The notes under the pieces: generated by a model
What the model was told of the DNA's origin: nothing
Databases searched by the model: none
What the model saw: only the letters and a program-made list of their open reading frames with translations
Part shown: piece after piece, positions 1 to 64,000 of the stretch
How positions within the stretch are numbered: position 1 is the first letter of the stretch
Layout: each line of letters opens with the position of its first letter
NCBI GenBank assembly: GCA_963739455.1
Contig: CAVUAK010000001.1
Span: 2,176,001-2,240,000, forward strand
Source: an uncultured Gemmatimonadales bacterium
Lineage (GTDB): Bacteria > Gemmatimonadota > Gemmatimonadetes > Gemmatimonadales > GWC2-71-9
Direction of reading: 5' to 3'
DNA length: 64,000 bases
Program-made: the position numbers and the translations under genes

Positions 1-215
1 CCAATGGCCACCACGCGCCCATCGGCCGCGATGACGGTCTGGTGTTCCAGCAGGCCGGGTTGGTCCATGGTGAGTACGGAGACATCGGTTATTGCGGTGA
101 CTGCAGATCGAGCTGGAGTGAGTACCAGCAACAGGGCGGCAGGCAGCAGGCGACAGGCAACAACCGGCAAGCGGCAAGCGGCAAGCAGCGCAGGAGGAAG
201 AGGCATCGCTCCCAT
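1..215 (-). CDS. Amidohydrolase-family protein, N-terminal part (runs off window start)
   Basis: Not in the ORF track. Manual translation: MGAMPLPPALLAACRLPVVACRLLPAALLLVLTPARSAVTAITDVSVLTMDQPGLLEHQTVIAADGRVVAIG. This is a signal-peptide-like segment followed by the typical amidohydrolase N-terminal beta-sandwich. Start is 215 or 206. Confidence 0.7.
   Translation of the reverse strand, partial: MGAMPLPPALLAACRLPVVACRLLPAALLLVLTPARSAVTAITDVSVLTMDQPGLLEHQTVIAADGRVVAI
135..190. repeat. Degenerate heptamer tandem repeat ([GA]GC[GA]GCA-like, about 8 copies)
   Basis: ggcggca ggcagca ggcgaca ggcaaca accggca agcggca agcggca agcagcg. Confidence 0.85.
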
Positions 216-240
216 ACGGCCACCGAACCTGATTCGTTCC

Positions 241-285
241 CGACTGCCTGCTGCTTGACCTCCTGTCGCCTGACTTCCTGCCGCC
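241..285 (-). repeat. 15-bp tandem repeat GGCGGCAGGAAGTCA, about 3 degenerate copies
   Basis: Reverse complement reads ggcggcaggaagtca ggcgacaggaggtca agcagcaggcagtcg. The same unit occurs at 41303-41353. Confidence 0.8.
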
Positions 286-333
286 CACCAAGCCGTCTAT
301 CTTCGCGCCCGTAACCTATCTCGCGAGAGTCCC

Positions 334-1521
334 GTGCCTGATGCCACCACGCCGGTCATCGTTGCCGCCTGCCGTACTCCGATTGGCAAGTATCTTGGCG
401 GCCTGGAAGCACTTAAGGCCCCTCAGCTGGGTGCCATCGCCATCCGTGAGGCGGTCCGCCGCGCCGGCGTCGACACCGCGCTGATCGACGAGGTCATCAT
501 GGGCCATGTTGTCCAGGGAGGTACGGGACAGGCGCCGGGCCGTCAGGCAGCCATCGGGGCGGGTGTTCCCGGCACGGTACCGGCCCTCACGATCAACAAG
601 GTGTGCGGCTCGGGCCTCAAGGCGGTGATGCTCGCGGCCCAGTCGATCAAGGCCGGGGACAACGCGTGCGTGATCGCGGGCGGGCAGGAATCGATGTCGA
701 CAGCGCCCCACTATGTGTATGGGATGCGAAGCGGTATCAAGGCCGGCAACCAGACGATGGTCGACGGGATGATCCACGACGGCTTATGGGACTCCTTCGG
801 CAACAACCATATGGGCGAGTACGCCGAGTACACCGCGACCAAGGCGGGCATCAGCCGGAAGGACCAGGACGAGTTCGCCTTCCAGAGCCATCGCAAGGCG
901 GTTGCGGCACAGGAAGCGGGGGCGTTCGACCGCGAAATCGTGACGGTTGAAATTCCAGGCCGAGGCGGCCCGACTTTGGTGAGCAAGGATGAGAGCCCGC
1001 GGAAGGACACGAGCCTCGAGGCGCTCGCCAAGCTCAAGCCGGCGTTCGTGAAGGAGGGCACAGTGACGGCCGGCAACGCACCGGGCCTGAACGATGGTGC
1101 CAGCGCACTCGTGGTGACGAGCCTGGCCTTCGCCAAGGCGCACGGGCTCACGCCGCTCGCGAGGATCACGGCGTACGCGACCGGCGGCGGTGAGCCAAAG
1201 GACCTGTTCTTCGCGCCGATCCTGGCGGTGCAGAACCTGATGAAGAAGGCCGGTACCACGATCGACGCCTACGACCTGATCGAGGCGAACGAGGCGTTCG
1301 CCGTGCAGGCGCTGGCCAACGGTCGCGCGCTCGGCTGGGACTGGAATCGAGTCAACGTCAGTGGTGGGGCGATTGCCCTGGGTCACCCGATCGGCGCGAG
1401 CGGCGCGCGCGTGCTGACAACCCTCCTCTATGGCATGCAGGCCCGGAAGGCGAAGACCGGCCTCGCGACACTCTGTCTCGGCGGCGGCAATGCCGTGGCG
1501 CTGAGCGTGGAGCTCTCTTGA
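334..1521 (+). CDS. atoB: Acetyl-CoA C-acetyltransferase (thiolase)
   Basis: TINKVCGSG active Cys, NEAFA, GGAIALGHPIGASG, CLGGG. Confidence 0.95.
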   Translation: MPDATTPVIVAACRTPIGKYLGGLEALKAPQLGAIAIREAVRRAGVDTALIDEVIMGHVVQGGTGQAPGRQAAIGAGVPGTVPALTINKVCGSGLKAVMLAAQSIKAGDNACVIAGGQESMSTAPHYVYGMRSGIKAGNQTMVDGMIHDGLWDSFGNNHMGEYAEYTATKAGISRKDQDEFAFQSHRKAVAAQEAGAFDREIVTVEIPGRGGPTLVSKDESPRKDTSLEALAKLKPAFVKEGTVTAGNAPGLNDGASALVVTSLAFAKAHGLTPLARITAYATGGGEPKDLFFAPILAVQNLMKKAGTTIDAYDLIEANEAFAVQALANGRALGWDWNRVNVSGGAIALGHPIGASGARVLTTLLYGMQARKAKTGLATLCLGGGNAVALSVELS

Positions 1522-2375
1522 TCGAGTGGCGCCCGAAACTCCGGGCGGTCGGCTGGGTCATCCTCTATCTCGGCGCCGGGCTGCTCCTGGTCGCGACGCC
1601 GTTCATGCTGTACCTCCGCTTCTCGGCGGCACCGAACCCGGCGGCGGTTGGCGGTGGCCCGACGGGACTGCTGCTCCAGAGCGTCGTGCTCGTGTCCGTA
1701 TTTGCGCTGCTCACATGGCTCATTGGTCACCGGATCCTCCGGCTGACGCCAGCCGAGCTCGGATGGGTGCCGACGGGACAAGCGCGTGGCTTCGCGTCGG
1801 GCCTGGGGGGTGCTGCCATCCTCGCACTCGGCTCGCTGCTCATTGCGGCTGGTGCCGGCGGCGCGCGGTGGCTGCCAGACACCGGCGGCGTCATCGACTA
1901 CCTGCGCAGCGTCGGGCTCACGTCGGCCGTGCTGGCACCGGCGGCCCTGGCGGAGGAACTGATCTTCCGGGGACTGCCACTGGTGCTGCTGGCGTCGGCG
2001 TTCGGCCGGGGCAGGGCCATCCTCATCATGGCTGTGGTCTTCGGCATCGCGCATGGCCTCAATCCGGAGGTCACCCCGCTCGCGATCGGTAACGTCGCGC
2101 TGGCAGGCGTGTTCCTCGGCCTGGCGTTCTTTGCACCGGGCGGGATCTGGACGGCGTGGGGCGCACATCTCGGATGGAATGCCATGCTTGCCGCGCTGGA
2201 CGCGCCGGTGAGTGGCCTCCCGTTCCGCATTCCCCTGATCAATTTCGACCCGGGCACGATCTCCTGGCTCACTGGCGGCAGCTTCGGGCCGGAGGGCGGG
2301 GTCGCCGCTACCATCGTGCTCTGCATCGGCTGTGTGGCGCTGGCGCGCTTCGTGAGAAAGGACGTGGCGGCATGA
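1518..2375 (+). CDS. CPBP (CAAX protease-like) intramembrane metalloprotease
   Basis: EELIFRG, FGIAH and HLGWN motifs; multiple TM segments; overlaps both neighbours by 4 nt. Confidence 0.9.
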
Positions 2376-3238
2376 AGCAGGCTGCAGTCGTGGGCGGCGG
2401 CACGATGGGCAATGGCATCGCGCATGTCTTCGCGCTGAACGGCTGGTCGGTGACGCTGATCGACGCGGCGCCTGCCGCGCTGGAGAAGGCGCTCAAGACC
2501 ATTCGCGCGAACCTGGAGCGTCAGGCGAAGAAGGGCACGATTCCGCCGGAGGCGGTGGAGCAGTCGCTCGCCCGTATTCGCACGGCGGGAGACGCACAGG
2601 CGGCCGCCGGTGCGGACATCGCGGTGGAAGCGGTGAGCGAGAACCCGCAGGTCAAGTTCGCCGTGTTCCAGGCGCTGGACCGGGCGCTCGGGCCCGATGC
2701 GATCCTCGCGTCCAACACCAGCTCGATCTCGATCACGGAACTGGCGGCGAAGACGGGGCGGGCCGACAAGGTGGTGGGGATGCACTTCATGAACCCCGTA
2801 CCGATGATGGAACTGGTCGAGGTGATCCGCGGCCACGCCACGAGTGACGCGACGACGACCGCGGTCATGGAACTGGCGCGCGCGCTGGGCAAGACGCCCG
2901 TGGAGGTGAACGACTACCCGGGGTTCGTGGCCAACCGGGTGCTGATGCCGATGATCAACGAGGCGATCTTCTGCGTCATGGAAGGCGTGGCGACCCCGGA
3001 AGCAATCGACACCGTCATGAAGCTGGGAATGGCGCACCCGATGGGTCCGCTTGCCCTGGCAGACTTCATCGGGCTCGACGTGTGCCTGGCCATTCTCGAG
3101 GTGCTGCATCGCGGGCTGGGCGACGACAAGTACCGCCCCTGTCCGCTGCTGAGGCGCATGGTGGCCGCGGGGGACCTGGGCAAGAAGAGTGGAAGAGGAT
3201 TCTATGGCTATCAGTCGGCAGTCGGCAGTCGGCAGTGA
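2372..3238 (+). CDS. hbd: 3-hydroxybutyryl-CoA dehydrogenase
   Basis: Start at [38 protein letters not shown]. Confidence 0.95.
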
Positions 3239-3306
3239 GTCGACAGCCGCGCCAGGTGACTGACGAGTGACCACTTTCTGACGACTCACGACTGACGACT
3301 GACGAC
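3212..3306. repeat. Inverted heptamer arrays: (CAGTCGG)3 ... (CTGACGA)4
   Basis: cagtcgg x3 at 3212-3232, encoding the hbd C-terminus QSAVGSRQ; ctgacga/ctcacga x4 at 3278-3305; the arms are roughly complementary. Confidence 0.85.
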
Positions 3307-3312
3307 CAACAC

Positions 3313-4371
3313 ATGGCTTCCTTCGATCTTCTCAACGAGTTCGCCCACGAGCAACTCGTCATTTCCCAGGATCCCGGCGCGAACTACGTCGGGATCGTGG
3401 CCATCCACGACACGACGCTTGGGCCGGCGCTCGGCGGCACCCGGCTCTGGAACTACGACAAGCTCGAGGATGCACTGGTGGATGCGCTGCGCCTCGCGCG
3501 CGGCATGACCTACAAGTCGGCGGTGGCGGGACTACCACTGGGCGGCGGCAAGTCGGTCATCATCGGCGATCCCGCGAGGCGCGACCGTGAAGCCTGCTTC
3601 AGGGCGCATGGTCGGTACGTCGACACGCTGGGCGGTCGCTACATCACCGCGGCGGACGTCGGCACCAGTTCCTCCGACATGGAGATCATTCACCTGGAGA
3701 CCGAGCATGTGGCGGGTCTGCCGGGGCGTTCGGGCGACCCGTCGCCGGTGACGGGGTATGGCGTCTACATGGCAATGAAGGCGGCAGCGAAGGTGCGCTG
3801 GGGCAAGGACAGCCTCGCGGGCCGGCGGGTGGCGGTGCAGGGAGCGGGCAAGGTGGCGCAGCATCTCGCGCGCCACCTGCACGAGGAAGGGGCGAAGCTC
3901 CTCGTTGCCGACATCGACGATGCCAAGGTGCAGCGCTTCGTCACCGAGTTCGGCGCCGCAGCCGTTGCGCCGGACGCGATCTACGATGCGGCGGCGGAGA
4001 TCTACGCTCCCTGCGCGCTCGGAGCGACGCTCAACGACCAGACGATCCCGCGGCTGAAGGTCGAGATCGTGTGCGGTGGGGCCAACAACCAGCTGGCCGA
4101 GCCGCGGCATGCGGCGGCGGTGGAGAAGCGCGGCATCTTCTACGCACCAGATTACGTGGCCAACGGCGGTGGCGTCATCAACATCTGCCGGGAGATCGAG
4201 GGCTGGTCGGAAGAGCGGGCGCTGCAGAAGGCGGCCGAGATCTACGACACGGTGCAGCGCGTGGTGGAAGTGGCGCAGCGGGAGAAGCTCACGACCGCCG
4301 AGGCGGCCGACCGGCTGGCAGAGGAGCGGTTGAACGCCGTGAGGGCGCTGCGGGAGGTTCGCCGACGGTAG
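3313..4371 (+). CDS. ldh: Leucine/valine (Glu/Leu/Phe/Val family) dehydrogenase
   Basis: HDTTLGPALGGTR, GMTYK, GGGKSVI, GGANNQL, PDYVANGGG. Confidence 0.93.
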   Translation: MASFDLLNEFAHEQLVISQDPGANYVGIVAIHDTTLGPALGGTRLWNYDKLEDALVDALRLARGMTYKSAVAGLPLGGGKSVIIGDPARRDREACFRAHGRYVDTLGGRYITAADVGTSSSDMEIIHLETEHVAGLPGRSGDPSPVTGYGVYMAMKAAAKVRWGKDSLAGRRVAVQGAGKVAQHLARHLHEEGAKLLVADIDDAKVQRFVTEFGAAAVAPDAIYDAAAEIYAPCALGATLNDQTIPRLKVEIVCGGANNQLAEPRHAAAVEKRGIFYAPDYVANGGGVINICREIEGWSEERALQKAAEIYDTVQRVVEVAQREKLTTAEAADRLAEERLNAVRALREVRRR

Positions 4372-4432
4372 AAGGATGCAGGCACGGGCGGTAGTGCCTT
4401 TACGCTTCCTACCGCCTCCCATACATTGGTCC

Positions 4433-4885
4433 ATGGCCGAACGCATTCCGATAGGCTCGGACCATGCCGGGTTCGCGCTCAAGCAGGAACTGATCAGCGA
4501 ACTCCGCGCCGAGGGGTATGAACCCGACGACCTCGGGACATACTCCACCGAGTCCACCGACTATCCAGACTTTGCGCACGCAGTCGCTTCCCAGGTTGAG
4601 CACGGGGAAGTGACTCGCGGAATCCTGTTGTGCGGTACCGGGCTTGGCATGGCCTACGCGGCGAACCGGCATCCGGGTGTGCGCGCGGCGGTGGCCTGGT
4701 CGGCCGAAGTGGCGGAACTCGCCCGGTCGCACAATGACGCTAATGTTCTCGTGCTGCCGGCACGATTCGTCAACGAGCAAGAGGGAGTGTCCATTCTCCG
4801 CGCGTGGCTCAAGACTCCCTTCGAGGGAGGCCGTCACGCCCGGCGCGTCGCGAAGATCGAACAGGAGCCCAAGTCGAATGCTTGA
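4433..4885 (+). CDS. rpiB: Ribose-5-phosphate isomerase B
   Basis: [29 protein letters not shown]. Confidence 0.95.
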
Positions 4886-6158
4886 CCACAACGCCCCACT
4901 CCGTGACGCCGATCCCGTCGTCGCGCGCCTCATCGACAAGGAGCTGCGCCGGCAGCAGCACGGCCTCGAGCTCATCGCGAGCGAAAACTTCGCGAGCCGC
5001 GCAGTCATCGACGCCATGGGCACGCCACTCACCAACAAGTACGCCGAGGGGTACCCGGGGAAGCGGTACTACGGCGGTTGTGAGGTGGTGGACCAGGTCG
5101 AGCAGCTCGCCATCGACCGGCTGAAGCAGCTCTTCGGGGCGGCGCATGCCAACGTGCAGCCGCACTCCGGCGCCCAGGCGAACTTCGCGGCGTTCATGGT
5201 GCTCCTGCCGCCGGGCGGCAAGCTGATGGGCATGTCGCTGCCGCATGGCGGGCACCTGTCGCATGGCGCGGCGGTCAACCACAGCGGGCGTATCTGGCAG
5301 GCGGTGCACTACGGGGTCGATCCCTCCACGGGTCGCATCGACTACGACCAGCTCCGTGACCTGGCGCTGCGCGAGCGGCCCACGCTGCTCGTGGCTGGCG
5401 GCAGCGCCTACGCCCGTATCATCGACTTTGCCGCCTTCCGCTCCATTGCCGACGAGATCGGTGCCAAGTTCCTGGTGGACATGGCCCATTTCGCCGGGCT
5501 CGTCGCGTCGGGCCTGTATCCGTCGCCGGTGCCGCATGCGCACGTCGTCACCAGCACCACGCACAAGACGCTGCGCGGCCCGCGGGCCGGGCTCATCCTG
5601 TCGATCGCCGAGCTCGCCAAGGACATCGACAAGTCGGTATTCCCGGGTACACAGGGCGGTCCGCTCGAGCATGTCATCGCCGCCAAGGCAGTGGCGTTCG
5701 GCGAGGCGCTCACCGAGGACTTCCGCGACTATTCGCGACAGGTCATCGACAACGCGAAGGTGCTCGCCGATTCACTGGTGGAGCGCGGGTTTGCGATCGT
5801 CTCCGGTGGAACCGACACGCACCTCATGCTGGTGGATCTCCGTCCCAAGGGCCTGACCGGCAAGGAAGCGGAGAAGCTGCTGGGCAAGGCAGATATCACG
5901 GTGAACAAGAACACCATCCCCGATGATCCGCAGTCGCCGTTCGTCACCAGCGGCATTCGCCTCGGCACACCGGCGCTCACCACCCGCGGCATGGGCACCG
6001 CCGAAATGCGGCGCATCGCGGACCTCATCGACCAGGCGCTGACACAGCGGGACGATGACACCCTCGCCCGCATCGCCGGCGAAGTGCGTGAGATGACCAA
6101 GTCGTTCCCGCTGTACCCGCCGGTGGCGAGCCGCCACCGCGTGCTGCAGACGGCATAG
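4878..6158 (+). CDS. glyA: Serine hydroxymethyltransferase
   Basis: [39 protein letters not shown]. Confidence 0.97.
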
Positions 6159-6170
6159 ACGGGCGACCCG

Positions 6171-6560
6171 ATGACCGAGCTGCAGTTCGCCGACGACATC
6201 CTCGCCCGGATCCGGGCGAAGGGTGGGGCCTTCGACGAGCGCGGCTACCTGTTTGTGCTGGCAAGCATCGAGTTCGTGCAGTCGCGCCTCGCGGTGCGGC
6301 GGCACATCAGCGGCCCCGAGCTCGCCTGGGCGTGCCGCGACCTGGCGCGGGAGCGCTTCGGGCTGCTGGCCCGCCCGGTCCTGGCGCACTGGGGCCTAAC
6401 CCGCACCGAGGACTTCGGCCGGATCGTCTATACCCTGGTCGAGATCGGCTTGCTGGTGACACTTCCCGGCGACAGCGAGGAGGACTTTCGCGACGTCTTC
6501 GAGTTCGAGTCGGCGTTCGATGAATCGTATGCGTGGGAGGGTGTGAAGACCAGGACGTGA
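6171..6560 (+). CDS. Minf_1886-like conserved hypothetical protein
   Basis: HISGPEL...FGLLA..VL..WG..TEDFG.IVY.LVE.GLL pattern recalled for this family. Confidence 0.75.
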   Translation: MTELQFADDILARIRAKGGAFDERGYLFVLASIEFVQSRLAVRRHISGPELAWACRDLARERFGLLARPVLAHWGLTRTEDFGRIVYTLVEIGLLVTLPGDSEEDFRDVFEFESAFDESYAWEGVKTRT

Positions 6561-6576
6561 GGACGTGAGGACGTGA
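6552..6576. repeat. Octamer tandem repeat (GAGGACGT) x3
   Basis: aggacgtgaggacgtgaggacgtga across the stop codon. Confidence 0.8.
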
Positions 6577-6608
6577 AGTTCTCAGGCACGGCAGGATCGG
6601 AGGGACCC

Positions 6609-6803
6609 ATGGACACACGTGACTGGCCCGAGTGCCTCAAGTGCAACGCAGGATCGCTGATTCCCCTCTCCGACTACGGCCGCGACGGCGCGCCGATTAC
6701 CTACAAAGCCTGGGTCTGCACCAACCCCGATTGCGGATTCAACCTCCGCATCGACAACGGGGAAATTTCGTTTGGCCGCGTAATAGGCCAGAGTCACAAG
6801 TGA
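6609..6803 (+). CDS. Small zinc-ribbon-like protein (64 aa)
   Basis: CLKC ... WVCTNPDC; GGAGGG Shine-Dalgarno-like sequence before ATG 6609. Confidence 0.75.
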   Translation: MDTRDWPECLKCNAGSLIPLSDYGRDGAPITYKAWVCTNPDCGFNLRIDNGEISFGRVIGQSHK

Positions 6804-6863
6804 GGTGAGGGGTGAGGGGTAAGGGGGCGATCGGATCGACGCCCTCACCCCTCACCCTTCACC
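6804..6863. repeat. Inverted heptamer hairpin: (GGTGAGG)3 ... (CCCTCAC)3
   Basis: ggtgagg ggtgagg ggtaagg, spacer, then ccctcac ccctcac ccttcac. Confidence 0.85.
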
Positions 6864-6872
6864 ATCCTCTCA

Positions 6873-8426
6873 ATGCCCTTGCTTCCGGTCTTGTCCCCTT
6901 CTCAGTCCGCTGCCTGGGATGCCCGCGCCGAGCGGGCCGGCATCGCGCTTGGCACACTCATGGAATCGGCGGGGCGCGCGGCGGCGGCGGTGCTGCTGCG
7001 CGAGTTCCCCCACGCGGCAAGGCAGGGCGTGCTGGTCGCGGCCGGCACCGGGCACAATGGTGGTGACGGCTGGGTGCTGGCGCGCGCGCTGCACCGGCTG
7101 GATGTGCCGGTCTGGGTGGCGTCGCTCACGGGTGAACCGGCGCCGCTCACTGCCCGCGTTGCCGCGCTCGCGCGCGCGGAGGGCGTGCGCGAAGTCGCTC
7201 CCGACGGACCGTGGCCCACGCTGGGACTCGTGGTCGATGCCATCCTCGGTACGGGCGCCAGTGGCGCGCCGCGAGCCGCTGCCGCGGCATTGCTCGAGCG
7301 CCTGCTGGACCTCAACCTTGCCGTGCTCGCCATTGACGGACCAACCGGGCTCGACCTTGGCACCGGCGTGGTACACGGCATCACCCGCGCCGACGTGACG
7401 GTGACCTTCGGCGGGTTCCGGCGCGGCCACCTGCTGGCGCGCGACGAGGTGGGTGACCTGGTGGTGGCGGACATCGGACATCCACCGGCCGAGGCGGGGC
7501 CGCCACTCTTTGTCACCGATGCCTTTGCCGCGGCGCGTTTGCCCGCGCTGCACGCCTCCGACCACAAGGGCGAGCGCGGCCGTGTCGTGGTGCTCGGTGG
7601 TGATGCTGGAATGAGTGGCGCGGCGCGACTCGCGGGGCGCGCGGCGTTCGCTGCCGGTGCCGGACTGGTGCACGTGGTGTCGGGAGCGGACACGATCGCT
7701 GCCATTCGTGCCGCGGAGCCCGACCTGCAGACGCTCATGCACCCCTTGTCCGGTGATGTGGGCGACGAGCTGAAGGGGCTGCTGGAGCGTGCCCATGCGG
7801 TGGTGATCGGGCCAGGCCTCGGTCGCGGCGAGGGCAAGGCGGCGTTCGTGCTTGCCTGTCTCGCGCTGGCGAAGCGCGCGGTGATCGATGCCGATGCGCT
7901 CGTCGCGTTGCAGGGCAGGGTGCCGGACCTGGTACGCCTCGCCGCGCAGAGGGGCATCGTGCTCACGCCCCATGCGGGCGAGTTCCGCACGCTGTTCCCG
8001 GCACTGGCGTCGGAGCGGGACATGGATCCCTGGGGCGCTGCAGAGCATGCGGCGGAGCAGTGCGGCGCCACCATGCTGCTGAAAGGGGTTCCCACGGCGA
8101 TTGCGCGCAGTGGCCGCCCGCCGCTTACCGTGGCGGCGGGGAACCCTGGCCTCGCCACCGGCGGAAGCGGCGATGTCCTCAGCGGCATTCTCGGCGCGCT
8201 GCTCGCTCGCGACATCGAGACCGAGGTAGCGGCTGCGGTGGCGGCCCAGGCACTGGGGCGAGCCGCCGATCTTGCGGCGCGCCGTGTCACCGCCCGCGGA
8301 ATGAGGCCCATGGACGTGATCGGAGCCTTGCCCGACTTGTGGCGCGAGTGGGACGTGATGCTCCGCACCGGCAGCACGGCAGAATCGCCGGTGCTGCTGC
8401 GCCTGCCCAAGCCGAGACTCGTGTGA
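6873..8426 (+). CDS. nnr: Bifunctional NAD(P)H-hydrate epimerase/dehydratase (YjeF)
   Basis: LMESAG, GHNGGDG, DAILGTG, HKGERG, GPGLG, TPHAGE, GGSGDVLSG. Confidence 0.95.
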   Translation: MPLLPVLSPSQSAAWDARAERAGIALGTLMESAGRAAAAVLLREFPHAARQGVLVAAGTGHNGGDGWVLARALHRLDVPVWVASLTGEPAPLTARVAALARAEGVREVAPDGPWPTLGLVVDAILGTGASGAPRAAAAALLERLLDLNLAVLAIDGPTGLDLGTGVVHGITRADVTVTFGGFRRGHLLARDEVGDLVVADIGHPPAEAGPPLFVTDAFAAARLPALHASDHKGERGRVVVLGGDAGMSGAARLAGRAAFAAGAGLVHVVSGADTIAAIRAAEPDLQTLMHPLSGDVGDELKGLLERAHAVVIGPGLGRGEGKAAFVLACLALAKRAVIDADALVALQGRVPDLVRLAAQRGIVLTPHAGEFRTLFPALASERDMDPWGAAEHAAEQCGATMLLKGVPTAIARSGRPPLTVAAGNPGLATGGSGDVLSGILGALLARDIETEVAAAVAAQALGRAADLAARRVTARGMRPMDVIGALPDLWREWDVMLRTGSTAESPVLLRLPKPRLV

Positions 8427-9998
8427 GGTGTCGAGCGTTCGCGCTGCTCGCCGTGCTGGCGGCCGCGCCACCTGCTCTTCAGGCGCAACGCGCGCGCGAC
8501 TGGCCTCCCGCTGATCGCGTCGTTATTGGCGACTTCAGTGTCGTCCGCGCGGTCGCGTCGGGGATCGACCGGCTCTACGTCGTTGGCAGCACCGGGGTGC
8601 TGATCAATCGCCCGCTCGAGCAGCGGTGGGAGGGACCGTTCAATCCTCCTGGCAATACGCCGCTGGAGCGCGTGCTGCTGGCGCAGGTCGATCCCATCGA
8701 CCAGTCGCTCTGGATGGTGACGGCGAACAGCTGGCTCAACCTGCAGCCGGAACTCCAGCTGTGGTCCGGCGGCACCGTGTCGGGCAACGTGCGCTCGATC
8801 GCCATCGACGAGGCCGACCCCGCGGGCGGCCTTCGCATCAACACGAGCGCCGGGTGGTTCCGGGTGACGAGCGGATCGCCGGTCTCGACCCCATCGAGCG
8901 CACCTGCGCGCCCGCTCCGCCCGTCGACGGTGCAGCAGGCCATCGATGCCAACCCGTCCCTCCGCTCGAACTCCGTCCTCGCCCTGCGTGACGCCCGGGG
9001 TCGCGCCACGACCTTTACCTGCGCAGCGCCGTCCCCCGACAGGATCGGATGGTACCTCGGTACTTCGGGATCGGGACTGCTGTTCATCCGCCCGGGCGAT
9101 GCAGCGCCGGAGCGACAGGCGTTCGGGCTCTCCGGGGACCGGGTCGGCGCCCTGTACTCGTCGCCCGGCGGTATCTGGGTCGCCACCGATCGTACCGAGC
9201 TGTCTGATGCGGCGGTGACATTCCTCTCGAGCGACCTAGTCACCTCGAAGACCCTGGCCGGCGGAGCCACGCTGGGCCTCGGGTATAGCCAGGTGCGCCG
9301 CATGACCGGGATGAATCGCAGCCTCTTCCTGGCCACTGACGTCGGCGTGACCCAGCTGGAGGTCGCATCGGGCCGCACGCGGTTCTTCGGCGCGGGGAGT
9401 TCGATGCCCGACCCCCGCACCAACATGGTGATCGGGCGGACGAGGGACGGTGCTGGTCGGCACCGCACGAGGCCTGTCGCGCATTACCGACTCGTTGAAC
9501 GTCGTTCGCCTCGCACCGGAGTTCCTGGAGCCGGTGCTCGCGCTGGAGACGGAGGGCGACAGCATCTGGATCGGCACTCCCAACGGGCTGCTGCTGTTGC
9601 CGCCGGAGGCGAAACGACCGGGGCGCACACCGGGGCTGGCCAGTTCCGCCTCGTTGCGTGCACCGGTGGTGGCCATAGCCTGGCTGGGCGACACGCTGGT
9701 GGCACTCACGATCGACCAGCTCCTCTGGCGCATGCCGGGTACCGATGAGTGGACGCTGGGGCCGATTCTCTCGCCGATACTCGGCCGACTGCGCGTGTTC
9801 ACCCTGTTCGATGACGGTTTCTTCATTGCGGGCGACCGCGGCCTGGGCTATGCGGGGCTGCGCACGCCGCCCCAGCGACCGCTGCTCGGAGCCGAGCATC
9901 CCGGGTTGATTCGCGACCTCACCGTGGAGGATGGCTACCTCTGGGAAGCGACCGATCGCGGGCTGGTACGCTGGCGCATCGACGCGATCCTGCCATGA
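8423..9998 (+). CDS. Secreted beta-propeller-like hypothetical protein (frameshift near 9440)
   Basis: Signal peptide RAFALLAVLAAAPPALQAQ; recurring IWVAT / LFLATDVGV / IWIGTPNGL / LWEATDRGL blades; continues in ORF 9450-9998. Confidence 0.7.
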
Positions 9999-10963
9999 CC
10001 CACCTCCCCCTTGGACCCGGTCGCGAGTTCGAGCGCATCCGCGCCATCGAGGCGGCGCTGGGCGGCAAGGCCTCGGCCCTGGGCGACGATTGCGCGCTGA
10101 TCCCCTTCGACAACGGGGACATGCTGGCGCTGAGCACCGACACGAGCCTCGAGGGCACGCACTTCCGGCGCGACTGGCTCACGCCCGATGAGATCGGCTG
10201 GCGTGCCGCCGCATCGGCGCTTTCCGACCTCGCCGCCGAGGGCGCCGAGGTGATCGGCCTGCTCGCGGCGCTGACGCTGCCGGGCGACATCACCGACGCA
10301 ATGGTCACGGCGATGATGAGCGGCATCGGCGCGTGCGTGAGCGAGGTGGGCGGCAAGGTGCTGGGCGGCGACCTGACGCGGGGGACGTCGCTCTCGCTGA
10401 CGGTGACGGTGGTGGGTCGCGCGCCACGCGCGGTGACGCGTCGCGGCGCCAGGCCGGGAGACGGGATCTGGGTGACCGGAACGCTCGGGAAGCGCGCGGG
10501 CCGCGCTCACCGCCTGGGATTCCGGTCGCGAACCGCGTCCCACGACGCGGATCGCCTTCGCGCGCCCGCTGCCGCGCATTGCCGCGGGCCGGTTCCTGGC
10601 GGACGTGGGCGCCACGGCGATGCTCGACCTGAGCGATGGCCTCGCCGGTGATGCGCGTCACCTCGCTGCGGCGTCGGGTGTGGCGCTCGACATCGATCTC
10701 GCGAAGCTGCCGATCGGTGCCGGGGTCTCCGAAGCGGCGTCGGCGCTCAACGTGTCAGCGGCGGCGTTCGCCGGCGGAAGGTGGCGAGGACTATGAACTG
10801 CTCGCGACGCTTGCCGCCGCGGGTCGCGGCAAAGCTCAAGCGTGGCGCCACCGAGGTGGGAGTACCATTCACCCTCATCGGCAGCGTGCAGGCGGGGGAG
10901 GGTGTCAGGCTGCACCTCGATGGCGCGGAGGTCTCGATCGCGGGCTACGATCACTTTCGATGA
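9995..10963 (+). CDS. thiL: Thiamine-monophosphate kinase (about 3 frameshifts)
   Basis: LGDDCA, SDLAAEGA, GGDL, DLSDGLAGD, GGEDYELL and GYDHF, spread over several frames. Confidence 0.9.
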
Positions 10964-11682
10964 TCCGCAGCCTCGTCTTTACCGTCGCGACTCGTGGCAC
11001 GCACGGTCTGGAGCACCCTTCGCCTCGTCGTCGCGTGGCTCAGGCGGGTGCCGTCCGGGCCCGGGCAGCATCTATGAACAGATACCGCGCGCAGTGGGCG
11101 AGCGACCTGCTCGCGTCGGCGCAGATCGAGGTCCGGGTGCGTGGGCGCGAACACCTCGATGGGGTGGGCACCTGCGTCTACTGTGCCAACCATTCCTCGT
11201 TCGTGGATCCCGGGGCGTTGATTGGTGCGGTGCCCGGTTCGGTGCGGTTCGTCGCCAAGCGGTCACTGTTCCGGGTGCCATTCTTCGGCACGGCGCTGCG
11301 GATCACCGGACAGATCCCGATCGATCGCACCAACCGTGATGCCGCGATGGACTCGTTCGCCGAGGCTGCGCAGGTGCTGCGTGATGGCGTATCGGCGGCG
11401 GTCTTCGTGGAGGGAACCCGGAGCCGGGACGGCTCCCTCCAGCCGTTCAAGAAGGGGGCGTTCGTGCTGGCGATCAGCCTCCAGGCCCCATGCGTGCCGG
11501 TGTACATCGCGGGAGCCCGCGCCCTGATGCCCCGGGGTGGCTTCGTGCCGCGTCCGGGGACGGTCGAGGTGCGGATCGGCGAGCCAATTCCGACGGCGGG
11601 AATGACCTATGAGCAGCGTGATGCCCTGCGGGACCGTTGCTGGCAGGCCATGAGCGCGCTGGCCGTTTCCCAGTTACGTTAG
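10960..11682 (+). CDS. plsC: 1-acyl-sn-glycerol-3-phosphate acyltransferase
   Basis: [27 protein letters not shown]; the N-terminus looks scrambled by indels. Confidence 0.85.
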
Positions 11683-11708
11683 CCCATCACCTTTTTCACT
11701 GGATCCGG

Positions 11709-13313
<1,605 letters not shown>

Positions 13314-13317
<4 letters not shown>

Positions 13318-15131
13318 GCGAACTGCTCGCGGCGGCCCTTGGCGTGGTAAAGACCAGGGCACTGCCACTCGCCGCCTTCGCGCTCCTCTTCCGGCTTACG
13401 CAGGCGGCGCTCCTCCTGCCGGTGCTCGCCATGGCCGGCCGAACCCTTACCGGTCGTCCGGTCATCGACAGCACCGACCTGGTGCGGTTCGCGCTGTCGC
13501 CACGCGGAATCATCACCATCGGACTGACCGGGTCGGTGCTCCTCACGCTGTACCTGATGGAGCAGACCGGTCTCGCGGCGATCGCCGTCGGGCACCTGCA
13601 CGGCGTGAAGGTGTCGGTCACTGACGCCTACCACCTGGTCGGCGCCAGCATGTTCGCGCTGCTTCGTCTCGCGGTGGCGCTGCTCTGGCGCGTGCTGCTG
13701 ATCATCCTGCCGCTGCTCATGCTGGCGGGGTTTCTCGCGTGGAAGTTCCTCCGCAATCGCGACATCCACTACTACCTCGACCTCAAGCCCCCAGCCGCCA
13801 TCGCGGCGGCGGCCGTGCTCGCCGTCCTGGCGCTCGCGACCGCGATCACGCTGGCGTACTGGGTGCTCCACTGGCGCATGTCGGTGCCGCTGACTGCGCT
13901 GGAGGGACTGCCTGCAAGCGAGGCGCTCCGGAAGAGTGCACTGATCGTGCATCCGGTGTGGTTCAGGCTGGCGCTCTACTGGGTGCTGATCCTGGGGACA
14001 GGCGCGCTCTTCTCGTCTGCCGTCGCCTGGGTGGTGCACCAGGTTGGCCTCATGGTGCTTGGGCAAGGTGTGGCCCGGCTGGGGGTGATCGTCGTGGTCG
14101 GCATGGTCGCCATTGCCGCGGGGTTGCATGCGCTGATCGGCGGCGCCATGGCGGTTACCGATGCCACGCTGTTTGCCACCGCGTGGGATGCCCTTCGTGC
14201 AGGATCAAGGCCGGAGCTCACCGGGACGCTCCAGGGCATTGCGGCGCTGCCGGACGTCCTGCGGAATGACCAGGCGACGCGCATTGCCCTCTTCGCATCT
14301 GCCATCCTCTTCGCCGTCGGCGCGGTCAATGCCTGGCGCCTCAGTGATGGACTGGTGAAGAGCCTGCCGGTCCAGGTCACCGCGCACCGGGGCAGCTCGA
14401 AGGTGGCGCCGGAGAATTCGCTGAGCTCCATCCGCCAGGCCATTCTCGACGGCGCCGACTACGTCGAGGTCGACGTGCAGGAGACGGTGGACGGGGGCCT
14501 GGTCCTGGTGCACGACGCCGATCTTGCCCGCGTGGCGGGCGTGCCGCGTCGCGTCACCGAGATGACGCTGGCCGAGGTGAAGGAGGCGGAGATCGGTTCG
14601 CGCTTCAACGCCAGCTTCACCGGCGAGCGGATCCCGACGCTCGACGAGGCGCTGGAGGCGGTGGACGGGAAGGCGCACCTCAACATCGAGCTCAAGTATT
14701 TTCCCGGTGCGCAGCGGCTGGCGGAGCGGGTGGTGCAGGCGGTGCGCGCGCGCGGAATGTCGGATGACGTGGTCATCCAGTCGCTCAGTTACGAGGGCAT
14801 CCAGGAAGTGCGCCGGCTGGCGCCTCGAATCCGCGCGGGGTACCTCATCCCCCTGCCAGTGCGGAACCCGGAACGGCTGGATGTGGACTTCTACGCGGTG
14901 AGCCAGCGGCTGATCGACCCGACATTCCTGCTGCAGGCACACCGGCGAGGTCGGCAGGTGTTTGCCTGGACGGTGAACGACACGACGCAGATGGTGGCGC
15001 TGGCGGGGATGGGCGTGGACAACCTGATCACGTCGGTGCCGGCGGAAGCGGTGCGGGTGCTCCGGGAGCACTGGGCGAAGAACCCGGTGGAGCTCCGGCT
15101 GGCCCGGCTTCGCGCCTGGCTCGGGGGCTAG
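13314..15131 (+). CDS. Membrane-anchored glycerophosphodiester phosphodiesterase
   Basis: N-terminal multi-TM domain; AHRG...PENS, EVDV, HD, NIELK, WTVN. Confidence 0.9.
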
Positions 15132-15168
15132 GAGGGCGGGGGGTCCGGAATTAGGTTTTCCTGCCCTT

Positions 15169-15242
15169 GGCAGGGTAGCTCAGGTGGTTAGAGCACGGCA
15201 CTCATAATGCCGGGGTCGCGGGTTCGAGTCCCGCCCCTGCTA
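15169..15242 (+). tRNA. tRNA-Met(CAT), probably elongator; CCA not encoded
   Basis: Acceptor GGCAGGG/CCCTGCT, D arm GCTCAGGTGGTTAGAGC, anticodon arm CGGCA-CTCATAA-TGCCG, T arm GCGGG-TTCGAGT-CCCGC. Confidence 0.95.
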
Positions 15243-15243
15243 T

Positions 15244-15266
15244 GCCCCCGAACTGGGGGCTTTTTT
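15244..15266 (+). terminator. Intrinsic terminator after the tRNA
   Basis: GCCCCC-GAACT-GGGGGC followed by T6. Confidence 0.85.
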
Positions 15267-15334
15267 CTTGCCCCTCTTGCAACCATTCCTGTCGCGCGCC
15301 TGTCCTATCCTCAAATCACCTGAGGAATGTGACG

Positions 15335-17794
15335 ATGGCAGACCTGCGGCACGACACCATCAGCGATGTTGCCTACGCGCTCCGCAACCTGGCCCGCAAC
15401 CCCGGGTTCGCAGCGGTCGTCATCCTCACTCTCGCGCTTGGCATCGGCGGCACGACAGCCGTCTTCAGTGCCGTCGACGCCGTGCTGCTCAAGCCGTTGC
15501 CCTTCCAGGAGCCCGGCCAGCTCGTGCGTGTCTACGGCCATGGCGTCCAGAATCCCGGGGCACACAATTTCGTCACGCCAGTCCATTACATCGAGTACCG
15601 GGAGCAGCTCGCCTCACTCGAGGGGCTCGCCGCCATCCTGACGTACAATCAAACCGGGGCGGACATCGGCTCCGGCGACGCGGCGCGGCGCATCCGCACC
15701 CTCCCAACGAGTGCCAACTACTTCGACGTGCTCCGGGTGCACCCCACACTGGGGCGGGCATACCAGGTGGACGGGGAATACGGGACGGGCATCGAGGACA
15801 ACGTCGATGGCGCACCCATGGTGGTGCTGAGTCACGACCTCTGGGAACGCGAATTCCGCGGAGACCCAGCGGCGATCGGCCAGAGCCTGTTGATGAGCGG
15901 CCGGCGCTACGAAGTGCTGGGTGTGATGCCGAAGGGCTTCACGGACCCGGTGGTCGGCGCGGTAGACGCCTGGGTGCCGATTGACCTTCGGCAGGGCAGG
16001 GACCCGAATGAAGCCAACAACCACTACCTGTCGCTCATCGGGCGCGTCCGCGCCGGCGTGCCACTCGCCCAGGCCCAGGACGAACTCGACCGCCTCTCCC
16101 TCCGGCTCGCCGAACAGTATCCCTCTGCCAGGGATGAGCGGGCCCATTTCTATCCGTTGAAGGAGGACATCGTCGGCGCCTCGACCAGCCGCTCGCTCCA
16201 GATCATGCTCGGCGCGGTCGGGTTCGTCCTGCTGCTGGTCTGCGTCAACGTGGCGAACCTGATGCTCGTGCGGGGATCAGAGCGTACCCGCGAGTTTGCC
16301 GTGCGGTCGGCGCTCGGTGCAGGACGCATGCGGATCGTGCGCCAGTTGCTGGCCGAGAGCTTGACACTTGCCGTGGCGGGAGCGCTGGCGGGCCTGCTCG
16401 TCGCCCGACTGGCCATGCAAGCGATCGTGGCACTGGGTGCCGGGAACATTCCGCGCCTTGGGGGCCTTTCCTTCAATCCGTGGCTCCTGGTGTTCGCCCT
16501 GGTGCTGAGCGGCGGGTGCGCCGTGCTCTTCGGGCTGACCCCGGCGATCAGGGCGGCGCGGGTCCAGCCGGGCGACGCCCTGCGCGACCAGAGTCGCGCG
16601 AACTCGAGCGGCGCTCGTTCACTCCGTGCCCGCGAATGGCTGGTCGTCTCGCAGGTGGCGATTGCGTTCGTGCTGCTCGTGGGTGCCGGCCTCCTGCTGT
16701 CCTCGTTCCAGAAGATCTCCCACGTCGAGCTCGGTGTGCACACCGACGGTGTCCTGACCTTCCAGCTCAACCTTCCGGCGTCCCAATACGACTCGACGGC
16801 GCGCGTCAACTTCTTCGAGTCATTCGCCGAACAGGTGGCGGCCTTGCCCGGCGTAAAGGCGGCGGGTGGCATCTCCAGGCTTCCGGCCACCGGCGCTTAC
16901 CACCAGTGGGGAGTCCGGGCACTCAGCGGGCCGCTGACCGGTGATAATGACCGGAACGGGATCGGCGGAGCGCAGAACCGGGTGGTATCGGGCGATTACT
17001 TCCGCGCGGTGGGAATCCCGGTCAAGGCCGGGCGCACTTTTGACGCTGGCGACGACAGCCACGCGCCCGATCGGGTCGTGATCAGCCAGAGCCTGGCCGC
17101 GCGACTGTTCCCGGGGACGAGTGCGCTGGGCCAGCGGCTGCGGACCGGTGGTCGCGAGAGTGAGGTCATCGGCGTGGTGGGCGATGTCGCGGTGACCAAC
17201 GAAGGCACGGAAGACATGTACGTCTACCATGCGCATCGCCAGTTCGCCGGGGACCGCAACTGGCCGCTGTCCCAGGTGATCGCCACGACCGGCTCCCCGA
17301 TGTCCCTGCAGCCGAAGATCCGGGAGATCCTTTCTGCCGCAGATCCCCGCCTCGTGATGTACCAACCCGCCTTGCTCGATGAGGTCGTCGGCGCCGGCGC
17401 CGCGCAGCGGCTCTTCATCATGCGCATCCTGGTCATCTTTGCCGCGATAGCGCTGGCACTCAGTGCACTCGGGCTATTTGGCGTTCTTTCCTACGGCGTC
17501 AAGCTGCGAGCGCGGGAGTTCGGCATCAGGATGGCACTGGGGGCGCAGCGACAGTCGATCGGTGCCATGGTCATGCGACAGGCGATGACGGTGGTCGCAG
17601 TCGGTGTCGCCATCGGGCTCGCGGCCGCGCTCCCGCTTTCCAGGCTGATGGCGGCGCTCCTGTTCCGGGTCAGTCCGCTGGACCCCCGCGTCATCGCCGG
17701 CTCGATTGCATTTACGGTGCTCGTGGCGGCGGTCGCCGCCTACCTGCCGGCGCATCGCGCCACGGGCGTGAACCCGCGCAGCATCATGCAGTAA
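15335..17794 (+). CDS. ADOP-type duplicated ABC permease (MacB/FtsX-like)
   Basis: YALRNLARNPGF..LTLALGIG, LLLVCVNVANL, REFAVRSALGA, REFGIRMALGA; two FtsX-like halves. Confidence 0.92.
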   Translation: MADLRHDTISDVAYALRNLARNPGFAAVVILTLALGIGGTTAVFSAVDAVLLKPLPFQEPGQLVRVYGHGVQNPGAHNFVTPVHYIEYREQLASLEGLAAILTYNQTGADIGSGDAARRIRTLPTSANYFDVLRVHPTLGRAYQVDGEYGTGIEDNVDGAPMVVLSHDLWEREFRGDPAAIGQSLLMSGRRYEVLGVMPKGFTDPVVGAVDAWVPIDLRQGRDPNEANNHYLSLIGRVRAGVPLAQAQDELDRLSLRLAEQYPSARDERAHFYPLKEDIVGASTSRSLQIMLGAVGFVLLLVCVNVANLMLVRGSERTREFAVRSALGAGRMRIVRQLLAESLTLAVAGALAGLLVARLAMQAIVALGAGNIPRLGGLSFNPWLLVFALVLSGGCAVLFGLTPAIRAARVQPGDALRDQSRANSSGARSLRAREWLVVSQVAIAFVLLVGAGLLLSSFQKISHVELGVHTDGVLTFQLNLPASQYDSTARVNFFESFAEQVAALPGVKAAGGISRLPATGAYHQWGVRALSGPLTGDNDRNGIGGAQNRVVSGDYFRAVGIPVKAGRTFDAGDDSHAPDRVVISQSLAARLFPGTSALGQRLRTGGRESEVIGVVGDVAVTNEGTEDMYVYHAHRQFAGDRNWPLSQVIATTGSPMSLQPKIREILSAADPRLVMYQPALLDEVVGAGAAQRLFIMRILVIFAAIALALSALGLFGVLSYGVKLRAREFGIRMALGAQRQSIGAMVMRQAMTVVAVGVAIGLAAALPLSRLMAALLFRVSPLDPRVIAGSIAFTVLVAAVAAYLPAHRATGVNPRSIMQ

Positions 17795-17814
17795 GGTGAA
17801 CGGCGCGCCCTGGG

Positions 17815-18486
17815 CTAGTCCGGTGGGCGGATCACCAGGTTCCGGAAGTCGCCGACCGATGTCCCATGGACGAAATATCCCACTCCACCGGAGCGGTGGG
17901 GCGAGGGATTGACGACTGACAGCACCGGGATCTCGGCGCGGTCCAGGAAGACGTCGATGGCGGGCCCACGTACCCGCACCCGCACATGGATCCATCCCCC
18001 GGGATCGAGCGATGCGGGCACTGCCTTCTCGAAGACGCCGGGTTGCTCGGTGCGCAGCCTGTCCCAGGGGTACGCAGGGGACGACACGAACTGGACCGCA
18101 TGGGCCCGGCGCGCCGAGTCAGCCGCCTGGAAATTGAATGGCCGGAGATAGACGGCGTCGAAGCTGGTATCGCTGGCGATGTGAAACGCAATACCCACGA
18201 AGCTGTGGCCCGGAATGTCGCGGCCGCGGACGTCGAATTCGATGTCACCATCGGTGAACGCGAGCGCCGGAGACCACACGAGGCCGACGGTATCTGGTTC
18301 ACCAACGATTGCCAGGTACTCGCGCCCAGGCTCACCCTTCAGCTCGATGGTCCGGCTGAACAGGTGCCACCCCCCGGGTGGTGCCTGCGCACCTGTGAGG
18401 CTTGCCGGTACCGTGCCCTGCGCCAGTGCGCTGGAGGCCAGGAGGAGTCGCGCCACCGCCACCAGCGTATACGCCGGAAATCTCAT
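17815..18486 (-). CDS. Secreted DUF1080 / ConA-fold-like protein
   Basis: Signal peptide; FTDGDIEFDV, FVGIAF, YLRPFNF, WIHVRVRV, FRNLVI. Confidence 0.7.
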   Translation of the reverse strand: MRFPAYTLVAVARLLLASSALAQGTVPASLTGAQAPPGGWHLFSRTIELKGEPGREYLAIVGEPDTVGLVWSPALAFTDGDIEFDVRGRDIPGHSFVGIAFHIASDTSFDAVYLRPFNFQAADSARRAHAVQFVSSPAYPWDRLRTEQPGVFEKAVPASLDPGGWIHVRVRVRGPAIDVFLDRAEIPVLSVVNPSPHRSGGVGYFVHGTSVGDFRNLVIRPPD

Positions 18487-18568
18487 TGCACATCCGTGGT
18501 TGCGAAGGAAATGCGATCACCTACCACGTCCGGACGCTTGCGAGCAAGGTGATGTTTCGTTTGCGCGA

Positions 18569-19717
18569 TCAGCAGCCCCCCGTTCCAGGATTGCGGTCGC
18601 GAGGATCGCGAGCGGGGAGCGTTCCATCCAGGCGCACGGCGTAGCTATCCTGCACCAGGTTCCCATCGTAGCGAATGGACTGCTGGATCATCACCGGGCG
18701 CGTGGTGCTGGTGGTCGCGCTGTACCAGTTGTTGGTCGACTCGGTGTAGACCGGACCGCAGCGCTCCAGCTTCACGGTCATTCCCTTTTCGTAGAGTGCC
18801 CCGAGCATGTGCTCACCCTTGGGGTGCGTCCCCATTTCCTCGAGATAGATCGTCCTGACCTGGGTTGCGCTTCCGCTGGCGCTGACGGAGAACTCACGGC
18901 CGGCGAGGGTCACTTGCCCCGACTGCAGCATCGGGCCGGGATCGCCGCGATAGCTCATGTTGCCCGGCCTGGGTCCGGGATTCCATTCGATTCCTGATGG
19001 CAGGCCTGCCATCGTCTTCCAGTCATACGACGCCGGCCCGGCGGAGCTCGGCATCAGCGCCTTGATAGTGCCGGCCAGCAACTCAGGCGGCTTGCTGGTG
19101 GAGACGACCTTCCGCTCGCTGCCCGCCCCACACGTCTCGCTGTAGAGCGCGAGCTGGCTGGGTTGGAGCGGCGGCAGTTTTTCCCCGCGCGTGAGCACGA
19201 AGCCTTCGCACGCCTTCCCCTTGCAGCTGGTCTGGATCGCGAGATGACCGGGGTCGCGTTTCGGGCCCGTCAGGCCGTACCAGTCGGTGCCAGCCCCGGT
19301 GTTGCCGGCGGGGCATCGAGCCAGCGTCGCACCCAGCCCCGCCTTCTGCAGTGAGGACACGACTGCGGCCTCACCCAACGGTGCCGACGGGTTCCTGAAG
19401 TAGACGGTCGTGACGATGGTGCGCGCTCCAGTGGCAACCACGGCGATGCTTCGTCCGTCGATGGTCAACCCACCCTGGCGAGTGTAGCAACCACCGTCGG
19501 GGAGGCAATTCCTGAGCGAGGTCGGTGGCAACGCAGCCCACCTTATCAGGGGCAGCTTCTCGAGGCCTTCCCAGCTGGTCTCGAAGTCCTTGTCGAGGAA
19601 TGCGGCGACGATCCCGGCAAGGTCGTCTGCGGGATCGCGGGTCGGCTGAGAGGCGGCGAGCAGGCCCAGTGATGCAAGGCCGAGGGCAACCATTGCGACG
19701 GGACGCGCGGGTTTCAT
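18569..19717 (-). CDS. Secreted Cys-containing hypothetical protein with internal duplication
   Basis: Signal peptide MKPARPVAMVALGLASLGLLAA; two related halves of about 140 aa. Confidence 0.75.
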   Translation of the reverse strand: MKPARPVAMVALGLASLGLLAASQPTRDPADDLAGIVAAFLDKDFETSWEGLEKLPLIRWAALPPTSLRNCLPDGGCYTRQGGLTIDGRSIAVVATGARTIVTTVYFRNPSAPLGEAAVVSSLQKAGLGATLARCPAGNTGAGTDWYGLTGPKRDPGHLAIQTSCKGKACEGFVLTRGEKLPPLQPSQLALYSETCGAGSERKVVSTSKPPELLAGTIKALMPSSAGPASYDWKTMAGLPSGIEWNPGPRPGNMSYRGDPGPMLQSGQVTLAGREFSVSASGSATQVRTIYLEEMGTHPKGEHMLGALYEKGMTVKLERCGPVYTESTNNWYSATTSTTRPVMIQQSIRYDGNLVQDSYAVRLDGTLPARDPRDRNPGTGGC

Positions 19718-19854
19718 GAGGGGGCCTGGGCTGGGGCGATCGAGGGTCCGTCCTGCATTGCGCAGCTGAGTGCCAATGTCCGTCATCGTGTTGTTCGGTG
19801 CGGTTTGGTGGACTAGCTTGACCCCCCATCGATCCCAGTCAAGAGGAGCGGAGC

Positions 19855-21418
19855 ATGAGGCGTGAGTCGGTGTTGTTCCTGACCCTGGTGACGCTGGCGT
19901 GCAGTGCCCCGACCGACAAGGCGGGAGCCCAGGTGGTCGTGCGCGATACCACGGCAGCGCGCGATTCGGCGTTCGCCATCGACACGCTTCGCGCGCTCGA
20001 CTCAGCGCTCGCCGTCGACACCGCCAGCTATTCCAGAGGCAGTTTTCGCCGCTGCCGACAGCGCGTCGCCGGTGGGATTCCGGGTGCCGTGGACCGGCGA
20101 TCTCGACGGGATGATCAAGCGCCGATTCATCCGGGTGCTGGTAACGCCCTCCCAGACCAGCTTCCTCATCGACCGGGGAAGCCGCTTCGGACTGACCTTC
20201 GAGGCGATGCAGGAGTTCGAGACGCAGCTGAACCAGCGACTGGGGCTTCGGGTGAAACGGGTGCGGGTGATGTACATCCCGGTGCCGCGTGACCAGTTGC
20301 TCACCGGCGTGCGCGATGGGCTGGGTGACCTGGCGGTGTCGCAGATCAAGGTGACGCCGGCGGGCCAGGCGATCGTGGACTTCTCGATCCCGGAGGCGCA
20401 GCGCATCCGGGAGATTGTCGTGACCGGCACCGGTGGGCCGGCGCTCGCGAGCATCGACGCGATGGCCGGCCGCACAGGTATACCTGCGTCGCTCATCGAA
20501 CTACTGGGAGCACGCTGAGGTGGTCAACCAGCGACTGGTCGCTGAGGGCAAGCCACCGATCGACCTTCGCCCGGTGCCCGAGGTCCTCACCGACGAGGAC
20601 ATCCTCGAGATGGTGCATGCGGGGACATTCCCGGCCACCATCGTGGACCAGTACAAGGCGCGACTCTGGGCCCGGGTGCTGCCCGGTCTCGTGATGCACC
20701 CGGATGCGTTCGTCTCGGACGATGGGACGCTGGCGTGGGCATTCAGGAAGGGCAGTCCCGAGCTGGAGACGTCGGTGAATGCGTTCCTGCGGACGCACCG
20801 GCAGGGAACACTGTTCGGGAACATACTGATCCGCCGCTACACCCAGGGCACCCGGTTCATCACGCCGGTGCGGACCGGCGCGGCGCAGCAGAACTTCGAC
20901 CGGATGGTGGTGCTCTTCACTCGATACTCGGAGAAGTACGAGATGAGCACCGCGATGATGATGGCGCTGGCGTACCAGGAGTCAGGGCTCAACCAGGCGG
21001 CGGTGAGTCCAGTGGGCGCGATCGGCGTGATGCAGGTGATGCCGCCGACGGGCCGGCAGATGAACGTGGGGGATATCCGGCAGCTCGAGCCCAACATTCA
21101 TGCGGGCATCAAGTACATGCACCATCTCGATGGAGGTCTATTTCCCGACCGCGCCGCAGGACATGGTGAACCGCATCGCTGCTCACCTTCGCGTCCTACA
21201 ATGCCGGCCCCAACCGCATGCGGCGGCTGCGTCGTGAGGCCGCGAATCGCGGCCTGGATCCCGATGTCTGGTTCGACAACGTCGAGATCCTGGCGGCAGA
21301 GACCATCGGTCGCGAGACGGTGACGTACGTGAGCAACATCTTCAAGTATTACGTGGCGTACCAGCTCATGCTCGACGACCGTGCGGCGCGCGAGGCGGCC
21401 GGGGCAACGGTGCGCTGA
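19855..21418 (+). CDS. mltF: MltF-like lytic transglycosylase lipoprotein (SBP + SLT domains; about 4 frameshifts)
   Basis: Lipobox TLAC; WTGDLDGM..RR.IRVLV; AYQESGL, GAIGVMQVMP, NIHAGIKY, ASYNAG, ETVTYVSNI.KYY. Confidence 0.88.
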
Positions 21419-21465
21419 CCCCTTTTCTCCCGCGGCGCTGGCTTGTATGTTGCGGGAGTCGCTGG

Positions 21466-22020
21466 CTAGGGTTTTTTCGGAGCGATGGTGCCGAAGATGC
21501 GGCCGAGCGATGCACCCAAGAAGAGAATGCGCCGGCCCCGGGCGAAGTCGACTGCGAATGATGGTGCCACGACCCAGTTCTCGAGCACGTTGAATTCGTA
21601 GCAGAACTCCATGCGGTAGAGGATCGACCAGGAACTGCCCTCCAGATCGCCGGATAACAGCCATCGCGACGCGCAGCGGTCCGGTGGGGTGCAGCGTGAA
21701 CGCCGGACCAACCACGAAGTCGCGCGGTCCTCCAAATGTCCATTCCGCCAGGGCGCCGACGCCGTACCACTTGTGGAGACGACGCTCGTACTCGACGCCG
21801 AGGGTAAACCCGCTGCCTTCATCGATTTCATTCTGGCGGGTCACACCCACAACCACGCTCGCGAGGTTGCGCCAGGGTCGCCTTGGGAGGCGGACCGCCG
21901 ACGAGGCTGTCGCGGCGGCGGTGGCGGCGCGTCTTCCTGCGCCGCCGCCTGCGTGGCGATGCTCGCGGCCGCTGCCAGGCACAGGACCAGCGTCCGGTAT
22001 CGCCGGTTCGTGGGTGTCAG
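21466..22020 (-). CDS. Possible small outer-membrane beta-barrel protein (frameshifted, start unclear)
   Basis: Pieces in three frames: signal-like RYRTLVLCLAAAASIATQAAAQ; GFTLGVEYERRL..GVGALAEW; YRMEFCYEF..VAPSFAVDF..LFLGASLG. Confidence 0.5.
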
Positions 22021-22720
22021 ATGGATCCTCGCGCTCCTGATTGCGTGGCAGGTGGGTCACGCCGTTCCGCTCGCGGCACAATCGGTCGTTGAATCTAACG
22101 GGGAGATCTGGTGGGATGTCGACCTCCGCTACCGGGTCAACCCGCGCTGGACGGCGTTTACCGAGGTCAGTGCGCGAGGCTGGAACCAGGTGCGCGCCTC
22201 TCCCGGCTTCGAGTACGTCGCCACGAGCTGGCTCGATATCCTCGGGCTGGTGCCGCTGATCGGCATCGTCAACCAGCAGGGACTCGTGTCGTACGAGGTC
22301 CGGGTTGTTCCGGGTGTTCGGCTCACCTGGCGTCCCACGCCATGGCTGTCGCTCCGGAACCGCGACGTCGCCGAGTTCCGCCGAGTCGACTTCGTCAACA
22401 GCGACAGGACGGACTACTCGACCCGGATCCGGGTGCGGCTGGAGGCGCGCGTCGCCATTGCGCCGACGAGCTTCGCGTCTCGCACGCTCCTCTACGGCCT
22501 GGCCGACATCGAGGGGTTCAAGACCGTCGGGGTCGAACTGAGCAACCGGCATTTCTGGGATCGCACCCGGATCCGGGCGGGACTCGGCTACCGGTTTGAC
22601 CGCTGGTGGACGGTGGAAGGGATCTACGTGCTCGAGACGCGGTGGAACACGCGGGCGGACGTCCAGCTGACGTCCAGGCTGCATATCCTGCAGATGCGGC
22701 TGGTGCACTTCATCCGCTGA
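22010..22720 (+). CDS. DUF2490-like outer-membrane beta-barrel protein
   Basis: Signal peptide, amphipathic strands, RIRVRLE and RTRIRAGLGYRF; start GTG 22010 is inferred. Confidence 0.7.
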   Translation: MGVRWILALLIAWQVGHAVPLAAQSVVESNGEIWWDVDLRYRVNPRWTAFTEVSARGWNQVRASPGFEYVATSWLDILGLVPLIGIVNQQGLVSYEVRVVPGVRLTWRPTPWLSLRNRDVAEFRRVDFVNSDRTDYSTRIRVRLEARVAIAPTSFASRTLLYGLADIEGFKTVGVELSNRHFWDRTRIRAGLGYRFDRWWTVEGIYVLETRWNTRADVQLTSRLHILQMRLVHFIR

Positions 22721-22870
22721 TTCGTGGCGGGCAGGTCCCTTGCACTCGACATTGCACACGAGTCGAGGCAACTTCCTTCCGGCGTCCTCACCGCGTTTGC
22801 GCTTGCGCGACGAAGGGGCCGTTCCAACCTGACATCCGTCTGTCCTACAACAGTGATCCGGAGGTCGTTC

Positions 22871-24313
22871 ATGTTGCTTTCCGCTCGTGGCGCGCGTACA
22901 AGCGTGATCCTGGCCGTGCTTGGCCTTGGCGCCTGTGCCGATCAGGGCCCGGTCGCGCCGGCCGAGGCACCCATTGAGAATTCGGTCCCCGCCGGTGCTG
23001 GCGCCGTGTCCGCGCTGCGGCAGGGGACGTCCCGTTACGTCGTGGTGGGTCGGGAGGGCAGCAGTACGGACCTCCGGGCCGCCATCGCGAAGGCGGGAGG
23101 CAAGGTGGAGCGCACCCACGGTGGAATCAACGTGTACGACGTGAGCGGACTCTCGGCACAGGGCCTGGCCTCCCTCAAGGCGCTGCCCGGCGTGGAGGGG
23201 GTCGATGCCGACGTGAGGGTGCAGTGGCTCCCTCCGCTCGCCCAAAGGAGTTTGAGGAAGGCGTCATTCGCGCAATCACGGGGAACCGACCAGAGCGGTG
23301 CCGCCTTCTTCGCCTACCAGTGGTACCTGCCGCAGATCCGGGCCAATGAGGCATGGACCAAGTCGCGGGGCGGCAAGAAGCAGCTGGTCTGCGATCTTGA
23401 CTCGGGCGTGGACGCGAATCACCTCGACCTCTCCGGCAAGGTCGACCTCGCCAGGAGCGCGTCATTCGTGGCTGAAGAGGATGGCATCATCGATCGCGAC
23501 TCGCACGGAACGGCAGTCTCGGCACTCATTGTCTCGAACGGCATCGGCATCGCCTCTGTCGCGCCCGACGCCATGCTCTGCCAGGTCAAGGTGCTGAATG
23601 GTGACGGGTCAGGGTCGTTCGCTGACATCATTGCGGGCATCATCTACGCCACCGACGCAGGTGCCGACGTGATCAACATGAGCCTCGGTGCATACTTCTC
23701 TCGCCGGGAGGACGGGGCGAAGGAACTGGTGCGTGCCGTGCAGCGCGCAGTGAACTACGCATCGCGGCATGGAGTGGTGGTGGTTGCGGCGGCAGGGAAT
23801 GGTGACGCTCTTGGAGTGGGGATCAACCTGAACCGGGATCCCCGCTCCTACATCGCCATCCCGGCTGAACTGGATAACGTCATCAGCGTCGGCGCCACGG
23901 CGCCCACCAACCAGCAGAACTTCGACCAGATCGCGAGCTATTCCAACTACGGCGCCTCTGGTGTGGACGTCTTTGCGCCGGGTGGAGACTTGGTGGCGGG
24001 CGGGGTGGTCGAGGACCTGATCCTTACCGCTTGCAGCAGCGCAATGACCGCCTTCGACTGTTCGTCAGGTGCCGACTACCTGTTCGCCGCGGGGACGAGC
24101 TTTGCATCGCCGCTTGTTTCCGGAGAGGCCGCCATCATTCAGTCCACCCTGCCAGGCGACCAGAACGACGAGGTCATCAGCCGCTGCATTCTTCGCAGCG
24201 CCGTCAACCCGAGCGGACGGAACATCGACCGTCTCTACGGGAGGGGCATTGTCGACGTTGTGAGCGGCCTGAGTTGTGGTGGTGGCCGCGGGAACCAGGT
24301 CGCCGCCAGGTAG
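22871..24313 (+). CDS. S8 (subtilisin-like) serine peptidase lipoprotein
   Basis: Lipobox LGAC; propeptide; catalytic DLDSG, HGTAVS, GTSFASP; AAAGN. Confidence 0.93.
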   Translation: MLLSARGARTSVILAVLGLGACADQGPVAPAEAPIENSVPAGAGAVSALRQGTSRYVVVGREGSSTDLRAAIAKAGGKVERTHGGINVYDVSGLSAQGLASLKALPGVEGVDADVRVQWLPPLAQRSLRKASFAQSRGTDQSGAAFFAYQWYLPQIRANEAWTKSRGGKKQLVCDLDSGVDANHLDLSGKVDLARSASFVAEEDGIIDRDSHGTAVSALIVSNGIGIASVAPDAMLCQVKVLNGDGSGSFADIIAGIIYATDAGADVINMSLGAYFSRREDGAKELVRAVQRAVNYASRHGVVVVAAAGNGDALGVGINLNRDPRSYIAIPAELDNVISVGATAPTNQQNFDQIASYSNYGASGVDVFAPGGDLVAGGVVEDLILTACSSAMTAFDCSSGADYLFAAGTSFASPLVSGEAAIIQSTLPGDQNDEVISRCILRSAVNPSGRNIDRLYGRGIVDVVSGLSCGGGRGNQVAAR

Positions 24314-24334
24314 GCGCGCGGACCGACGACCCAC

Positions 24335-24853
24335 ATGCCATTCTATCTCACGCGCACCAGTGTCAGTGGAGCACTGGTGCTCTTGCTCGGACTCGGCTCG
24401 GTGCTTCCGGCACAAGCCCAGGACGACAGTGCGTCGACGCCGCAGCAGATCACGCTGGTCTGCCCGGGCAGCGGCACTGTGCAGGCCTCGCAGACCAGCT
24501 CGACCAACACGTACAACAACCAGACCAAGAAGTATGAGTCGGGGACGGCCACCACGACTGCGCGCCAGCCATTCAACGGCAGCGTGCACGTGGAACTGTC
24601 CGGCCAGCTGGGGCGCATCGCCCTGCCGAAGCCAATGATGCCGCTGCTCAACAGCGGGTCTGATGGCTGGTTGCCGGTGGGGAAGATCACGTCCGATACG
24701 AAGGAGATTACCGGACAGGTGACGATCAACACCTTCAACAAGCCCAAGCTGCGTATCGACCGCGTGACAGGTGAGATTACCCTCTCGGGCGGTTTCAGTG
24801 ACTTCAGTGGGAAGTGTGAGGCCGTCGGGAAGGACGACAAGCCGAAGTTCTAG
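24335..24853 (+). CDS. Secreted hypothetical protein
   Basis: Signal peptide ending PAQA; two Cys; coding-like codon use. Confidence 0.75.
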   Translation: MPFYLTRTSVSGALVLLLGLGSVLPAQAQDDSASTPQQITLVCPGSGTVQASQTSSTNTYNNQTKKYESGTATTTARQPFNGSVHVELSGQLGRIALPKPMMPLLNSGSDGWLPVGKITSDTKEITGQVTINTFNKPKLRIDRVTGEITLSGGFSDFSGKCEAVGKDDKPKF

Positions 24854-24873
24854 CCTTGTGGGTTCGGGAGCAG

Positions 24874-24903
24874 AAAACGCGCGCCCCGACGGGCGCGCGT
24901 TTT
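24874..24903. terminator. Bidirectional intrinsic terminator
   Basis: AAAA-CGCGCGCCC-CGAC-GGGCGCGCG-TTTT between convergent genes. Confidence 0.85.
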
Positions 24904-24923
24904 ACGTCCGGTTCAGCGGGGAA

Positions 24924-26198
24924 TCAGTCCAGCGGGAACGGCTTGAACCAGGGCACATCGTGCCGCATCGCCCAACTCGCCACGTCGCGGCCGAGCTGCT
25001 GGCCCGCCGTGATGTCGAAGCGATAGTGCAGCCCGCCATACATCCGCGAGAGCCCCGCCCTGGTCACGTAACTCTCGAGCAGTTCCTTCTCGCTGGGGAA
25101 CGCGCGCTCCAGCACCGTGGCGTAGGACGCGGTGTTGCACGAGTGCCCGCTGATGTAGGACGGATGATTCGGCAACGGAATGGCGAGCGTGATCAGCGGG
25201 TCGGCCATGGTCGGCCGGATGAACCAGTAGGCAAACTTTGCGTCGAAGCAGCCGATGCCAGCGTCGAAGCCGGCCATGTTCGCCAGGGCCAGGATGTGCG
25301 CGGCGTCATGCTCCCGCCGCCCATGGGCCACAATCATTCCGGCGGCAACCTCATTCATGAAGGCCGGACCCTTGGTCGCCCAGTACTGTGCTTCCGCTAT
25401 CTGGTCCGCCGTTCGCGTGTCGGAGATCGTGCGGATCTCGGCCAGGTCCGTGAGGTATGCTGGTGAACCGAATGCCGGGGGCGGCGCGGGGCGGAACTGG
25501 TCACCCGACCTCAAGAAAAACGGGCGGGTGCCATACAGCCCGCGGACTGTCGGCGTGGCGCTCACCCAGTAACCCTCGGCGAGCCCACCAGGTGCCGGGG
25601 GCGGGATCAGCACGTTGAAGTTGTCGGTGGCCGCGTATGCCAGGACCTCGGCACCGACTGCACGACCGATTGCTTCCCCGGCAGCGGCATCCTCCTGGAA
25701 GTGACCACCGTGGCCGCGATCAAAGCCGCCCTTCCCGCGGTCATCGCCCCAACCGTGATGCTCATCCTTTCCATCGTCCGGCGGGATCGCGGCCAGCTGG
25801 GCCGCGAACTGCGCGTCGATGAGCGCTGCGTCCAGGGGGAAGAAGCTGGTGAGCACAACCACCGAGGCGCCACCCACGGCGACGGAAGGCGACGCGTTGC
25901 CGCCGCGATGAAACCAGGTGTTCTCGGCCTTCACGACGGCGTTGTATTGCGCCAGCGAGAGATATGTGAGGATCCGGGACTGCACGTGTGGTGCTCCCAC
26001 CGCGCGCGCGACAATCAGGTCGCGTGCCGTCTGGTTCCAAGCGACGGTCGCCCCGGCGTCCCTTGCCTTGCCAATGGAACTGGAAGCCTCCGCATTCTCC
26101 ACGGGGTCGGCAGCCGGGCTGGTGCTCGTATCGCTGCAGGCGGTGGCGAGCGCCAGCATCCCGGCAACGATGCCGAGTTGATGCATGTAGTGCCTCAT
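24924..26198 (-). CDS. Vanadium haloperoxidase-like / PAP2 superfamily lipoprotein
   Basis: Lipobox ATAC; KFAYWFIRP, PNHPSYISGH, SRMYGGLHYRFD. Confidence 0.88.
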   Translation of the reverse strand: MRHYMHQLGIVAGMLALATACSDTSTSPAADPVENAEASSSIGKARDAGATVAWNQTARDLIVARAVGAPHVQSRILTYLSLAQYNAVVKAENTWFHRGGNASPSVAVGGASVVVLTSFFPLDAALIDAQFAAQLAAIPPDDGKDEHHGWGDDRGKGGFDRGHGGHFQEDAAAGEAIGRAVGAEVLAYAATDNFNVLIPPPAPGGLAEGYWVSATPTVRGLYGTRPFFLRSGDQFRPAPPPAFGSPAYLTDLAEIRTISDTRTADQIAEAQYWATKGPAFMNEVAAGMIVAHGRREHDAAHILALANMAGFDAGIGCFDAKFAYWFIRPTMADPLITLAIPLPNHPSYISGHSCNTASYATVLERAFPSEKELLESYVTRAGLSRMYGGLHYRFDITAGQQLGRDVASWAMRHDVPWFKPFPLD

Positions 26199-26340
26199 AG
26201 GTCCTCCGTGTGTGGGTCCCGGCCAGCGCACGGCACGACCGGGAAGTACCTTGGATGTGGTAGTGGTGCTCTATGGGGAACCCCCGTGAGCCAGCCGCTT
26301 ACCACCCGTGAACCGGCTCGGCGTTCGCCCGGGAGCGGTC

Positions 26341-27678
26341 ATGCCCCTGCTTCGTACTCTCGGCTCAGTCGCGCTCGTGGATCGCAGTGCGGGCAGCGAA
26401 CAGCACCTCGAAATCCAGCAGAAGCGGTTGGCGCTGCTGGTGTTCCTCGCGCGTGGGCGCAGTGGACACCTGGTCCGCCGCGATGTTCTCCTCTCCCTTT
26501 TCTGGCCTGAATCCGATGAACAGCATGGCCGCGGCGTGCTGCGCCAGGCACTGACGGCATTCCGCAAGCAGCTCGGTGCTGATGTGCTGGTGACCCGCGG
26601 CGAGGACGAAGTCGGTCTCGCAGCCGACGGACTGCTGGTCGATGCGACCGCGTTCGAGGACGCCTGCAGGTCGGGGAAATTCGAATCGGCACGCGACCTG
26701 TACCGAGGCCACTTCCTGGCGGGGTTCCATGCTTCGGGAGTGGCTCCGGAGTTCGAACAATGGGTGGACGTGGAACGTGAACAGCTCCGTCGTCTCGCCA
26801 GTGATGCGTCGTGGAGAGTGGCCTTGCAGTGCGAGTCATCGGGCCGCCCTGCGGACGCCGTGACCAGCGCGCGCCACGCGGTGGAATTGGACCCCGATGA
26901 CGAGATGGGCGTCGCACGCCTGATCGCGCTGCTCGACCGCCAGGGTGACCGATCCGGTGCGCTCACGGTCTATGCGGCGCTGGAGCGTCGGCTGGCCGAT
27001 GGGTTCTCGGCGCGACCCGCACCGGAGACGCGCGCCCTGATGCAGACACTCCGCCAGCGCCCCACACCTGCCGCGCGGTCGGGTTCATTTGCGCTCGACG
27101 CTCCTGCGCCGCCTGCCCAGGCCTGGCGCAGTAGCAGGCGATCGCGCCGACCGCTCATCATCGCGGGTGCCATTGGCGCGCTGATCACTGTCGTGCTGGT
27201 CGCATTGCTCGGCCCGCGGGCCCCGCCGTCCGCCCTGATTCGCAACAACAGCGTCGTGGCAGTGGTGCCCTTCCGTCTCCATGCCCCTGACTCCGATCTG
27301 GGCTGGTTGCAGGACGGGATGGTCGAGCTCCTCACCATGCGACTCTCGGAGAGCGACGCGTTCAGCGTGGTAGAGCCGGGTCGTGTTCTCGCCGCGTGGG
27401 GCGACACGCCGTCAGGTCAGGGAGGCATTGGGTCGGATGAGGCGTTGCGGCGACTTGCGGAGAAGGTGGGCGCGGGTCGGGTGGTGCGGGGAAGTCTCAA
27501 CGGTACGCGGGGACACCTCATCCTGGCGGCCTGGATCATCGACATGCCAGGCGGACAGACAGTGGCGCAGGCCAGTGTGGAAGGGCCGGCCGACAGCCTT
27601 CCGGTTCTGGTGGACCGACTCGCAACGCAATTGCTTGGCCGAACGGAGCATGCCGCGCGACAGCCACCTCCGCAGTAG
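26341..27678 (+). CDS. BTAD/SARP-type regulator with TM helix and TolB-like extracytoplasmic domain (probably truncated at the C-terminus)
   Basis: LRTLG, KRLALLVFLA, RRD.L..LFWPE, LYRGHFL.GF, FEQWVD.ER, P.PET; TM; VAVVPF...L.DGMVELL. Confidence 0.85.
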   Translation: MPLLRTLGSVALVDRSAGSEQHLEIQQKRLALLVFLARGRSGHLVRRDVLLSLFWPESDEQHGRGVLRQALTAFRKQLGADVLVTRGEDEVGLAADGLLVDATAFEDACRSGKFESARDLYRGHFLAGFHASGVAPEFEQWVDVEREQLRRLASDASWRVALQCESSGRPADAVTSARHAVELDPDDEMGVARLIALLDRQGDRSGALTVYAALERRLADGFSARPAPETRALMQTLRQRPTPAARSGSFALDAPAPPAQAWRSSRRSRRPLIIAGAIGALITVVLVALLGPRAPPSALIRNNSVVAVVPFRLHAPDSDLGWLQDGMVELLTMRLSESDAFSVVEPGRVLAAWGDTPSGQGGIGSDEALRRLAEKVGAGRVVRGSLNGTRGHLILAAWIIDMPGGQTVAQASVEGPADSLPVLVDRLATQLLGRTEHAARQPPPQ

Positions 27679-27690
27679 CGGCGGGACAAC

Positions 27691-29276
27691 CTAGGATTCG
27701 CGCGTCATGTCCCACCGGTGCTTCGCCGCGGCCAACGCAGCAAGCACCAGCGTCGCCACCAGGTAGCCAACCCTCGTCGTACTGGTGGCGACGCCGTTCC
27801 ACCCCGCAAAATCCAGCGCCGGTACCTGCGCACCATTGAGCACCAGGTAGACGAACAGCAGGAAGACTCCCATGAACGCCTTCGGCGTCCGGGTGAGGAG
27901 GCCGAGCGCCGTGGCGAGTGCCGCCATGAATCCCGCCGCGATGACCAGCGACAGCGCCGATCCCGGCGAGCTGAAGGCGATGCGAATCGCCGGTGGGACG
28001 CAGAACAGCAAGCGCCAGCAGTGTCGCGGCGCCCAGCTTGATCCAGGCGTAGTCCGGGCTTCACGGTGGGCATGCTGTAGAGCAGCGGCAGTGTGCCGGC
28101 GGCCCGGTCGCGCGTCGAGAGGTCGGCGAGCCCGATGGCCAGGATCGCCGCGATGACGAGCGGGCAACAGGTGGAGCAGCTTGATCTCGGGTGCCACGAG
28201 CGTGGCGACCAGGACTCCCAGCCACGCCAGCAGGAGCAGCGGTGACTGGCAGAGCGTCATGACCGTCTCGGCGACGATGGCGCGGAGGGGCGCCGGTGCC
28301 ACCGCCACGAGTCGCTCGCCGGCACCCGACACGAGTCGCGTGAGCGGCTTGAGCAGGAGCGGAGATCCGGCGGATGAGGTGTCCGCCTGCCGCCTGGCTC
28401 GCGCCGCGCACGCGGGCGGGGTCGAACCGATGGAAAAAGACGAGCGCCCACGAGCAGGATCGGCACCGCGAGCAGCGCGGTGACGAGGCGCGGCAGGAGC
28501 ACGCCGCAGGGAGAGCGACATCGGTGGCAGGACCCACGGCGCCACGGCGGGGTTGAACGGCGTCATGCCGATGGCGAGGTGCTCCGACCCGGTCACTGAA
28601 TGCACCTGGCCCAGGATGAACCCGAGCCCCATCACGTCGAGGAACGACCCGGCCCCGCCCCCCTGTGCCCCCATGGCGCCCACAGCCAGCAGCACCATCC
28701 AGATGAAGAAGTAGAGCACGTCGCCCACCCGGCCCGAGAGGACCGGAATGCACTCGAAGGAAATCGCGAGCGCCGACACGACGAGGATCGCCGGGCCCAG
28801 TGCGAGGAGGTACGTGACGAAATACGTGACCGGCTCCAGCGGTCCCTCGCCGCGCAGCAGGTGCATCGCCATCACGTTGAGGACGTACACGCCGGTGACC
28901 AGCCCCAGGCTGGCGGCGCCGCCGAGGAACTTGCCCGCCAGGTAGGTCGCCGAACTGACCGGTGTCGCGGCGATGATGCGATCCGGTGCGCGCCAGGAGA
29001 TCGCGCCGGAGTGCGTTGCTGGTGAGGTAGAAGCCGGCGAAGGTCAGCAACAGCGTCGCGAGCCCCGCGGTCGCGAGCGCCACGACCTGCGAGGTGTACA
29101 GGGCGCGCGCACCGTCCACCACCATCAGTGCATGCCCGTCCGCCGGATCGGGAATCAGCAGGTAGGCGAGCCCCGAGAGGATCAGGATCAGCCACAGGGT
29201 CGACGGGCGACGGAGCCGCAGCTGGAGGTCGGTCAGCGCGATGACCGAGGACCTGCCGGAACAGGAGCGGTTGCAT
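27691..29276 (-). CDS. ABC-2-type transporter permease (several frameshifts)
   Basis: TM-rich segments over several frames; GFYL.SNALRRD...ATPV...YLAGKF. Confidence 0.75.
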
Positions 29277-29280
29277 CGGC

Positions 29281-30139
29281 TCAGGCCCCGGACTGCATCA
29301 GGTGCACGAAGGCGTCCTCCAGGTCGGGCTCCACCGGCTGGGCCGACGGCGAATGGCTGGGTGCGCGACACGACGCGCGCATGCACGCCATCCGCCTGTC
29401 GCACGGCGCGGGTCACCTTGAAGCGACCGCGTGCCTCCTCGTAGTCGGCCGAGGAGACGACCGCCTCCCACACCTGGCCGCGCGCCGCCTGCAGCAGCGC
29501 CTCGGGCGCGGCGCAGGTCACCAGCCGGCCCTCCCGCATGACCGCAATGGTTCCGGCCAGCGACTCGATGTCCGAGACGATGTGCGTCGACAGCAGCACC
29601 AGCTTCCCGCGCCCCAGGTCGGAGAGCAGGTGGCGGAAGCGCACGCGTTCCTCCGGGTCGAGCCCGGCGGTCGGTTCGTCGACGATGAGCAGGGCGGGGT
29701 CGTTGAGCAGCGCCTGCGCGATGCCGAGCCGCTGGCGCATGCCGCCGGAGAAGGTGGCGGCGGGGCGGTGCGCCACGGTGTGAAGGTTGACCAGCTCGAG
29801 CAGCTCCTCGATGCGGCCCTTCTTCGTGACCCCCTTGAGCCCGCCGAGGTAGCTGAGGAACTCGAACGCGGTGAGGTTGTCGTAGACGCCGAAGTCCTGC
29901 GGCAGGAAGCCGAGCTGCCGGCGGAGTACCTCCGGTTCCCTGAGGATGTCCACGCCCTGGAAGTGGATCTGTCCCTGGGTGGGGCGGGTGATCGTGGCGA
30001 TGAGCTGCATCAGCGTGGTCTTGCCGGCACCATTGGGCCCGAGGAGGCCCACGACGCCGGGCTCGAGCTCGAGGGACAGGTCGGCGACGGCGGTGACGCC
30101 ACCGCGGAAGCGCTTGGTCACCTGGTCGAGCTTGAGCAT
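29281..30139 (-). CDS. ABC transporter ATP-binding protein (frameshift near 29340)
   Basis: GPNGAGKTT, FSGGMRQR, LIVDEPT, STH; C-terminus EPDLEDAFVHLMQSGA in a shifted frame. Confidence 0.92.
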
Positions 30140-30227
30140 CGGGTCTCCGACGGGGATGGAAGCGGCGAACGCGCCGTGGAGACGTACTCCACGGCGCGTT
30201 CAGTATACAGCGGTGACCCCGGTTCGA

Positions 30228-31403
30228 TCAGAACTCGATCTTCAGGATCCGTCCCTCGGTGCCCACGAACCATCCCGTCTCGCACCCCGCGAACGCGACG
30301 GCCCAGTAGTTCGCCACATCAGGCAGGAGCGTCCAGGTGCCGCCCTCATTGTGCGAGTAGGCCGCACCACCTGGCCCGGTGGCCACGACGGACCGATCAC
30401 CGTGCCGATGACCATGTCCGCGCCCGCGTCCGCGGAACCCGGCGTGACCCGGCGCGCCGTCGTCTACATAGGCCATGCCGAAGGCGGCGCCGGCAAACGG
30501 CGTAGGCGATGCGAGTGTCCAGGTCTTCCCGGCATCGCGCGACGTCGCCACGTTCTCGGTGGTTCCGTCGTTCTCGAGATCGCCACCCACCAGCATGCCA
30601 CGCCGGGCGTCACGGAAGGCGATGCTGAATCCGCCCGAGGCGCCGGTGCCCTGCACGATCGGCGTGTCGTAGGCATTCCAGCTCCTGCCACCGTTGGTGG
30701 TGGCCAGGACACGCGCCTTGGCGGCGCCACCCGTGGTTACCCACGCGCTCTGCTCACCTTGTGTCGCGATGCAGGTCCCGCTGGCCGCGAATGCCGCTTC
30801 ACCTGCCTGTGCCGGCGGCATCCGGTTGCCGATGTTCTCCCACGTCCTGCCGTTGTTCGTCCGAAGCGTGGGGAATACACCGTTGATCGCGTCACCGAAC
30901 GTGAGACCGCGGTTGCGGCTCCAGAAGGCAAAGCAATCGTAGAACGCCGCCGGGTCTTCCGCCTGGAACTGCAGTGCCCACGTCGCGCCGCCGTCCTCGG
31001 TCTTGTAAATGCGCGAGTCGGAACCGACACCCGCGGCCAGGAGATACGCGACCTTCTCGCTCACGCCCTCGACGTCGCGGAATTGCAGCAGTTCCGCCCC
31101 GGGGACCACACCCGCCTTCCAGGTGTTGCCACCATCGGTGGTCAGCACATACGTGCCGCCGACTCCGCTGGCCCACACGACTCGTGAGTTGACGGGACTG
31201 ACGGCCTGAAGCCGGTTCGTCGTTCCGCTCTGCTGGGGCGTGAGTGTTGGCGGATTCGCACCGCGAGACGACTGGACCTCGACGTCAGCAACGGCGGGAT
31301 CTGTAACCGCAGCTGAGGTGTCACCGGCGTTGTCGCTGCAGCCGAGTGCCACGAGTGCGGCAAGCCCGGCCGAGAAGGCGGCCGTGGGAAATGTACGTGC
31401 CAT
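30228..31403 (-). CDS. BNR/Asp-box (YCF48-like) beta-propeller lipoprotein
   Basis: Lipobox ALGC; repeated T.DGG.TW Asp-boxes; FAASGTC. Confidence 0.88.
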   Translation of the reverse strand: MARTFPTAAFSAGLAALVALGCSDNAGDTSAAVTDPAVADVEVQSSRGANPPTLTPQQSGTTNRLQAVSPVNSRVVWASGVGGTYVLTTDGGNTWKAGVVPGAELLQFRDVEGVSEKVAYLLAAGVGSDSRIYKTEDGGATWALQFQAEDPAAFYDCFAFWSRNRGLTFGDAINGVFPTLRTNNGRTWENIGNRMPPAQAGEAAFAASGTCIATQGEQSAWVTTGGAAKARVLATTNGGRSWNAYDTPIVQGTGASGGFSIAFRDARRGMLVGGDLENDGTTENVATSRDAGKTWTLASPTPFAGAAFGMAYVDDGAPGHAGFRGRGRGHGHRHGDRSVVATGPGGAAYSHNEGGTWTLLPDVANYWAVAFAGCETGWFVGTEGRILKIEF

Positions 31404-31487
31404 GATGATCTCCATTTTGGGGCGGGGCGGCGCGTTGGCCGACCCCGATCAGTATCGGGACGAAGTAGATACCCCGCAAGTCGCCAG

Positions 31488-34151
31488 CTACTGCTCCGGC
31501 CGGGTGCCGACCGCGGCCTTGAAGCCGGGCTCGGTGGCGAGGTCCCGGAACCACCAGCCGGGATCCTCGGCGAGGCCGTCACGCACATCGGGGTTGGCGG
31601 AGAGATAGACCTTCAATGCGGCAAGCGCCGCCACGTGATCGCCGGCCTGGAGATGGGCGAACGCCTCGTCGTGATAGAGGTCCTTGGTGGGGTCGATGTC
31701 TGCGCCGGCACGCGCGCTCGCAATCACCGCGTTTGCGCTATCCCGGAGGCCCGCGCGCGCGAGGACAGCGGCCACCACCATGCGCGCATGGCGCGTCTCG
31801 AACTCCGGCGACCCGGTCGCCTGGTCGCTGCGCAGCGTCGGGCTCGATGCGAGAGTCCAGGCTTTCGCCACGTCGGGCACCTGGCCCTTCATCGTCATGA
31901 GGTAGAGCTGGCAGAGCACAAACTGCCCATCCGCGGGAAAGCGACGCGCACCCTCGTTGCACCAGCGCGCGGCATCGACCGGCTGGTCGAGATCGTATGA
32001 CGCAGAAAAGAGGCGATCGAGAATGGTGCCGGCGTTCTCCAGGTAGGAATCGGCGTCATACGCGTGGCGGGCCGCGAACAGCACGTCGGTGAGGTTGCCA
32101 CTCTGGTAGTACAGGTGGCTCAGCGATCCCCACGCACCGGCCTGCATGGGCGCAACCTTCACGCTCGCCTCCAGGTCCTGCTGCGCGGAGGCGAGCAGGG
32201 CATCGGCGGCGCGTCCTTCAGGCTCCAGCCGCAGGAGCCAGCGCCAGTAGCGGAGGTTGCCCCGGAGCTCGAGCGCGTCAGGGTCGGACGCATCACGCTG
32301 CAGCGCGCTGTCGGCGAGCACGAGCCCGGCGGCGATCATCGGCTCGGCCGCGAGCGGGTTGCCGACCGACAGGCGCGAGCGTCGGTACGCGAGGCGGCCG
32401 CGGAACACGAGTGGCGCTCCCCACGCCGGATCCCTGGCCGCGGCGACCAGTGCGAGAGAGTCGGACTCGGTGAAGCGCGCGTTCGCCGTGGCGGAGTCGC
32501 CGGTGCTCGCTGCCAGTTCGGCGCGCTTGCGCTGCTGCTCGGCGCGCTGCAGCGTCACCCAGGCATCCGCACTCCGCGTGCTGGACCGCGCCTTGAGCAG
32601 GCGCACCTCCTCGCCAAGCCGTTCGCGAAGCAGGTCCGCCACCCGTCCCGGCAGGGAATCGCGCACCGCAAGCGCATCAGTGAGCGGCTCTTCCACCGAG
32701 ACGCGACGGATCTCGGAGCCTCCGGCGTCCACCAGCCGGGCGGTGACATTGATGCGGCCGTTGCCGGCGGGCTGCACCTCGCCGATCACGAGCGTGCCCA
32801 CCCTGAGCACGCGGGCGATGCTGTCGCGTGGGAGGCCGCTGGTGCGAAATGGTGCGACACCGTTCGACGAGATGACCTCGAGGTCCTGCACGGTCGTCAG
32901 CGACTGGATGAGTTCCTCGGTGAGGCCGTCGGTGAGCGGTCCCAGTGAGTGATCCGGGCTCTTGTCCTCGAAGTAGAGGACGGCCACACGCCGCGGATCG
33001 GCCGCAGTCGCGCTGGCAGCGGGCGGCGACGCATCGGCGCGCTTCTGCCAGAACATCCAGGCGCCCACGGCGAGCACCAGTGCAGCGACCGTCCCGGCGA
33101 TGATCCGTGGCCATGGCAGGCCTGAGCTGAGGGCCATGCCGTCGTCGACTGGGACCTGCCGCGGCGTGCGAACGGTGGCGACGCCCGGGAACGGCGTACG
33201 GGGCGTCCGCGCGATTCCAGCGGCGGACGGCATCGGTGTTCGAGGCGTGGCACCGCGACGACCGGAGACGCGCTCGAGGGCGAGTGCGGCCTCGAGTTCC
33301 CCCAGGGCGTCGGCAAACTCGCGCATGCTGCCGAAGCGATCCTCCGGCGTTTTCGCCAGCGTCCGGAAGGTGGCGTCCTCGAGTTCGTCGGGTATGGCCT
33401 GGCGCACGACGCGCAGGCTGGGCACCTGCTCCATGGCGTGTCGCGCCAGCAGGGCCATGGGGTTGGGGCCGCTGAACGGTGGCTGCCCAATGAGCAGTTC
33501 ATACAGCACGCATCCAAGGCTGTACTGGTCACTCCGGCCATCGAGTTCGCCACCGAGCCCCTGTTCCGGGCTCATGTAGTGCGGCGTTCCGACTGCCATG
33601 CCGGTCTCGGTGAGCTTCTGCCCGCCGGCTACCTCGACCGCCTTGGCAATGCCGAAATCGGCCACGAGTGCATGCCCGCCCTGGAGCAGGATGTTCTCGG
33701 GCTTGATGTCCCGGTGCACGACGTGGTGGTCGTGGGCGAACTGGAGCGCTTCCGCCGCCTCGCGGACAATGCGGACGGCATCCTCCACCTGGAGCTGGTG
33801 CTCCCGCGCGAGGCGGTCGCGAAGGGACTCCCCCTCGATGAACGGCATGACGTAATAGAGAAGGCCGTCGGCGGAACCGGAGTCGTACAACGGCAGGATG
33901 TTGGGATGCTGCAACTGGGCGGCGACCTTGATCTCGCGGAGGAAGCGATCGGCGCCGATGGTGGCCGACAACTCCGGCTTGAGCACCTTGATCGCCACCG
34001 GTCGCGCGTGGCGGGTGTCGGTGGCCAGGTACACGAACGCCATGCCCCCCTGTCCGAGGGGGCGCTCCACGTCGTAGTGCCCCGCGAGGGCGGCCCGCAG
34101 TCGTTCGAACTGGTCGGACAAGGCTGATCTGGAAGAGGGGTTACCCAACAT
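31488..34151 (-). CDS. Hanks-type Ser/Thr kinase with TM, TolB-like and TPR-like domains
   Basis: GQGGMAFV, VAIKVL, HRDIKPEN, DFGIA, GTPHYMSPEQ, DQYSLG; TM; VAVLYF...TEELI. Confidence 0.93.
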   Translation of the reverse strand: MLGNPSSRSALSDQFERLRAALAGHYDVERPLGQGGMAFVYLATDTRHARPVAIKVLKPELSATIGADRFLREIKVAAQLQHPNILPLYDSGSADGLLYYVMPFIEGESLRDRLAREHQLQVEDAVRIVREAAEALQFAHDHHVVHRDIKPENILLQGGHALVADFGIAKAVEVAGGQKLTETGMAVGTPHYMSPEQGLGGELDGRSDQYSLGCVLYELLIGQPPFSGPNPMALLARHAMEQVPSLRVVRQAIPDELEDATFRTLAKTPEDRFGSMREFADALGELEAALALERVSGRRGATPRTPMPSAAGIARTPRTPFPGVATVRTPRQVPVDDGMALSSGLPWPRIIAGTVAALVLAVGAWMFWQKRADASPPAASATAADPRRVAVLYFEDKSPDHSLGPLTDGLTEELIQSLTTVQDLEVISSNGVAPFRTSGLPRDSIARVLRVGTLVIGEVQPAGNGRINVTARLVDAGGSEIRRVSVEEPLTDALAVRDSLPGRVADLLRERLGEEVRLLKARSSTRSADAWVTLQRAEQQRKRAELAASTGDSATANARFTESDSLALVAAARDPAWGAPLVFRGRLAYRRSRLSVGNPLAAEPMIAAGLVLADSALQRDASDPDALELRGNLRYWRWLLRLEPEGRAADALLASAQQDLEASVKVAPMQAGAWGSLSHLYYQSGNLTDVLFAARHAYDADSYLENAGTILDRLFSASYDLDQPVDAARWCNEGARRFPADGQFVLCQLYLMTMKGQVPDVAKAWTLASSPTLRSDQATGSPEFETRHARMVVAAVLARAGLRDSANAVIASARAGADIDPTKDLYHDEAFAHLQAGDHVAALAALKVYLSANPDVRDGLAEDPGWWFRDLATEPGFKAAVGTRPEQ

Positions 34152-34204
34152 ACTACACCAGAACTGCGCCTCGCGGGTGGCCGCGCCGCATTACTTTTCC
34201 CTCC

Positions 34205-34609
34205 ATGCTCCCGCCGTTCTTCTATCGCCTGACCGAGGGGATCCGGATCACGGTCCGTCCCGAATACCTGGCCGACCAGTCGCGACCGTCGCAGCGGCAT
34301 TTCGTCTTCGCGTATCGGGTACGCATCGAGAACACCGGCCCGCAGGCGTCACAGCTGGTGACGCGGCACTGGCACATCCACGACTCGGTGGGCCGCGACA
34401 CCGAAGTGGAGGGTGAGGGCGTGGTGGGTGAGCAGCCGGTGATCTCGCCCGGCGCGGTGCATGAGTACCAGAGCTTCTGTGTGCTGCAGTCGGGCAACGG
34501 ACACATGGAAGGGTCGTATCGCTTCGTCCGAGCCGATGGCACCTCCTTCGAGGCGCTGATCCCGCGCTTCATCCTCGATGCCGAGCAGGCCACCGGACCT
34601 GCCCACTAG
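34205..34609 (+). CDS. apaG: ApaG
   Basis: FAYRVRIEN, QLVTRHW, VEGEGVVGEQP, MEGSY. Confidence 0.95.
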   Translation: MLPPFFYRLTEGIRITVRPEYLADQSRPSQRHFVFAYRVRIENTGPQASQLVTRHWHIHDSVGRDTEVEGEGVVGEQPVISPGAVHEYQSFCVLQSGNGHMEGSYRFVRADGTSFEALIPRFILDAEQATGPAH

Positions 34610-35964
34610 GCCGACGGGCGACCCCGAGCCGCGTAGCACGGCGGCCGACACACGGGAGCAGTTTGCCGCCGCGCTGACGGCCTTGCGACTCGAGCCGGGC
34701 AACTGGCTCATCGCCGTTTCGGGCGGACTCGATTCAGTGGCACTCCTGCAGCTCATCGCCGAGATCGGTCCGGCGCATGGCGTCGTTCCCATTGCCGGTC
34801 ATGTCGATCACGGCATTCACCCCGATAGCGCCGCCGTCGCCGCGCTCGTGAAGCGTCATGCCGAGCGGCTGGGGCTGCAGTACCGCTCGGAGCTGCTGCG
34901 ACTCGATGCCGACAGCTCGGAGACCACCGCCCGACGGGGGCGCTACCAGGCGCTCCGCAGCATGGCGCGGAGCGTGGCGTCGCGCGGGATCATGACCGCG
35001 CATCACGCCGACGACCAGGTGGAAACGGTGCTCATGCGCGCCCTGCGTGGCTCCGGACCGGCCGGTCTCGCTGGCATGGAGGCGGCCCGACGGGTGGATG
35101 TGGTGCGACCGGTGCTGCAATTCTCCGGCAGCAGCCTCGCGAGCGTGGTCGACGAACTGGGCCTGGAGTACTGGGATGACCCGGCGAACGAAAACCCGGC
35201 GCACCTGCAGGAGCTGGATCAGGCTGGACCTCATTCCCCGCCTGCGCACGCGCCTTCCCGATGTGGATGAGCGACTGCTCGACGTTGCGGAGCAGGCCCG
35301 CGATCACCGGACGGCGTGGGACCAGCTCCTCGGCCAGTTGCCCGGGCTCGACCTGATCGAGGGCACCCCAACATCGGTTTCGGCGTTTCCCTGGCTGGCG
35401 AATGATTCGCCGCTCGCCCGACAGTTGCTGGCGACATTGGGTCGCCGCATTGGCGTGCGCCTGTCGCAGCGTGCTGTTCGCCGGGCGCTCGCGCTCGTCC
35501 GGGCCGCGGCAAGCGGACGCCGGGCGGAGATGGGCCATGGGTGGGAGGCGGAGTTCTCTTTCGGCCGGCTCGTGCTCGAACGACCAATCGGGGTGAGCCA
35601 GGCACCGGTACAACTCGATGGGGACCTCGGTCGCCTGGTGTGGCAGGGATGGCAGGTCCGCTGGCGCAGGGCCACGGCGGGCGAGGTCGTGCGTGGCGGC
35701 CTCGTGACCTGGGTGACGCCGGGCGCACTCTCGGTGGGAGCACCAGTGTCGGGCGAACGGCTGCAACCGCTGGGTTTCTCGGGGCGACGTCCCCTCGTGC
35801 GCCTGCTTCAGGATGCACGGGTGCCTGTCGGACGGCGCCGCGGATGGCCAGTGGTGCGGCGCGGTACCGAGGTGATCTGGCTGCCTGGTGTGTGTCGTTC
35901 CGCGGCGGCAGTTCCGGCCATTGATCGCGAGGCCGTTCATCTTCTCTTCGAGCCCAATCCATGA
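34578..35964 (+). CDS. tilS: tRNA(Ile)-lysidine synthase (frameshift near 35210)
   Basis: AVSGGLDS, HVDHG, AHHADDQVET, DPAN; C-terminal domain in ORF 35047-35964. Confidence 0.92.
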
Positions 35965-36514
35965 CCCTTCCGCCAGATGCGCTCCGTCGCACCGGTGGGA
36001 CCGCCATCAAGCGCGTCGTCTTTTCGGAGCAGGCCATCGCCGAGCCGCGTGCAGGGACCTGGCGCGGGAGATCACCCTGGCATATCCCGCCGGCGACCTG
36101 CTGCTGATTGGCCTGCTCAAGGGAAGCTTCATCTTCATGGCCGACCTGGCCCGGGCGATCGAGCGGCCACTGCAGGTGGACTTCCTGGTGGCCAGTTCGT
36201 ACGGCAAGGGCACCACGTCCAGCGGTAACGTGCGGCTGCTCTACGACCCGGCGACGGACCTGGCGGGGAAGCATGTGCTGGTGGTGGAGGACATCATCGA
36301 CACAGGTCGCACGCTCCAGCGCCTGCTGTCATTGCTGAGTGCCCGGCAGCCGGCCAGCCTGGCGGTGTGTGCACTGCTCGACAAGAAGATCGCGCCCCCG
36401 ATACCGGAGGTGCGTTTCGTCGGGTTCGACTGTCCGCCGGCGTTCATCGTCGGGTATGGCCTGGACTACGCCGAGGACTACCGGCACCTGCCTTTTGTCG
36501 CGGAGGTGGGGTAG
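35961..36514 (+). CDS. hpt: Hypoxanthine phosphoribosyltransferase (frameshift near 36045)
   Basis: LLKGSFIFMADL, VEDIIDTG, VGYGLDYAE.YR.LP; tilS-hpt-ftsH synteny. Confidence 0.93.
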
Positions 36515-36523
36515 TTAGGGGAG

Positions 36524-36553
36524 AGTCGGCGGTCGACAGTCGGCAGTCGGCAG
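36524..36553. repeat. Heptamer array (AGTCGGC-like) x4
   Basis: agtcggc ggtcgac agtcggc agtcggc; same family as 3212 and 45166. Confidence 0.8.
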
Positions 36554-36558
36554 GTTGG

Positions 36559-36587
36559 TTGCCCGCTCAACTGGATCGGTCTATCAT
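36559..36587 (+). promoter_or_regulatory. Putative sigma70-type promoter of ftsH
   Basis: TTGCCC-N17-TATCAT in the long hpt-ftsH intergenic gap. Confidence 0.5.
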
Positions 36588-36742
36588 TTTAAGTCCGCTT
36601 GGCGCTTGGTTTTGTGACTGGCGCCACGGCCAGGCCAGACGTCATTTCGGCACTGGTCGTGCACTACAGCAGTGCACGCTCGTCGTTACCGTCGATATGG
36701 CAGGTTTTCGTCTCCCATTCATGGTGGACTTGAAAGAAATAG

Positions 36743-38730
36743 ATGGCTGAACGCATGCCGCGTCCCCCCCGGCCGAGTTGGGGGAACATGGGCAAGAACC
36801 TGGCGCTGTGGCTCCTCGTAGGGCTGCTGGCGCTTGCGCTCTTTCAGATGATGAGCCGCCAGCGGAGTCCGACGGCGGAATTTTCCTACAGCGAATTCAG
36901 CCACGAGCTCGAGCGCGGCAATGTGTCGCGCGTCGAAGTGTTCGATGGCAAGCGCGTCGAGGGCGACTTCAAGAGCGCGGTGACGCAGGACGGCCGGAGC
37001 GCCAAGAGCTTCACCGTGCTCCTGCCCATCGCGAACAGCGAAGCGTTCATGAAGCGGGTCGAGGATGCCGGCGTGCCGATCACCGCGCGCGAGCCCAAGG
37101 CCGGTTTCAGCGCGGTGCTGATCAACCTGCTGCCCTGGATCGTGATGTTCGGGCTCTGGTTCTTCCTCCTGCGCCAGCTGCAGGCGGGCGGCAGCCGCGC
37201 GTTCGCGTTCGGGAAGTCGAAGGCGAAGCTGCTCACCGGCGACACGCCGAAGGTGACCTTCGCCGACGTCGCCGGCTGCGACGAGGCGAAGACGGAACTG
37301 CAGGAGATCATCGAGTTCCTGAAGGATCCGCAGAAGTTCACCCGGCTGGGCGGGCGCCTGCCGAAGGGTGCGCTGCTGGTCGGTCCTCCGGGCACCGGCA
37401 AGACGCTGCTGGCGAAGGCGGTGGCCGGCGAGGCGGGACGCCCGTTCTTCTCGATGTCGGGTTCCGACTTCGTCGAGATGTTCGTGGGCGTCGGCGCGAG
37501 CCGGGTGCGCGACCTCTTCGAGCAGGGCAAGGCGCATGCGCCGTGCATCATCTTCATCGATGAAATCGACGCCGTGGGCCGGCATCGCGGTGCGGGCCTG
37601 GGTGGCGGTCACGACGAGCGCGAGCAGACGCTCAATCAGCTGCTGGTGGAGATGGACGGGTTCGAGTCGAACGACGGCGTGATCCTCATCGCCGCGACGA
37701 ACCGTCCCGACGTGCTGGATCCGGCGCTGCTGCGTCCCGGCCGTTTCGACCGCCAGATCGTGGTGGACTCGCCCGACGTGCGCGGACGCGAGGGCATCCT
37801 GCGGGTGCACATGCGGAAGATCCCGCTCGGTGCCGGCGTGGACCTCGGCATCATCGCGAAGGGCACGCCCGGGCATGGCGGGCGCCGATCTCGCGAACCT
37901 GGTGAATGAAGCGGCGCTCCTGGCCGCGCGGAACAACAAGACGCTCGTGGACATGAGCGACTTCGAGGAAGCGAAGGACAAGGTCATGCTCGGCGTCGAG
38001 CGCCGGAGCCTCGTGCTGAGGGACGAGGAGAAGAAGCTCACGGCGTATCACGAGGCGGGACACACGGTGGTGTCGCTCATGATCGCCGGGCTCCGACCCG
38101 ATCCACAAGGTCACGATCGTGCCGCGCGGTCGCGCGCTCGGGCTCATGATGTCGCTGCCCGACAAGGACCGGTATGGCCAGACCAAGGAATGGTTGATCG
38201 GTCGCCTGGCGATCAGCTTCGGCGGCCGCGTGGCCGAGGAGCTGGTGTTCGGCCCGGAGAAGATCACCACGGGTGCCGGCAGCGATATCCAGCAGGCCAC
38301 CGATACGGCGCGGCGCATGGTGACGATGTTCGGCATGAGCGAGCGGGTGGGCATGATGGCGGTGGGCGACCAGGAGCATGAGATCTTCCTGGGCCGCGAG
38401 ATGTCACAGCGCCGGGCCGTGTCCGAGCGCACCGCGGAAATCGTGGACGATGAGGTGAAGCGTTTCCTCGATGAGGCGTTCGACAAGGCGCGGAAGATCC
38501 TCACCGACAATCGCGTTCTCCTCGACCGCATTGCCCTGACGCTGCTCGACCGCGAGACGGTCGATCGCGAGGATCTCGACCTGCTGCTCCGCGGCGAGCC
38601 ACTGCCGCCCCGGCCGCCGGCGATTCCGCCGCTGGCCCCGGCGCCGGTGGTGCCGCCCAAGGCCGCGGCCTCGTCGCTCCGCGCCACTCCCGTGCTCGGC
38701 GCACCGCCGGCCGAGCCAGCGGGCGCGTGA
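36743..38730 (+). CDS. ftsH: ATP-dependent zinc metalloprotease FtsH (frameshifts near 37870 and 38090)
   Basis: 2 [43 protein letters not shown]. Confidence 0.96.
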
Positions 38731-39909
38731 ATGTCACGCCGCTGACGATCCGAAGTCCTGCGGCGCTGCTCGACGAGCTGCGCTCGCGGGGCTGGGATGC
38801 CGGCACGGCAACCTCGACGGCGGGCGGCGTGATGCCGCTCGCCGTTCGTTGTACGGGCCTGGGGGATGACACCCTCCAGGCCCTTGTCGTGTTCGGCGGC
38901 AGTCACGGCCTCGAGGTCATCACCGGGCCCGGACTGGGCAATCATCGCCGGGTCACACGCGCGACTGGGCGCGCTGGCGCGTCCGTGGTTCGTTCCGGAG
39001 CCGCTGCAGGAACTCGCGACGTGCCTTGGACGGGCACTCCCGGCTGAGGTTCCGGTGCGGTGGCAGACGGCGCGCGGTCCCATCGCGCTCGACCGACCGC
39101 TCATCGTCGGCATCCTCAACGTGACGCCGGACAGCTTCAGCGACGGCGGGAAGCTGCGGGATGCGGCGACGGTACTGGCGCGCGCGACGGAACTGGTGCG
39201 CGACGGTGCAGGGATGCTCGACATCGGCGGCGAGTCGACGCGACCGGGACGTACGGCGGAGGTGCCACTGGCCGAGGAGCTCGCGCGTACGGTTCCGGTG
39301 GTCGAGCTGCTCGCGCGCGAACTGCCGGCTACGCCGCTCTCGATCGACACGATCAAGTCGGGCGTGGCGCGGGCGGCGCTCGATGCCGGCGCGGCGGTGG
39401 TCAATGATGTGTCGGGACTGCGCCTCGATGCGGAACTGGGCACGGTGGTCGCGAGGGCCGGGGCCGGACTCGTGCTGATGCACTCGCGCGGCTCGAGCCT
39501 GGAGCTGGCGAGCTATGCCCATGCCGAGTACGGCGATGACCTGGTGGGAACTGTCATTGCGGAACTGCGCGAGGGACTTGAGCGCGCGTCGACGGCGGGT
39601 ATCGCGCCCGATGCCGTGGCGGTGGATCCGGGCCTCGGCTTCGGCAAGACACCGGCGCAGAGCCTGGCGCTGCTCGACTCACTCGAGGCCCTTCAGTGTC
39701 TCGACCGGCCACTGTACGTTGGGCCGTCCCGCAAGCGCTTCCTGGGCGACGCGACCGGGTTGCCGGCGGACGCACGCGATACGGCGACGGCCGCGGCATG
39801 CGCGCTCGCCTGGGAGCGCGGCGCCCGCATCTTCCGCGTGCATGACGTGAAGCGCGCACGCGAGGCGCTCGCCGTGGCCTCTGCCCTCGATACCCGATTG
39901 AGCGAATGA
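38727..39909 (+). CDS. folP: Dihydropteroate synthase with N-terminal extension (frameshift near 38930)
   Basis: ILNVTPDSFSDGG, DIGGESTRPG, DPGLGFGK, SRKRF, RVHDV. Confidence 0.93.
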
Positions 39910-42311
39910 ACGACACGATCGAAGCGCAGGAACGGCCGCCCTATGGTGCGGCGCTGATCGTTACGCTGGTGGTGCTGGCGGGCTACATCGCGAGCCTGGC
40001 ACCGACGGTCACCTTCTGGGATGCCGGCGAGTTCATCGCCGCCACCAAGATCCTCGGCATCCCGCACCCACCCGGTACGCCGCTTTTCGTGCTGATGGCC
40101 CATGTCTGGGCGGTGCTGCTTCCCTTCGGATCGTGGGCGTTCCGCACCAACCTGCTGAGTGCGACGTTCAGTGCGGCGGGGGCGGGGATGTTTTTCCTGG
40201 TGGTTCATGAGTCCTTGAAAGGCGGGGAAGGCGGGGAGGGCGGGGAGGGCGGGGAGGGCGGGCGCGACCTCGTGCGATTGATCGGGGCGGGTGCGGCAGC
40301 GATCATCGGCGCGTTCTCGTTCACCAACTGGCAGAACTCGAACGAGACCGAGGTGTACGCCGTCGGCACGTTCATGATTGCGGCCTCGTGCTGGCTCGCG
40401 CTCCGGTGGCGGGCGGCGCGGGGCACGCGTCGCGCGCCGGTGTACCTGCTGCTGATCGTGTACCTGCAGGGACTGTCGGTCGCGAACCACCTGCTGGCAC
40501 TGCTGGTGGGGCCTGCGGTGCTCGGCTTCCTCTTCTTCACGCTGCGCAGCGCGCCGTCGTCGGAGCCTCGCGAGCGCCGTCACGAATGGGCCAAGCTCGC
40601 CGCGATGGCCGGCATCTGGGCGCTGCTCATCGGCACCGGGCTCGGCAACACCACGCTGCTGCTGATTGGTGCCCTCTGCTTTGCGGTCGCCGGAATATTT
40701 GCGTTCACCGCGGGGGCCGGCGGCTTTGCGGTGATGGCGCTGCTCCTCGCCGCGGTCGGCGTGTCACCGTACCTGTTCCCCTACATCCGCTCCGGGCAGC
40801 ACCCGATCGTCAACGAGGCGGCGCCGGCCACCTGGGATGCGCTGCTCGCCGTGATCCGTCGCGCACAGTATCCGCCGCGCGGCCCACTCGATGATCCCAC
40901 CGTGGCGCATGGACCGGGGAATCCGGGCCGCTCGCTCACCATCATGTGGCTGCAGGCCCAGAACTATCTCCTCTACTGGCTCTGGCAGTTCGGCAAGAGC
41001 GGTGTGCTCGCGATCCAGGCGGTGGTCTTCGCCGTGTTCTTCGGTCTCGGGGTGCGTGGTTCGCTGGCGCAGCGGCGGAGCGATCGGGGCGTGTGGTGGC
41101 TCCTGTTCCTGCTCTGGCTGGTGACGGGGATCGGGCTCGTGGTGTACATGAACTTCAAGCCGGGCTTCAGCCTCGGGTTTGCACCGGACCTGTTCCCCAA
41201 TGCGAACAACCATGAGGTACGCGAGCGCGACTACTTCTTCGTGGTGAGCTTCGTGGTGTGGGGGCTGTGGGCAGGGATTGGGCTCTGGTCGCTCGTGACA
41301 AGGGCGGCAGGAAGTCAGGCGGCAGAAAAGCAGGCGGCAGGAAGTCAGGCAGGTGCTCCGTTCGCTGCCGCGCTCTTTCTCGTTGCGTTGATTCCTCCCG
41401 CCTTGAACTGGCGGGAGGCGTCGCGCAGCAGCGCGGCCGACAGGACGCTTGCGGCCGATCTCGCGTACAACCTCCTCAATACCGCGCCACCGTACGGCAT
41501 CCTCTTCACCTATGGCGACAACGACACCTTCCCGCTCTGGTGGGCTCAGGAGGTGGCGGGCATACGACAGGACGTGACGGTTGTCTGCCTGGCGCTGGCA
41601 CAGACCGACTGGTACATGCGCCAGCTGCGCGACAACCCGATCCGTGACTTCGACGAGGCCGCGGCGCCCGCCATCTGGCAGGGGCTCCACCCGGTGAAGC
41701 CGACGTGGTCGCTGCACAGCATGACGGACGCCGAGATCCAGAGTGCTGCGAGCTCCCCGATCCTGATCGACTCGACCATGTCGATCCCGATCGGCCCGGT
41801 GGTGGCGAACTTCAAGGCTCAGACGATCCTGTACCCGAACGACATCGTCAGCCTCCGCATCATCCAGCAGAACATCGGTCGGCGGGCCATCGTCTGGTCG
41901 ATCACCACTGGCGACAACTACGAGGGTCTCCGCGACTATATCGTGCAGCAGGCCATGGGTTTCCGGCTCGCCACCGCGCGCCCTGATTCGTCGCAACCGG
42001 GCCTGAGCCTGGGTGGCATCGGGAACATCGCGGTGGACATCCCACTCACCCATCGTCTGGCGTGGGAGACCTATCAGTACGGATTCCTGCTGACTGGGCG
42101 GACGGACCGCCTCGAGAGCACGTCGGCGAGCATGGCTTCCAGCTTGTCCATCCCCTTCACCATCCTGGCCTATCACGCGGATGCGCTGGGCGACACTGCC
42201 GCCGTGATAAAGAACCTCGAGCGGGCCCAGCAGATCGCCCCCAATGAGGCGATCGAGGCAGCGCTCTCGGCCTACAGGTCCCACCTCCTCCCAGCCGCTC
42301 CAACCCCTTAA
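39906..42311 (+). CDS. DUF2723 (TMEM260-like, GT-C) polytopic membrane protein
   Basis: WDAGEF..LGIPHPPGTP, E.EVYA, ERDYFF, GDNDTFPLW. Confidence 0.88.
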   Translation: MNDTIEAQERPPYGAALIVTLVVLAGYIASLAPTVTFWDAGEFIAATKILGIPHPPGTPLFVLMAHVWAVLLPFGSWAFRTNLLSATFSAAGAGMFFLVVHESLKGGEGGEGGEGGEGGRDLVRLIGAGAAAIIGAFSFTNWQNSNETEVYAVGTFMIAASCWLALRWRAARGTRRAPVYLLLIVYLQGLSVANHLLALLVGPAVLGFLFFTLRSAPSSEPRERRHEWAKLAAMAGIWALLIGTGLGNTTLLLIGALCFAVAGIFAFTAGAGGFAVMALLLAAVGVSPYLFPYIRSGQHPIVNEAAPATWDALLAVIRRAQYPPRGPLDDPTVAHGPGNPGRSLTIMWLQAQNYLLYWLWQFGKSGVLAIQAVVFAVFFGLGVRGSLAQRRSDRGVWWLLFLLWLVTGIGLVVYMNFKPGFSLGFAPDLFPNANNHEVRERDYFFVVSFVVWGLWAGIGLWSLVTRAAGSQAAEKQAAGSQAGAPFAAALFLVALIPPALNWREASRSSAADRTLAADLAYNLLNTAPPYGILFTYGDNDTFPLWWAQEVAGIRQDVTVVCLALAQTDWYMRQLRDNPIRDFDEAAAPAIWQGLHPVKPTWSLHSMTDAEIQSAASSPILIDSTMSIPIGPVVANFKAQTILYPNDIVSLRIIQQNIGRRAIVWSITTGDNYEGLRDYIVQQAMGFRLATARPDSSQPGLSLGGIGNIAVDIPLTHRLAWETYQYGFLLTGRTDRLESTSASMASSLSIPFTILAYHADALGDTAAVIKNLERAQQIAPNEAIEAALSAYRSHLLPAAPTP
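40221..40262. repeat. 9-bp repeat (GGCGGGGAR) x4.7, in-frame, encoding (GGE)4
   Basis: ggcggggaa ggcggggag ggcggggag ggcggggag ggcggg. Confidence 0.9.
41303..41353. repeat. 15-bp repeat (GGCGGCAGGAAGTCA) x3, in-frame
   Basis: Encodes AAGSQAAEKQAAGSQAG between TM helices. Confidence 0.85.
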
Positions 42312-42322
42312 ATTCCAAGGTT

Positions 42323-43006
42323 ATGGCAGCCCATAACCTGGTTGACCGGCTGGCGGCCGTCCGAGAGACGATCGACCGCAGCCTGACCCGGTCGGGGCGG
42401 CGCCATTCCGTTACCATCGTCGCCGTCACCAAGACGCATCCGCCCGAGGCGGTGCGCGAGGCGCTCGCGGCGGGGCTCGGCGACGTGGGCGAGAACCGGG
42501 TGCAGGAAGCACTCGAGAAGCAGGACGCGTTGCCGGGGGTTGCCGCGCGATGGCACCTCATCGGCACGATGCAGCGGAGCAAGGCACGGCTGGTGGCAGG
42601 GCGCTTCGCGCTGATCCACTCGGTGGACCGCGCGGACCTGGCAGGCGACCTGGCCCGACGCGTGGTACCGGGCGCGCGGCAGCGGGTGCTGCTGCAGGTG
42701 AACTGCTCGGCGGAGCCGCAGAAGGGCGGCGTCGAGCCCGAAGGCCTGCCGCAGCTGATCGACGATGTGCTCGCACTGCCGGCACTCGAACTCTGCGGGC
42801 TGATGACGATGGCGGCGTTCGACGCTGACGAACCAGCCCTGCGCCGCACGTTCGGGCTGTTGCGTCGGTTGCGGGACGAGGGCGAGCAGCGCGGCATATC
42901 GCTGCCGGAGTTGTCGATGGGCATGTCGGGGGACTATCCGATCGCGGTCGAGGAGGGCGCCACGCTGGTGCGACTCGGCACGATCCTGTTCGGAGAGCGC
43001 ACATGA
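42323..43006 (+). CDS. yggS: PLP homeostasis protein YggS
   Basis: VAVTKT, GENRVQE, WHLIG, GLMTM, LSMGMSGD, VRLGT.LFG. Confidence 0.95.
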   Translation: MAAHNLVDRLAAVRETIDRSLTRSGRRHSVTIVAVTKTHPPEAVREALAAGLGDVGENRVQEALEKQDALPGVAARWHLIGTMQRSKARLVAGRFALIHSVDRADLAGDLARRVVPGARQRVLLQVNCSAEPQKGGVEPEGLPQLIDDVLALPALELCGLMTMAAFDADEPALRRTFGLLRRLRDEGEQRGISLPELSMGMSGDYPIAVEEGATLVRLGTILFGERT

Positions 43007-43533
43007 CGGAACCGAACTTCCAGCTGACGCCAAACGAGGTGCGTGGACAGCAGTTCGGCACCTCGTTCCGGGGCTTTGACCGGATGGAAGTTGAGCTGTT
43101 CCGCGACCGGGTCGCGGAGGAGCTCGACCGGCTGTTGCGTGAACGGATCCAGATCGACGAGCGCACACGCAACGCTCAGGAGCAGCTGCGCGCTTTCCGC
43201 GAACGTGAGCGCGCCATGAACGACGCGCTGATCGCGGCCCAGCAGCTGAGGGCGGAGGCCAAGCAGGCGGCCGAGCGCGAAGCGGAAGCGGTGATCCGGG
43301 AGGCGCGGGCAGAAGGGGAGCGCATTGTGGACCGCGCCCGGATGGATGAGCGGCAGGTGCGGGAGCGGGCCGAGACGGCGGCGCGACAGTTCGCGGCCTA
43401 TGTGGCGGCGTTCCGCGCGCTGCTCGAACGACAGATGGCGGAGCTCGACGTGCTCGAGGGCCACACGAAAACCATCATCCAGGTGCAGTCGGAGGCGCTC
43501 GCCGCTTCCGCGGCCGCGATCGCCGCGTCATGA
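43003..43533 (+). CDS. divIVA: DivIVA-domain protein
   Basis: LTPNEV..QF..SFRGFD..EVE.F N-terminal motif followed by a coiled coil. Confidence 0.88.
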
Positions 43534-44366
43534 CGGCTGCTGCGGTGACGCTTGGCGCGCAGATGGCCACTGCGGTGGCGGCGATCCGCCGACGCAGCGC
43601 GTTCGTGCCCGAAGTCGGGATGATCCTCGGCACCGGTCTCGGTGCGCTGGGCAAGAGCATCGCCGTCGAGGCGGAGATTCCCTATGCCGACATTCCGGGG
43701 TTTCCCCTCAGCACCGTCGAGTCGCATGCCGGCAAGCTGCTGCTTGGCACGCTCGCAGGCCGGCGCGTCGCTGCGTTGCAGGGGCGCTTCCACCGCTACG
43801 AGGGCTACTCACTGCAGCAGGTGACGTTCCCGGTGCGGGTGCTTCGCGCGCTCGGGGCATCAACGCTCGTGGTGTCCGGCGCGGTGGGTGGCATGCACCC
43901 GCTCTGGAACCTTGGTGACCTCGCGCTCCTGTCCGACCATATCAACCTGATGGGTGACAGTCCGCTCATCGGCCCGAACGACGACACGCTTGGCCCGCGG
44001 TTCCCCGACATGTCAGCGCCCTATGATGCGGCACTGCGCGCAACGGCGCACAAGGCGGCGCTCGAGCTCGGCATTGCGCTCCGTGAGGGGGTGTACGTGG
44101 CGGTGACCGGCCCTGCGCTCGAGACCCGCGCCGAGTACCGGATGCTGCGCGCGATGGGCGCCGACGTGGTGGGCATGTCCACGGTGCCGGAAGTGATCGT
44201 CGCGGTGCACGGGGGCATGCGCGTACTGGGCATCACGGTGGTGACGGACAAGTGCCTGCCCGATGCGCTCGAGCCGGCCGATGTGGCGACGATCATCGCG
44301 ACTGCGGAATCAGCGGAGCCGCGGCTGGCGGCGTTGCTGACGCGAATCCTGGAGAAGATGGCGTGA
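43530..44366 (+). CDS. punA: Purine-nucleoside phosphorylase
   Basis: [38 protein letters not shown]. Confidence 0.93.
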
Positions 44367-47300
44367 CGCAGTTTCCCGCCTGGCCGGAACGGGGTGCCAA
44401 CGAACTCGAGCTCGAGTTGCTGGGCCGCTGGGAAGAGGAGAAGCTCTTCCGGCAGGCGCAGGAGCTCACGGCCAATGGCACGCCATTCGTCTTCTACGAG
44501 GGCCCGCCCACTGCGAATGGGCGCCCTGGAATCCATCACGTCTTCGCGCGATCCATCAAGGACCTGATCTGTCGCTTCCGCGTCATGCAGGGTCGCCAGG
44601 TGACCCGCATTGCGGGCTGGGACACGCACGGCCTGCCGGTGGAGATCGAGGTCGAGAAGGAACTGAAGCTCAACGGCAAGAAGGCGATCGAGGAATACGG
44701 CGTCGCCCGGTTCAATGCCAAGGCGCGCGAGAGCGTGTTCCGCTACCAGTCGGACTGGGAGCAGCTCTCGAACCGCACTGGCTACTGGCTCGACTACGAG
44801 AACCCGTACGTGACGTGCAGCAACGAGTACATCGAGTCGGTGTGGTGGCTGCTGCAGCGGCTGCACCAGAAGGACATGCTGTACCGTGGCCACCGGGTGC
44901 TGCCGTACTGCCCACGCTGCGGCACGGTCCTGTCGAGCCATGAGCTGGCGCTCGGGTACGAGGAGATCCAGGACAAGTCGATCTACGTGACGTTCCCGCT
45001 GGCTGATGGCAGCGGACGTGAGCTTGTCGTGTGGACGACCACGCCGTGGACGTTGCCGAGCAACGTGGCAGTGGCGGTGCACCCGGACCTGGAGTATGCG
45101 GAGTTCGATGTGGAAGGGCGTCGCCTGATCATGGCGCGGAATCGGGGCGAACACCTGTTCCCGGGCAGTCGTCAGTCGGCAGTCGTCAGTGGGGCAGAAC
45201 TGGTCGGGCTGAGCTACAGCCGCCCGCTCGACGTGGTGCCCATGCCTGCCGACCGGAAGCACGGCATCGTGGTACCGGGTGCGTTCGTCACCGCGGAAGA
45301 TGGCTCGGGCCTGGTGCACATGGCGCCGGCGTTCGGCGCCGACGACTACGCGGCGGGGCAGGAGCATGGACTGGCACTGGTGCGCCCGGTCGCGGCAGAC
45401 GGAACCTTCCATGGCACCACCTGGCCCGAGATCGAGGGCAAGCTGGTGACAACGGCCGAGACGAACAACATCATCATCCGGCGACTGAAGGAGACCGGTC
45501 GCCTGCTCGGCGATCCCGTCTCCTACGTGCATACGTATCCCCACTGCTGGCGCTGCAAGAGCAAGCTGATCTACTACGCCCGCGATTCGTGGTTCGTGCG
45601 CACGTCGGCGGTGAAGAAGCGGATGCTCGAGATCAACGCGCACGTGAACTGGCACCCACCTGAGGTGGGGTCGGGCCGGTTCGGCGAGTGGCTGGAGAAC
45701 AATGTGGACTGGGCGCTGTCCCGGGATCGGTACTGGGGCACGCCGTTGCCGGTATGGGTGTCGGACCGCGACCCGGCGCACGTGGAGGTGATCGGCAGCT
45801 ATGCGGAGCTTGCCGCGAAAGTCGGGCGGGCACTGCCGGCCGACTTCGATCCGCACAAGCCGTTCATCGACGAGTACACCTGGCCGGCGCCGGGCGGCGG
45901 CACGATGCGTCGCTCGCCCGAGGTGATCGACACCTGGTTCGACTCGGGGTCGATGCCGTACGCGCAGTGGCACTATCCGTTCGAGCACGAAGCAGAGTTC
46001 AAGGCGCACTTCCCGGCCGACTTCATCTGCGAGGGCGTGGACCAGACGCGTGGCTGGTTCTACTCGCTGCTGGCGATCGCGACGACGGTGTTCGACAGCC
46101 CGGCGTACAAGAACGTGGTGGTGAACGAGCTGGTGCTGGACGCTGAAGGCCAGAAGATGTCGAAGACCAAGGGCAACGTGGCCGATCCCTGGGCGGCGAT
46201 CCGCGAGTTCGGCGCCGACACGGTGCGGCTGTACCTGCTTGCGTCGAGCCAGGTGTGGGCGCCGCGGCGCTTCGATGCGAAGGGGATCGCGGAGCAGGGC
46301 GCGTTCCTCAACACACTCAAGTCGACTTATCGCTTCTTCTCGCTGTATGCGGGCGACTGGTCGCCGGGTGTGGGCGCCGAGGCACCACGCTCGACGCTCG
46401 ACAACTGGGTGCTGGCGCGACTCGACGGGCTGGTCGAGGAGGTGACGGCGGCGTGGGAAGGCTACCAGGTCACCGAGGGCGTCCGGGCCATCGTCGATTT
46501 CGTGGTGGATGACCTGTCGAACTGGTATGTGCGGCTGTCGCGGGCGCGCTTCTGGGCGCCGGATCACGAGGCGGACCCGGCGGCGGTGGCCACCCTGCAT
46601 GAATGCCTCGCCACGGTGGCCCGGCTGCTGGCCCCGGCGGCTCCGTTTGCATCCGACTGGCTGCACCGCGCATTGACGGGCCAATCCGTGCATCTTTCGG
46701 GGTTTCCGGTGACCCGGCGCCGGCGGGACGAGGCGCTGGAGGGGGCGATGGACGCGGTGCGCCGGCTGACGAGCCTCGGTCGCGCGGCGCGGGAGACGAA
46801 AAACATCCGGGTGCGGCAGCCGCTCTCCGCCATGCAGGTAGCGGTGCCGGCGCGATTCCGCGGCCCGTTGTTCGATGAACTGCTGGCGCTGCTGCAGAGC
46901 GAGGTCAACGTTCGCGCGGTGAGCCCGGTGGCATCCGATGCGGACCTGGTGCGGCTCAAGGCGAAGCCGAATTTCCGGGCACTCGGCAAGAAGTTCGGGA
47001 AGCGCACGCAGGAGGCAGCCGCTGCCGTCGCGAAGCTCGATGTCGACGCGCTGCGGATGCTCGAGGAGGGCGGTACCGCGCCGCTCGACGGACTGGGCGA
47101 CGTCTCGGCTGAAGAGGTGCAGGTCGAGCGTGAAGTCACCAGCGACTGGCTGGTGCAGAGCGACGGACCGTATGTGGTGGCGCTCGACCCGTTGATCACC
47201 GACGAGTTGCGCGCCGAGGGCCTGGCCCGGGAAGTGGTGAACCGGGTGCAGCGCATGCGGAAAGAGGCAGGCTACGAATACACCACCCGAATCCGGCTAT

Positions 47301-47479
47301 GGGTCACGGGTGATGAACAGGTGCAGCGCGCGGTCACGGCCCACAACGGGTTCATCCGCGACGAGACCCTGGCGCGGGAGCTCGATGTCGGGACGCGCGG
47401 TTCGGCGCCCGACCTGGAGCAGCAGGTGGATCTCGACGGGGTCTCGGCGGTACTGGGCATCCAGCGGCACGGCGAATAA
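44363..47479 (+). CDS. ileS: Isoleucine-tRNA ligase, type 2
   Basis: [52 protein letters not shown]; no C-terminal Zn finger. Confidence 0.96.
45166..45193. repeat. Heptamer (CAGTCGK) array inside ileS
   Basis: cagtcgt cagtcgg cagtcgt cagtggg, encoding SRQSAVVSG in the CP1 region. Confidence 0.75.
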
Positions 47480-47515
47480 GGCAACGGACAACCACTCATC
47501 AGGATGGGTACGAGA

Positions 47516-47902
47516 ATGATGCCGAAGAAGGACATCGACTACTTCGAGAAGCGACTGCTGGAGGAGCGCGCGCGCGTGCTCAAGCAGCTCGGCTACTACG
47601 AGAACGAGTTCAAGGCGGGCGACCAGGCGTCGGACGGGGACCTGTCGTCGTACTCGTTCCACATGGCGGACCAGGGCACCGATGCGATGGAGCGGGAGAA
47701 GCAGTTCCTCTTCGCGTCGCAGGAGGGCCGGTACCTGTGGCACGTCAACTACGCGCTCAACAAGCTCTACAACTCGCCGGAGAAGTACGGCGTGTGCGAG
47801 GCTACCGGCAAGCCGATCCCGTTCGAGCGCCTGGACGCGCTGCCGCACGCCCGCTTCTGCATCGAGGCCAAGGAAAAGGAAGAGGATGCCAAGCGCCGCT
47901 GA
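47516..47902 (+). CDS. dksA: DksA/TraR-family regulator, two-Cys variant
   Basis: Coiled-coil tip HMADQG; YGVCEATG.PIP.ERL.ALPHARFCIEA. Confidence 0.88.
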   Translation: MMPKKDIDYFEKRLLEERARVLKQLGYYENEFKAGDQASDGDLSSYSFHMADQGTDAMEREKQFLFASQEGRYLWHVNYALNKLYNSPEKYGVCEATGKPIPFERLDALPHARFCIEAKEKEEDAKRR

Positions 47903-48389
47903 ACGGCGCCTGTTCGCGTTGACCGCCGCCGTGGTGATCGTGCTCGACCTGGTCACCAAGGCGGCGGCCGAGGCGCACCTCATGCGGGTTACCGGCGTCC
48001 CGGTGGTTGGTGACTGGTTCCAGCTGCGCCTGGTGTACAACCAGGGAGCGGCCTTCGGCCTCCACCTCGGTCCCTTCTCGCGCTGGTTCTTCCTCGGGTT
48101 CGCGGTGCTGGCGGTGTTCGTGCTCAATTCGCTGTCGCGCTCGGCGCTGCCGGGCGACCGGTTCCGCCAGATCGCCTGCGGGCTGGTGACGGGCGGCGCC
48201 ATCGGCAACCTGCTCGACCGCATCCGCAGTGCCCGCGGCGTGGTGGACTTCCTCGACATCGGCGTCGGCTCCTACCGCTGGCCCACGTTCAACGTCGCCG
48301 ACATTGCCGTCACGTGCGGGGCCTTCGCACTCGCCCTTTCGTTCTGGCGGGAAGATGTCCGTCGGTCGGAGACGGCGAGCGCCGGATGA
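47886..48389 (+). CDS. lspA: Lipoprotein signal peptidase II
   Basis: DLVTK, NQGAAFG, GGAIGNLLDR, VVDF, FNVAD. Confidence 0.95.
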   Translation: MPSAAERRLFALTAAVVIVLDLVTKAAAEAHLMRVTGVPVVGDWFQLRLVYNQGAAFGLHLGPFSRWFFLGFAVLAVFVLNSLSRSALPGDRFRQIACGLVTGGAIGNLLDRIRSARGVVDFLDIGVGSYRWPTFNVADIAVTCGAFALALSFWREDVRRSETASAG

Positions 48390-49405
48390 CCACCGCCGAG
48401 GCCACGGTCGTCCGCTTCACGGTGCTGGCGGACGCGACCGAGCGCCTCGATCGTTTCCTCGCCGACCAACTCAGCCTTTCACGCACGCAGGCCGCCCGCA
48501 TCGTCGCGGCCGGCAGCGTGCGTGTTGCCGGCGTGGTGGTGCGCGCCTCGCGACTGCTCAAGCATCGTGAGGAAGTGATGGTCGAGATGCCGGTGGTGGA
48601 ACCGGCCCGCCACCTCCTGCCGGCCGACATTCCCCTCACAATTGTCTTCGAGGATGAGCACCTCCTCATCATCGACAAGCCGGCCGGCCTGGTGGTACAC
48701 CCGGCGCCGGGTCACTGGAACGACACGCTGGTCAACGCCCTGATGGCGCGCGGTACCCAGCTGAGCGAGGGCAGCGCCGGCCGGCCTGGCCTGGTGCACC
48801 GGCTCGATCGCGACACCTCGGGGCTGATGGTGGTCGCGAAGAACGACCTGTCGCACCGGAAGCTGGCCCACGCGATCGCGCAGCGAAAAGTGAAGCGGAC
48901 CTACGCGGCGCTGGCGTGGGGCCACCTCGATGCCAGCCCGACGGTCATGGAGGCGCGCATCGCGAGGCATCCGCAGGACCGGAAGCGGATGTGGATCAGC
49001 GACCTGGGCCGGCCATCGCGCACTGATGGGTATGTCATTGGTCGCTTTGCCTCCTGTGAGCTGCTCCGGCTGGAGCTCCATTCCGGCCGAACCCACCAGA
49101 TCCGGGTGCACCTGGAGAGCATCGGCCACCCGGTGGTGGGGGACCCGATCTACGCCGGCGGGGGCAGCCGGCGGATCCAGGGGTCCGCCCGGGCCCTGGC
49201 GGACCGGATCGAAAGGGCGACCCCCCGTCAGGCGCTCCACGCTGCCGGTCTCGCCTTCCGCCACCCCGCGAGCGGTGAGGAGCTCCAATTCCGGGCAGAA
49301 TGGCCGGCCGATCTAATGCCTGCACTCAAGCTCGCGGCAGGCCCGGAAGTCGTTGCCCCACAAGAGGCTCTAACCTATCTTCAGTTCTACGAGCGAGATG
49401 GCTGA
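48386..49405 (+). CDS. rluD: RluA/RluD-family pseudouridine synthase
   Basis: S4 domain RLDRFLA, KPAGLVVHP, HRLDRDTSG, GRTHQIRVH. Confidence 0.93.
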   Translation: MTTAEATVVRFTVLADATERLDRFLADQLSLSRTQAARIVAAGSVRVAGVVVRASRLLKHREEVMVEMPVVEPARHLLPADIPLTIVFEDEHLLIIDKPAGLVVHPAPGHWNDTLVNALMARGTQLSEGSAGRPGLVHRLDRDTSGLMVVAKNDLSHRKLAHAIAQRKVKRTYAALAWGHLDASPTVMEARIARHPQDRKRMWISDLGRPSRTDGYVIGRFASCELLRLELHSGRTHQIRVHLESIGHPVVGDPIYAGGGSRRIQGSARALADRIERATPRQALHAAGLAFRHPASGEELQFRAEWPADLMPALKLAAGPEVVAPQEALTYLQFYERDG

Positions 49406-49835
49406 CGTCCGTCCGTTGCACGCTGTCGTGTTCCGCGTCGGTGGCGTAGTCTGTGCGCTACCAGCAGGGGTTGTACGGGAGATCCTGCCGGCGGTCCGGG
49501 CTACCCGGGTGCCGGGGGTACCCCCGGCCATCGAAGGCCTGATCAACGTGCGGGGCGGTCTGGTGACGGTGGTGGACGGGCATGTCCTGCTGGGACAGCC
49601 GCGACCCGCGGAGCTGGAAATGGCCGTCCTGCTGCTCGACCGGGGCGGGAAGGTGGCCGGCCTGACGGTGGGTGAGGTGCTCGATTTTCTCGAAGTTCCG
49701 AGCGCTGCAGTCGCATCCCGGGAGCAGTTGCCGGGGGTCGATCCCTCCGTCGTGAAGGCGGTCGGGGAGTGGGGTGGGCGACGGTTCGTATTGCTCGATC
49801 TCGATGCGCTGCTGGCGCCGCTGCTCGGCGGCTGA
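49398..49835 (+). CDS. cheW: Chemotaxis coupling protein CheW
   Basis: VVFRVG, VREI, TRVPG.P..IEGLINVRG. Confidence 0.9.
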   Translation: MADVRPLHAVVFRVGGVVCALPAGVVREILPAVRATRVPGVPPAIEGLINVRGGLVTVVDGHVLLGQPRPAELEMAVLLLDRGGKVAGLTVGEVLDFLEVPSAAVASREQLPGVDPSVVKAVGEWGGRRFVLLDLDALLAPLLGG

Positions 49836-49880
49836 CCAGCCCAAGCGCGCAATAAATCCGGTTCCTGTCGGAGGTGGTCC

Positions 49881-50243
49881 GTGGGGCACACCGTTCTCGT
49901 CTGTGACGACGCGATCTTCATGCGCACCATGATTGCCGATATCCTCGCGGCCGCGGGCTACGAGGTGATCGGCGAGGCGGAAACCGGCGCGCAGGCAGTC
50001 CAGAAATATCGTGAACTCAAGCCCGACCTCGTCACCATGGACATCGTGATGCCCGACATGGGCGGCATCGATGCAGTGCGCGAGATCTGCAAGGATGATC
50101 CCGACGCGAAGGTGCTGATGTGCAGCGCGATGGGACAGCAGGCGCTGGTGGTCGAGGCGATCCAGGCGGGGGCGAAGGACTTCGTGGTGAAGCCGTTCCA
50201 GCCGTCACGCGTGCTCGAGGCGGTGCAGCGCGTTCTGGGCTGA
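49881..50243 (+). CDS. cheY: CheY-type response regulator
   Basis: VCDDAIFMR, DLVTMDIVMP, MCSAMGQQ, KPF; resembles Bacillus/Thermotoga CheY. Confidence 0.93.
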   Translation: MGHTVLVCDDAIFMRTMIADILAAAGYEVIGEAETGAQAVQKYRELKPDLVTMDIVMPDMGGIDAVREICKDDPDAKVLMCSAMGQQALVVEAIQAGAKDFVVKPFQPSRVLEAVQRVLG

Positions 50244-50248
50244 GCCCC

Positions 50249-52180
50249 ATGGATCTCGCGAAGTACGCGGCGCTCTTCGTCTCGGAAAGTCGCGAGCACC
50301 TGCAGCAGTGCAACCAGTTGTTGCTGGCGTGGGAGCGTGACCCGGAAGCAACTGCGCCGGTAGACGGACTGTTCCGCGCGGTGCATTCGCTCAAGGGCAT
50401 GGCGGCCACGATGGGGTTTGCGCCGCTGGCCGAGCTGGCGCACCGGGCCGAGAACCTGCTCGATGCGGTGCGGAGCGGGCGAGTCGCGGTGAAGCCGGAG
50501 CACTTCGAGCTGCTCTTCCGCTCGGTGGACGAGCTGGAGGATGGGGTCGCAAGGGCCACGACGGGGAAGGGTCTCCGCGCGGAAGCCGCATCGCTGGTGA
50601 AGGCGCTGGATGCGGCGGTGAAGATCGGGGACAAGCCGGCGGAGCCGGCAAAGGCGGGGAGGGCGGGGAAGGCGGGAGAAACGGCGAAGGCGGGTGAGGC
50701 TGCAAAGGCGGGGAGGGCGGGGAAGGCGGGTGACGAAGCGACTGCAGGCGCGAAAGATGAGCGGCCGTCGCTGGACGTGAAGATCACCGTCCGCTCCGAC
50801 GCGCTGCTCCGCGGTGCACGAGCACTGCTCGCGCTCAGGAAGGTGGAAGCACTCGGTGTCGTGTCCCGGGTGACGCCCCAGGTGAGCGAGCTGGAGCGCG
50901 AGGACTTCGACGGCAAGCTGGCGCTCCGCATCCGCACCGGTGCCGCGCCGTCCGAAGTCGATGCGGTGATCCGCTCGGCGGGTGACATCGCCGGGGTGGC
51001 GATCGACCTCGCCTCGGACGAGGCGACGGTCGATGCGAACGCGATGCGGCAGATCCGCATCGACCTGTCTCGCCTCGATGTGCTGATGAAGCTGGCGGGT
51101 GAACTGGTGGTGGCGCGAAACCGGCTGGTGGAGCTGGCCCGCGCATCGACGGACCCCGAGCTGGGGCAGGTGGGCGAGCGGATCTCGCGGCTGGTGGGCG
51201 CAGTCCAGTCGGAAGTGCTCGAGGCTCGGCTGACACCGGTGCGAGAAGTGTTCGACCGATTCCCCCGCGTGGTGCGCGACCTGGCCCGCGACCTGGGCCG
51301 GCAGGTGCGGCTCGAGGTGGAGGGCGGCGACATCGAACTGGATCGCGCGGTGCTCGATGAAGTGGCTGATCCGCTGGTGCACCTGGTCCGGAACGCGATC
51401 GACCACGGCATCGAGCCGCCGCGGGAGCGGGTGAAGGCGGGCAAGGCGGCCGAGGGACGGCTCCGGTTGTCGGCGTCGCGGGAACGGAACAGCGTGGCGA
51501 TCCGGGTGGCCGATGACGGCCGTGGCATCGACCGCTCGAAGATCCTGGCGAAGGCGAAGGCCGATGGGCTGGTGGACGCCGCTGCCGAATCGCTGGCCGA
51601 TGACCAGTTGCTGCGGATTCTCTCGCGCTCGGGCTTCAGCACGGCGGCGGTGGTGAGTGGTGTGTCGGGCCGTGGTGTCGGCGTGGACGTGGTGATGACG
51701 CGCATCCGGCAGCTCGGCGGGGCAGTGGAGCTGGTCAGCGAGCCAGGGCAGGGCACGGCGTTCGTGCTGCGGGTGCCGCTGACGCTGGCGATCGTGCGGT
51801 CGCTGCTGGTGCAGGTGGGCGAGGAACGGTATGTCGTGCCGCTCAACTACGTGAGCGAGACGATCGAGTTCTCGGCGACACCAATCACGGCGCTGGGCGA
51901 TCGCGAGGCATTGGTCATCAGGGAACAGCCGGTGCCCACGGTGCACCTGCACCGGCTGCTCAACATTGCGGGGGCGAGCACGACAGGGCGGCGGCCGGTG
52001 CTGGTGGTGCAGGTAGGGGAACGCCGGAGCGCGCTGGTGGTGGATGCACTGATTGGGCAGCAGGAAATCGTGGTGGAGCCGTTCGATGCGCCTCGCGGGA
52101 TGCCCGGCTGGTTCAGCGGGGCAACGATCCTCGCGGATGGCGCGCCGGCGCTGATCCTGGACGCGGCGGCGCTCGTCTGA
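50249..52180 (+). CDS. cheA: Chemotaxis histidine kinase CheA (P1-P5)
   Basis: FRAVHSLKGMA (Hpt), P2-like domain, HLVRNAIDHGIE, DDGRGID, GRGVGVDVV, C-terminal CheW domain. Confidence 0.96.
   Translation: MDLAKYAALFVSESREHLQQCNQLLLAWERDPEATAPVDGLFRAVHSLKGMAATMGFAPLAELAHRAENLLDAVRSGRVAVKPEHFELLFRSVDELEDGVARATTGKGLRAEAASLVKALDAAVKIGDKPAEPAKAGRAGKAGETAKAGEAAKAGRAGKAGDEATAGAKDERPSLDVKITVRSDALLRGARALLALRKVEALGVVSRVTPQVSELEREDFDGKLALRIRTGAAPSEVDAVIRSAGDIAGVAIDLASDEATVDANAMRQIRIDLSRLDVLMKLAGELVVARNRLVELARASTDPELGQVGERISRLVGAVQSEVLEARLTPVREVFDRFPRVVRDLARDLGRQVRLEVEGGDIELDRAVLDEVADPLVHLVRNAIDHGIEPPRERVKAGKAAEGRLRLSASRERNSVAIRVADDGRGIDRSKILAKAKADGLVDAAAESLADDQLLRILSRSGFSTAAVVSGVSGRGVGVDVVMTRIRQLGGAVELVSEPGQGTAFVLRVPLTLAIVRSLLVQVGEERYVVPLNYVSETIEFSATPITALGDREALVIREQPVPTVHLHRLLNIAGASTTGRRPVLVVQVGERRSALVVDALIGQQEIVVEPFDAPRGMPGWFSGATILADGAPALILDAAALV
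50632..50735. repeat. GGCGGGGAR-based repeat in the CheA P1-P2 linker
   Basis: gcaaaggcggggagggcggggaaggcggg occurs at 50648-50676 and 50702-50730; encodes AKAGRAGKAG twice. Confidence 0.85.
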
Positions 52181-52205
52181 CTGGGTAAGGGTTCGGGAGA
52201 GCACC

Positions 52206-52826
52206 ATGGACGATGTGCGGACACTGAAGGCGCACCAGCTCGACGCGCTGCGCGAGGTCGCCAATATTGGCGCCGGCCACGCGGCGACCGCGCTTTCCCA
52301 GATGACCAACCGCACCATCATGATCGCGGTGCCCGAGGTCAACGTGCGCCCGCTCGAGGACGTGGCGGAGCTCTTCGGCTCCGCTGACGCCGTCATCTCC
52401 GCGGTGCTGATGCACATGATGGGCGACCTCACGGGCCGCACCATGATCCTCTTCCCCACCGAGTCAGCCCGGAACCTCTGCGACATCCTGATGCGGCGCG
52501 CGCCCGGCACGACGCAGGAATTCGGGCCGATGGAGCAGTCGGGGCTCAAGGAGGTCGGCAACATCCTGGTGAGTGCGTACCTCACGGCGCTCAGCGACTT
52601 CATGGGGATGATGCTCGTGCCGTCGGTGCCCAGCCTCGTGATCGACCAGGCGGGGGCGATCCTCACCACCACCTACCTCAATTTCGGCCACGACCGCGAC
52701 TACGTCTTCTGCGTCGAGACGGCATTCCAGGTCGCTGGCGCGTCCGAGCAGCTTCACGGGCATTTCCTGCTGCTGCCCGACCTGCCCTCGCTGCGCGCCA
52801 TCTTCGACGCCATCCGCATCTCCTGA
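52206..52826 (+). CDS. cheC: CheC phosphatase
   Basis: DALREVANIGAGHAATALS and SGLKEVGNIL (two ExxN sites). Confidence 0.95.
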   Translation: MDDVRTLKAHQLDALREVANIGAGHAATALSQMTNRTIMIAVPEVNVRPLEDVAELFGSADAVISAVLMHMMGDLTGRTMILFPTESARNLCDILMRRAPGTTQEFGPMEQSGLKEVGNILVSAYLTALSDFMGMMLVPSVPSLVIDQAGAILTTTYLNFGHDRDYVFCVETAFQVAGASEQLHGHFLLLPDLPSLRAIFDAIRIS

Positions 52827-52830
52827 CCCG

Positions 52831-55542
52831 ATGCCGGGTCCTGCGCCTTCCGATCGCGACCTAGCCATCCTCCGGTCGTTCGCCAGTCGCATCGACCCGT
52901 CCGACGCCGGCGCGCACAACAACCTGGGTGTCCTGTATTACCAGAAGGGGATGATCGGCGAGGCCGTCGCCGCGTTTTCGCGCGCGCTCGAGATCGACTC
53001 GCGCATGCAGGTGGCGCAGGACAACCTCGAACTGGCGTATCGAGAGAGCGGTTTCTACGATGGCCGCGTCGCCGAACTGCAGGAACGCCTGCGGCGCACT
53101 CCCGATGATCGCGAGGCGCGCTGGGAACTGGGTCGTGCATACGCCAGCCTGAGCCGGCACGACCTCGCGGCCCAGGCCTTCGAGGAACTGCTTGCCCGGG
53201 CTCCAGCCGATGTGCCCGCCCTCATTCACCTGGGACTGGCCGAGAAGGCACGCGGCCGCATCGAGGCTGCCGGCGGGTGCTTCGCCCTCGCCGCCGAGCT
53301 CGATCCAGGCAGCGCCGTCGCGCGATTCTACCAGGGCGAGACGCTGTACAATCGCGGGCTCAACGATGCGGCACTCGAGGCGCTCGAGGCCGCCATCGCG
53401 CACAATCCCGACTACGCTGAAGCGCACTACCTGCTGGCCTTTGTCTACGGCGACATGGGGCTGCACGAGCGCGCGCTCGCGGCCACGAAGCGGGCGATCG
53501 CGCTGAACCCGATGCTCTCGCGGGCGCAGGCGAATCTTTCGCTCGAGCGGCTGGTGCCCAAGGGAGAAGAGGGCGCGAAGGCGGGGAAGGCGGGGAGGGC
53601 GGGGGGTGCTGGCGTGGGGTCCGACGGCGTGCCGCTGGAGCGGGATCCGCTGGCGCACTACCAGCTCGGGCTCGCCTTCCGGCAGAAGCGCTACTTCGCC
53701 GAAGCGTTGCGCGAGTACCGGATGGCACTCGATGCAGGCGAGGATCGCTCGCTGGTACTGCAGGCAATGGCGGAAGTGCACCTGCTGCGGCGCGATCACT
53801 CGACGGCGCTGGAGCTGTACGACGAGCTGCTGCGGCAGAACCCGAAGGTGCCGAAGCTCTGGAACGAGCGCGGCGTTTGCCTGCACCAGGCGGGGCGCCG
53901 CGACGAGGCGGCGACGGCCTACGAGCACGCGATTGCCGCCGACCGTACCTACGCGCTGGCGTGGAACAATCTCGGCGTGCTGCGGGCCAGTGCCGCCGGG
54001 TCCGATACGGCAATGGCGGCCTTCCGTTCGGCGCTGGAACGGCAGCCCGGCCTGCATGCGGCGCGACTCAACCTGGCCCTGCTGCTCATGCAGAAGCGCC
54101 AGCCGCAGGCGGCACTCGAGGCCTACCGCGAGGTGCTGTCGCGCGACCACGTGAATGCGGTGGCGTGGAACGGGGTCGGCCTGGTGCTGATGGAACTCAA
54201 GCGCTACACCGATGCCCGCAACGCCTTCGGCCGCGCGGTGGAGCATGACCCCGCCCTCGCTGCAGCGCACTACAACCTGAGCTTCACGCTGGGACAGCTC
54301 GGCGACTTCGAGGGCGCGTTGCGCGAAACCAAGCGCGCGCTGGAGCTCGAGTCGTACTACGTGCCGCAGAAGTTCGCGCTGACGATCGACCTGCAGTACG
54401 AGGATCCCACGATCGCAATCGCGCCCGACGTTGCGACTGAGGTGGGACTCGAGTCGCTGGGTGGCGAGTTCGCCTTCGATCCGGGCACCCTCGACGACCT
54501 CTTCGCCGAACTGGCGCCGCCCGAGGCTCCGGTGGTGGCCGCCCGGGTCGAGGATCCCCTCACGCTGGCGCGCGATTACCTGAGCAAGGGGCTGCTCGAG
54601 CTGGCGACGGCCGAGGTGACGCGGGCGCAGGGGCGTGGCGCGGGCCGCGCCGAGGCGCAGACGCTGCTGGGCGAGATCTACGCGCGGCGAGGGCTGCACG
54701 GCGAGGCACTGGAGCGCTTCCGCACGGCGCGCGAATCGAATCCGGGCGACCGGCTCGCGGCACTGGGTGAGCTGCGCGGCCTCGTGGCGCTGGAGCGTGC
54801 CGCCGAGGGTGGCACCCTGGCCGAGCAGCTGCTGGAAGCATTCCCCCGGGATGTTGAGGTGCTGAGCGCCGTCGCGCGCGTGCGCCTGGCCATGGGTGAC
54901 GCAACGCGCGCGCTGAGTGCGGTACAGCTGGCGCAGACTCTCGCGCCCGGCCGCTCCGACCTCCTGCACCTGCAGGCGCGAGTCGCAGTGCGACTGGATG
55001 ACCGTGCCGCAGCGATCGAGGCGTGCCGTCGCGCGCTCGAACTCGACGACTCGCTGGTGCAGGTGTGGTACGAGCTCGGGCGTCTGGAGGAAGGACGCGA
55101 GGGATGGACGGCAGCGCAGGATGCCTATGCGCGCGCACTCGACATCCTTCCCACATATCTCGAGGCAGGGCTGGCGCTGGCGGACCTGCTGCGGCGCCGG
55201 ATGCAGCATCGTCCCGCGCTCGAGGTGCTGGTGGAACTGCTGACCACCGACCCGTACGCGGTGGAAGCGCTGGTGCTGCTGGGCAAGGTGCTGTTCGAGC
55301 AGGGGCGCATCGACGAGGCGCTGGAGGGCTTCGGGCGCGCGCTCCGGTTCAACCCTGAGCATCCGGCGGCACTCTTCCATTCCGGGGACGTGCTGGCGCG
55401 CAAGCGCCGCTTCGAGGATGCGGTTGATGCGTGGGACCGGGTCTCACAGATCGATCCCTCGGGGCCCTTCGCCGCGCCGGCCCGGAGCCGGGCGCGCTCG
55501 GCGCGGGATCTCCGGCACATCTTCGCCGCGCAGCCGGGCTGA
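52831..55542 (+). CDS. Large TPR-repeat protein (903 aa)
   Basis: Many TPR units (AHNNLGVLY, AWNNLG, AWNGVG, AHYNL) in blocks separated by a Gly-rich and an acidic linker; no signal peptide. Confidence 0.9.
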   Translation: MPGPAPSDRDLAILRSFASRIDPSDAGAHNNLGVLYYQKGMIGEAVAAFSRALEIDSRMQVAQDNLELAYRESGFYDGRVAELQERLRRTPDDREARWELGRAYASLSRHDLAAQAFEELLARAPADVPALIHLGLAEKARGRIEAAGGCFALAAELDPGSAVARFYQGETLYNRGLNDAALEALEAAIAHNPDYAEAHYLLAFVYGDMGLHERALAATKRAIALNPMLSRAQANLSLERLVPKGEEGAKAGKAGRAGGAGVGSDGVPLERDPLAHYQLGLAFRQKRYFAEALREYRMALDAGEDRSLVLQAMAEVHLLRRDHSTALELYDELLRQNPKVPKLWNERGVCLHQAGRRDEAATAYEHAIAADRTYALAWNNLGVLRASAAGSDTAMAAFRSALERQPGLHAARLNLALLLMQKRQPQAALEAYREVLSRDHVNAVAWNGVGLVLMELKRYTDARNAFGRAVEHDPALAAAHYNLSFTLGQLGDFEGALRETKRALELESYYVPQKFALTIDLQYEDPTIAIAPDVATEVGLESLGGEFAFDPGTLDDLFAELAPPEAPVVAARVEDPLTLARDYLSKGLLELATAEVTRAQGRGAGRAEAQTLLGEIYARRGLHGEALERFRTARESNPGDRLAALGELRGLVALERAAEGGTLAEQLLEAFPRDVEVLSAVARVRLAMGDATRALSAVQLAQTLAPGRSDLLHLQARVAVRLDDRAAAIEACRRALELDDSLVQVWYELGRLEEGREGWTAAQDAYARALDILPTYLEAGLALADLLRRRMQHRPALEVLVELLTTDPYAVEALVLLGKVLFEQGRIDEALEGFGRALRFNPEHPAALFHSGDVLARKRRFEDAVDAWDRVSQIDPSGPFAAPARSRARSARDLRHIFAAQPG

Positions 55543-55544
55543 TC

Positions 55545-56690
55545 ATGGCTATCGAGGGACCGCTCAAGGAACTGCACATCCATGATGTGTTCCAGCTGCT
55601 GGACCTGGGCCGGAAGACGGGCGTGCTGTGCGTGACCTCTGAGCTGCGGCAGAACTCGGGGATGGTCTACTTCGAGAAGGGGGCAGTGGTCGCTGCGGAG
55701 ATCCGGAGTAATCCGCATCCACTGGGCACGCTCCTGCTGCGCGCCGGCAAGATCGCCGAGGCCGACCTGGCGCGGGCGCGGGCACTGCAGGGCGCGGGTG
55801 ACGGGCGACGGCTGGGCGACATCCTGGTGGACCTCGGCGCGATGAACCGGCGCGACCTCGAGCGGCTGGTGCGCCAGCAGGTGCAGGAAGTCATCTTCGA
55901 GCTGATGAACTGGTCGGAGGGATACTTCTCCTTCGAGGAAACCACCGGGCCGCGGACGAATGCCGAGGCCAGTGTGCGGATCCCGACGGAATCGCTGCTC
56001 ATGGAAGCGGCGCGCCGGATCGACGAATGGTCACGCATCGAGGCCAAGGTGCCGCACCTGGGCGTGGTGCCGCGCTTCGCCGATGCCGACAGCCAGCACG
56101 GGATGCTCGACCTCACGCCCTTCGAGTGGGAAGTGATCGCGACGGTGGACGGAGCACGCGACCTGCGGGCCATCGCCGACAAGCTGGGGCGGGCGGAGTT
56201 CGAGATCGCCCGCACCATCTTCGGCCTCACGAGCACCGGCGTCGTCGTGCTGGATGATCCGACACTGGTTGCCACCGGACCGGAAACCCCGGACGTGACG
56301 CAACTGGTGGTACGAGCAGAGGAGCAGCTGGCTTCGGGTGATGTCGACTCGGCGCGGCTCATCGCTACTGAAGCGACGGCGCGCTTCCCCGATCAGGCCG
56401 GCGCGCATGCGGTGCTCGGGCGCGTGCTGCTGGCGGGCGAGCACTACGCCGAGGCGGAGGAGGCATTTTTCGAGGCGCTGCGGCTCGAACCCTCGTTCGC
56501 ATCGGCGCGGCGGCTTCTCGGGACGGCGCAGGCTGCAAGCGGAAGGTTCGACGAGGCAATCGCCTCGTGGCAGCGCTGGCGGCAGCTGCCGGAGCGTTCG
56601 CCCGAGGAAGTGCAGCTGCAGGACGGGGTCGATCGCCTGCAGGCCGCGGCGCGACTGCTGAGTGACGCGATCAAGGGGTGGTATGACTGA
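55545..56690 (+). CDS. DUF4388 + MshEN-like + wHTH-like + TPR protein
   Basis: MAIEGPLKE..DVFQLL..GRKTGVL; LLMEAARRIDEW; C-terminal TPRs. Confidence 0.85.
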   Translation: MAIEGPLKELHIHDVFQLLDLGRKTGVLCVTSELRQNSGMVYFEKGAVVAAEIRSNPHPLGTLLLRAGKIAEADLARARALQGAGDGRRLGDILVDLGAMNRRDLERLVRQQVQEVIFELMNWSEGYFSFEETTGPRTNAEASVRIPTESLLMEAARRIDEWSRIEAKVPHLGVVPRFADADSQHGMLDLTPFEWEVIATVDGARDLRAIADKLGRAEFEIARTIFGLTSTGVVVLDDPTLVATGPETPDVTQLVVRAEEQLASGDVDSARLIATEATARFPDQAGAHAVLGRVLLAGEHYAEAEEAFFEALRLEPSFASARRLLGTAQAASGRFDEAIASWQRWRQLPERSPEEVQLQDGVDRLQAAARLLSDAIKGWYD

Positions 56691-57498
56691 CCCGATTCGC
56701 GAGCTGACAGCGCAGCTGGCGTCGGACCCGCAGAGCCTCGTCTTCCTCGAGCTGGGTGAGGCGTTGCGAAACCGGGGGCAGCCGGCGGCGGCGTACAAGG
56801 TCGCGCGCATGGGCGTGAACCGGTACCCGGAACTGGCGGCGTCGCACGACCTGCTGGCGCGGGTGCTCGCTGACCAGGGGGACCGTCACGCAGCGGCCGA
56901 GGCTTGGCGGCGCGTGCTGGAGCTGACGCCGGGGCATATCGGTGCCAACAAGGGCCTCGCCTTCCTGGCGTTCCGGGCGGGTGATCCCGAGGGCGCACTG
57001 CCGTTCCTCGAGGCGGCACTCGGTGCGGCGCCGGGAGACGAGGGTCTCGCGGTCGCCGTCGAGCGGGTGCGCACGGCACTGGATGGTGCGGCGGCGCGTG
57101 CCACAGCTGCGGCGGCAGCGAGTGAGCCGAGTGCGCTGCGCGGCGCAGAGGGGTTCGAGCCATTCGAGGATGCTCGCGGCGTCGTGCTGCTGGACACGCA
57201 GGGGCTGCGTCTCGCGGGCACGGTCAACGCGCCCGACGGAAGCGACGTCAGCGATGCGGTCGCGGCGCACCTGCAGGGCGTCTCGCGGGAGGCCGCGCGC
57301 GCGGCGCGACTGCTCGACCTGGGCGCATGGGAGAGTGTCACCGCAGAGTCGGCGGAGGGCCACCTCCTCGTCCTTCCGCCAACGCAGTCCACGGTGCTGC
57401 TCCTGCTGCGGGACGCGCGGGTGCCGGTGGGTCGTCTCGGCCTCATCGCGGAGCAGGCGGCGCGCGCGGCGCGCAGCTGGCTGGAGCGACTGGCGTGA
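56683..57498 (+). CDS. TPR + Roadblock/LC7 domain protein
   Basis: N-terminal TPRs; C-terminal GVVLLDTQGLRLAG...LLLL....PVGRL roadblock pattern. Confidence 0.8.
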   Translation: MTDPIRELTAQLASDPQSLVFLELGEALRNRGQPAAAYKVARMGVNRYPELAASHDLLARVLADQGDRHAAAEAWRRVLELTPGHIGANKGLAFLAFRAGDPEGALPFLEAALGAAPGDEGLAVAVERVRTALDGAAARATAAAAASEPSALRGAEGFEPFEDARGVVLLDTQGLRLAGTVNAPDGSDVSDAVAAHLQGVSREAARAARLLDLGAWESVTAESAEGHLLVLPPTQSTVLLLLRDARVPVGRLGLIAEQAARAARSWLERLA

Positions 57499-57845
57499 AG
57501 AACCTGGGTGAGACGCTCGAGCGGGTGACCCGCGTGGCGGGCATCCGGGGCGCGATGCTGGTGGCGGAGGCGGACGGTCTCGTGGTGGCCGAAGCATTGG
57601 CCGAGGGCCTCGACGGCGGGGCGGTCGCGGCGCTCGCGGCGAGCCTGACGCTCCGGCTCCGCCGCACGGCGATCAGTGCCGGGCTTGCGGTGCCGCAGGT
57701 GGTTCAGCTGCGGGCGGAGCGGGGAACGGTCCTCAGCGTGCCGGTGGGCGACGACCTGCTGCTCGTGGCAGTGGCGGAGCGCGATGCGAACCTGGGGCTC
57801 GCGCGGCTCGAGCTCCGGCAGGCGGCGGCGCAGCTCGGATCATGA
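57495..57845 (+). CDS. Roadblock/LC7 protein (MglB/MglC-like)
   Basis: GIRGAMLV..DGLVVA, AALAA, LVAVA..ANLGLARL. Confidence 0.88.
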   Translation: MKNLGETLERVTRVAGIRGAMLVAEADGLVVAEALAEGLDGGAVAALAASLTLRLRRTAISAGLAVPQVVQLRAERGTVLSVPVGDDLLLVAVAERDANLGLARLELRQAAAQLGS

Positions 57846-58303
57846 GGGTCATCGAGCCGTGGGTGGCCGAGCCGCTGCAGGGGTTCCTCGACGAGTCGGG
57901 TGCGCGGCTCACGCTGCTCATGACGTCAGCGGGCCAGGTGATCGCGCAGGACGGCTTCACCCGCTCGGTGGACGTCATGGCGGCGGCGGCGCTCGGGGCC
58001 GCGATCATGGCATCGACGGACGCGATCGCTGACGTGATGAGCACCGCGGCCTTCGGCGTGGTGCTGCACCAGGGGCCGAAGCAGAGCCTGGTGCTCCGCG
58101 CGTTCTGGACACCGCGCGGTCGATGGATCGGGCTGGTGGTCTTCGGGTCGGAAACGTCGGTGGGGCTGGTGCAGCTCTTCTTCCAGGAGCTGGAGCTCGC
58201 GCTGGCGAAGGCGGCGCCAGCGGAGCCGCCGACGCGGGCCGTGCTGGCGGAAAATTTCGAGCACGAACTCAACGCGAGCTTGCGCTCGCTCTTCGGGCGG
58301 TAG
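57842..58303 (+). CDS. mglB: MglB-like Roadblock protein (putative GAP of MglA)
   Basis: Roadblock fold, HQG, LVVF...SVGLV, C-terminal helix ending LRSLFG; directly upstream of mglA. Confidence 0.82.
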   Translation: MRVIEPWVAEPLQGFLDESGARLTLLMTSAGQVIAQDGFTRSVDVMAAAALGAAIMASTDAIADVMSTAAFGVVLHQGPKQSLVLRAFWTPRGRWIGLVVFGSETSVGLVQLFFQELELALAKAAPAEPPTRAVLAENFEHELNASLRSLFGR

Positions 58304-58306
58304 CGG

Positions 58307-58909
58307 ATGTCGCTGGTCAACTTCACTGCGCGCGAGATCACCTGCAAGATCGTCTACTATGGACCGGGCCGGTCCGGGAAGACGACCAACTTGCAGTACA
58401 TCTTCGGCCGGGTGCCGGACACGCGGCGCGGGCGGATGGTGTCGCTGGCCACGCAGGGTGACCGGACGCTGTTCTTCGACTTCCTTCCCATCGACCTGGG
58501 GAGCATCTCGGGGTTCCAGACCAAGTTCCAGCTGTACACCGTGCCGGGGCAGAGCTACTACAACGCGACGCGGAAGCTGGTGCTGCAGGGGGCCGACGGC
58601 ATCGTCTTCGTGGCCGACAGCCAGGCGCGGCGCTTCGACGACAACCTGGAGAGCCTGCAGAACCTGCAGGAAAACCTGCTGAGCCAGGGCGTGGATGTGC
58701 GGACGATGCCGATCGCGTTCCAGTACAACAAGCAGGACCTGCCGGGCGAGCTGGTGCTGCAGCCGTCGGAGCTGGATGACTCGCTCAATTTCCGCGGGGT
58801 GCCGAGCTTCGGTGCCGACGCGCTGCATGGCAGCGGCGTGTTCGAGACGCTGAAGGGGATCTCCGAGCTCGTGCTGCGCAAGCTGGCTGCGGGAGGGATT
58901 GCCGAATGA
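58307..58909 (+). CDS. mglA: MglA-family small GTPase
   Basis: KIVYYGPGRSGKTTNL, DRTLFFDF (intrinsic Arg), LYTVPGQ (catalytic Gln), VFVADSQ, YNKQD. Confidence 0.95.
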   Translation: MSLVNFTAREITCKIVYYGPGRSGKTTNLQYIFGRVPDTRRGRMVSLATQGDRTLFFDFLPIDLGSISGFQTKFQLYTVPGQSYYNATRKLVLQGADGIVFVADSQARRFDDNLESLQNLQENLLSQGVDVRTMPIAFQYNKQDLPGELVLQPSELDDSLNFRGVPSFGADALHGSGVFETLKGISELVLRKLAAGGIAE

Positions 58910-61147
58910 GCATGCTGCAGGGCGCGCACCGATTCGATGCACTGGTGGTGGGCACGGCCAACCGCACCGCGGTGACGGCCGGCCGCGCCGTGGCGAGTGC
59001 GCCGGGGTCGGCCTACAACCCGTTGCTCATCTACGCGCGGCCCGGCATGGGCAAGACGCACCTGCTCGGCGCCATCGCGCATGAAGTGTTCGCGGTGAAC
59101 CCGGCGGCGCGCATCGAGTTCCTGACACTGGATGAGTTCGTCGAAGGCTTCCATGTCGCCCTGTCCACCGGCCAGAGTGACCGAGTTCCGCGCGCGGTTC
59201 GGCGATGCGGACCTGCTGCTGGTGGACGACATCCAGTTCCTGAGCCGGCAACGGGAAATGCAGTCGGAACTGCTGCGGGTGCTCGACGTGATGCTGGCGG
59301 GGCAGAAGCAGGTGGTGCTCACCAGCGACCGGGCGCCCTCCGAAATCGAGTCGCTCGACGACCGGCTGCTCACGCGGTTTGCCGGGGGCCTGGTGCTCGA
59401 CATCGCCCGACCGGACTACGAGACCCGGGTCGCGATCCTGCACCGCAAGGCGGAGGAGCGCGGCGCGAGCTTCCCCGACGAGGTGCTCGAGGCGGTTGCG
59501 TCGCTCGACATCGAGAGCGTGCGTGAGCTGGTGGGCGCCGTGAACCGGCTGGTGGCATTCCAGGCGGTCAGCGAGGTGCCGATCGATGCCGCACAGGCGC
59601 GGCTGCTCATCGGCGGCCTGCAGTCGGCGGTAGCGGACGACCTGGTGGTGGAACAGGCGGAGACGCTGGAGTTCGCCGGTGTCGGCCATGGCGAGATGGC
59701 GCATGCGGGTGGCGATTCGCGCCGCCTCGTGGCCGACGCGCTTCCCGGGGTGATGCTCGGCCAGTCGGACATGCTGGGCGGCGGTCCCCTGGATGAGCTG
59801 CCCTCGCACGACGAGCCCGACGACGCGCCGCACGATTTCGGGCTGGCGGGCGAGCCGCACGAGTATGCCGACGCGCACGAGTTCTCGGAACCGGGCCCGG
59901 CGAAGCAGCAGCCGGACGAGCTGGGTGAGGGACTGGCCGAGAAGCAGGCCCTGCAGGCCGACCGCGACGAGTTCGGTGATTTCCTGTCCGACCTCGCGGC
60001 CACGCTGGCGCGGCAGGTTGATCCGTGGCGCGCGCGCGTGGGCGAGGCGATCCTGCGCTGGGAGGGCGAGGGCTTCCGCACCTACCGGCTGGAGCGGCTG
60101 CTGGAAGATCCAGAGCCACCCGATCCCGAGTCGGTGATGATCCAGTACGAAGCCGACGCGGAGCAGCTGCTCGAGCTGCGCGCCGAGGCGGAGTCGCTGG
60201 CGCCTGGCATGGCCGGCGCAGCGCAGCTCACCGATCCCGGCAACATGGCGGCGGCCGATGCCTACATGCAGCGGGTGCGCGAGGGCGCGGTGCCGCCGGC
60301 GGGGCCGGTGGAGCACTGGCTGCTCGACGACCTGATCGAGGGCCCGGGGAACCGCATGGCGGTGCGCGCGGCGCTCGCGGCGATTGCCGAGCCGGGGCAG
60401 AAGTACAACCCGATCGTGGTGGTGGGCGGTTCGGGCGTGGGCAAGACACACCTGCTGCACGGCATCGGGAACGCACTGGCGCTGGCGAGCGACGGACACG
60501 TGGCCTGCCTTGGCGCGCACGACTTCACGCAGGAGCTGATCGAGGCGATCGAGCGCGATGCCGTGGCGGCGTGGCGAAATCGCTACCGTCGCTGCTCGGC
60601 GCTGCTGCTCGACGATGTGCACCTCATCGCAGGCAAGGAGCGGACGCAGGAAGAACTGTTCCTGCTGTTCAACCTCTTCCTCGAGTCGAACCGGCAGCTC
60701 GGGTTCACCTCGGCGGTGCCGCTGGCGGAGCTGTCGGGCGTGGAGCCGCGACTGCTGACGCGCCTCGAGGGCGGGCTGGTGGTCGAGTTGCCGCCGCCCG
60801 ACCGCGAGCTCCGCCAGGAACTGGTGGAGCGGACGCTCACGAGCCGCGGCCAGGATGCGGATGCCGAGCTGGTGACGTACATCGCGTCGCGTCCCGCCGA
60901 GTCGGCGCGCGCCGTCCAGGGCTACGTGCAGCGCGTGCTGCACTCGGCCGACTCGCAGCAGGCGAAGCCGAGCGCGGCGCTGGCGCGGGAGGTGCTCGAG
61001 GGCGGCGCGCGCGTGGTGCGGAAGGGCAGCACGCCGGGCCGGTCGATCAGCGTGTCGCCCGCCTCGTCGGGTGGGGTCAAGAGCCACGAGAAGACCGTCT
61101 GGACCTGGCCCACCCTCGCCGATCGCGTGATCGAGGAGTGGAAGTAG
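58906..61147 (+). CDS. Tandem DnaA-like AAA+ protein lacking DNA-binding domain IV (+1 frameshift near 59181)
   Basis: Two copies of YNP..(G)xGKTHLL / LL.DD / RLLTR..GGL, separated by an acidic linker. Confidence 0.88.
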
Positions 61148-61148
61148 C

Positions 61149-62769
61149 ATGGCGATCAAGGGGTCCCTCAAGGAAGCGAGCCTTCCCGACGTCATCCAGC
61201 TGCTCTACCTGGGGCGGCGCACCGGGTGCCTGGCGATCACCGACCGCCAGAACCTGGGCTACATCTACTTCGATGACGGGAAGATCGCGTACGCGTCGAT
61301 CGTGAACCGCCGCGACCGGCTGGGCGACATGCTGGTGCGCAGCAACCGCATCAACGCGGAGCAGCTGCGCCAGGCGATCGACCAGCAGGCGAACGACCGC
61401 GAGGTGCGCCTGGGCGAGATCCTGCTGGGGCAGGGCGCGCTCACGCGGCAGGAACTGGACGACTACATGCGCCTCCAGATCGAGGAGGCGGTCTACTACC
61501 TGTTCACGTGGACCACGGGCGCCTTCAACTTCGAGGCGGGCGTCCGTCCCGATCCGCGCGACTTCCAGGTGCAGATCAACCCCGACTGGCTCCTGCTCGA
61601 GGGCGCGCGACGGGTGGACGAGTGGAGCCTGATCGAGAAGAAGATCCCGAGCTTCGACCTGATCTTCACTGCCGACCAGGCGCGGGTCGAGGCGGCGGGC
61701 GCCCCGCTGTCGGAGCAGGAGCAACTGGTCCTCCCGCTGCTCGATGGCCGGCGCGACGTGCAGCAGGTGGTGGACGAGTCGGGCCTGGTGGAGTTCGTGG
61801 TGGGCCAGGCGCTCTACAGCCTGATCACGGCGGGTTACGCGCATCGCACCGGGTCATCGGCGACCACCATCTCGCCCCGGGTCAACGATTCGCGGGTGGA
61901 GGAGCACCGGAACCTCGGCGTCGCGTTCTACCGCACGGGCATGCTGGACGAGGCGCTGCGCGAGTTCCGGCGGGTCGCGGAACTGCGGCCGACCGAGGGC
62001 AGCGCGCCGTTCTACCTCGGGCTCATCGCGCTGCGGCAGGCCAAGTGGGAAGAGGGCGTCGAGGCGTTCAAGCTGGCGGTGGAGAAGGGCGGCCCGCGCC
62101 CGGCGGCACTGCACAACCTCGGATTCGCACTGGAGCAGCTGGGGCGGCTCGAGGAAGCAGAGGCGGCGTATGGCGACGCCACCAGCCGCGCGCGCGATGA
62201 CCACCGGATCATGCTCGGCTGGGCCATCGCGGCGCTGCAGCGGGGCGAGCACCAGGTGGCGGTGAGCCGACTGGAACGCACGCGCGAGCTGCTGGGCGAG
62301 AAGACGCCGCCGGCGGCGTGGCACTGGGCGATGGCACTGGCCCAGGCGGCGAGCGACGGCCTCGACGCGGCGCTGGAGACGGCGCGCGCGGGCGTCACGG
62401 CATACCCGGAGCAGGCGGTGCTGCGGAACAACCTGGCCGTCCTGCTGGAGCTGCGGGGCGACACCGCCGGCGCGGAGCAGATGCTGAAGCTGGCGTTCTC
62501 GTCCGACCCGGCGCTGCCGCAGGTGTCGAAGAACACCGGCGACCTGCTGTATCGAGCCGGGCGTTATGACGAGGCCTACGAGGCGTACGAACGCGCGTCG
62601 CGCGTCGCGCCCGGAGCTGGGCGACGACCTCTACTTCAAGCTGGGCAACATCGCGTACAAGCGGCGGGACACGGCGCGGGCACGCGCGAGCTGGGAGCAT
62701 GCGACGGAACTGAACCCGGGCCACCAGCTGGCCCGGGCCAACCTCGACATGCTCGCGGCGGAGGCATGA
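61149..62769 (+). CDS. DUF4388 + MshEN-like + TPR protein (+1 frameshift near 62610)
   Basis: MAIKGSLKE..DVIQLL..GRRTGCL; LLLEGARRVDEW; TPRs continue in ORF 62566-62769. Confidence 0.85.
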
Positions 62770-63584
62770 CGGTGCACGAGGATGCGGAGTTCGATGCCCT
62801 GGCCAAGGACCTCACGGTGCGCACGGGAGTGTCGCTGGCGGCGTACAAGCCGAAGTGCCTCCGGCGCCGGATCGCCGTGCGCATGCGGGCCTGCGGCGTG
62901 CACACGTACGACGAGTACCGCGGCGTGCTCGCGAGTACGCCGGGCGAGGTCGATCGCCTGCACGACGCCCTCACGATCAACGTCACCCGCTTCTTCCGGA
63001 ACCCGGAAACCTGGGAGGCCGTAAAGGCGAACGTGCTGCCGGGGCTGATGGCGAAAGCGGCGCCGGTGCGGGTCTGGAGTGCCGGCTGCTCGTCGGGTGA
63101 GGAGGCGCATACGCTGGCGATGCTGTGGGCCGACGGCGCCGAGCGCGCGGGCCATCCCGAGTGGCTCGACCGGCTCAGCGTCGAGGCCACGGACATCGAC
63201 CGCGAGTGCATGCTGCGGGCGCGGGCGGGGCAGTATCGCACCGACGCCTTCGTGGAGACGCCGCCCCGGCTGGTGGAGCGATGGACCCGGCCGGAGGGAG
63301 AAGGGCGCATCGTCGACGCGCGGCTCCGCGCGCGGATCCAGGTGTCCACGCTCGACCTGACCCGCGATGCGATGCCGGTGCGCCGCTTCGACCTGGTCGT
63401 CTGTCGCAATGTCGTGATCTACTTCGACCGGATTACGCAGGAACGACTGTTCGTCGCCTTCCATGATGCGCTCGTGCCGGGCGGCACCCTGATCCTCGGC
63501 AAGGTGGAAACCCTGGTCGGCCCGGCGCGCGACCTGCTCGAGCTCGTGGATGTGCGCGAGCGCATTTACCGGAGGCCGGCGTGA
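62766..63584 (+). CDS. cheR: Chemotaxis methyltransferase CheR
   Basis: LTINVTRFFRN, VWSAGCSSGEE, ATDID, CRNVVIYFD; own ATG preceded by GGAGG. Confidence 0.94.
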   Translation: MTVHEDAEFDALAKDLTVRTGVSLAAYKPKCLRRRIAVRMRACGVHTYDEYRGVLASTPGEVDRLHDALTINVTRFFRNPETWEAVKANVLPGLMAKAAPVRVWSAGCSSGEEAHTLAMLWADGAERAGHPEWLDRLSVEATDIDRECMLRARAGQYRTDAFVETPPRLVERWTRPEGEGRIVDARLRARIQVSTLDLTRDAMPVRRFDLVVCRNVVIYFDRITQERLFVAFHDALVPGGTLILGKVETLVGPARDLLELVDVRERIYRRPA

Positions 63585-64000
63585 GCGCACGGGAGATCGT
63601 CGTGCGGGTATCGGACATGGCCGTGGCCTCGGCGGACGAGGTCCTCGTCACCGTGGGCCTGGGCAGCTGCGTGGCGATCATGCTCTACGATCCGGAGACG
63701 CGGATCGGCGGGCTCGCGCACATCCTGCTGCCGTCGAAGGCGCTGACCCGGCAGTCGGACAACCCGGCCAAGTTCCCGCAGTCGGCGGTGCCGGTGCTGC
63801 TGGAGCGGATGGTGGCGGCTGGGGCGAACCCGCGGCGCATCACGGCGCGCCTGGCGGGCGGGGCGAGCATGTTCTCGCAGCTGGCACCGCCGGGCACGAT
63901 CCAGATGGGCGAGCGGAACCTCGTGTCCACGCGGCAGGCGCTGAGTGCGCACAACGTGCCGCTCACGGGTGAGGCGGTGGGGGGCGACTTCGGCCGCACG
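63581..64000 (+). CDS. cheD: Chemoreceptor glutamine deamidase CheD (runs off window end)
   Basis: Manual translation: LVTVGLGSCVAI.LYD...GGLAHILLP...AGGASMF...MGERN...VGGDFGRT. Confidence 0.93.
   Translation, partial: MSAREIVVRVSDMAVASADEVLVTVGLGSCVAIMLYDPETRIGGLAHILLPSKALTRQSDNPAKFPQSAVPVLLERMVAAGANPRRITARLAGGASMFSQLAPPGTIQMGERNLVSTRQALSAHNVPLTGEAVGGDFGRT

Follow-up and report, generated by a model that had tools for sequence, protein, structure and literature searches.

A conserved gene block interleaving chemosensory genes with an MglA polarity module and a DnaA-derived ATPase in Gemmatimonadales and two further phyla

We describe a block of 18 genes from an uncultured Gemmatimonadales bacterium which is best explained as an old, multi-phylum signalling block with mostly non-flagellated carriers in three phyla, and which we lean towards reading as an F1-type Che pathway that modulates an MglA polarity module positioning type IV pili. 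Fourteen genes reach the end of the window (the whole stretch of DNA analysed, 64,000 nucleotides) and four lie past it. Gene calls were based on Pfam/NCBIfam scans and translation of the window, and the genes are as follows.

49398..49835, + strand: cheW1 (PF01584), its start overlapping the rluD stop by 8 nt
49881..50243, + strand: stand-alone cheY (PF00072)
50249..52180, + strand: cheA with Hpt, P2, dimer, HATPase and CheW domains (Pfam/NCBIfam scan)
52206..52826, + strand: cheC phosphatase gene with two ExxN motifs (Pfam/NCBIfam scans)
52831..55542, + strand: large TPR gene, 903 aa (Pfam/NCBIfam scan)
55545..56690, + strand: PATAN-1, a DUF4388 domain (PF14332) with an MshE-like insert, then TPR
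56683..57498, + strand: TPR-Roadblock fusion gene (PF03259 and TPR families)
57495..57845, + strand: single-domain Roadblock/LC7 gene (PF03259)
57842..58303, + strand: divergent mglB-like Roadblock gene with a C-terminal helix (match to M. xanthus MglB)
58307..58909, + strand: mglA small GTPase gene (match to M. xanthus MglA)
58906..61147, + strand: double DnaA-AAA gene (PF00308), with a frameshift near 59183 in the assembly
61149..62769, + strand: PATAN-2, a DUF4388 domain with a tandem MshE-type motif (NF053729), then TPRs, with a frameshift near 62610 in the assembly
62766..63584, + strand: cheR as a separate gene (PF01739 and PF03705)
63581..64069, + strand: cheD (PF03975), its last 69 nt beyond the window
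G000:C1:2240038-2242905 in the source genome: cheB, cheW2, cheW3 and a 297-aa TPR gene, past the window and ending the block

A sequence-only reading of the window had claimed 14 co-directional genes, nearly all of them overlapping or closely spaced; the count holds once the two frameshifts are set aside, and the junctions measure -32 to +45 nt throughout the block. The block is flanked by divIVA-ileS-lspA-rluD on one side and by the rsmH-ftsL-ftsI cluster on the other. Scans of the block, which are weak at this GC content, returned one promoter-like site (0.9 expected) and no terminators (4.6 +/- 1.6 in shuffled sequences). In one RNA run (X20), contigs of relatives, possibly derived from DNA, span the rluD-cheW, cheY-cheA and cheA-cheC junctions, with none listed over cheC-TPR. 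As assembled, the DnaA-like gene is split near 59183, and the second frameshift, near 62610, creates an 811-aa DUF4388-TPR-CheR reading frame. Among relatives, both DnaA halves occupy a single ORF in 89 of 91 loci, as do PATAN-2 and its tail in 78 of 80, while a PATAN-CheR fusion occurs in none of 72; additionally, contigs of related organisms carry one base fewer at 59183 in two of four independent runs and at 62609/62610 in three of four. The two single-base insertions are probably assembly errors, and on the evidence of these ORFs and contigs the PATAN-TPR-CheR fusion and the split DnaA gene were rejected as frameshift artefacts.

Of the 80 Gemmatimonadales loci compared, which were fetched by MglA similarity and include kin that are not independent, 79 are collinear, and every gene is present in 42 of the 43 loci spanning cheC to cheD; the block is thus not a product of chance. 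Ten Edwardsbacteria-type loci are collinear as far as each reaches, with an MCP downstream in nine, and this form of the block has receptors inside, while a reduced form in WOR-3 (L293, L294) holds mglA-mglB-ATPase-PATAN-cheR-cheD-cheB together. The interleaved order persists between phyla at approximately 30-45% protein identity. The conserved gene order that the earlier claim called for is supported, and the placement of the polarity genes inside the che genes (cheC ... mglB-mglA-ATPase-PATAN-2 ... cheR) is shared by relatives.

The further proposal of a single pathway is qualified by natural losses, in which the two halves prove separable. The Mgl block is complete after loss of all che genes at three loci (L095, L183, L103), and the Che core is kept without the Mgl block at two others (L099, L185), where PATAN-2 still lies between cheC and cheR; the Che genes thus constitute a detachable input rather than an obligatory part of one machine. 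Loss of che is scattered over three or more distinct positions of an RluD tree that omits six of the 41 chosen loci, including L099 and L185, and leaves genus g51 unplaced. In five genomes of genus g31, which count as one event, MglA lacks the P-loop and switch residues, the large TPR protein is cut and PATAN-1 is only 23-25% identical, while mglB, the ATPase and PATAN-2 are conserved, and this joint decay suggests that both the large TPR protein and PATAN-1 are MglA-dependent. Furthermore, PATAN-2 measures 430-477 aa in all six loci without the ATPase (three genera) as against 537-573 aa in all 27 with it; loss of the ATPase thus goes with loss of the last TPRs of PATAN-2, which suggests docking at that site. 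Four genomes with a listed completeness of 98-100% have lost the whole block by deletion, and one genome (G071) is the only one found to have lost the block, receptors and PilM jointly.

The catalytic residues of the Che proteins and MglA are intact and conserved by counts in relatives: CheY Asp54 in 62 of 62 sequences, CheA His46 in 60 of 60, the CheC ExxN motifs in 61-64 of 64 and the CheD Cys and His in 67 of 68, with the MglA counts given below. CheA has no fused receiver domain, and CheY, whose best solved match is the 1tmy group, is 72-76% identical even in Edwardsbacteria-type genomes. CheC, CheD, the P2 domain and the CheY match are consistent with an F1-class Che system. The label 'Dif-like' fits the gene content (CheA, CheW, CheY, CheC, CheD), but neither the cluster here, which holds no receptor, nor CheY, which is nearest to the 1tmy group. 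No MCP lies inside the block in Gemmatimonadales; four are encoded elsewhere in the source genome, three of which fit the 44H heptad length as judged by C-arm length only. MCP-1 was found in 69 of 77 genomes with cheA and in one of 11 without it, and MCP-2 in 51 of 77 and one of 11, respectively; in the sole cheA-lacking exception with receptors (G108), a deletion has left a cheW remnant. At the thresholds used, eight of the 77 cheA-bearing genomes had no MCP-1 match and five had neither receptor. The two co-lost receptors have HAMP or GAF domains together with hydrophobic N-terminal segments, and their C-arms run to about 22 heptads; their co-loss suggests that two unlinked receptors feed the Che core.

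The cluster MglA matches M. xanthus MglA with an E-value of 8e-71 and displays the features of a group 1 GTPase, namely a P-loop, an intrinsic Arg53, Thr54, Gln82 and NKxD (R53 and T54 in 97 of 99 sequences, Q82 in all 99; G4 reads NKQD). The mglB-like Roadblock protein matches M. xanthus MglB at 1e-7 and falls far below the NF052242 cut-off. A second mglBA pair in the source genome (canonical mglA at G000:C1:2010580) is nearer to Myxococcus, its MglB matching at 3e-31; on this comparison the cluster MglA is a specialised paralogue, though the second, more canonical pair could be the real pilus switch. At four loci (L085, L086, L188, L102) MglA occurs without any Roadblock match. As regards the predicted MshEN-like proteins, PATAN-2 scores above the curated NF053729 cut-off of 38 bits (43.2) but PATAN-1 just below it (36.8). 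PATAN-2 has the tandem RLGxxL motif of MshEN domains, with two motif matches in 68 of 76 sequences, and is a probable c-di-GMP binder, while PATAN-1 keeps the first RLG motif in five of 78, the first Arg being mostly missing. The large TPR protein is a candidate SgmX-like MglA effector, given its TPR content and its co-decay with MglA; SgmX binds MglA via its TPRs, as stated in PMC11580455. Its acidic linker contains an F-D-xxx-L-D-x-L-F stretch resembling the C-terminal helix of M. xanthus MglB (ISDDDIDNLF). As a CheY site this stretch was set aside, and is a lead only, as che-less lineages retain it, genus g50 has lost it and in Edwardsbacteria it is unrecognisable.

The ATPase comprises two DnaA domain-III AAA+ modules, between which lie an acidic linker and a helical domain, and a conserved C-terminal W-x-W-P tail; the domain III motifs are present in both modules, in agreement with the double DnaA-type ATPase originally described. 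Excluding three loci where module 2 was not located (L064, L097, L102), the Walker A Lys is present in 75 of 75 sequences in both modules, the arginine finger in 72 and 75, and sensor II in 75 and 73. PF00308 is the sole Pfam match, with no DnaA domain I or IV; the TIGR00362 match ends at profile position 333 of 437, and the structure model closes with a disordered tail and a single helix. Foldseek pairs the ATPase with 8bv3 (38% identity, rmsd 1.6). DnaA domain III and Hda share its fold and ATPase motifs, but the block protein is duplicated, lacks domains I and IV, has its own C-terminal tail and lies in a signalling block. Hda is a single module with an N-terminal clamp-binding motif; here the TIGR03420 (Hda) match reaches 165 bits against a cut-off of 194.8, with no conserved stretch ahead of module 1. 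The Edwardsbacteria ATPase is a single module with a Walker A-B span of 48 versus about 60 residues (10/10), the residues being lost from the insert that carries the DNA-contact positions, and the C-terminal tail is kept. Co-folding of the ATPase with PATAN-2 residues 300-539 scored 0.53 (best of three controls, 0.06), with runs agreeing in at least 47% of contacts and a partner pLDDT of at least 83. In calibration, 116 of 157 solved pairs and two of 215 mismatched pairs passed the co-folding mark, yet those passing with a score of 0.60 or below comprised just 18 of the 157 solved pairs and both of the mismatched ones; the modelling is thus weakly suggestive of docking on the last TPRs of PATAN-2.

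With respect to output, FlhA was detected in just 20 of the 77 genomes that carry the block's CheA, in none of five Edwardsbacteria-type genomes and in one of 12 genomes of the window's genus, the source genome being 84% complete. Family f10 has FlhA in nine of nine genomes and no block, and several flagellated genomes carry another cheA on the flhA contig. Flagellar chemotaxis is therefore out for most carriers, and this co-occurrence check supports the non-flagellar output envisaged earlier. PilM was found in 114 and PilT-family proteins in 118 of 121 genomes, and PilM in all five Edwardsbacteria-type genomes; as nearly all members of the phylum carry pilus genes, with or without the block, pili are not singled out. 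No pilus gene lies inside the block in the compared loci, the nearest found being a pilM cluster that lies some 17 kb upstream in one of five Edwardsbacteria-type genomes; in particular, 13 Edwardsbacteria/WOR-3-type loci showed no pilT within the cluster. As regards Agl-Glt gliding, a search of the source genome with the GltG model gave three weak matches, none near the cut-off. PilT-family proteins number one to three copies in seven genomes without the cluster MglA and three to five in 72 of 76 with it, a suggestive difference that, since the genomes include non-independent kin, is not counted as support.

In the favoured reading, which we consider somewhat probable, the block would control cell polarity, most likely how type IV pili are placed or how active they are. 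Membrane receptors, whose genes lie outside the block in Gemmatimonadales but within it in Edwardsbacteria, would (to judge by co-loss) feed a CheW-CheA-CheY relay with CheC, CheD, CheR and CheB. By homology, the switch would be the dedicated MglA paralogue under the control of three Roadblock proteins, and the large TPR protein and PATAN-1 may be MglA-dependent effectors comparable to SgmX in Myxococcus. PATAN-2 would form a hub, probably binding c-di-GMP and docking the ATPase on its last TPRs, while the ATPase may serve as an ATP-driven scaffold or remodeller of the PATAN-2 complex and not in replication. As in cyanobacteria, the PATAN domains would then target the PilB/PilC motor, PATAN being described to bind PilB1 and PilC in Synechocystis (bioRxiv 10.1101/2021.06.11.447907). 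More tentatively, the DnaA AAA+ core may have been co-opted before the Gemmatimonadota/Edwardsbacteria/WOR-3 split as the ATP-driven component of a polar hub (PATAN-2) which is gated by c-di-GMP and relays the CheY signal to the dedicated MglA; this would be a second wiring of chemosensing to a Ras-like polarity switch, independent of and perhaps older than Frz.

It is rather unlikely that the block is a Dif-type pathway in which the Che relay and c-di-GMP-binding PATAN proteins control adhesion or exopolysaccharide and MglA marks the attachment pole. CheA, W, Y, C, D and R with 44H receptors do match the description of a Dif-like cluster (PMC2577667), and the 22-heptad C-arms of the co-lost receptors and 14 GGDEF matches in the source genome point the same way; however, the Gemmatimonadales cluster holds no receptor, no polysaccharide gene was seen in the block, and the available text of PMC2577667 mentions no mglA, mglB or TPR protein with Dif clusters. 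Also unlikely is a role in setting polarity for cell division or asymmetric growth instead of pili, with the ATPase tying the block to the chromosome cycle via ssDNA or DnaA. In its favour, the block lies between the divIVA to rluD genes and the rsmH-ftsL-ftsI cluster, and of the residues contacting the DnaA-trio strand, as defined in B. subtilis DnaA (PMC10721633), module 2 keeps I190 (66/75), I193 (62), R202 (75), K222 (59) and E228 (75). Against this, the ATPase has no domain for binding DnaA boxes, position I190 of module 1 is His in 70 of 75, N187 and sensor I are missing from module 2, the Edwardsbacteria form lost part of the DNA-contacting insert yet kept the tail, a normal dnaA lies elsewhere in the source genome, and the four near-complete genomes dispense with the whole block. 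Two independent systems sharing an operon for co-expression, with the CheY target elsewhere in the genome, seem quite improbable: the reciprocal losses of che and Mgl genes fit such an arrangement, as does the fact that no CheY partner was found in the block, but the interleaved order is kept across phyla at about 30-45% protein identity, the two loci without the remaining Mgl genes (L099, L185) still have PATAN-2 in place between cheC and cheR, and WOR-3 keeps Mgl and che genes together.

The favoured pilus-positioning pathway may be compared with known systems. Frz has a CheA-CheY hybrid kinase and a cytoplasmic receptor, while here CheA lacks a receiver, there is a single CheY, CheC and CheD occur as well, and the co-lost receptors, with their hydrophobic N-terminal segments, would be membrane receptors; the block also adds the DnaA-derived ATPase and two PATAN-MshE-TPR proteins. 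Frz acting on MglA/MglB/RomR with the TPR effector SgmX in Myxococcus xanthus resembles it in several respects: the input is chemosensory, MglA is accompanied by Roadblock regulators, there is a large TPR protein and the output is probably type IV pili (PMC3441718, PMC4546325, PMC11580455). All components except the receptors lie in one block here, whereas the Myxococcus mglA is, according to PMC4316618, not near its partners. The Dif and Geobacter Dif-like clusters and F1-class systems have CheA, CheW, CheY, CheC, CheD, CheR and 44H-length receptors in common with the present system, whereas the Gemmatimonadales cluster has no receptor inside it, and hence no 44H receptor with a tiny periplasmic domain, but three CheW and an inserted Mgl/PATAN/ATPase block. 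Cyanobacterial PatA-type PATAN-REC proteins likewise place PATAN (DUF4388) beside che genes; here PATAN carries TPRs in place of a receiver, CheY is encoded separately and MglA is present. In the literature found, which lies mostly outside subscription journals, the block is undescribed save for one table row, and the statement that no characterised system has this composition stands to that extent. That row (Wuichet and Sogaard-Andersen, Table S2, PMC4316618) gives Gemmatimonas aurantiaca T-27 GAU_1409 as 'PATAN>MglA>-PATAN>' with a group 1 MglA and no function, the shape of the Roadblock-less variant among the present loci; the available supplement files other than file 1 name no DnaA-like, CheC or CheD neighbour. 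The route from chemosensory phosphorelay to MglA is marked unknown in Myxococcus (PMC3441718, PMC4546325), and for this question the block provides a closed list of parts that includes a single CheY. If the proposed pathway is true, it would also be a case of a DnaA ATPase core used outside replication, and a first handle would be gained on surface behaviour in a common soil phylum, of which a cultured strain holds at least the PATAN-MglA-PATAN core (PMC4316618, Table S2).

All 14 co-directional genes that the sequence-only reading had placed in one block were confirmed by profile scans and translation. Along the entire block, neighbouring genes lie between -32 and +45 nt apart. The block overlaps rluD by 8 nt at its start, an overlap present in 46 of 61 loci, and runs beyond the window end into cheB, two cheW and one TPR gene, 3' of which lie a peptidase-like gene and then the rsmH-fts cluster; a scan of window positions 44100-64000 returned no terminator-like sites. 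Upstream, yggS-divIVA-pnp-ileS-dksA/traR-lspA-rluD (window 42323-49405) leads straight into cheW1. Two one-base insertions in the assembly of this genome (G000; 3.6 Mb, 84% complete) split the DnaA-like gene and join PATAN-2, the second of two DUF4388-TPR proteins, to CheR; contigs of related organisms have one base fewer at both sites, and relatives' loci carry the DnaA-like gene (89/91) and PATAN-2 (78/80) intact. The PATAN-2-CheR fusion was rejected as an assembly artefact, the genes being separate in 72 of 72 relatives' loci. Further genes also seem split over two frames (e.g. C1:499564-500187, 551887-553839 and 904353-904824), so the assembly probably contains many single-base errors.

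Conservation of gene order was borne out, with 79 of 80 loci collinear in a set formed by the best 80 of 548 MglA-similarity loci, which is skewed toward close relatives; the loci nearest to G000 by MglA are titled Gemmatimonadales. The gene set was complete in 42 of the 43 loci that span cheC to cheD. Of 120 phylum genomes surveyed (at least 90% complete), 88 belong to six families, and 77 of these carry block CheA (best E of 4e-90 or lower); the 32 genomes of the six remaining families have none. Two unpublished genomes among the 88 (G082, G120) enter only the CheA-survey tallies and locus L192. Distant PATAN-2 relatives were used to reach two further sets of loci. Ten, with titles naming Edwardsbacteria, UBP2 or an uncultured bacterium, share the block order as far as each extends (cheW-cheY-cheA-cheC ... 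cheR-cheD-cheB-TPR, then cheW and receptors). A WOR-3 protein served to find the other three, metagenome loci that carry ATPase-PATAN-cheR-cheD-cheB, with mglA-mglB ahead in two. In locus L282, one ORF of 1271 aa (15462-19274) contains two MCP signalling domains where L290 has two MCP genes, representing either a fusion or an assembly error. A family of 900-1100-aa proteins (P0065, P0073, P0078, P0094 and others) has its first 240 residues in common with PATAN-2.

Judged by their residues, the block proteins look active: conservation is 95-100% among 60-99 sequences for the CheA His, CheY Asp, both CheC motifs, CheD Cys/His, the CheB triad and R53, T54 and Q82 of MglA. PATAN-2 scored above the cut-off of the MshE-type c-di-GMP model and PATAN-1 slightly under it, and G000 has 14 GGDEF matches. 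The ATPase is predicted (pLDDT 81.8) to comprise two DnaA domain-III-type modules, a disordered acidic linker and a helical middle part, without domain IV; both modules have Walker A/B, arginine finger and sensor II, while module 2 has no sensor I. A normal dnaA is present elsewhere in the genome.

Two receptors are encoded away from the block, and a second, canonical mglBA pair is present:
G000:C1:1050710-1052401, MCP-1, with arms of 44H length
G000:C2:215911-217992 (L083), MCP-2, a GAF, multi-membrane receptor with arms of 44H length
G000:C1:2010075-2011254 (L279), canonical mglB-mglA pair, preceded by dnaX-recR-like genes

MCP-1 occurs in 69 of 77 cheA-positive against 1 of 11 cheA-lacking genomes, and MCP-2 in 51 of 77 against 1 of 11; MCP-2 was not found in genera without cheD/cheW2/cheW3, such as g31 and g20. 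MCP-2 sits within a trpA-folK-panB housekeeping run, while MCP-1 overlaps an upstream gene resembling a periplasmic binding lipoprotein (C1:1050710-1053537), whose product might sense ligands for the pathway. True deletions, in which rluD lies only a few kb from rsmH, were observed in G071, G108, G112 and G114, and che genes were lost in at least three separate places on the RluD tree (35 loci). In G071 the remnants (L302, on C9) are cheY and a TPR fragment; this genome has no PilM, and its sole PilT match is interrupted by a stop. Three loci (L095, L183, L103) have zero che genes and a whole Mgl block; two (L099, L185) retain the Che core and PATAN-2, with the Mgl block gone. In genus g31, MglA, the large TPR protein (903 aa in the window) and PATAN-1 decay jointly; its MglA (L097, L098, L189, L190, L191) is a pseudo-GTPase with an open reading frame, which may act as a scaffold.

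The C-terminal TPRs of PATAN-2 are absent in all six ATPase-less loci, five of which have also lost its MshE-like insert, and all 27 ATPase-bearing loci encode full-length PATAN-2; of the ATPase-less genera, the RluD tree, which does not include g51, places g59 apart from g20. Co-folding weakly suggests that the ATPase binds PATAN-2, with a score of 0.53 against 0.06 for the best control, contacts agreeing in at least 47% and a partner pLDDT of 83 or more. Passes at or below 0.60 include 18 of the 157 solved pairs, together with the two mismatched pairs (of 215) that passed. PATAN-2 is a candidate CheY target, since of the non-Che genes it alone persists in all CheY-plus-CheA variants examined.

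Beyond the anatomy, residues and co-loss, which are shown, the likeliest reading, itself somewhat probable, is that a receptor-Che pathway acts via a PATAN-2/ATPase hub and MglA on the pilus motor. Receptors would signal through CheA to phosphorylated CheY, damped by CheC/CheD and CheR/CheB; the hub and the Roadblock proteins would be targets of CheY-P and c-di-GMP, MglA-GTP would recruit the large TPR protein and PATAN-1, and the PATAN domains would act on the motor. PilM and PilT are nearly universal, which is compatible with a pilus output and no proof of one. Control of adhesion is an improbable role for the block, and a cell-cycle role slightly more so: ATPase module 2 retains the DnaA ssDNA-contact residues (available text of PMC10721633), but the Edwardsbacteria form has that insert shortened in 10/10 loci, with the W-P...R...E tail retained. 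That the Che and Mgl parts are merely co-expressed is doubtful still further. FlhA was found in 20 of 77 block carriers and in none of five Edwardsbacteria-type genomes, and family f10 is flagellated (9/9) with the block absent. No GltG match above cut-off was obtained in G000.

The block is a real, conserved variant of putative chemosensory control over an MglA switch, of which the DnaA-derived ATPase is one new component. Its chemosensory part may be of the F1 class. It resembles Frz-MglA-SgmX in logic but falls outside Frz, and is like Dif in gene content, although the Gemmatimonadales block has no receptor in the cluster. MglA-PATAN neighbourhoods were already known, Table S2 of PMC4316618 giving 'PATAN>MglA>-PATAN>' for Gemmatimonas aurantiaca T-27; that entry gives no che or DnaA-like genes. 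The literature search, including available parts of PMC2577667, PMC3441718, PMC4546325, PMC11580455, PMC6785124 and bioRxiv 10.1101/2021.06.11.447907, found no description of the block, which as such is apparently undescribed so far.

The second mglBA pair of G000 is closer to Myxococcus than the block pair (MglA, E of 1e-83 versus 8e-71; MglB, 3e-31 versus 1e-7), and its MglA has a ~30-residue insertion ahead of the last strand. Loci L085, L086, L188 and L102, from flagellated genomes (G091, G126, G115, G117), have MglA and no Roadblock or cheR match. Additionally, G000 carries a second chemosensory cluster adjoining pqq-like genes (C1:613261-619806; cheA-cheW-MCP-long repeat-like protein-cheR..., labels besides cheA and MCP taken from sequence starts alone), the MCP of which has a longer C-arm.

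Follow-up and report, generated by a model that had tools for sequence, protein, structure and literature searches.

An uncultured Gemmatimonadales bacterium carries, in a chemosensory gene cluster between mglA and a PATAN-TPR gene, a gene for a protein in which two DnaA-type AAA+ modules share one chain. We analysed this gene within a stretch of 64,000 nucleotides of the genome (the window). On balance, we lean towards reading the protein as an ATP-dependent switch or scaffold that works outside replication and is tied to the PATAN-TPR adaptor. It belongs to a DnaA-clade family spread across the Gemmatimonadota, and the break in its frame in the window is almost certainly an artefact. The family is present in 199 of 301 Gemmatimonadota genomes, a tally that takes in the unpublished genomes G206, G086, G124 and G181. 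Nearly all known AAA+ modules of the DnaA clade serve in starting replication or in controlling that step (DnaA, Hda and related helicase loaders). Literature searches returned no description of the double DnaA-like ATPase family, though supplementary table S2 of PMC4316618, on mglA neighbourhoods, may list the gene without comment. The repeat nature of the helical region, the one-headed forms and the predicted contact between the tail and the TPR protein are new here.

Table 1 Features of the double DnaA-like ATPase gene and its surroundings, in window positions
Feature	Position	Strand	Basis or remark
cheA, cheC/X, 903-aa TPR protein, PATAN-TPR, TPR-Roadblock (upstream part of the cluster)	50120..57498	+	Pfam
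Two Roadblock/LC7 genes	57495-57845 and 57842-58303	+	Pfam Robl_LC7
mglA, small Ras-like GTPase, 200 aa	58307..58909	+	ORF; Arf/Gtr1/Roc matches
Double DnaA-like ATPase gene, 5' piece	58906..59181	+	Residues 1-92, frame 1; aligned to the intact G008 and G009 genes
Head 1, a full DnaA domain III comprising AAA+ base and lid	58906..59614	+	Pfam, PDB, Foldseek
CC dinucleotide with one extra C, +1 shift	59181..59182	+	Read as an assembly error
Double DnaA-like ATPase gene, 3' piece	59183..61147	+	Residues 93-746 and stop, frame 2
Acidic linker, predicted disordered	59615..59953	+	AF2 pLDDT <50 at P0001 residues 238-352
Helical middle domain, conserved	59954..60301	+	Profile A3 match in G000
Head 2, second DnaA domain III	60302..61006	+	Pfam; PDB 1l8q_A 6.8e-32
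Conserved C-terminal tail (HEKTVWTWPTLADRVIEEWK)	61085..61144	+	3' of a disordered spacer; predicted TPR ligand
PATAN(DUF4388)-TPR gene	61149..62769	+	One extra G near 62613 breaks the frame; C-terminus in ORF 62566..62769
cheR	62766..63584	+	G008 CheR maps to G000 2238766-2239581

Two DnaA domain III heads in one chain

Open reading frames and Pfam together resolve window 58906-61147 into one protein of ~746 aa with two Bac_DnaA (PF00308) AAA+ modules. The ORF at 58906..59526 (frame 1) translates as MSMLQGAHRFDALVVGTAN...YNPLLIYARPGMGKTHLL, and the ORF at 59132..61147 (frame 2) contains motifs of copy 1 (LLLVDDIQ...TSDR...RLLTRFAGG...VRELVGA) and of copy 2 (GPGN...YNPIVVVGGSGVGKTHLL...LLLDDVH...RLLTRLEGG) and ends in WTWPTLADRVIEEWK. 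All motifs that the initial annotation had quoted for the two AAA+ copies are found in these translations. In Pfam, Bac_DnaA matches the 5' piece (91 aa) at 5.7e-23 over profile positions 2-84 and covers two stretches of the 3' piece at 3.6e-61. Two stretches are likewise matched (2e-90) in P0001, an intact orthologue that is 90% identical to the window's 3' piece. Neither Bac_DnaA_C (domain IV, PF08299) nor DnaA_N (domain I, PF11638) gives a Pfam match in P0001 even at E≤1, in agreement with the expectation of two Bac_DnaA hits and no Bac_DnaA_C, and the N-terminus of the ATPase is directly the start of domain III. An AF2 model and Foldseek back the two-AAA+ fold. Foldseek matches of the full model to p97 and Rix7 were set aside, having an rmsd >19 Å and reflecting merely the presence of two AAA+ modules.

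Head 1, whose Walker A motif is GMGKT (59044-59058), is ~40% identical to domain III of Bacillus subtilis DnaA and matches PDB 8btg_A (2.6e-53) and, by Foldseek, 8bv3_A (TMt 0.94). Head 2 carries the Walker A motif GSGVGKT (60428-60448). Between the heads lie the acidic linker, the length of which varies greatly among orthologues, and the helical middle domain; both had been noticed from the sequence, and to this we add that the helical stretch forms a conserved domain in its own right, one copy of a repeat family. The C-terminal tail, with the consensus EK-x-V-W-x-W-P ... I-E-E, is kept in 26/26 alignment rows, one-headed forms among them. Once the extra C is skipped, the window copy carries head 1, the helical domain, head 2 and the tail; in the one-headed natural variants, the middle domain and the tail are kept along with head 1.

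The catalytic residues were counted in 14 family sequences, column by column for each head. The Walker A Lys and the first Walker B Asp are present in 14/14 sequences in both heads. At the box VII Arg and the finger position, head 1 scores 13/14 and 11/14, and head 2 14/14 and 14/14; the sensor II Arg is found in 14/14 (head 1) and 12/14 (head 2), and the sensor I Asp in 13/14 and 5/14, being Ala in head 2 of the window lineage. In the window copy itself, head 1 has the Walker A Lys, the Walker B acidic pair, sensor I, the arginine finger and sensor II, and head 2 has all AAA+ catalytic features except sensor I. Judged by these residues, head 1 should be a fully equipped active AAA+ ATPase, and head 2 one that differs only at sensor I.

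Head 2 might, in addition, bind ssDNA or RNA in the manner of DnaA domain III, for instance in DNA uptake via type IV pili, although we give this nucleic-acid role hardly any credence. It would account for the residues found in head 2 at the two positions that align with the ssDNA-contacting H and B motifs of Escherichia coli DnaA, which are hydrophobic in 13/14 and Arg in 13/14 sequences; in head 1 they are replaced by His/polar residues and by Glu in 14/14. However, the Gemmatimonadales' own DnaA has Arg at that column in 0/13 cases, which makes it a weak marker, and Pfam detects no DNA-binding domain in P0001. Moreover, head 2 is absent in G080 and G133 and degenerate in family f7, where Walker A and B are missing, yet the gene pair persists in these lineages.

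The frame break as an assembly error

At the break, the window reads GACCGAG, where G008 has GACGAG and G009 has GACCGG. Skipping base 59182 restores the frame (...STGQSDEFRARF...), which bears out the initial call of one extra C near 59181 in a gene for about 745 aa, and a tblastn search with the G008 protein locates no other break in the whole ATPase gene. The initial annotation had also allowed for decay. If the frameshift were real, the ATPase and PATAN-TPR genes would be pseudogenes in this strain and the module would be decaying. Each of the two partner genes is indeed interrupted here by a lone +1 insertion, and the public sequencing runs offer no reads of the source sample, none of them containing the window stretch (best word share 0.17). 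We nevertheless conclude that the assembly has almost certainly introduced the break and that the gene is intact in nature, because the same assembly splits the frames of murF, mraY, ftsW and rsmH (MraW) within 40 kb. In these surrounding 40 kb, 6/28 genes are frame-split by like single-base breaks, among them murF (three breaks), mraY and ftsW, which are essential for the cell wall and division, and isolated single-base indels in this part of the genome are mostly +1 insertions; where the window aligns to G008, over 19.8 kb, there are two such insertions.

The comparison with relatives points the same way. Apart from one break each, the ATPase and PATAN-TPR frames are open, at 88% DNA identity to G008, and orthologues are intact in all other genomes examined except G003, with a single ORF at 26 loci. 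The extra base is also missing in 6/6 metagenome contigs of relatives spanning the site, which come from four sequencing runs at 85-97% identity and show the intact frame as the norm rather than this strain's own reads. A genuinely decaying module thus appears very improbable. The assembly comprises 4 contigs with a marker completeness of 83.7%. The second frameshift, near 62613, is the sole reason for an apparent fusion of cheR with the PATAN-TPR gene.

An invariant neighbour downstream and a frequent one upstream

The ATPase gene lies in a Che-type cluster whose products include four TPR proteins. The second of the two Roadblock genes is MglB-like, with a weak NCBIfam MglB match of 31.8 bits that stays under the cut-off. 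The genome has five matches over the cut-off to PilB/PilT-type ATPases and, at 83.7% completeness, no match to FlhA.

The stop codon of mglA and the start codon of the ATPase gene share the sequence ATGA (58906-58909), as the proposed translational coupling implies, and an mglA orthologue is found immediately upstream in 36/41 genomes of the order and adjoining in 3/5 class-level genomes. The expected linkage of homologues to mgl and che genes is therefore real, and the conserved context fits the role in signalling, instead of replication, that had been suggested at the outset. Such adjacency could also mean that MglA is the primary partner, the ATPase serving MglA-GTP as an effector, a GAP/GEF-like regulator or a polar receptor, while its contact with PATAN-TPR would be secondary or wrong. 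This reading, which is compatible with our main explanation, we think rather unlikely. Dependence on MglA is not obligatory, because in genomes G246 and G270 of family f7 the ATPase and PATAN-TPR genes stay together although mglA is missing alongside, and in genus g20 an mglA-like gene occurs but the ATPase does not. The downstream PATAN-TPR gene is the invariant neighbour, more so than mglA: it immediately follows the ATPase gene at 25/25 loci, including two lineages without an adjoining mglA.

PATAN genes have been noted near mglA before, group 1 mglA genes sometimes being close to them (PMC4316618). In the part of that source covered here, no such ATPase is described; its mention of AAA refers to AAA_21 of ABC transporters, and its mentions of ATPases refer to PilB/PilT and to a histidine-kinase domain.

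Predicted docking of the tail in the TPR groove

A complex was predicted for the ATPase and PATAN-TPR orthologues of G080, which belong to another family and stand in for the broken genes of the window, the TPR partner being one of the cluster's four. Three runs gave ipSAE values of 0.84, 0.78 and 0.73 (median 0.78), and the best of 3 controls reached 0.00. In an approximate benchmark, for which our own alignments were used, the same mark is reached by 116/157 solved complexes and by 2/215 mismatched pairs. The runs have at least 47% of contacts in common, with a partner pLDDT of at least 68. In the predicted interface, ATPase residues 372-398, that is, the tail, form the whole ATPase side and face TPR residues 263-495, where conservation is 90% or higher at ten of the contact positions (L294, N325, L365, L398, E435, Q459, K462, L491, G492 and D494). 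The model suggests that the tail of the ATPase probably docks in the groove formed by the TPR repeats of its downstream partner. Solved structures include many complexes of TPR domains with peptides, so part of the ipSAE may reflect general likeness.

The middle domain is a single copy of an unnamed repeat

The helical middle domain (AF2 pLDDT 87.3) corresponds to one copy of an unnamed repeat of ~95 aa, described here by profile A3. This profile matches 447 library proteins, and 20 of the best 150 contain 4-23 tandem copies; some of the tandem-repeat proteins also bear one DnaA-type AAA+ module. Pfam has no match to the middle domain in P0001, an ESM Atlas search with the domain gave no usable match, and Foldseek on the PDB returned nothing at E≤0.001. 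A fold assignment was tried and discarded, the best VIA-align scores (Z 6.4 for 6gv5_A, with an rmsd of 3.8 over 95 aligned residues, and Z 6.1 for 2dgj_B) lying below the tool's meaningful level for helical bundles.

Two further observations concern the repeat-bearing relatives. Those that combine DUF835 with the repeat carry a Thermoplasmata label. A contig search with P0276, based on low-complexity patterns, yielded a single Levyibacteriota locus, with 42% identity to AAA+ residues 936-1232 only.

Relation to the replication initiator

A canonical dnaA with domain IV adjoins dnaN at G000:C1:880561-882293, ~1.35 Mb from the ATPase gene, so the dnaA-dnaN locus that had been expected elsewhere in the genome is in place; it contains the only genomic match to PF08299 (G000:C1:881310-881516). 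The DnaA model TIGR00362 nonetheless scores the ATPase at 455.5 bits against a cut-off of 343.9, summed over two partial stretches. Public annotations label family members 'chromosomal replication initiator protein DnaA', and these labels mislead because the two partial matches add up past that cut-off. The Hda models all remain under theirs (TIGR03420, 162.1 vs 194.8 bits; NF005982, 55.1 vs 268; NF006571, 52.4 vs 297). With two domains III and neither domain I nor domain IV, the architecture fits neither DnaA nor Hda, as first claimed.

The proposed phylogeny of each half against DnaA and Hda places head 1 and head 2 in separate clades of their own, on long stems of 0.65 and 0.64, apart from the DnaA of the same genomes, and the heads evolve faster than DnaA. 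The tree is rooted on E. coli Hda, which sits on a branch of 3.8 outside all groups. Its three-way split into head 1, head 2 and DnaA is compatible both with an internal duplication and with two separate captures.

The kinship with DnaA raises the question of whether, in line with the second option of the initial annotation, the ATPase is an Hda-like or DnaA-capping modulator, whose heads would hetero-oligomerise with DnaA-ATP through the arginine finger and so couple the polarity or chemosensory state to replication initiation. The ~40% identity of head 1 to a DnaA domain III, the box VII and sensor II arginines kept in both heads and the TIGR00362 score are what such a protein might display. 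Against it stand the best Hda score, which falls short, the long-stemmed and faster evolving clades of the heads, and the replacement of the two ssDNA positions throughout head 1. The gene is, moreover, remote from dnaA-dnaN in this genome and keeps a constant place between mglA and the PATAN-TPR gene in the che cluster, and for the conserved tail of its product the model predicts a TPR protein as the partner. We consider a modulator of DnaA improbable on these grounds.

Discussion

Based on these data, we propose that the ATPase is a nucleotide-controlled scaffold or switch. Its gene would be co-transcribed with mglA upstream and the PATAN-TPR gene downstream, all tightly packed within the Che-type cluster. 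The tail would dock, as predicted, in the concave groove of the TPR domain encoded next door, while the AAA+ heads, to judge from their conserved residues, would bind and hydrolyse ATP and associate head to tail via their arginine fingers, as in DnaA. Given tail docking and ATP-dependent association of the heads, the ATPase would assemble or release PATAN-TPR adaptors, and the PATAN domain, by its gene context and published work on PATAN, may act on polar type IV pili or another motility apparatus, with MglA and Che in control. The data show the architecture, its conservation, the gene linkage and the artefactual nature of the break; the tail-TPR contact is a prediction, and ATP-dependent oligomerisation, the link to the pilus and any role of MglA are inferred.

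A bolder version, which we put forward only tentatively and think less likely to hold than to fail, is that the ATP-driven head-to-tail polymerisation of DnaA has been taken out of replication and reused as a cytoplasmic assembly switch. On binding ATP, the protein would polymerise or close and, via the tail-TPR contact, gather PATAN adaptors at the motor of the type IV pilus on one pole, place and time being set by MglA-GTP and Che. The helical module also recurs with a DnaA AAA+ lacking domain IV in unrelated metagenomic proteins, possibly archaeal, with 6-8 repeats and zinc ribbons in 4/5, which would hint that DnaA-clade machines outside replication form a broader class that has gone unrecognised. 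If the proposed role is correct, the nucleotide switch of the initiator can be redeployed for spatial signalling. The labelling of the family as DnaA can in any case mislead origin prediction and gene counts in Gemmatimonadota.

Comparison with known systems

Both heads share the fold and motifs of DnaA domain III (PF00308; PDB 8bv3, 8btg, 2z4r and 1l8q). In contrast to DnaA, the Gemmatimonadota ATPase has two such domains in one chain, lacks domains I and IV, adds a helical repeat domain and a tail predicted to dock on a TPR protein, and is encoded away from the dnaA-dnaN locus. Hda carries an N-terminal clamp-binding motif, and none was seen by eye in the ATPase. The ATPase resembles Hda/HdaA in being a DnaA-clade AAA+ protein without a DNA-binding domain that keeps its arginine finger, but Hda has one module (~230 aa), the ATPase two (~746 aa), and the gene contexts are also unlike.

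Five metagenomic proteins (P0136, P0191, P0200, P0221 and P0266) share the ~95-aa module (A3, E down to 1e-40) and have a DnaA-type AAA+ without domain IV. They differ in placing 6-8 repeats N-terminal of a single AAA+, which groups in the tree with canonical DnaA and with neither head. Four of the five have C-terminal zinc ribbons, none being detected in P0136, and on reading P0266 no WxWP tail was seen, unlike in the Gemmatimonadota ATPase.

The predicted contact resembles the way in which some TPR domains grip the short C-terminal peptides of their partners: here, too, a short conserved tail on a flexible spacer would enter a concave groove. However, the ATPase tail is longer (~27 residues in contact), Trp-rich and unrelated in sequence to the ligands of that class.

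In Myxococcus xanthus, the Frz chemosensory pathway acts on the MglA/MglB polarity module. The Gemmatimonadota cluster likewise combines a Che-type pathway with MglA, Roadblock/MglB, and TPR and PATAN adaptors, but it unites che and mgl genes in one string and places a DnaA-type ATPase between mglA and the PATAN-TPR gene. As for PATAN itself, the Synechocystis domain is an output domain that binds the pilus motor proteins PilB1 and PilC (bioRxiv 10.1101/2021.06.11.447907). The downstream partner of the ATPase resembles the cyanobacterial PatA-type regulators in starting with PATAN/DUF4388, whereas its PATAN domain is fused to TPR instead of a receiver domain and is paired with an AAA+ protein.

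Architecture of the ATPase gene

The ATPase gene is split between two overlapping ORFs downstream of mglA, which encodes a Ras-like GTPase. The Pfam profile Bac_DnaA matches the 5′ piece (5.7e-23, profile positions 2–84) and, twice, the 3′ piece (3.6e-61), bearing out the two DnaA-type AAA+ domains (heads 1 and 2) described in the initial annotation; the second module is complete within the second ORF. A profile scan of the whole genome (G000) returned Bac_DnaA in three pieces at this locus and in one more gene. The plus-strand frame has a GC3 of 0.90 and carries all homology. The minus-strand ORF of 722 aa on the opposite strand (window 59027–61195) is a high-GC shadow frame and no gene.

Features of the ATPase locus, of its intact orthologue P0001 and of related loci. 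PATAN-TPR, the DUF4388+TPR adaptor gene directly downstream of the ATPase gene.
Feature	Location	Strand	Remarks
mglA	window 58307..58909	+	stop overlaps ATPase start as ATGA
ATPase gene, first ORF	window 58906..59526	+	starts at ATG of ATGA; holds first Walker A
ATPase gene, second ORF	window 59132..61147	+	frame +1; rest of head 1, long linker, second AAA+, C-terminus
Intact orthologue P0001	G008 L007:1225-3471		single gene
Intact orthologue	G009 L008:1225-3465		single gene
Head 1	P0001 1-237		ordered; TMt 0.94 to B. subtilis DnaA domain III, 8bv3_A (Foldseek)
Acidic linker	P0001 238-352		disordered; length variable
Helical middle domain	P0001 ~355-465		ordered
Head 2	P0001 ~468-703		ordered
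Spacer	P0001 704-728		disordered
Tail	P0001 last ~20		kept in every aligned row; consensus REK-x-V-W-x-W-P-x4-R-x-I-E-E
One-headed variant	L056:8699-9901 (G080)		still between mglA and PATAN-TPR
One-headed variant	L055:9131-10783 (G133)		still between mglA and PATAN-TPR
rsmH/mraW, Mur ligase, MraY-type transferase, ftsW	G000:C1:2246113-2255848		frame-split vs G008; just past the window's right end

The interrupted reading frame

Uninterrupted orthologues of 746–748 aa exist in the close relatives G008 and G009. DNA alignment to these relatives reveals one surplus base in the window gene (GACCGAG versus GACGAG in G008), and the G008 protein aligns to G000 by tblastn in exactly two pieces, residues 1–94 and 90–748, confirming the single extra C that had been placed near 59181. 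Over 19.8 kb aligned with the G008 contig, the window contains just two isolated, uncompensated single-base insertions: this one and another at 62613 (CCCGGAG versus CCCGAG in G008), which pushes PATAN-TPR (61149–62769) into the frame of cheR (62766–63584). The 811-aa DUF4388+TPR+CheR ORF is an artefact of the latter insertion; relatives encode PATAN-TPR (~539 aa) and CheR (~272 aa) in two distinct genes.

Across the 40 kb compared, G000 shows frame splits in 6 of the 28 genes that were called from the G008 contig, the other four encoding a Mur ligase (three breaks), an MraY-type transferase, FtsW and MraW/RsmH. Since no bacterium could have lost all these genes, the assembly must have systematic single-base errors; those that break frames occur about once per few kb and are mostly +1 insertions. 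The assembly comprises 4 contigs, yet its marker completeness is only 83.7%. Six metagenome contigs cross the break site, and all six are without one base relative to the window; they come from relatives, in four runs of four studies, this strain itself being in no run. We are highly confident that the break in the ATPase gene is an assembly artefact, and any frameshift reported from this genome is to be distrusted. The G003 orthologue (L010, G003:C8:275429-277395; 10-contig assembly) is likewise in two frames, divided elsewhere (query residues 2–44 and 41–655), probably through the same kind of error.

Relation to DnaA and Hda

The ATPase is not the replication initiator. P0001 has, as anticipated in the initial annotation, no match to Bac_DnaA_C, nor does it match DnaA_N, even at E≤1, and a canonical dnaA–dnaN locus is present elsewhere in the genome (C1:880561-882293), where dnaN (C1:880561-880914) adjoins the only G000 gene that combines Bac_DnaA with Bac_DnaA_C (C1:881310-882293). 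The orthologue passes the cut-off of the NCBI DnaA model (455.5 versus 343.9 bits) solely because two partial matches add up, and it does not reach the cut-offs of the Hda models. Relatives are labelled 'DnaA' or 'DnaA/Hda family protein [Gemmatimonadales]' in public sources. A role of the ATPase in replication coupling is possible, but nothing specific speaks in its favour.

When each half was compared with DnaA and Hda in a tree (48 sequences, 236 columns, LG+C20), both fell apart from DnaA. Head 1 and head 2 each form a clade (support 100/99 for both) on a long stem, the pair measuring 0.65 and 0.64. The resident DnaA of the genomes clusters weakly (80/71) with E. coli DnaA and the AAA+ modules of the repeat proteins described below, with E. 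coli Hda as the outgroup on a very long branch; the tree does not settle the branching order among head 1, head 2 and DnaA. These separate, long-stemmed clades indicate that, by comparison with the order, both heads are old, that they evolve more rapidly than DnaA and that neither is a recent copy of the resident dnaA.

Anatomy and residues of the family

The family alignment comprised 26 orthologues, drawn from three families within the order, and the structure of P0001 was predicted with 54 sequences (mean pLDDT 77.5, pTM 0.67).

Functional columns in 14 copies of each head aligned with E. coli DnaA, whose residue numbers and roles we take as a guide; V211 and R245 are presumed ssDNA contacts.
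Column	Head 1	Head 2
Walker A Lys	14/14	14/14
First Walker B Asp	14/14	14/14
Box VII Arg	13/14	14/14
Arginine finger	11/14	14/14
Sensor II Arg	14/14	12/14
Sensor I Asp	13/14	5/14
V211	His or polar	hydrophobic 13/14
R245	Glu 14/14	Arg 13/14

Natural one-headed forms, found in G080 (401 aa) and G133, consist of head 1, middle domain and tail without head 2, and head 2 of family f7 no longer carries either the GKT Walker A or the acidic Walker B (L058:8793-10793, L059:8492-10528). What stays constant across all these forms is head 1, middle domain and tail, together with the neighbouring PATAN-TPR gene.

The middle domain is a single copy of a ~95-aa helical repeat, predicted to fold as a helical bundle (pLDDT 87.3), for which structure searches gave no convincing solved relative. 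Its profile, searched against 1.84 billion representatives (E≤0.001), matched 447 proteins, and 20 of the best 150 matches carry 4 to 23 tandem copies; arrays of 6–23 copies occur in P0123, P0129, P0136, P0155, P0191, P0200, P0221 and P0266. The repeat core reads W-x3-G-[YF]-x-[TV]-x2-L. A Pfam scan of 24 proteins, these 20 included, assigned no family to the repeat itself. Five of the 20 (P0136, P0191, P0200, P0221, P0266) have one Bac_DnaA module, an AAA+ of DnaA type without domain IV, and four of these five end in C-terminal zinc ribbons, none being detected in P0136. Also seen among the 20 are an N-terminal DUF835 (two proteins) and a weak KaiC-like match (one); P0155 is one of the two DUF835 proteins, and its cluster members are labelled Thermoplasmata archaeon.

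Gene context and distribution

The cluster in the window runs cheA (50120–52180), cheC/X, a 903-aa TPR protein, PATAN-TPR, TPR-Roadblock, Roadblock, MglB-like Roadblock, mglA, ATPase, PATAN-TPR, cheR and cheD; in relatives it is extended by cheY on the upstream side and by cheB and cheW on the downstream side. No MCP is encoded by the che cluster (window 50120–57498), four MCP genes are found at other places in the genome, and the 903-aa all-TPR protein occupies the position where a receptor might be expected.

The proposed linkage to mgl and che genes holds across the order, with mglA directly upstream on the same strand in 36 of 41 genomes. Among the exceptions, G011 and G015 are cut by contig ends, G004 (77% complete) is without both genes, and the congeneric G031 and G035 possess an mglA-like gene without the ATPase. 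A second MglA paralogue (G000:C1:2010580-2011041; 58% identity over 156 aa), away from the cluster, recurs in almost every genome of the order.

According to the middle-domain profile, 199 of the 301 genomes analysed from the phylum hold one ATPase copy (f1 121/125, f2 54/69, f3 3/3, f4 4/6, f5 1/1, f7 11/47, f8 4/4), and families f6 and f9–f12 gave no match (0/45). This tally takes in four unpublished genomes (G206, G086, G124, G181), each matching, on which no other claim depends. A PATAN-TPR orthologue lies downstream of the ATPase in all 24 further loci scanned (25/25 in total). At class level, in five genomes of other families, it follows directly in 5/5, and mglA precedes in 3/5. In f7 the ATPase/PATAN-TPR pair comes after DivIVA and ileS, without mglA, che or mgl genes. 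In the window, ileS (44252–47479) precedes the che cluster by a few genes (dksA, pseudouridine synthase), an arrangement that looks as though the che–mgl block had been inserted at, or lost from, a site shared with f7.

Predicted tail–TPR contact and proposed mechanism

The G080 orthologues, which fit the size limit whole, were modelled as a pair: PATAN-TPR (542 aa, 25-row alignment) and ATPase (401 aa, 26-row). The values of three controls were all 0.00, and the ipSAE values of the pair were 0.84, 0.78 and 0.73 (median 0.78), a mark reached by 116/157 solved complexes and 2/215 mismatched pairs; these counts are only a rough guide for runs on alignments of our own. The runs agree on at least 47% of contacts, with partner pLDDT of at least 68. 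All confident contacts on the ATPase side fall in residues 372–398, the tail; those on the TPR side span residues 263–495, and at ten of the TPR contact residues conservation across 25 orthologues is 90% or higher. The models support, as a prediction, binding of the tail in the TPR groove, but TPR–peptide complexes are well represented among solved structures, and part of the score may come from likeness to these.

No description of the two-headed ATPase was found in the literature searched, nor in the passages of PMC4316618 consulted. New here are the artefact status of the break, the residue comparison and tree for each head, the one-headed variants, the repeat nature of the middle domain with its recurrence alongside DnaA-type modules elsewhere, and the tail–TPR prediction.

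In the mechanism that we propose, the predicted contact would anchor the ATPase by its tail in the TPR groove of the PATAN-TPR protein, the adaptor. Judging from the residues, ATP binding and hydrolysis by head 1 would alter self-association or conformation, as in DnaA, and head 2 may be a second, often hydrolysis-impaired site or an arginine-finger donor. In this way the ATPase would control the adaptor's assembly state or availability. Going by the context of the ATPase gene, polarity and timing may be set by MglA and the Che proteins encoded around it. FlhA has no match in G000 (83.7% marker completeness), and PilB/PilT-type ATPases have 5 matches over the cut-off. A study in Synechocystis reports binding of PATAN domains to PilB1 and PilC, proteins of the pilus motor (10.1101/2021.06.11.447907).
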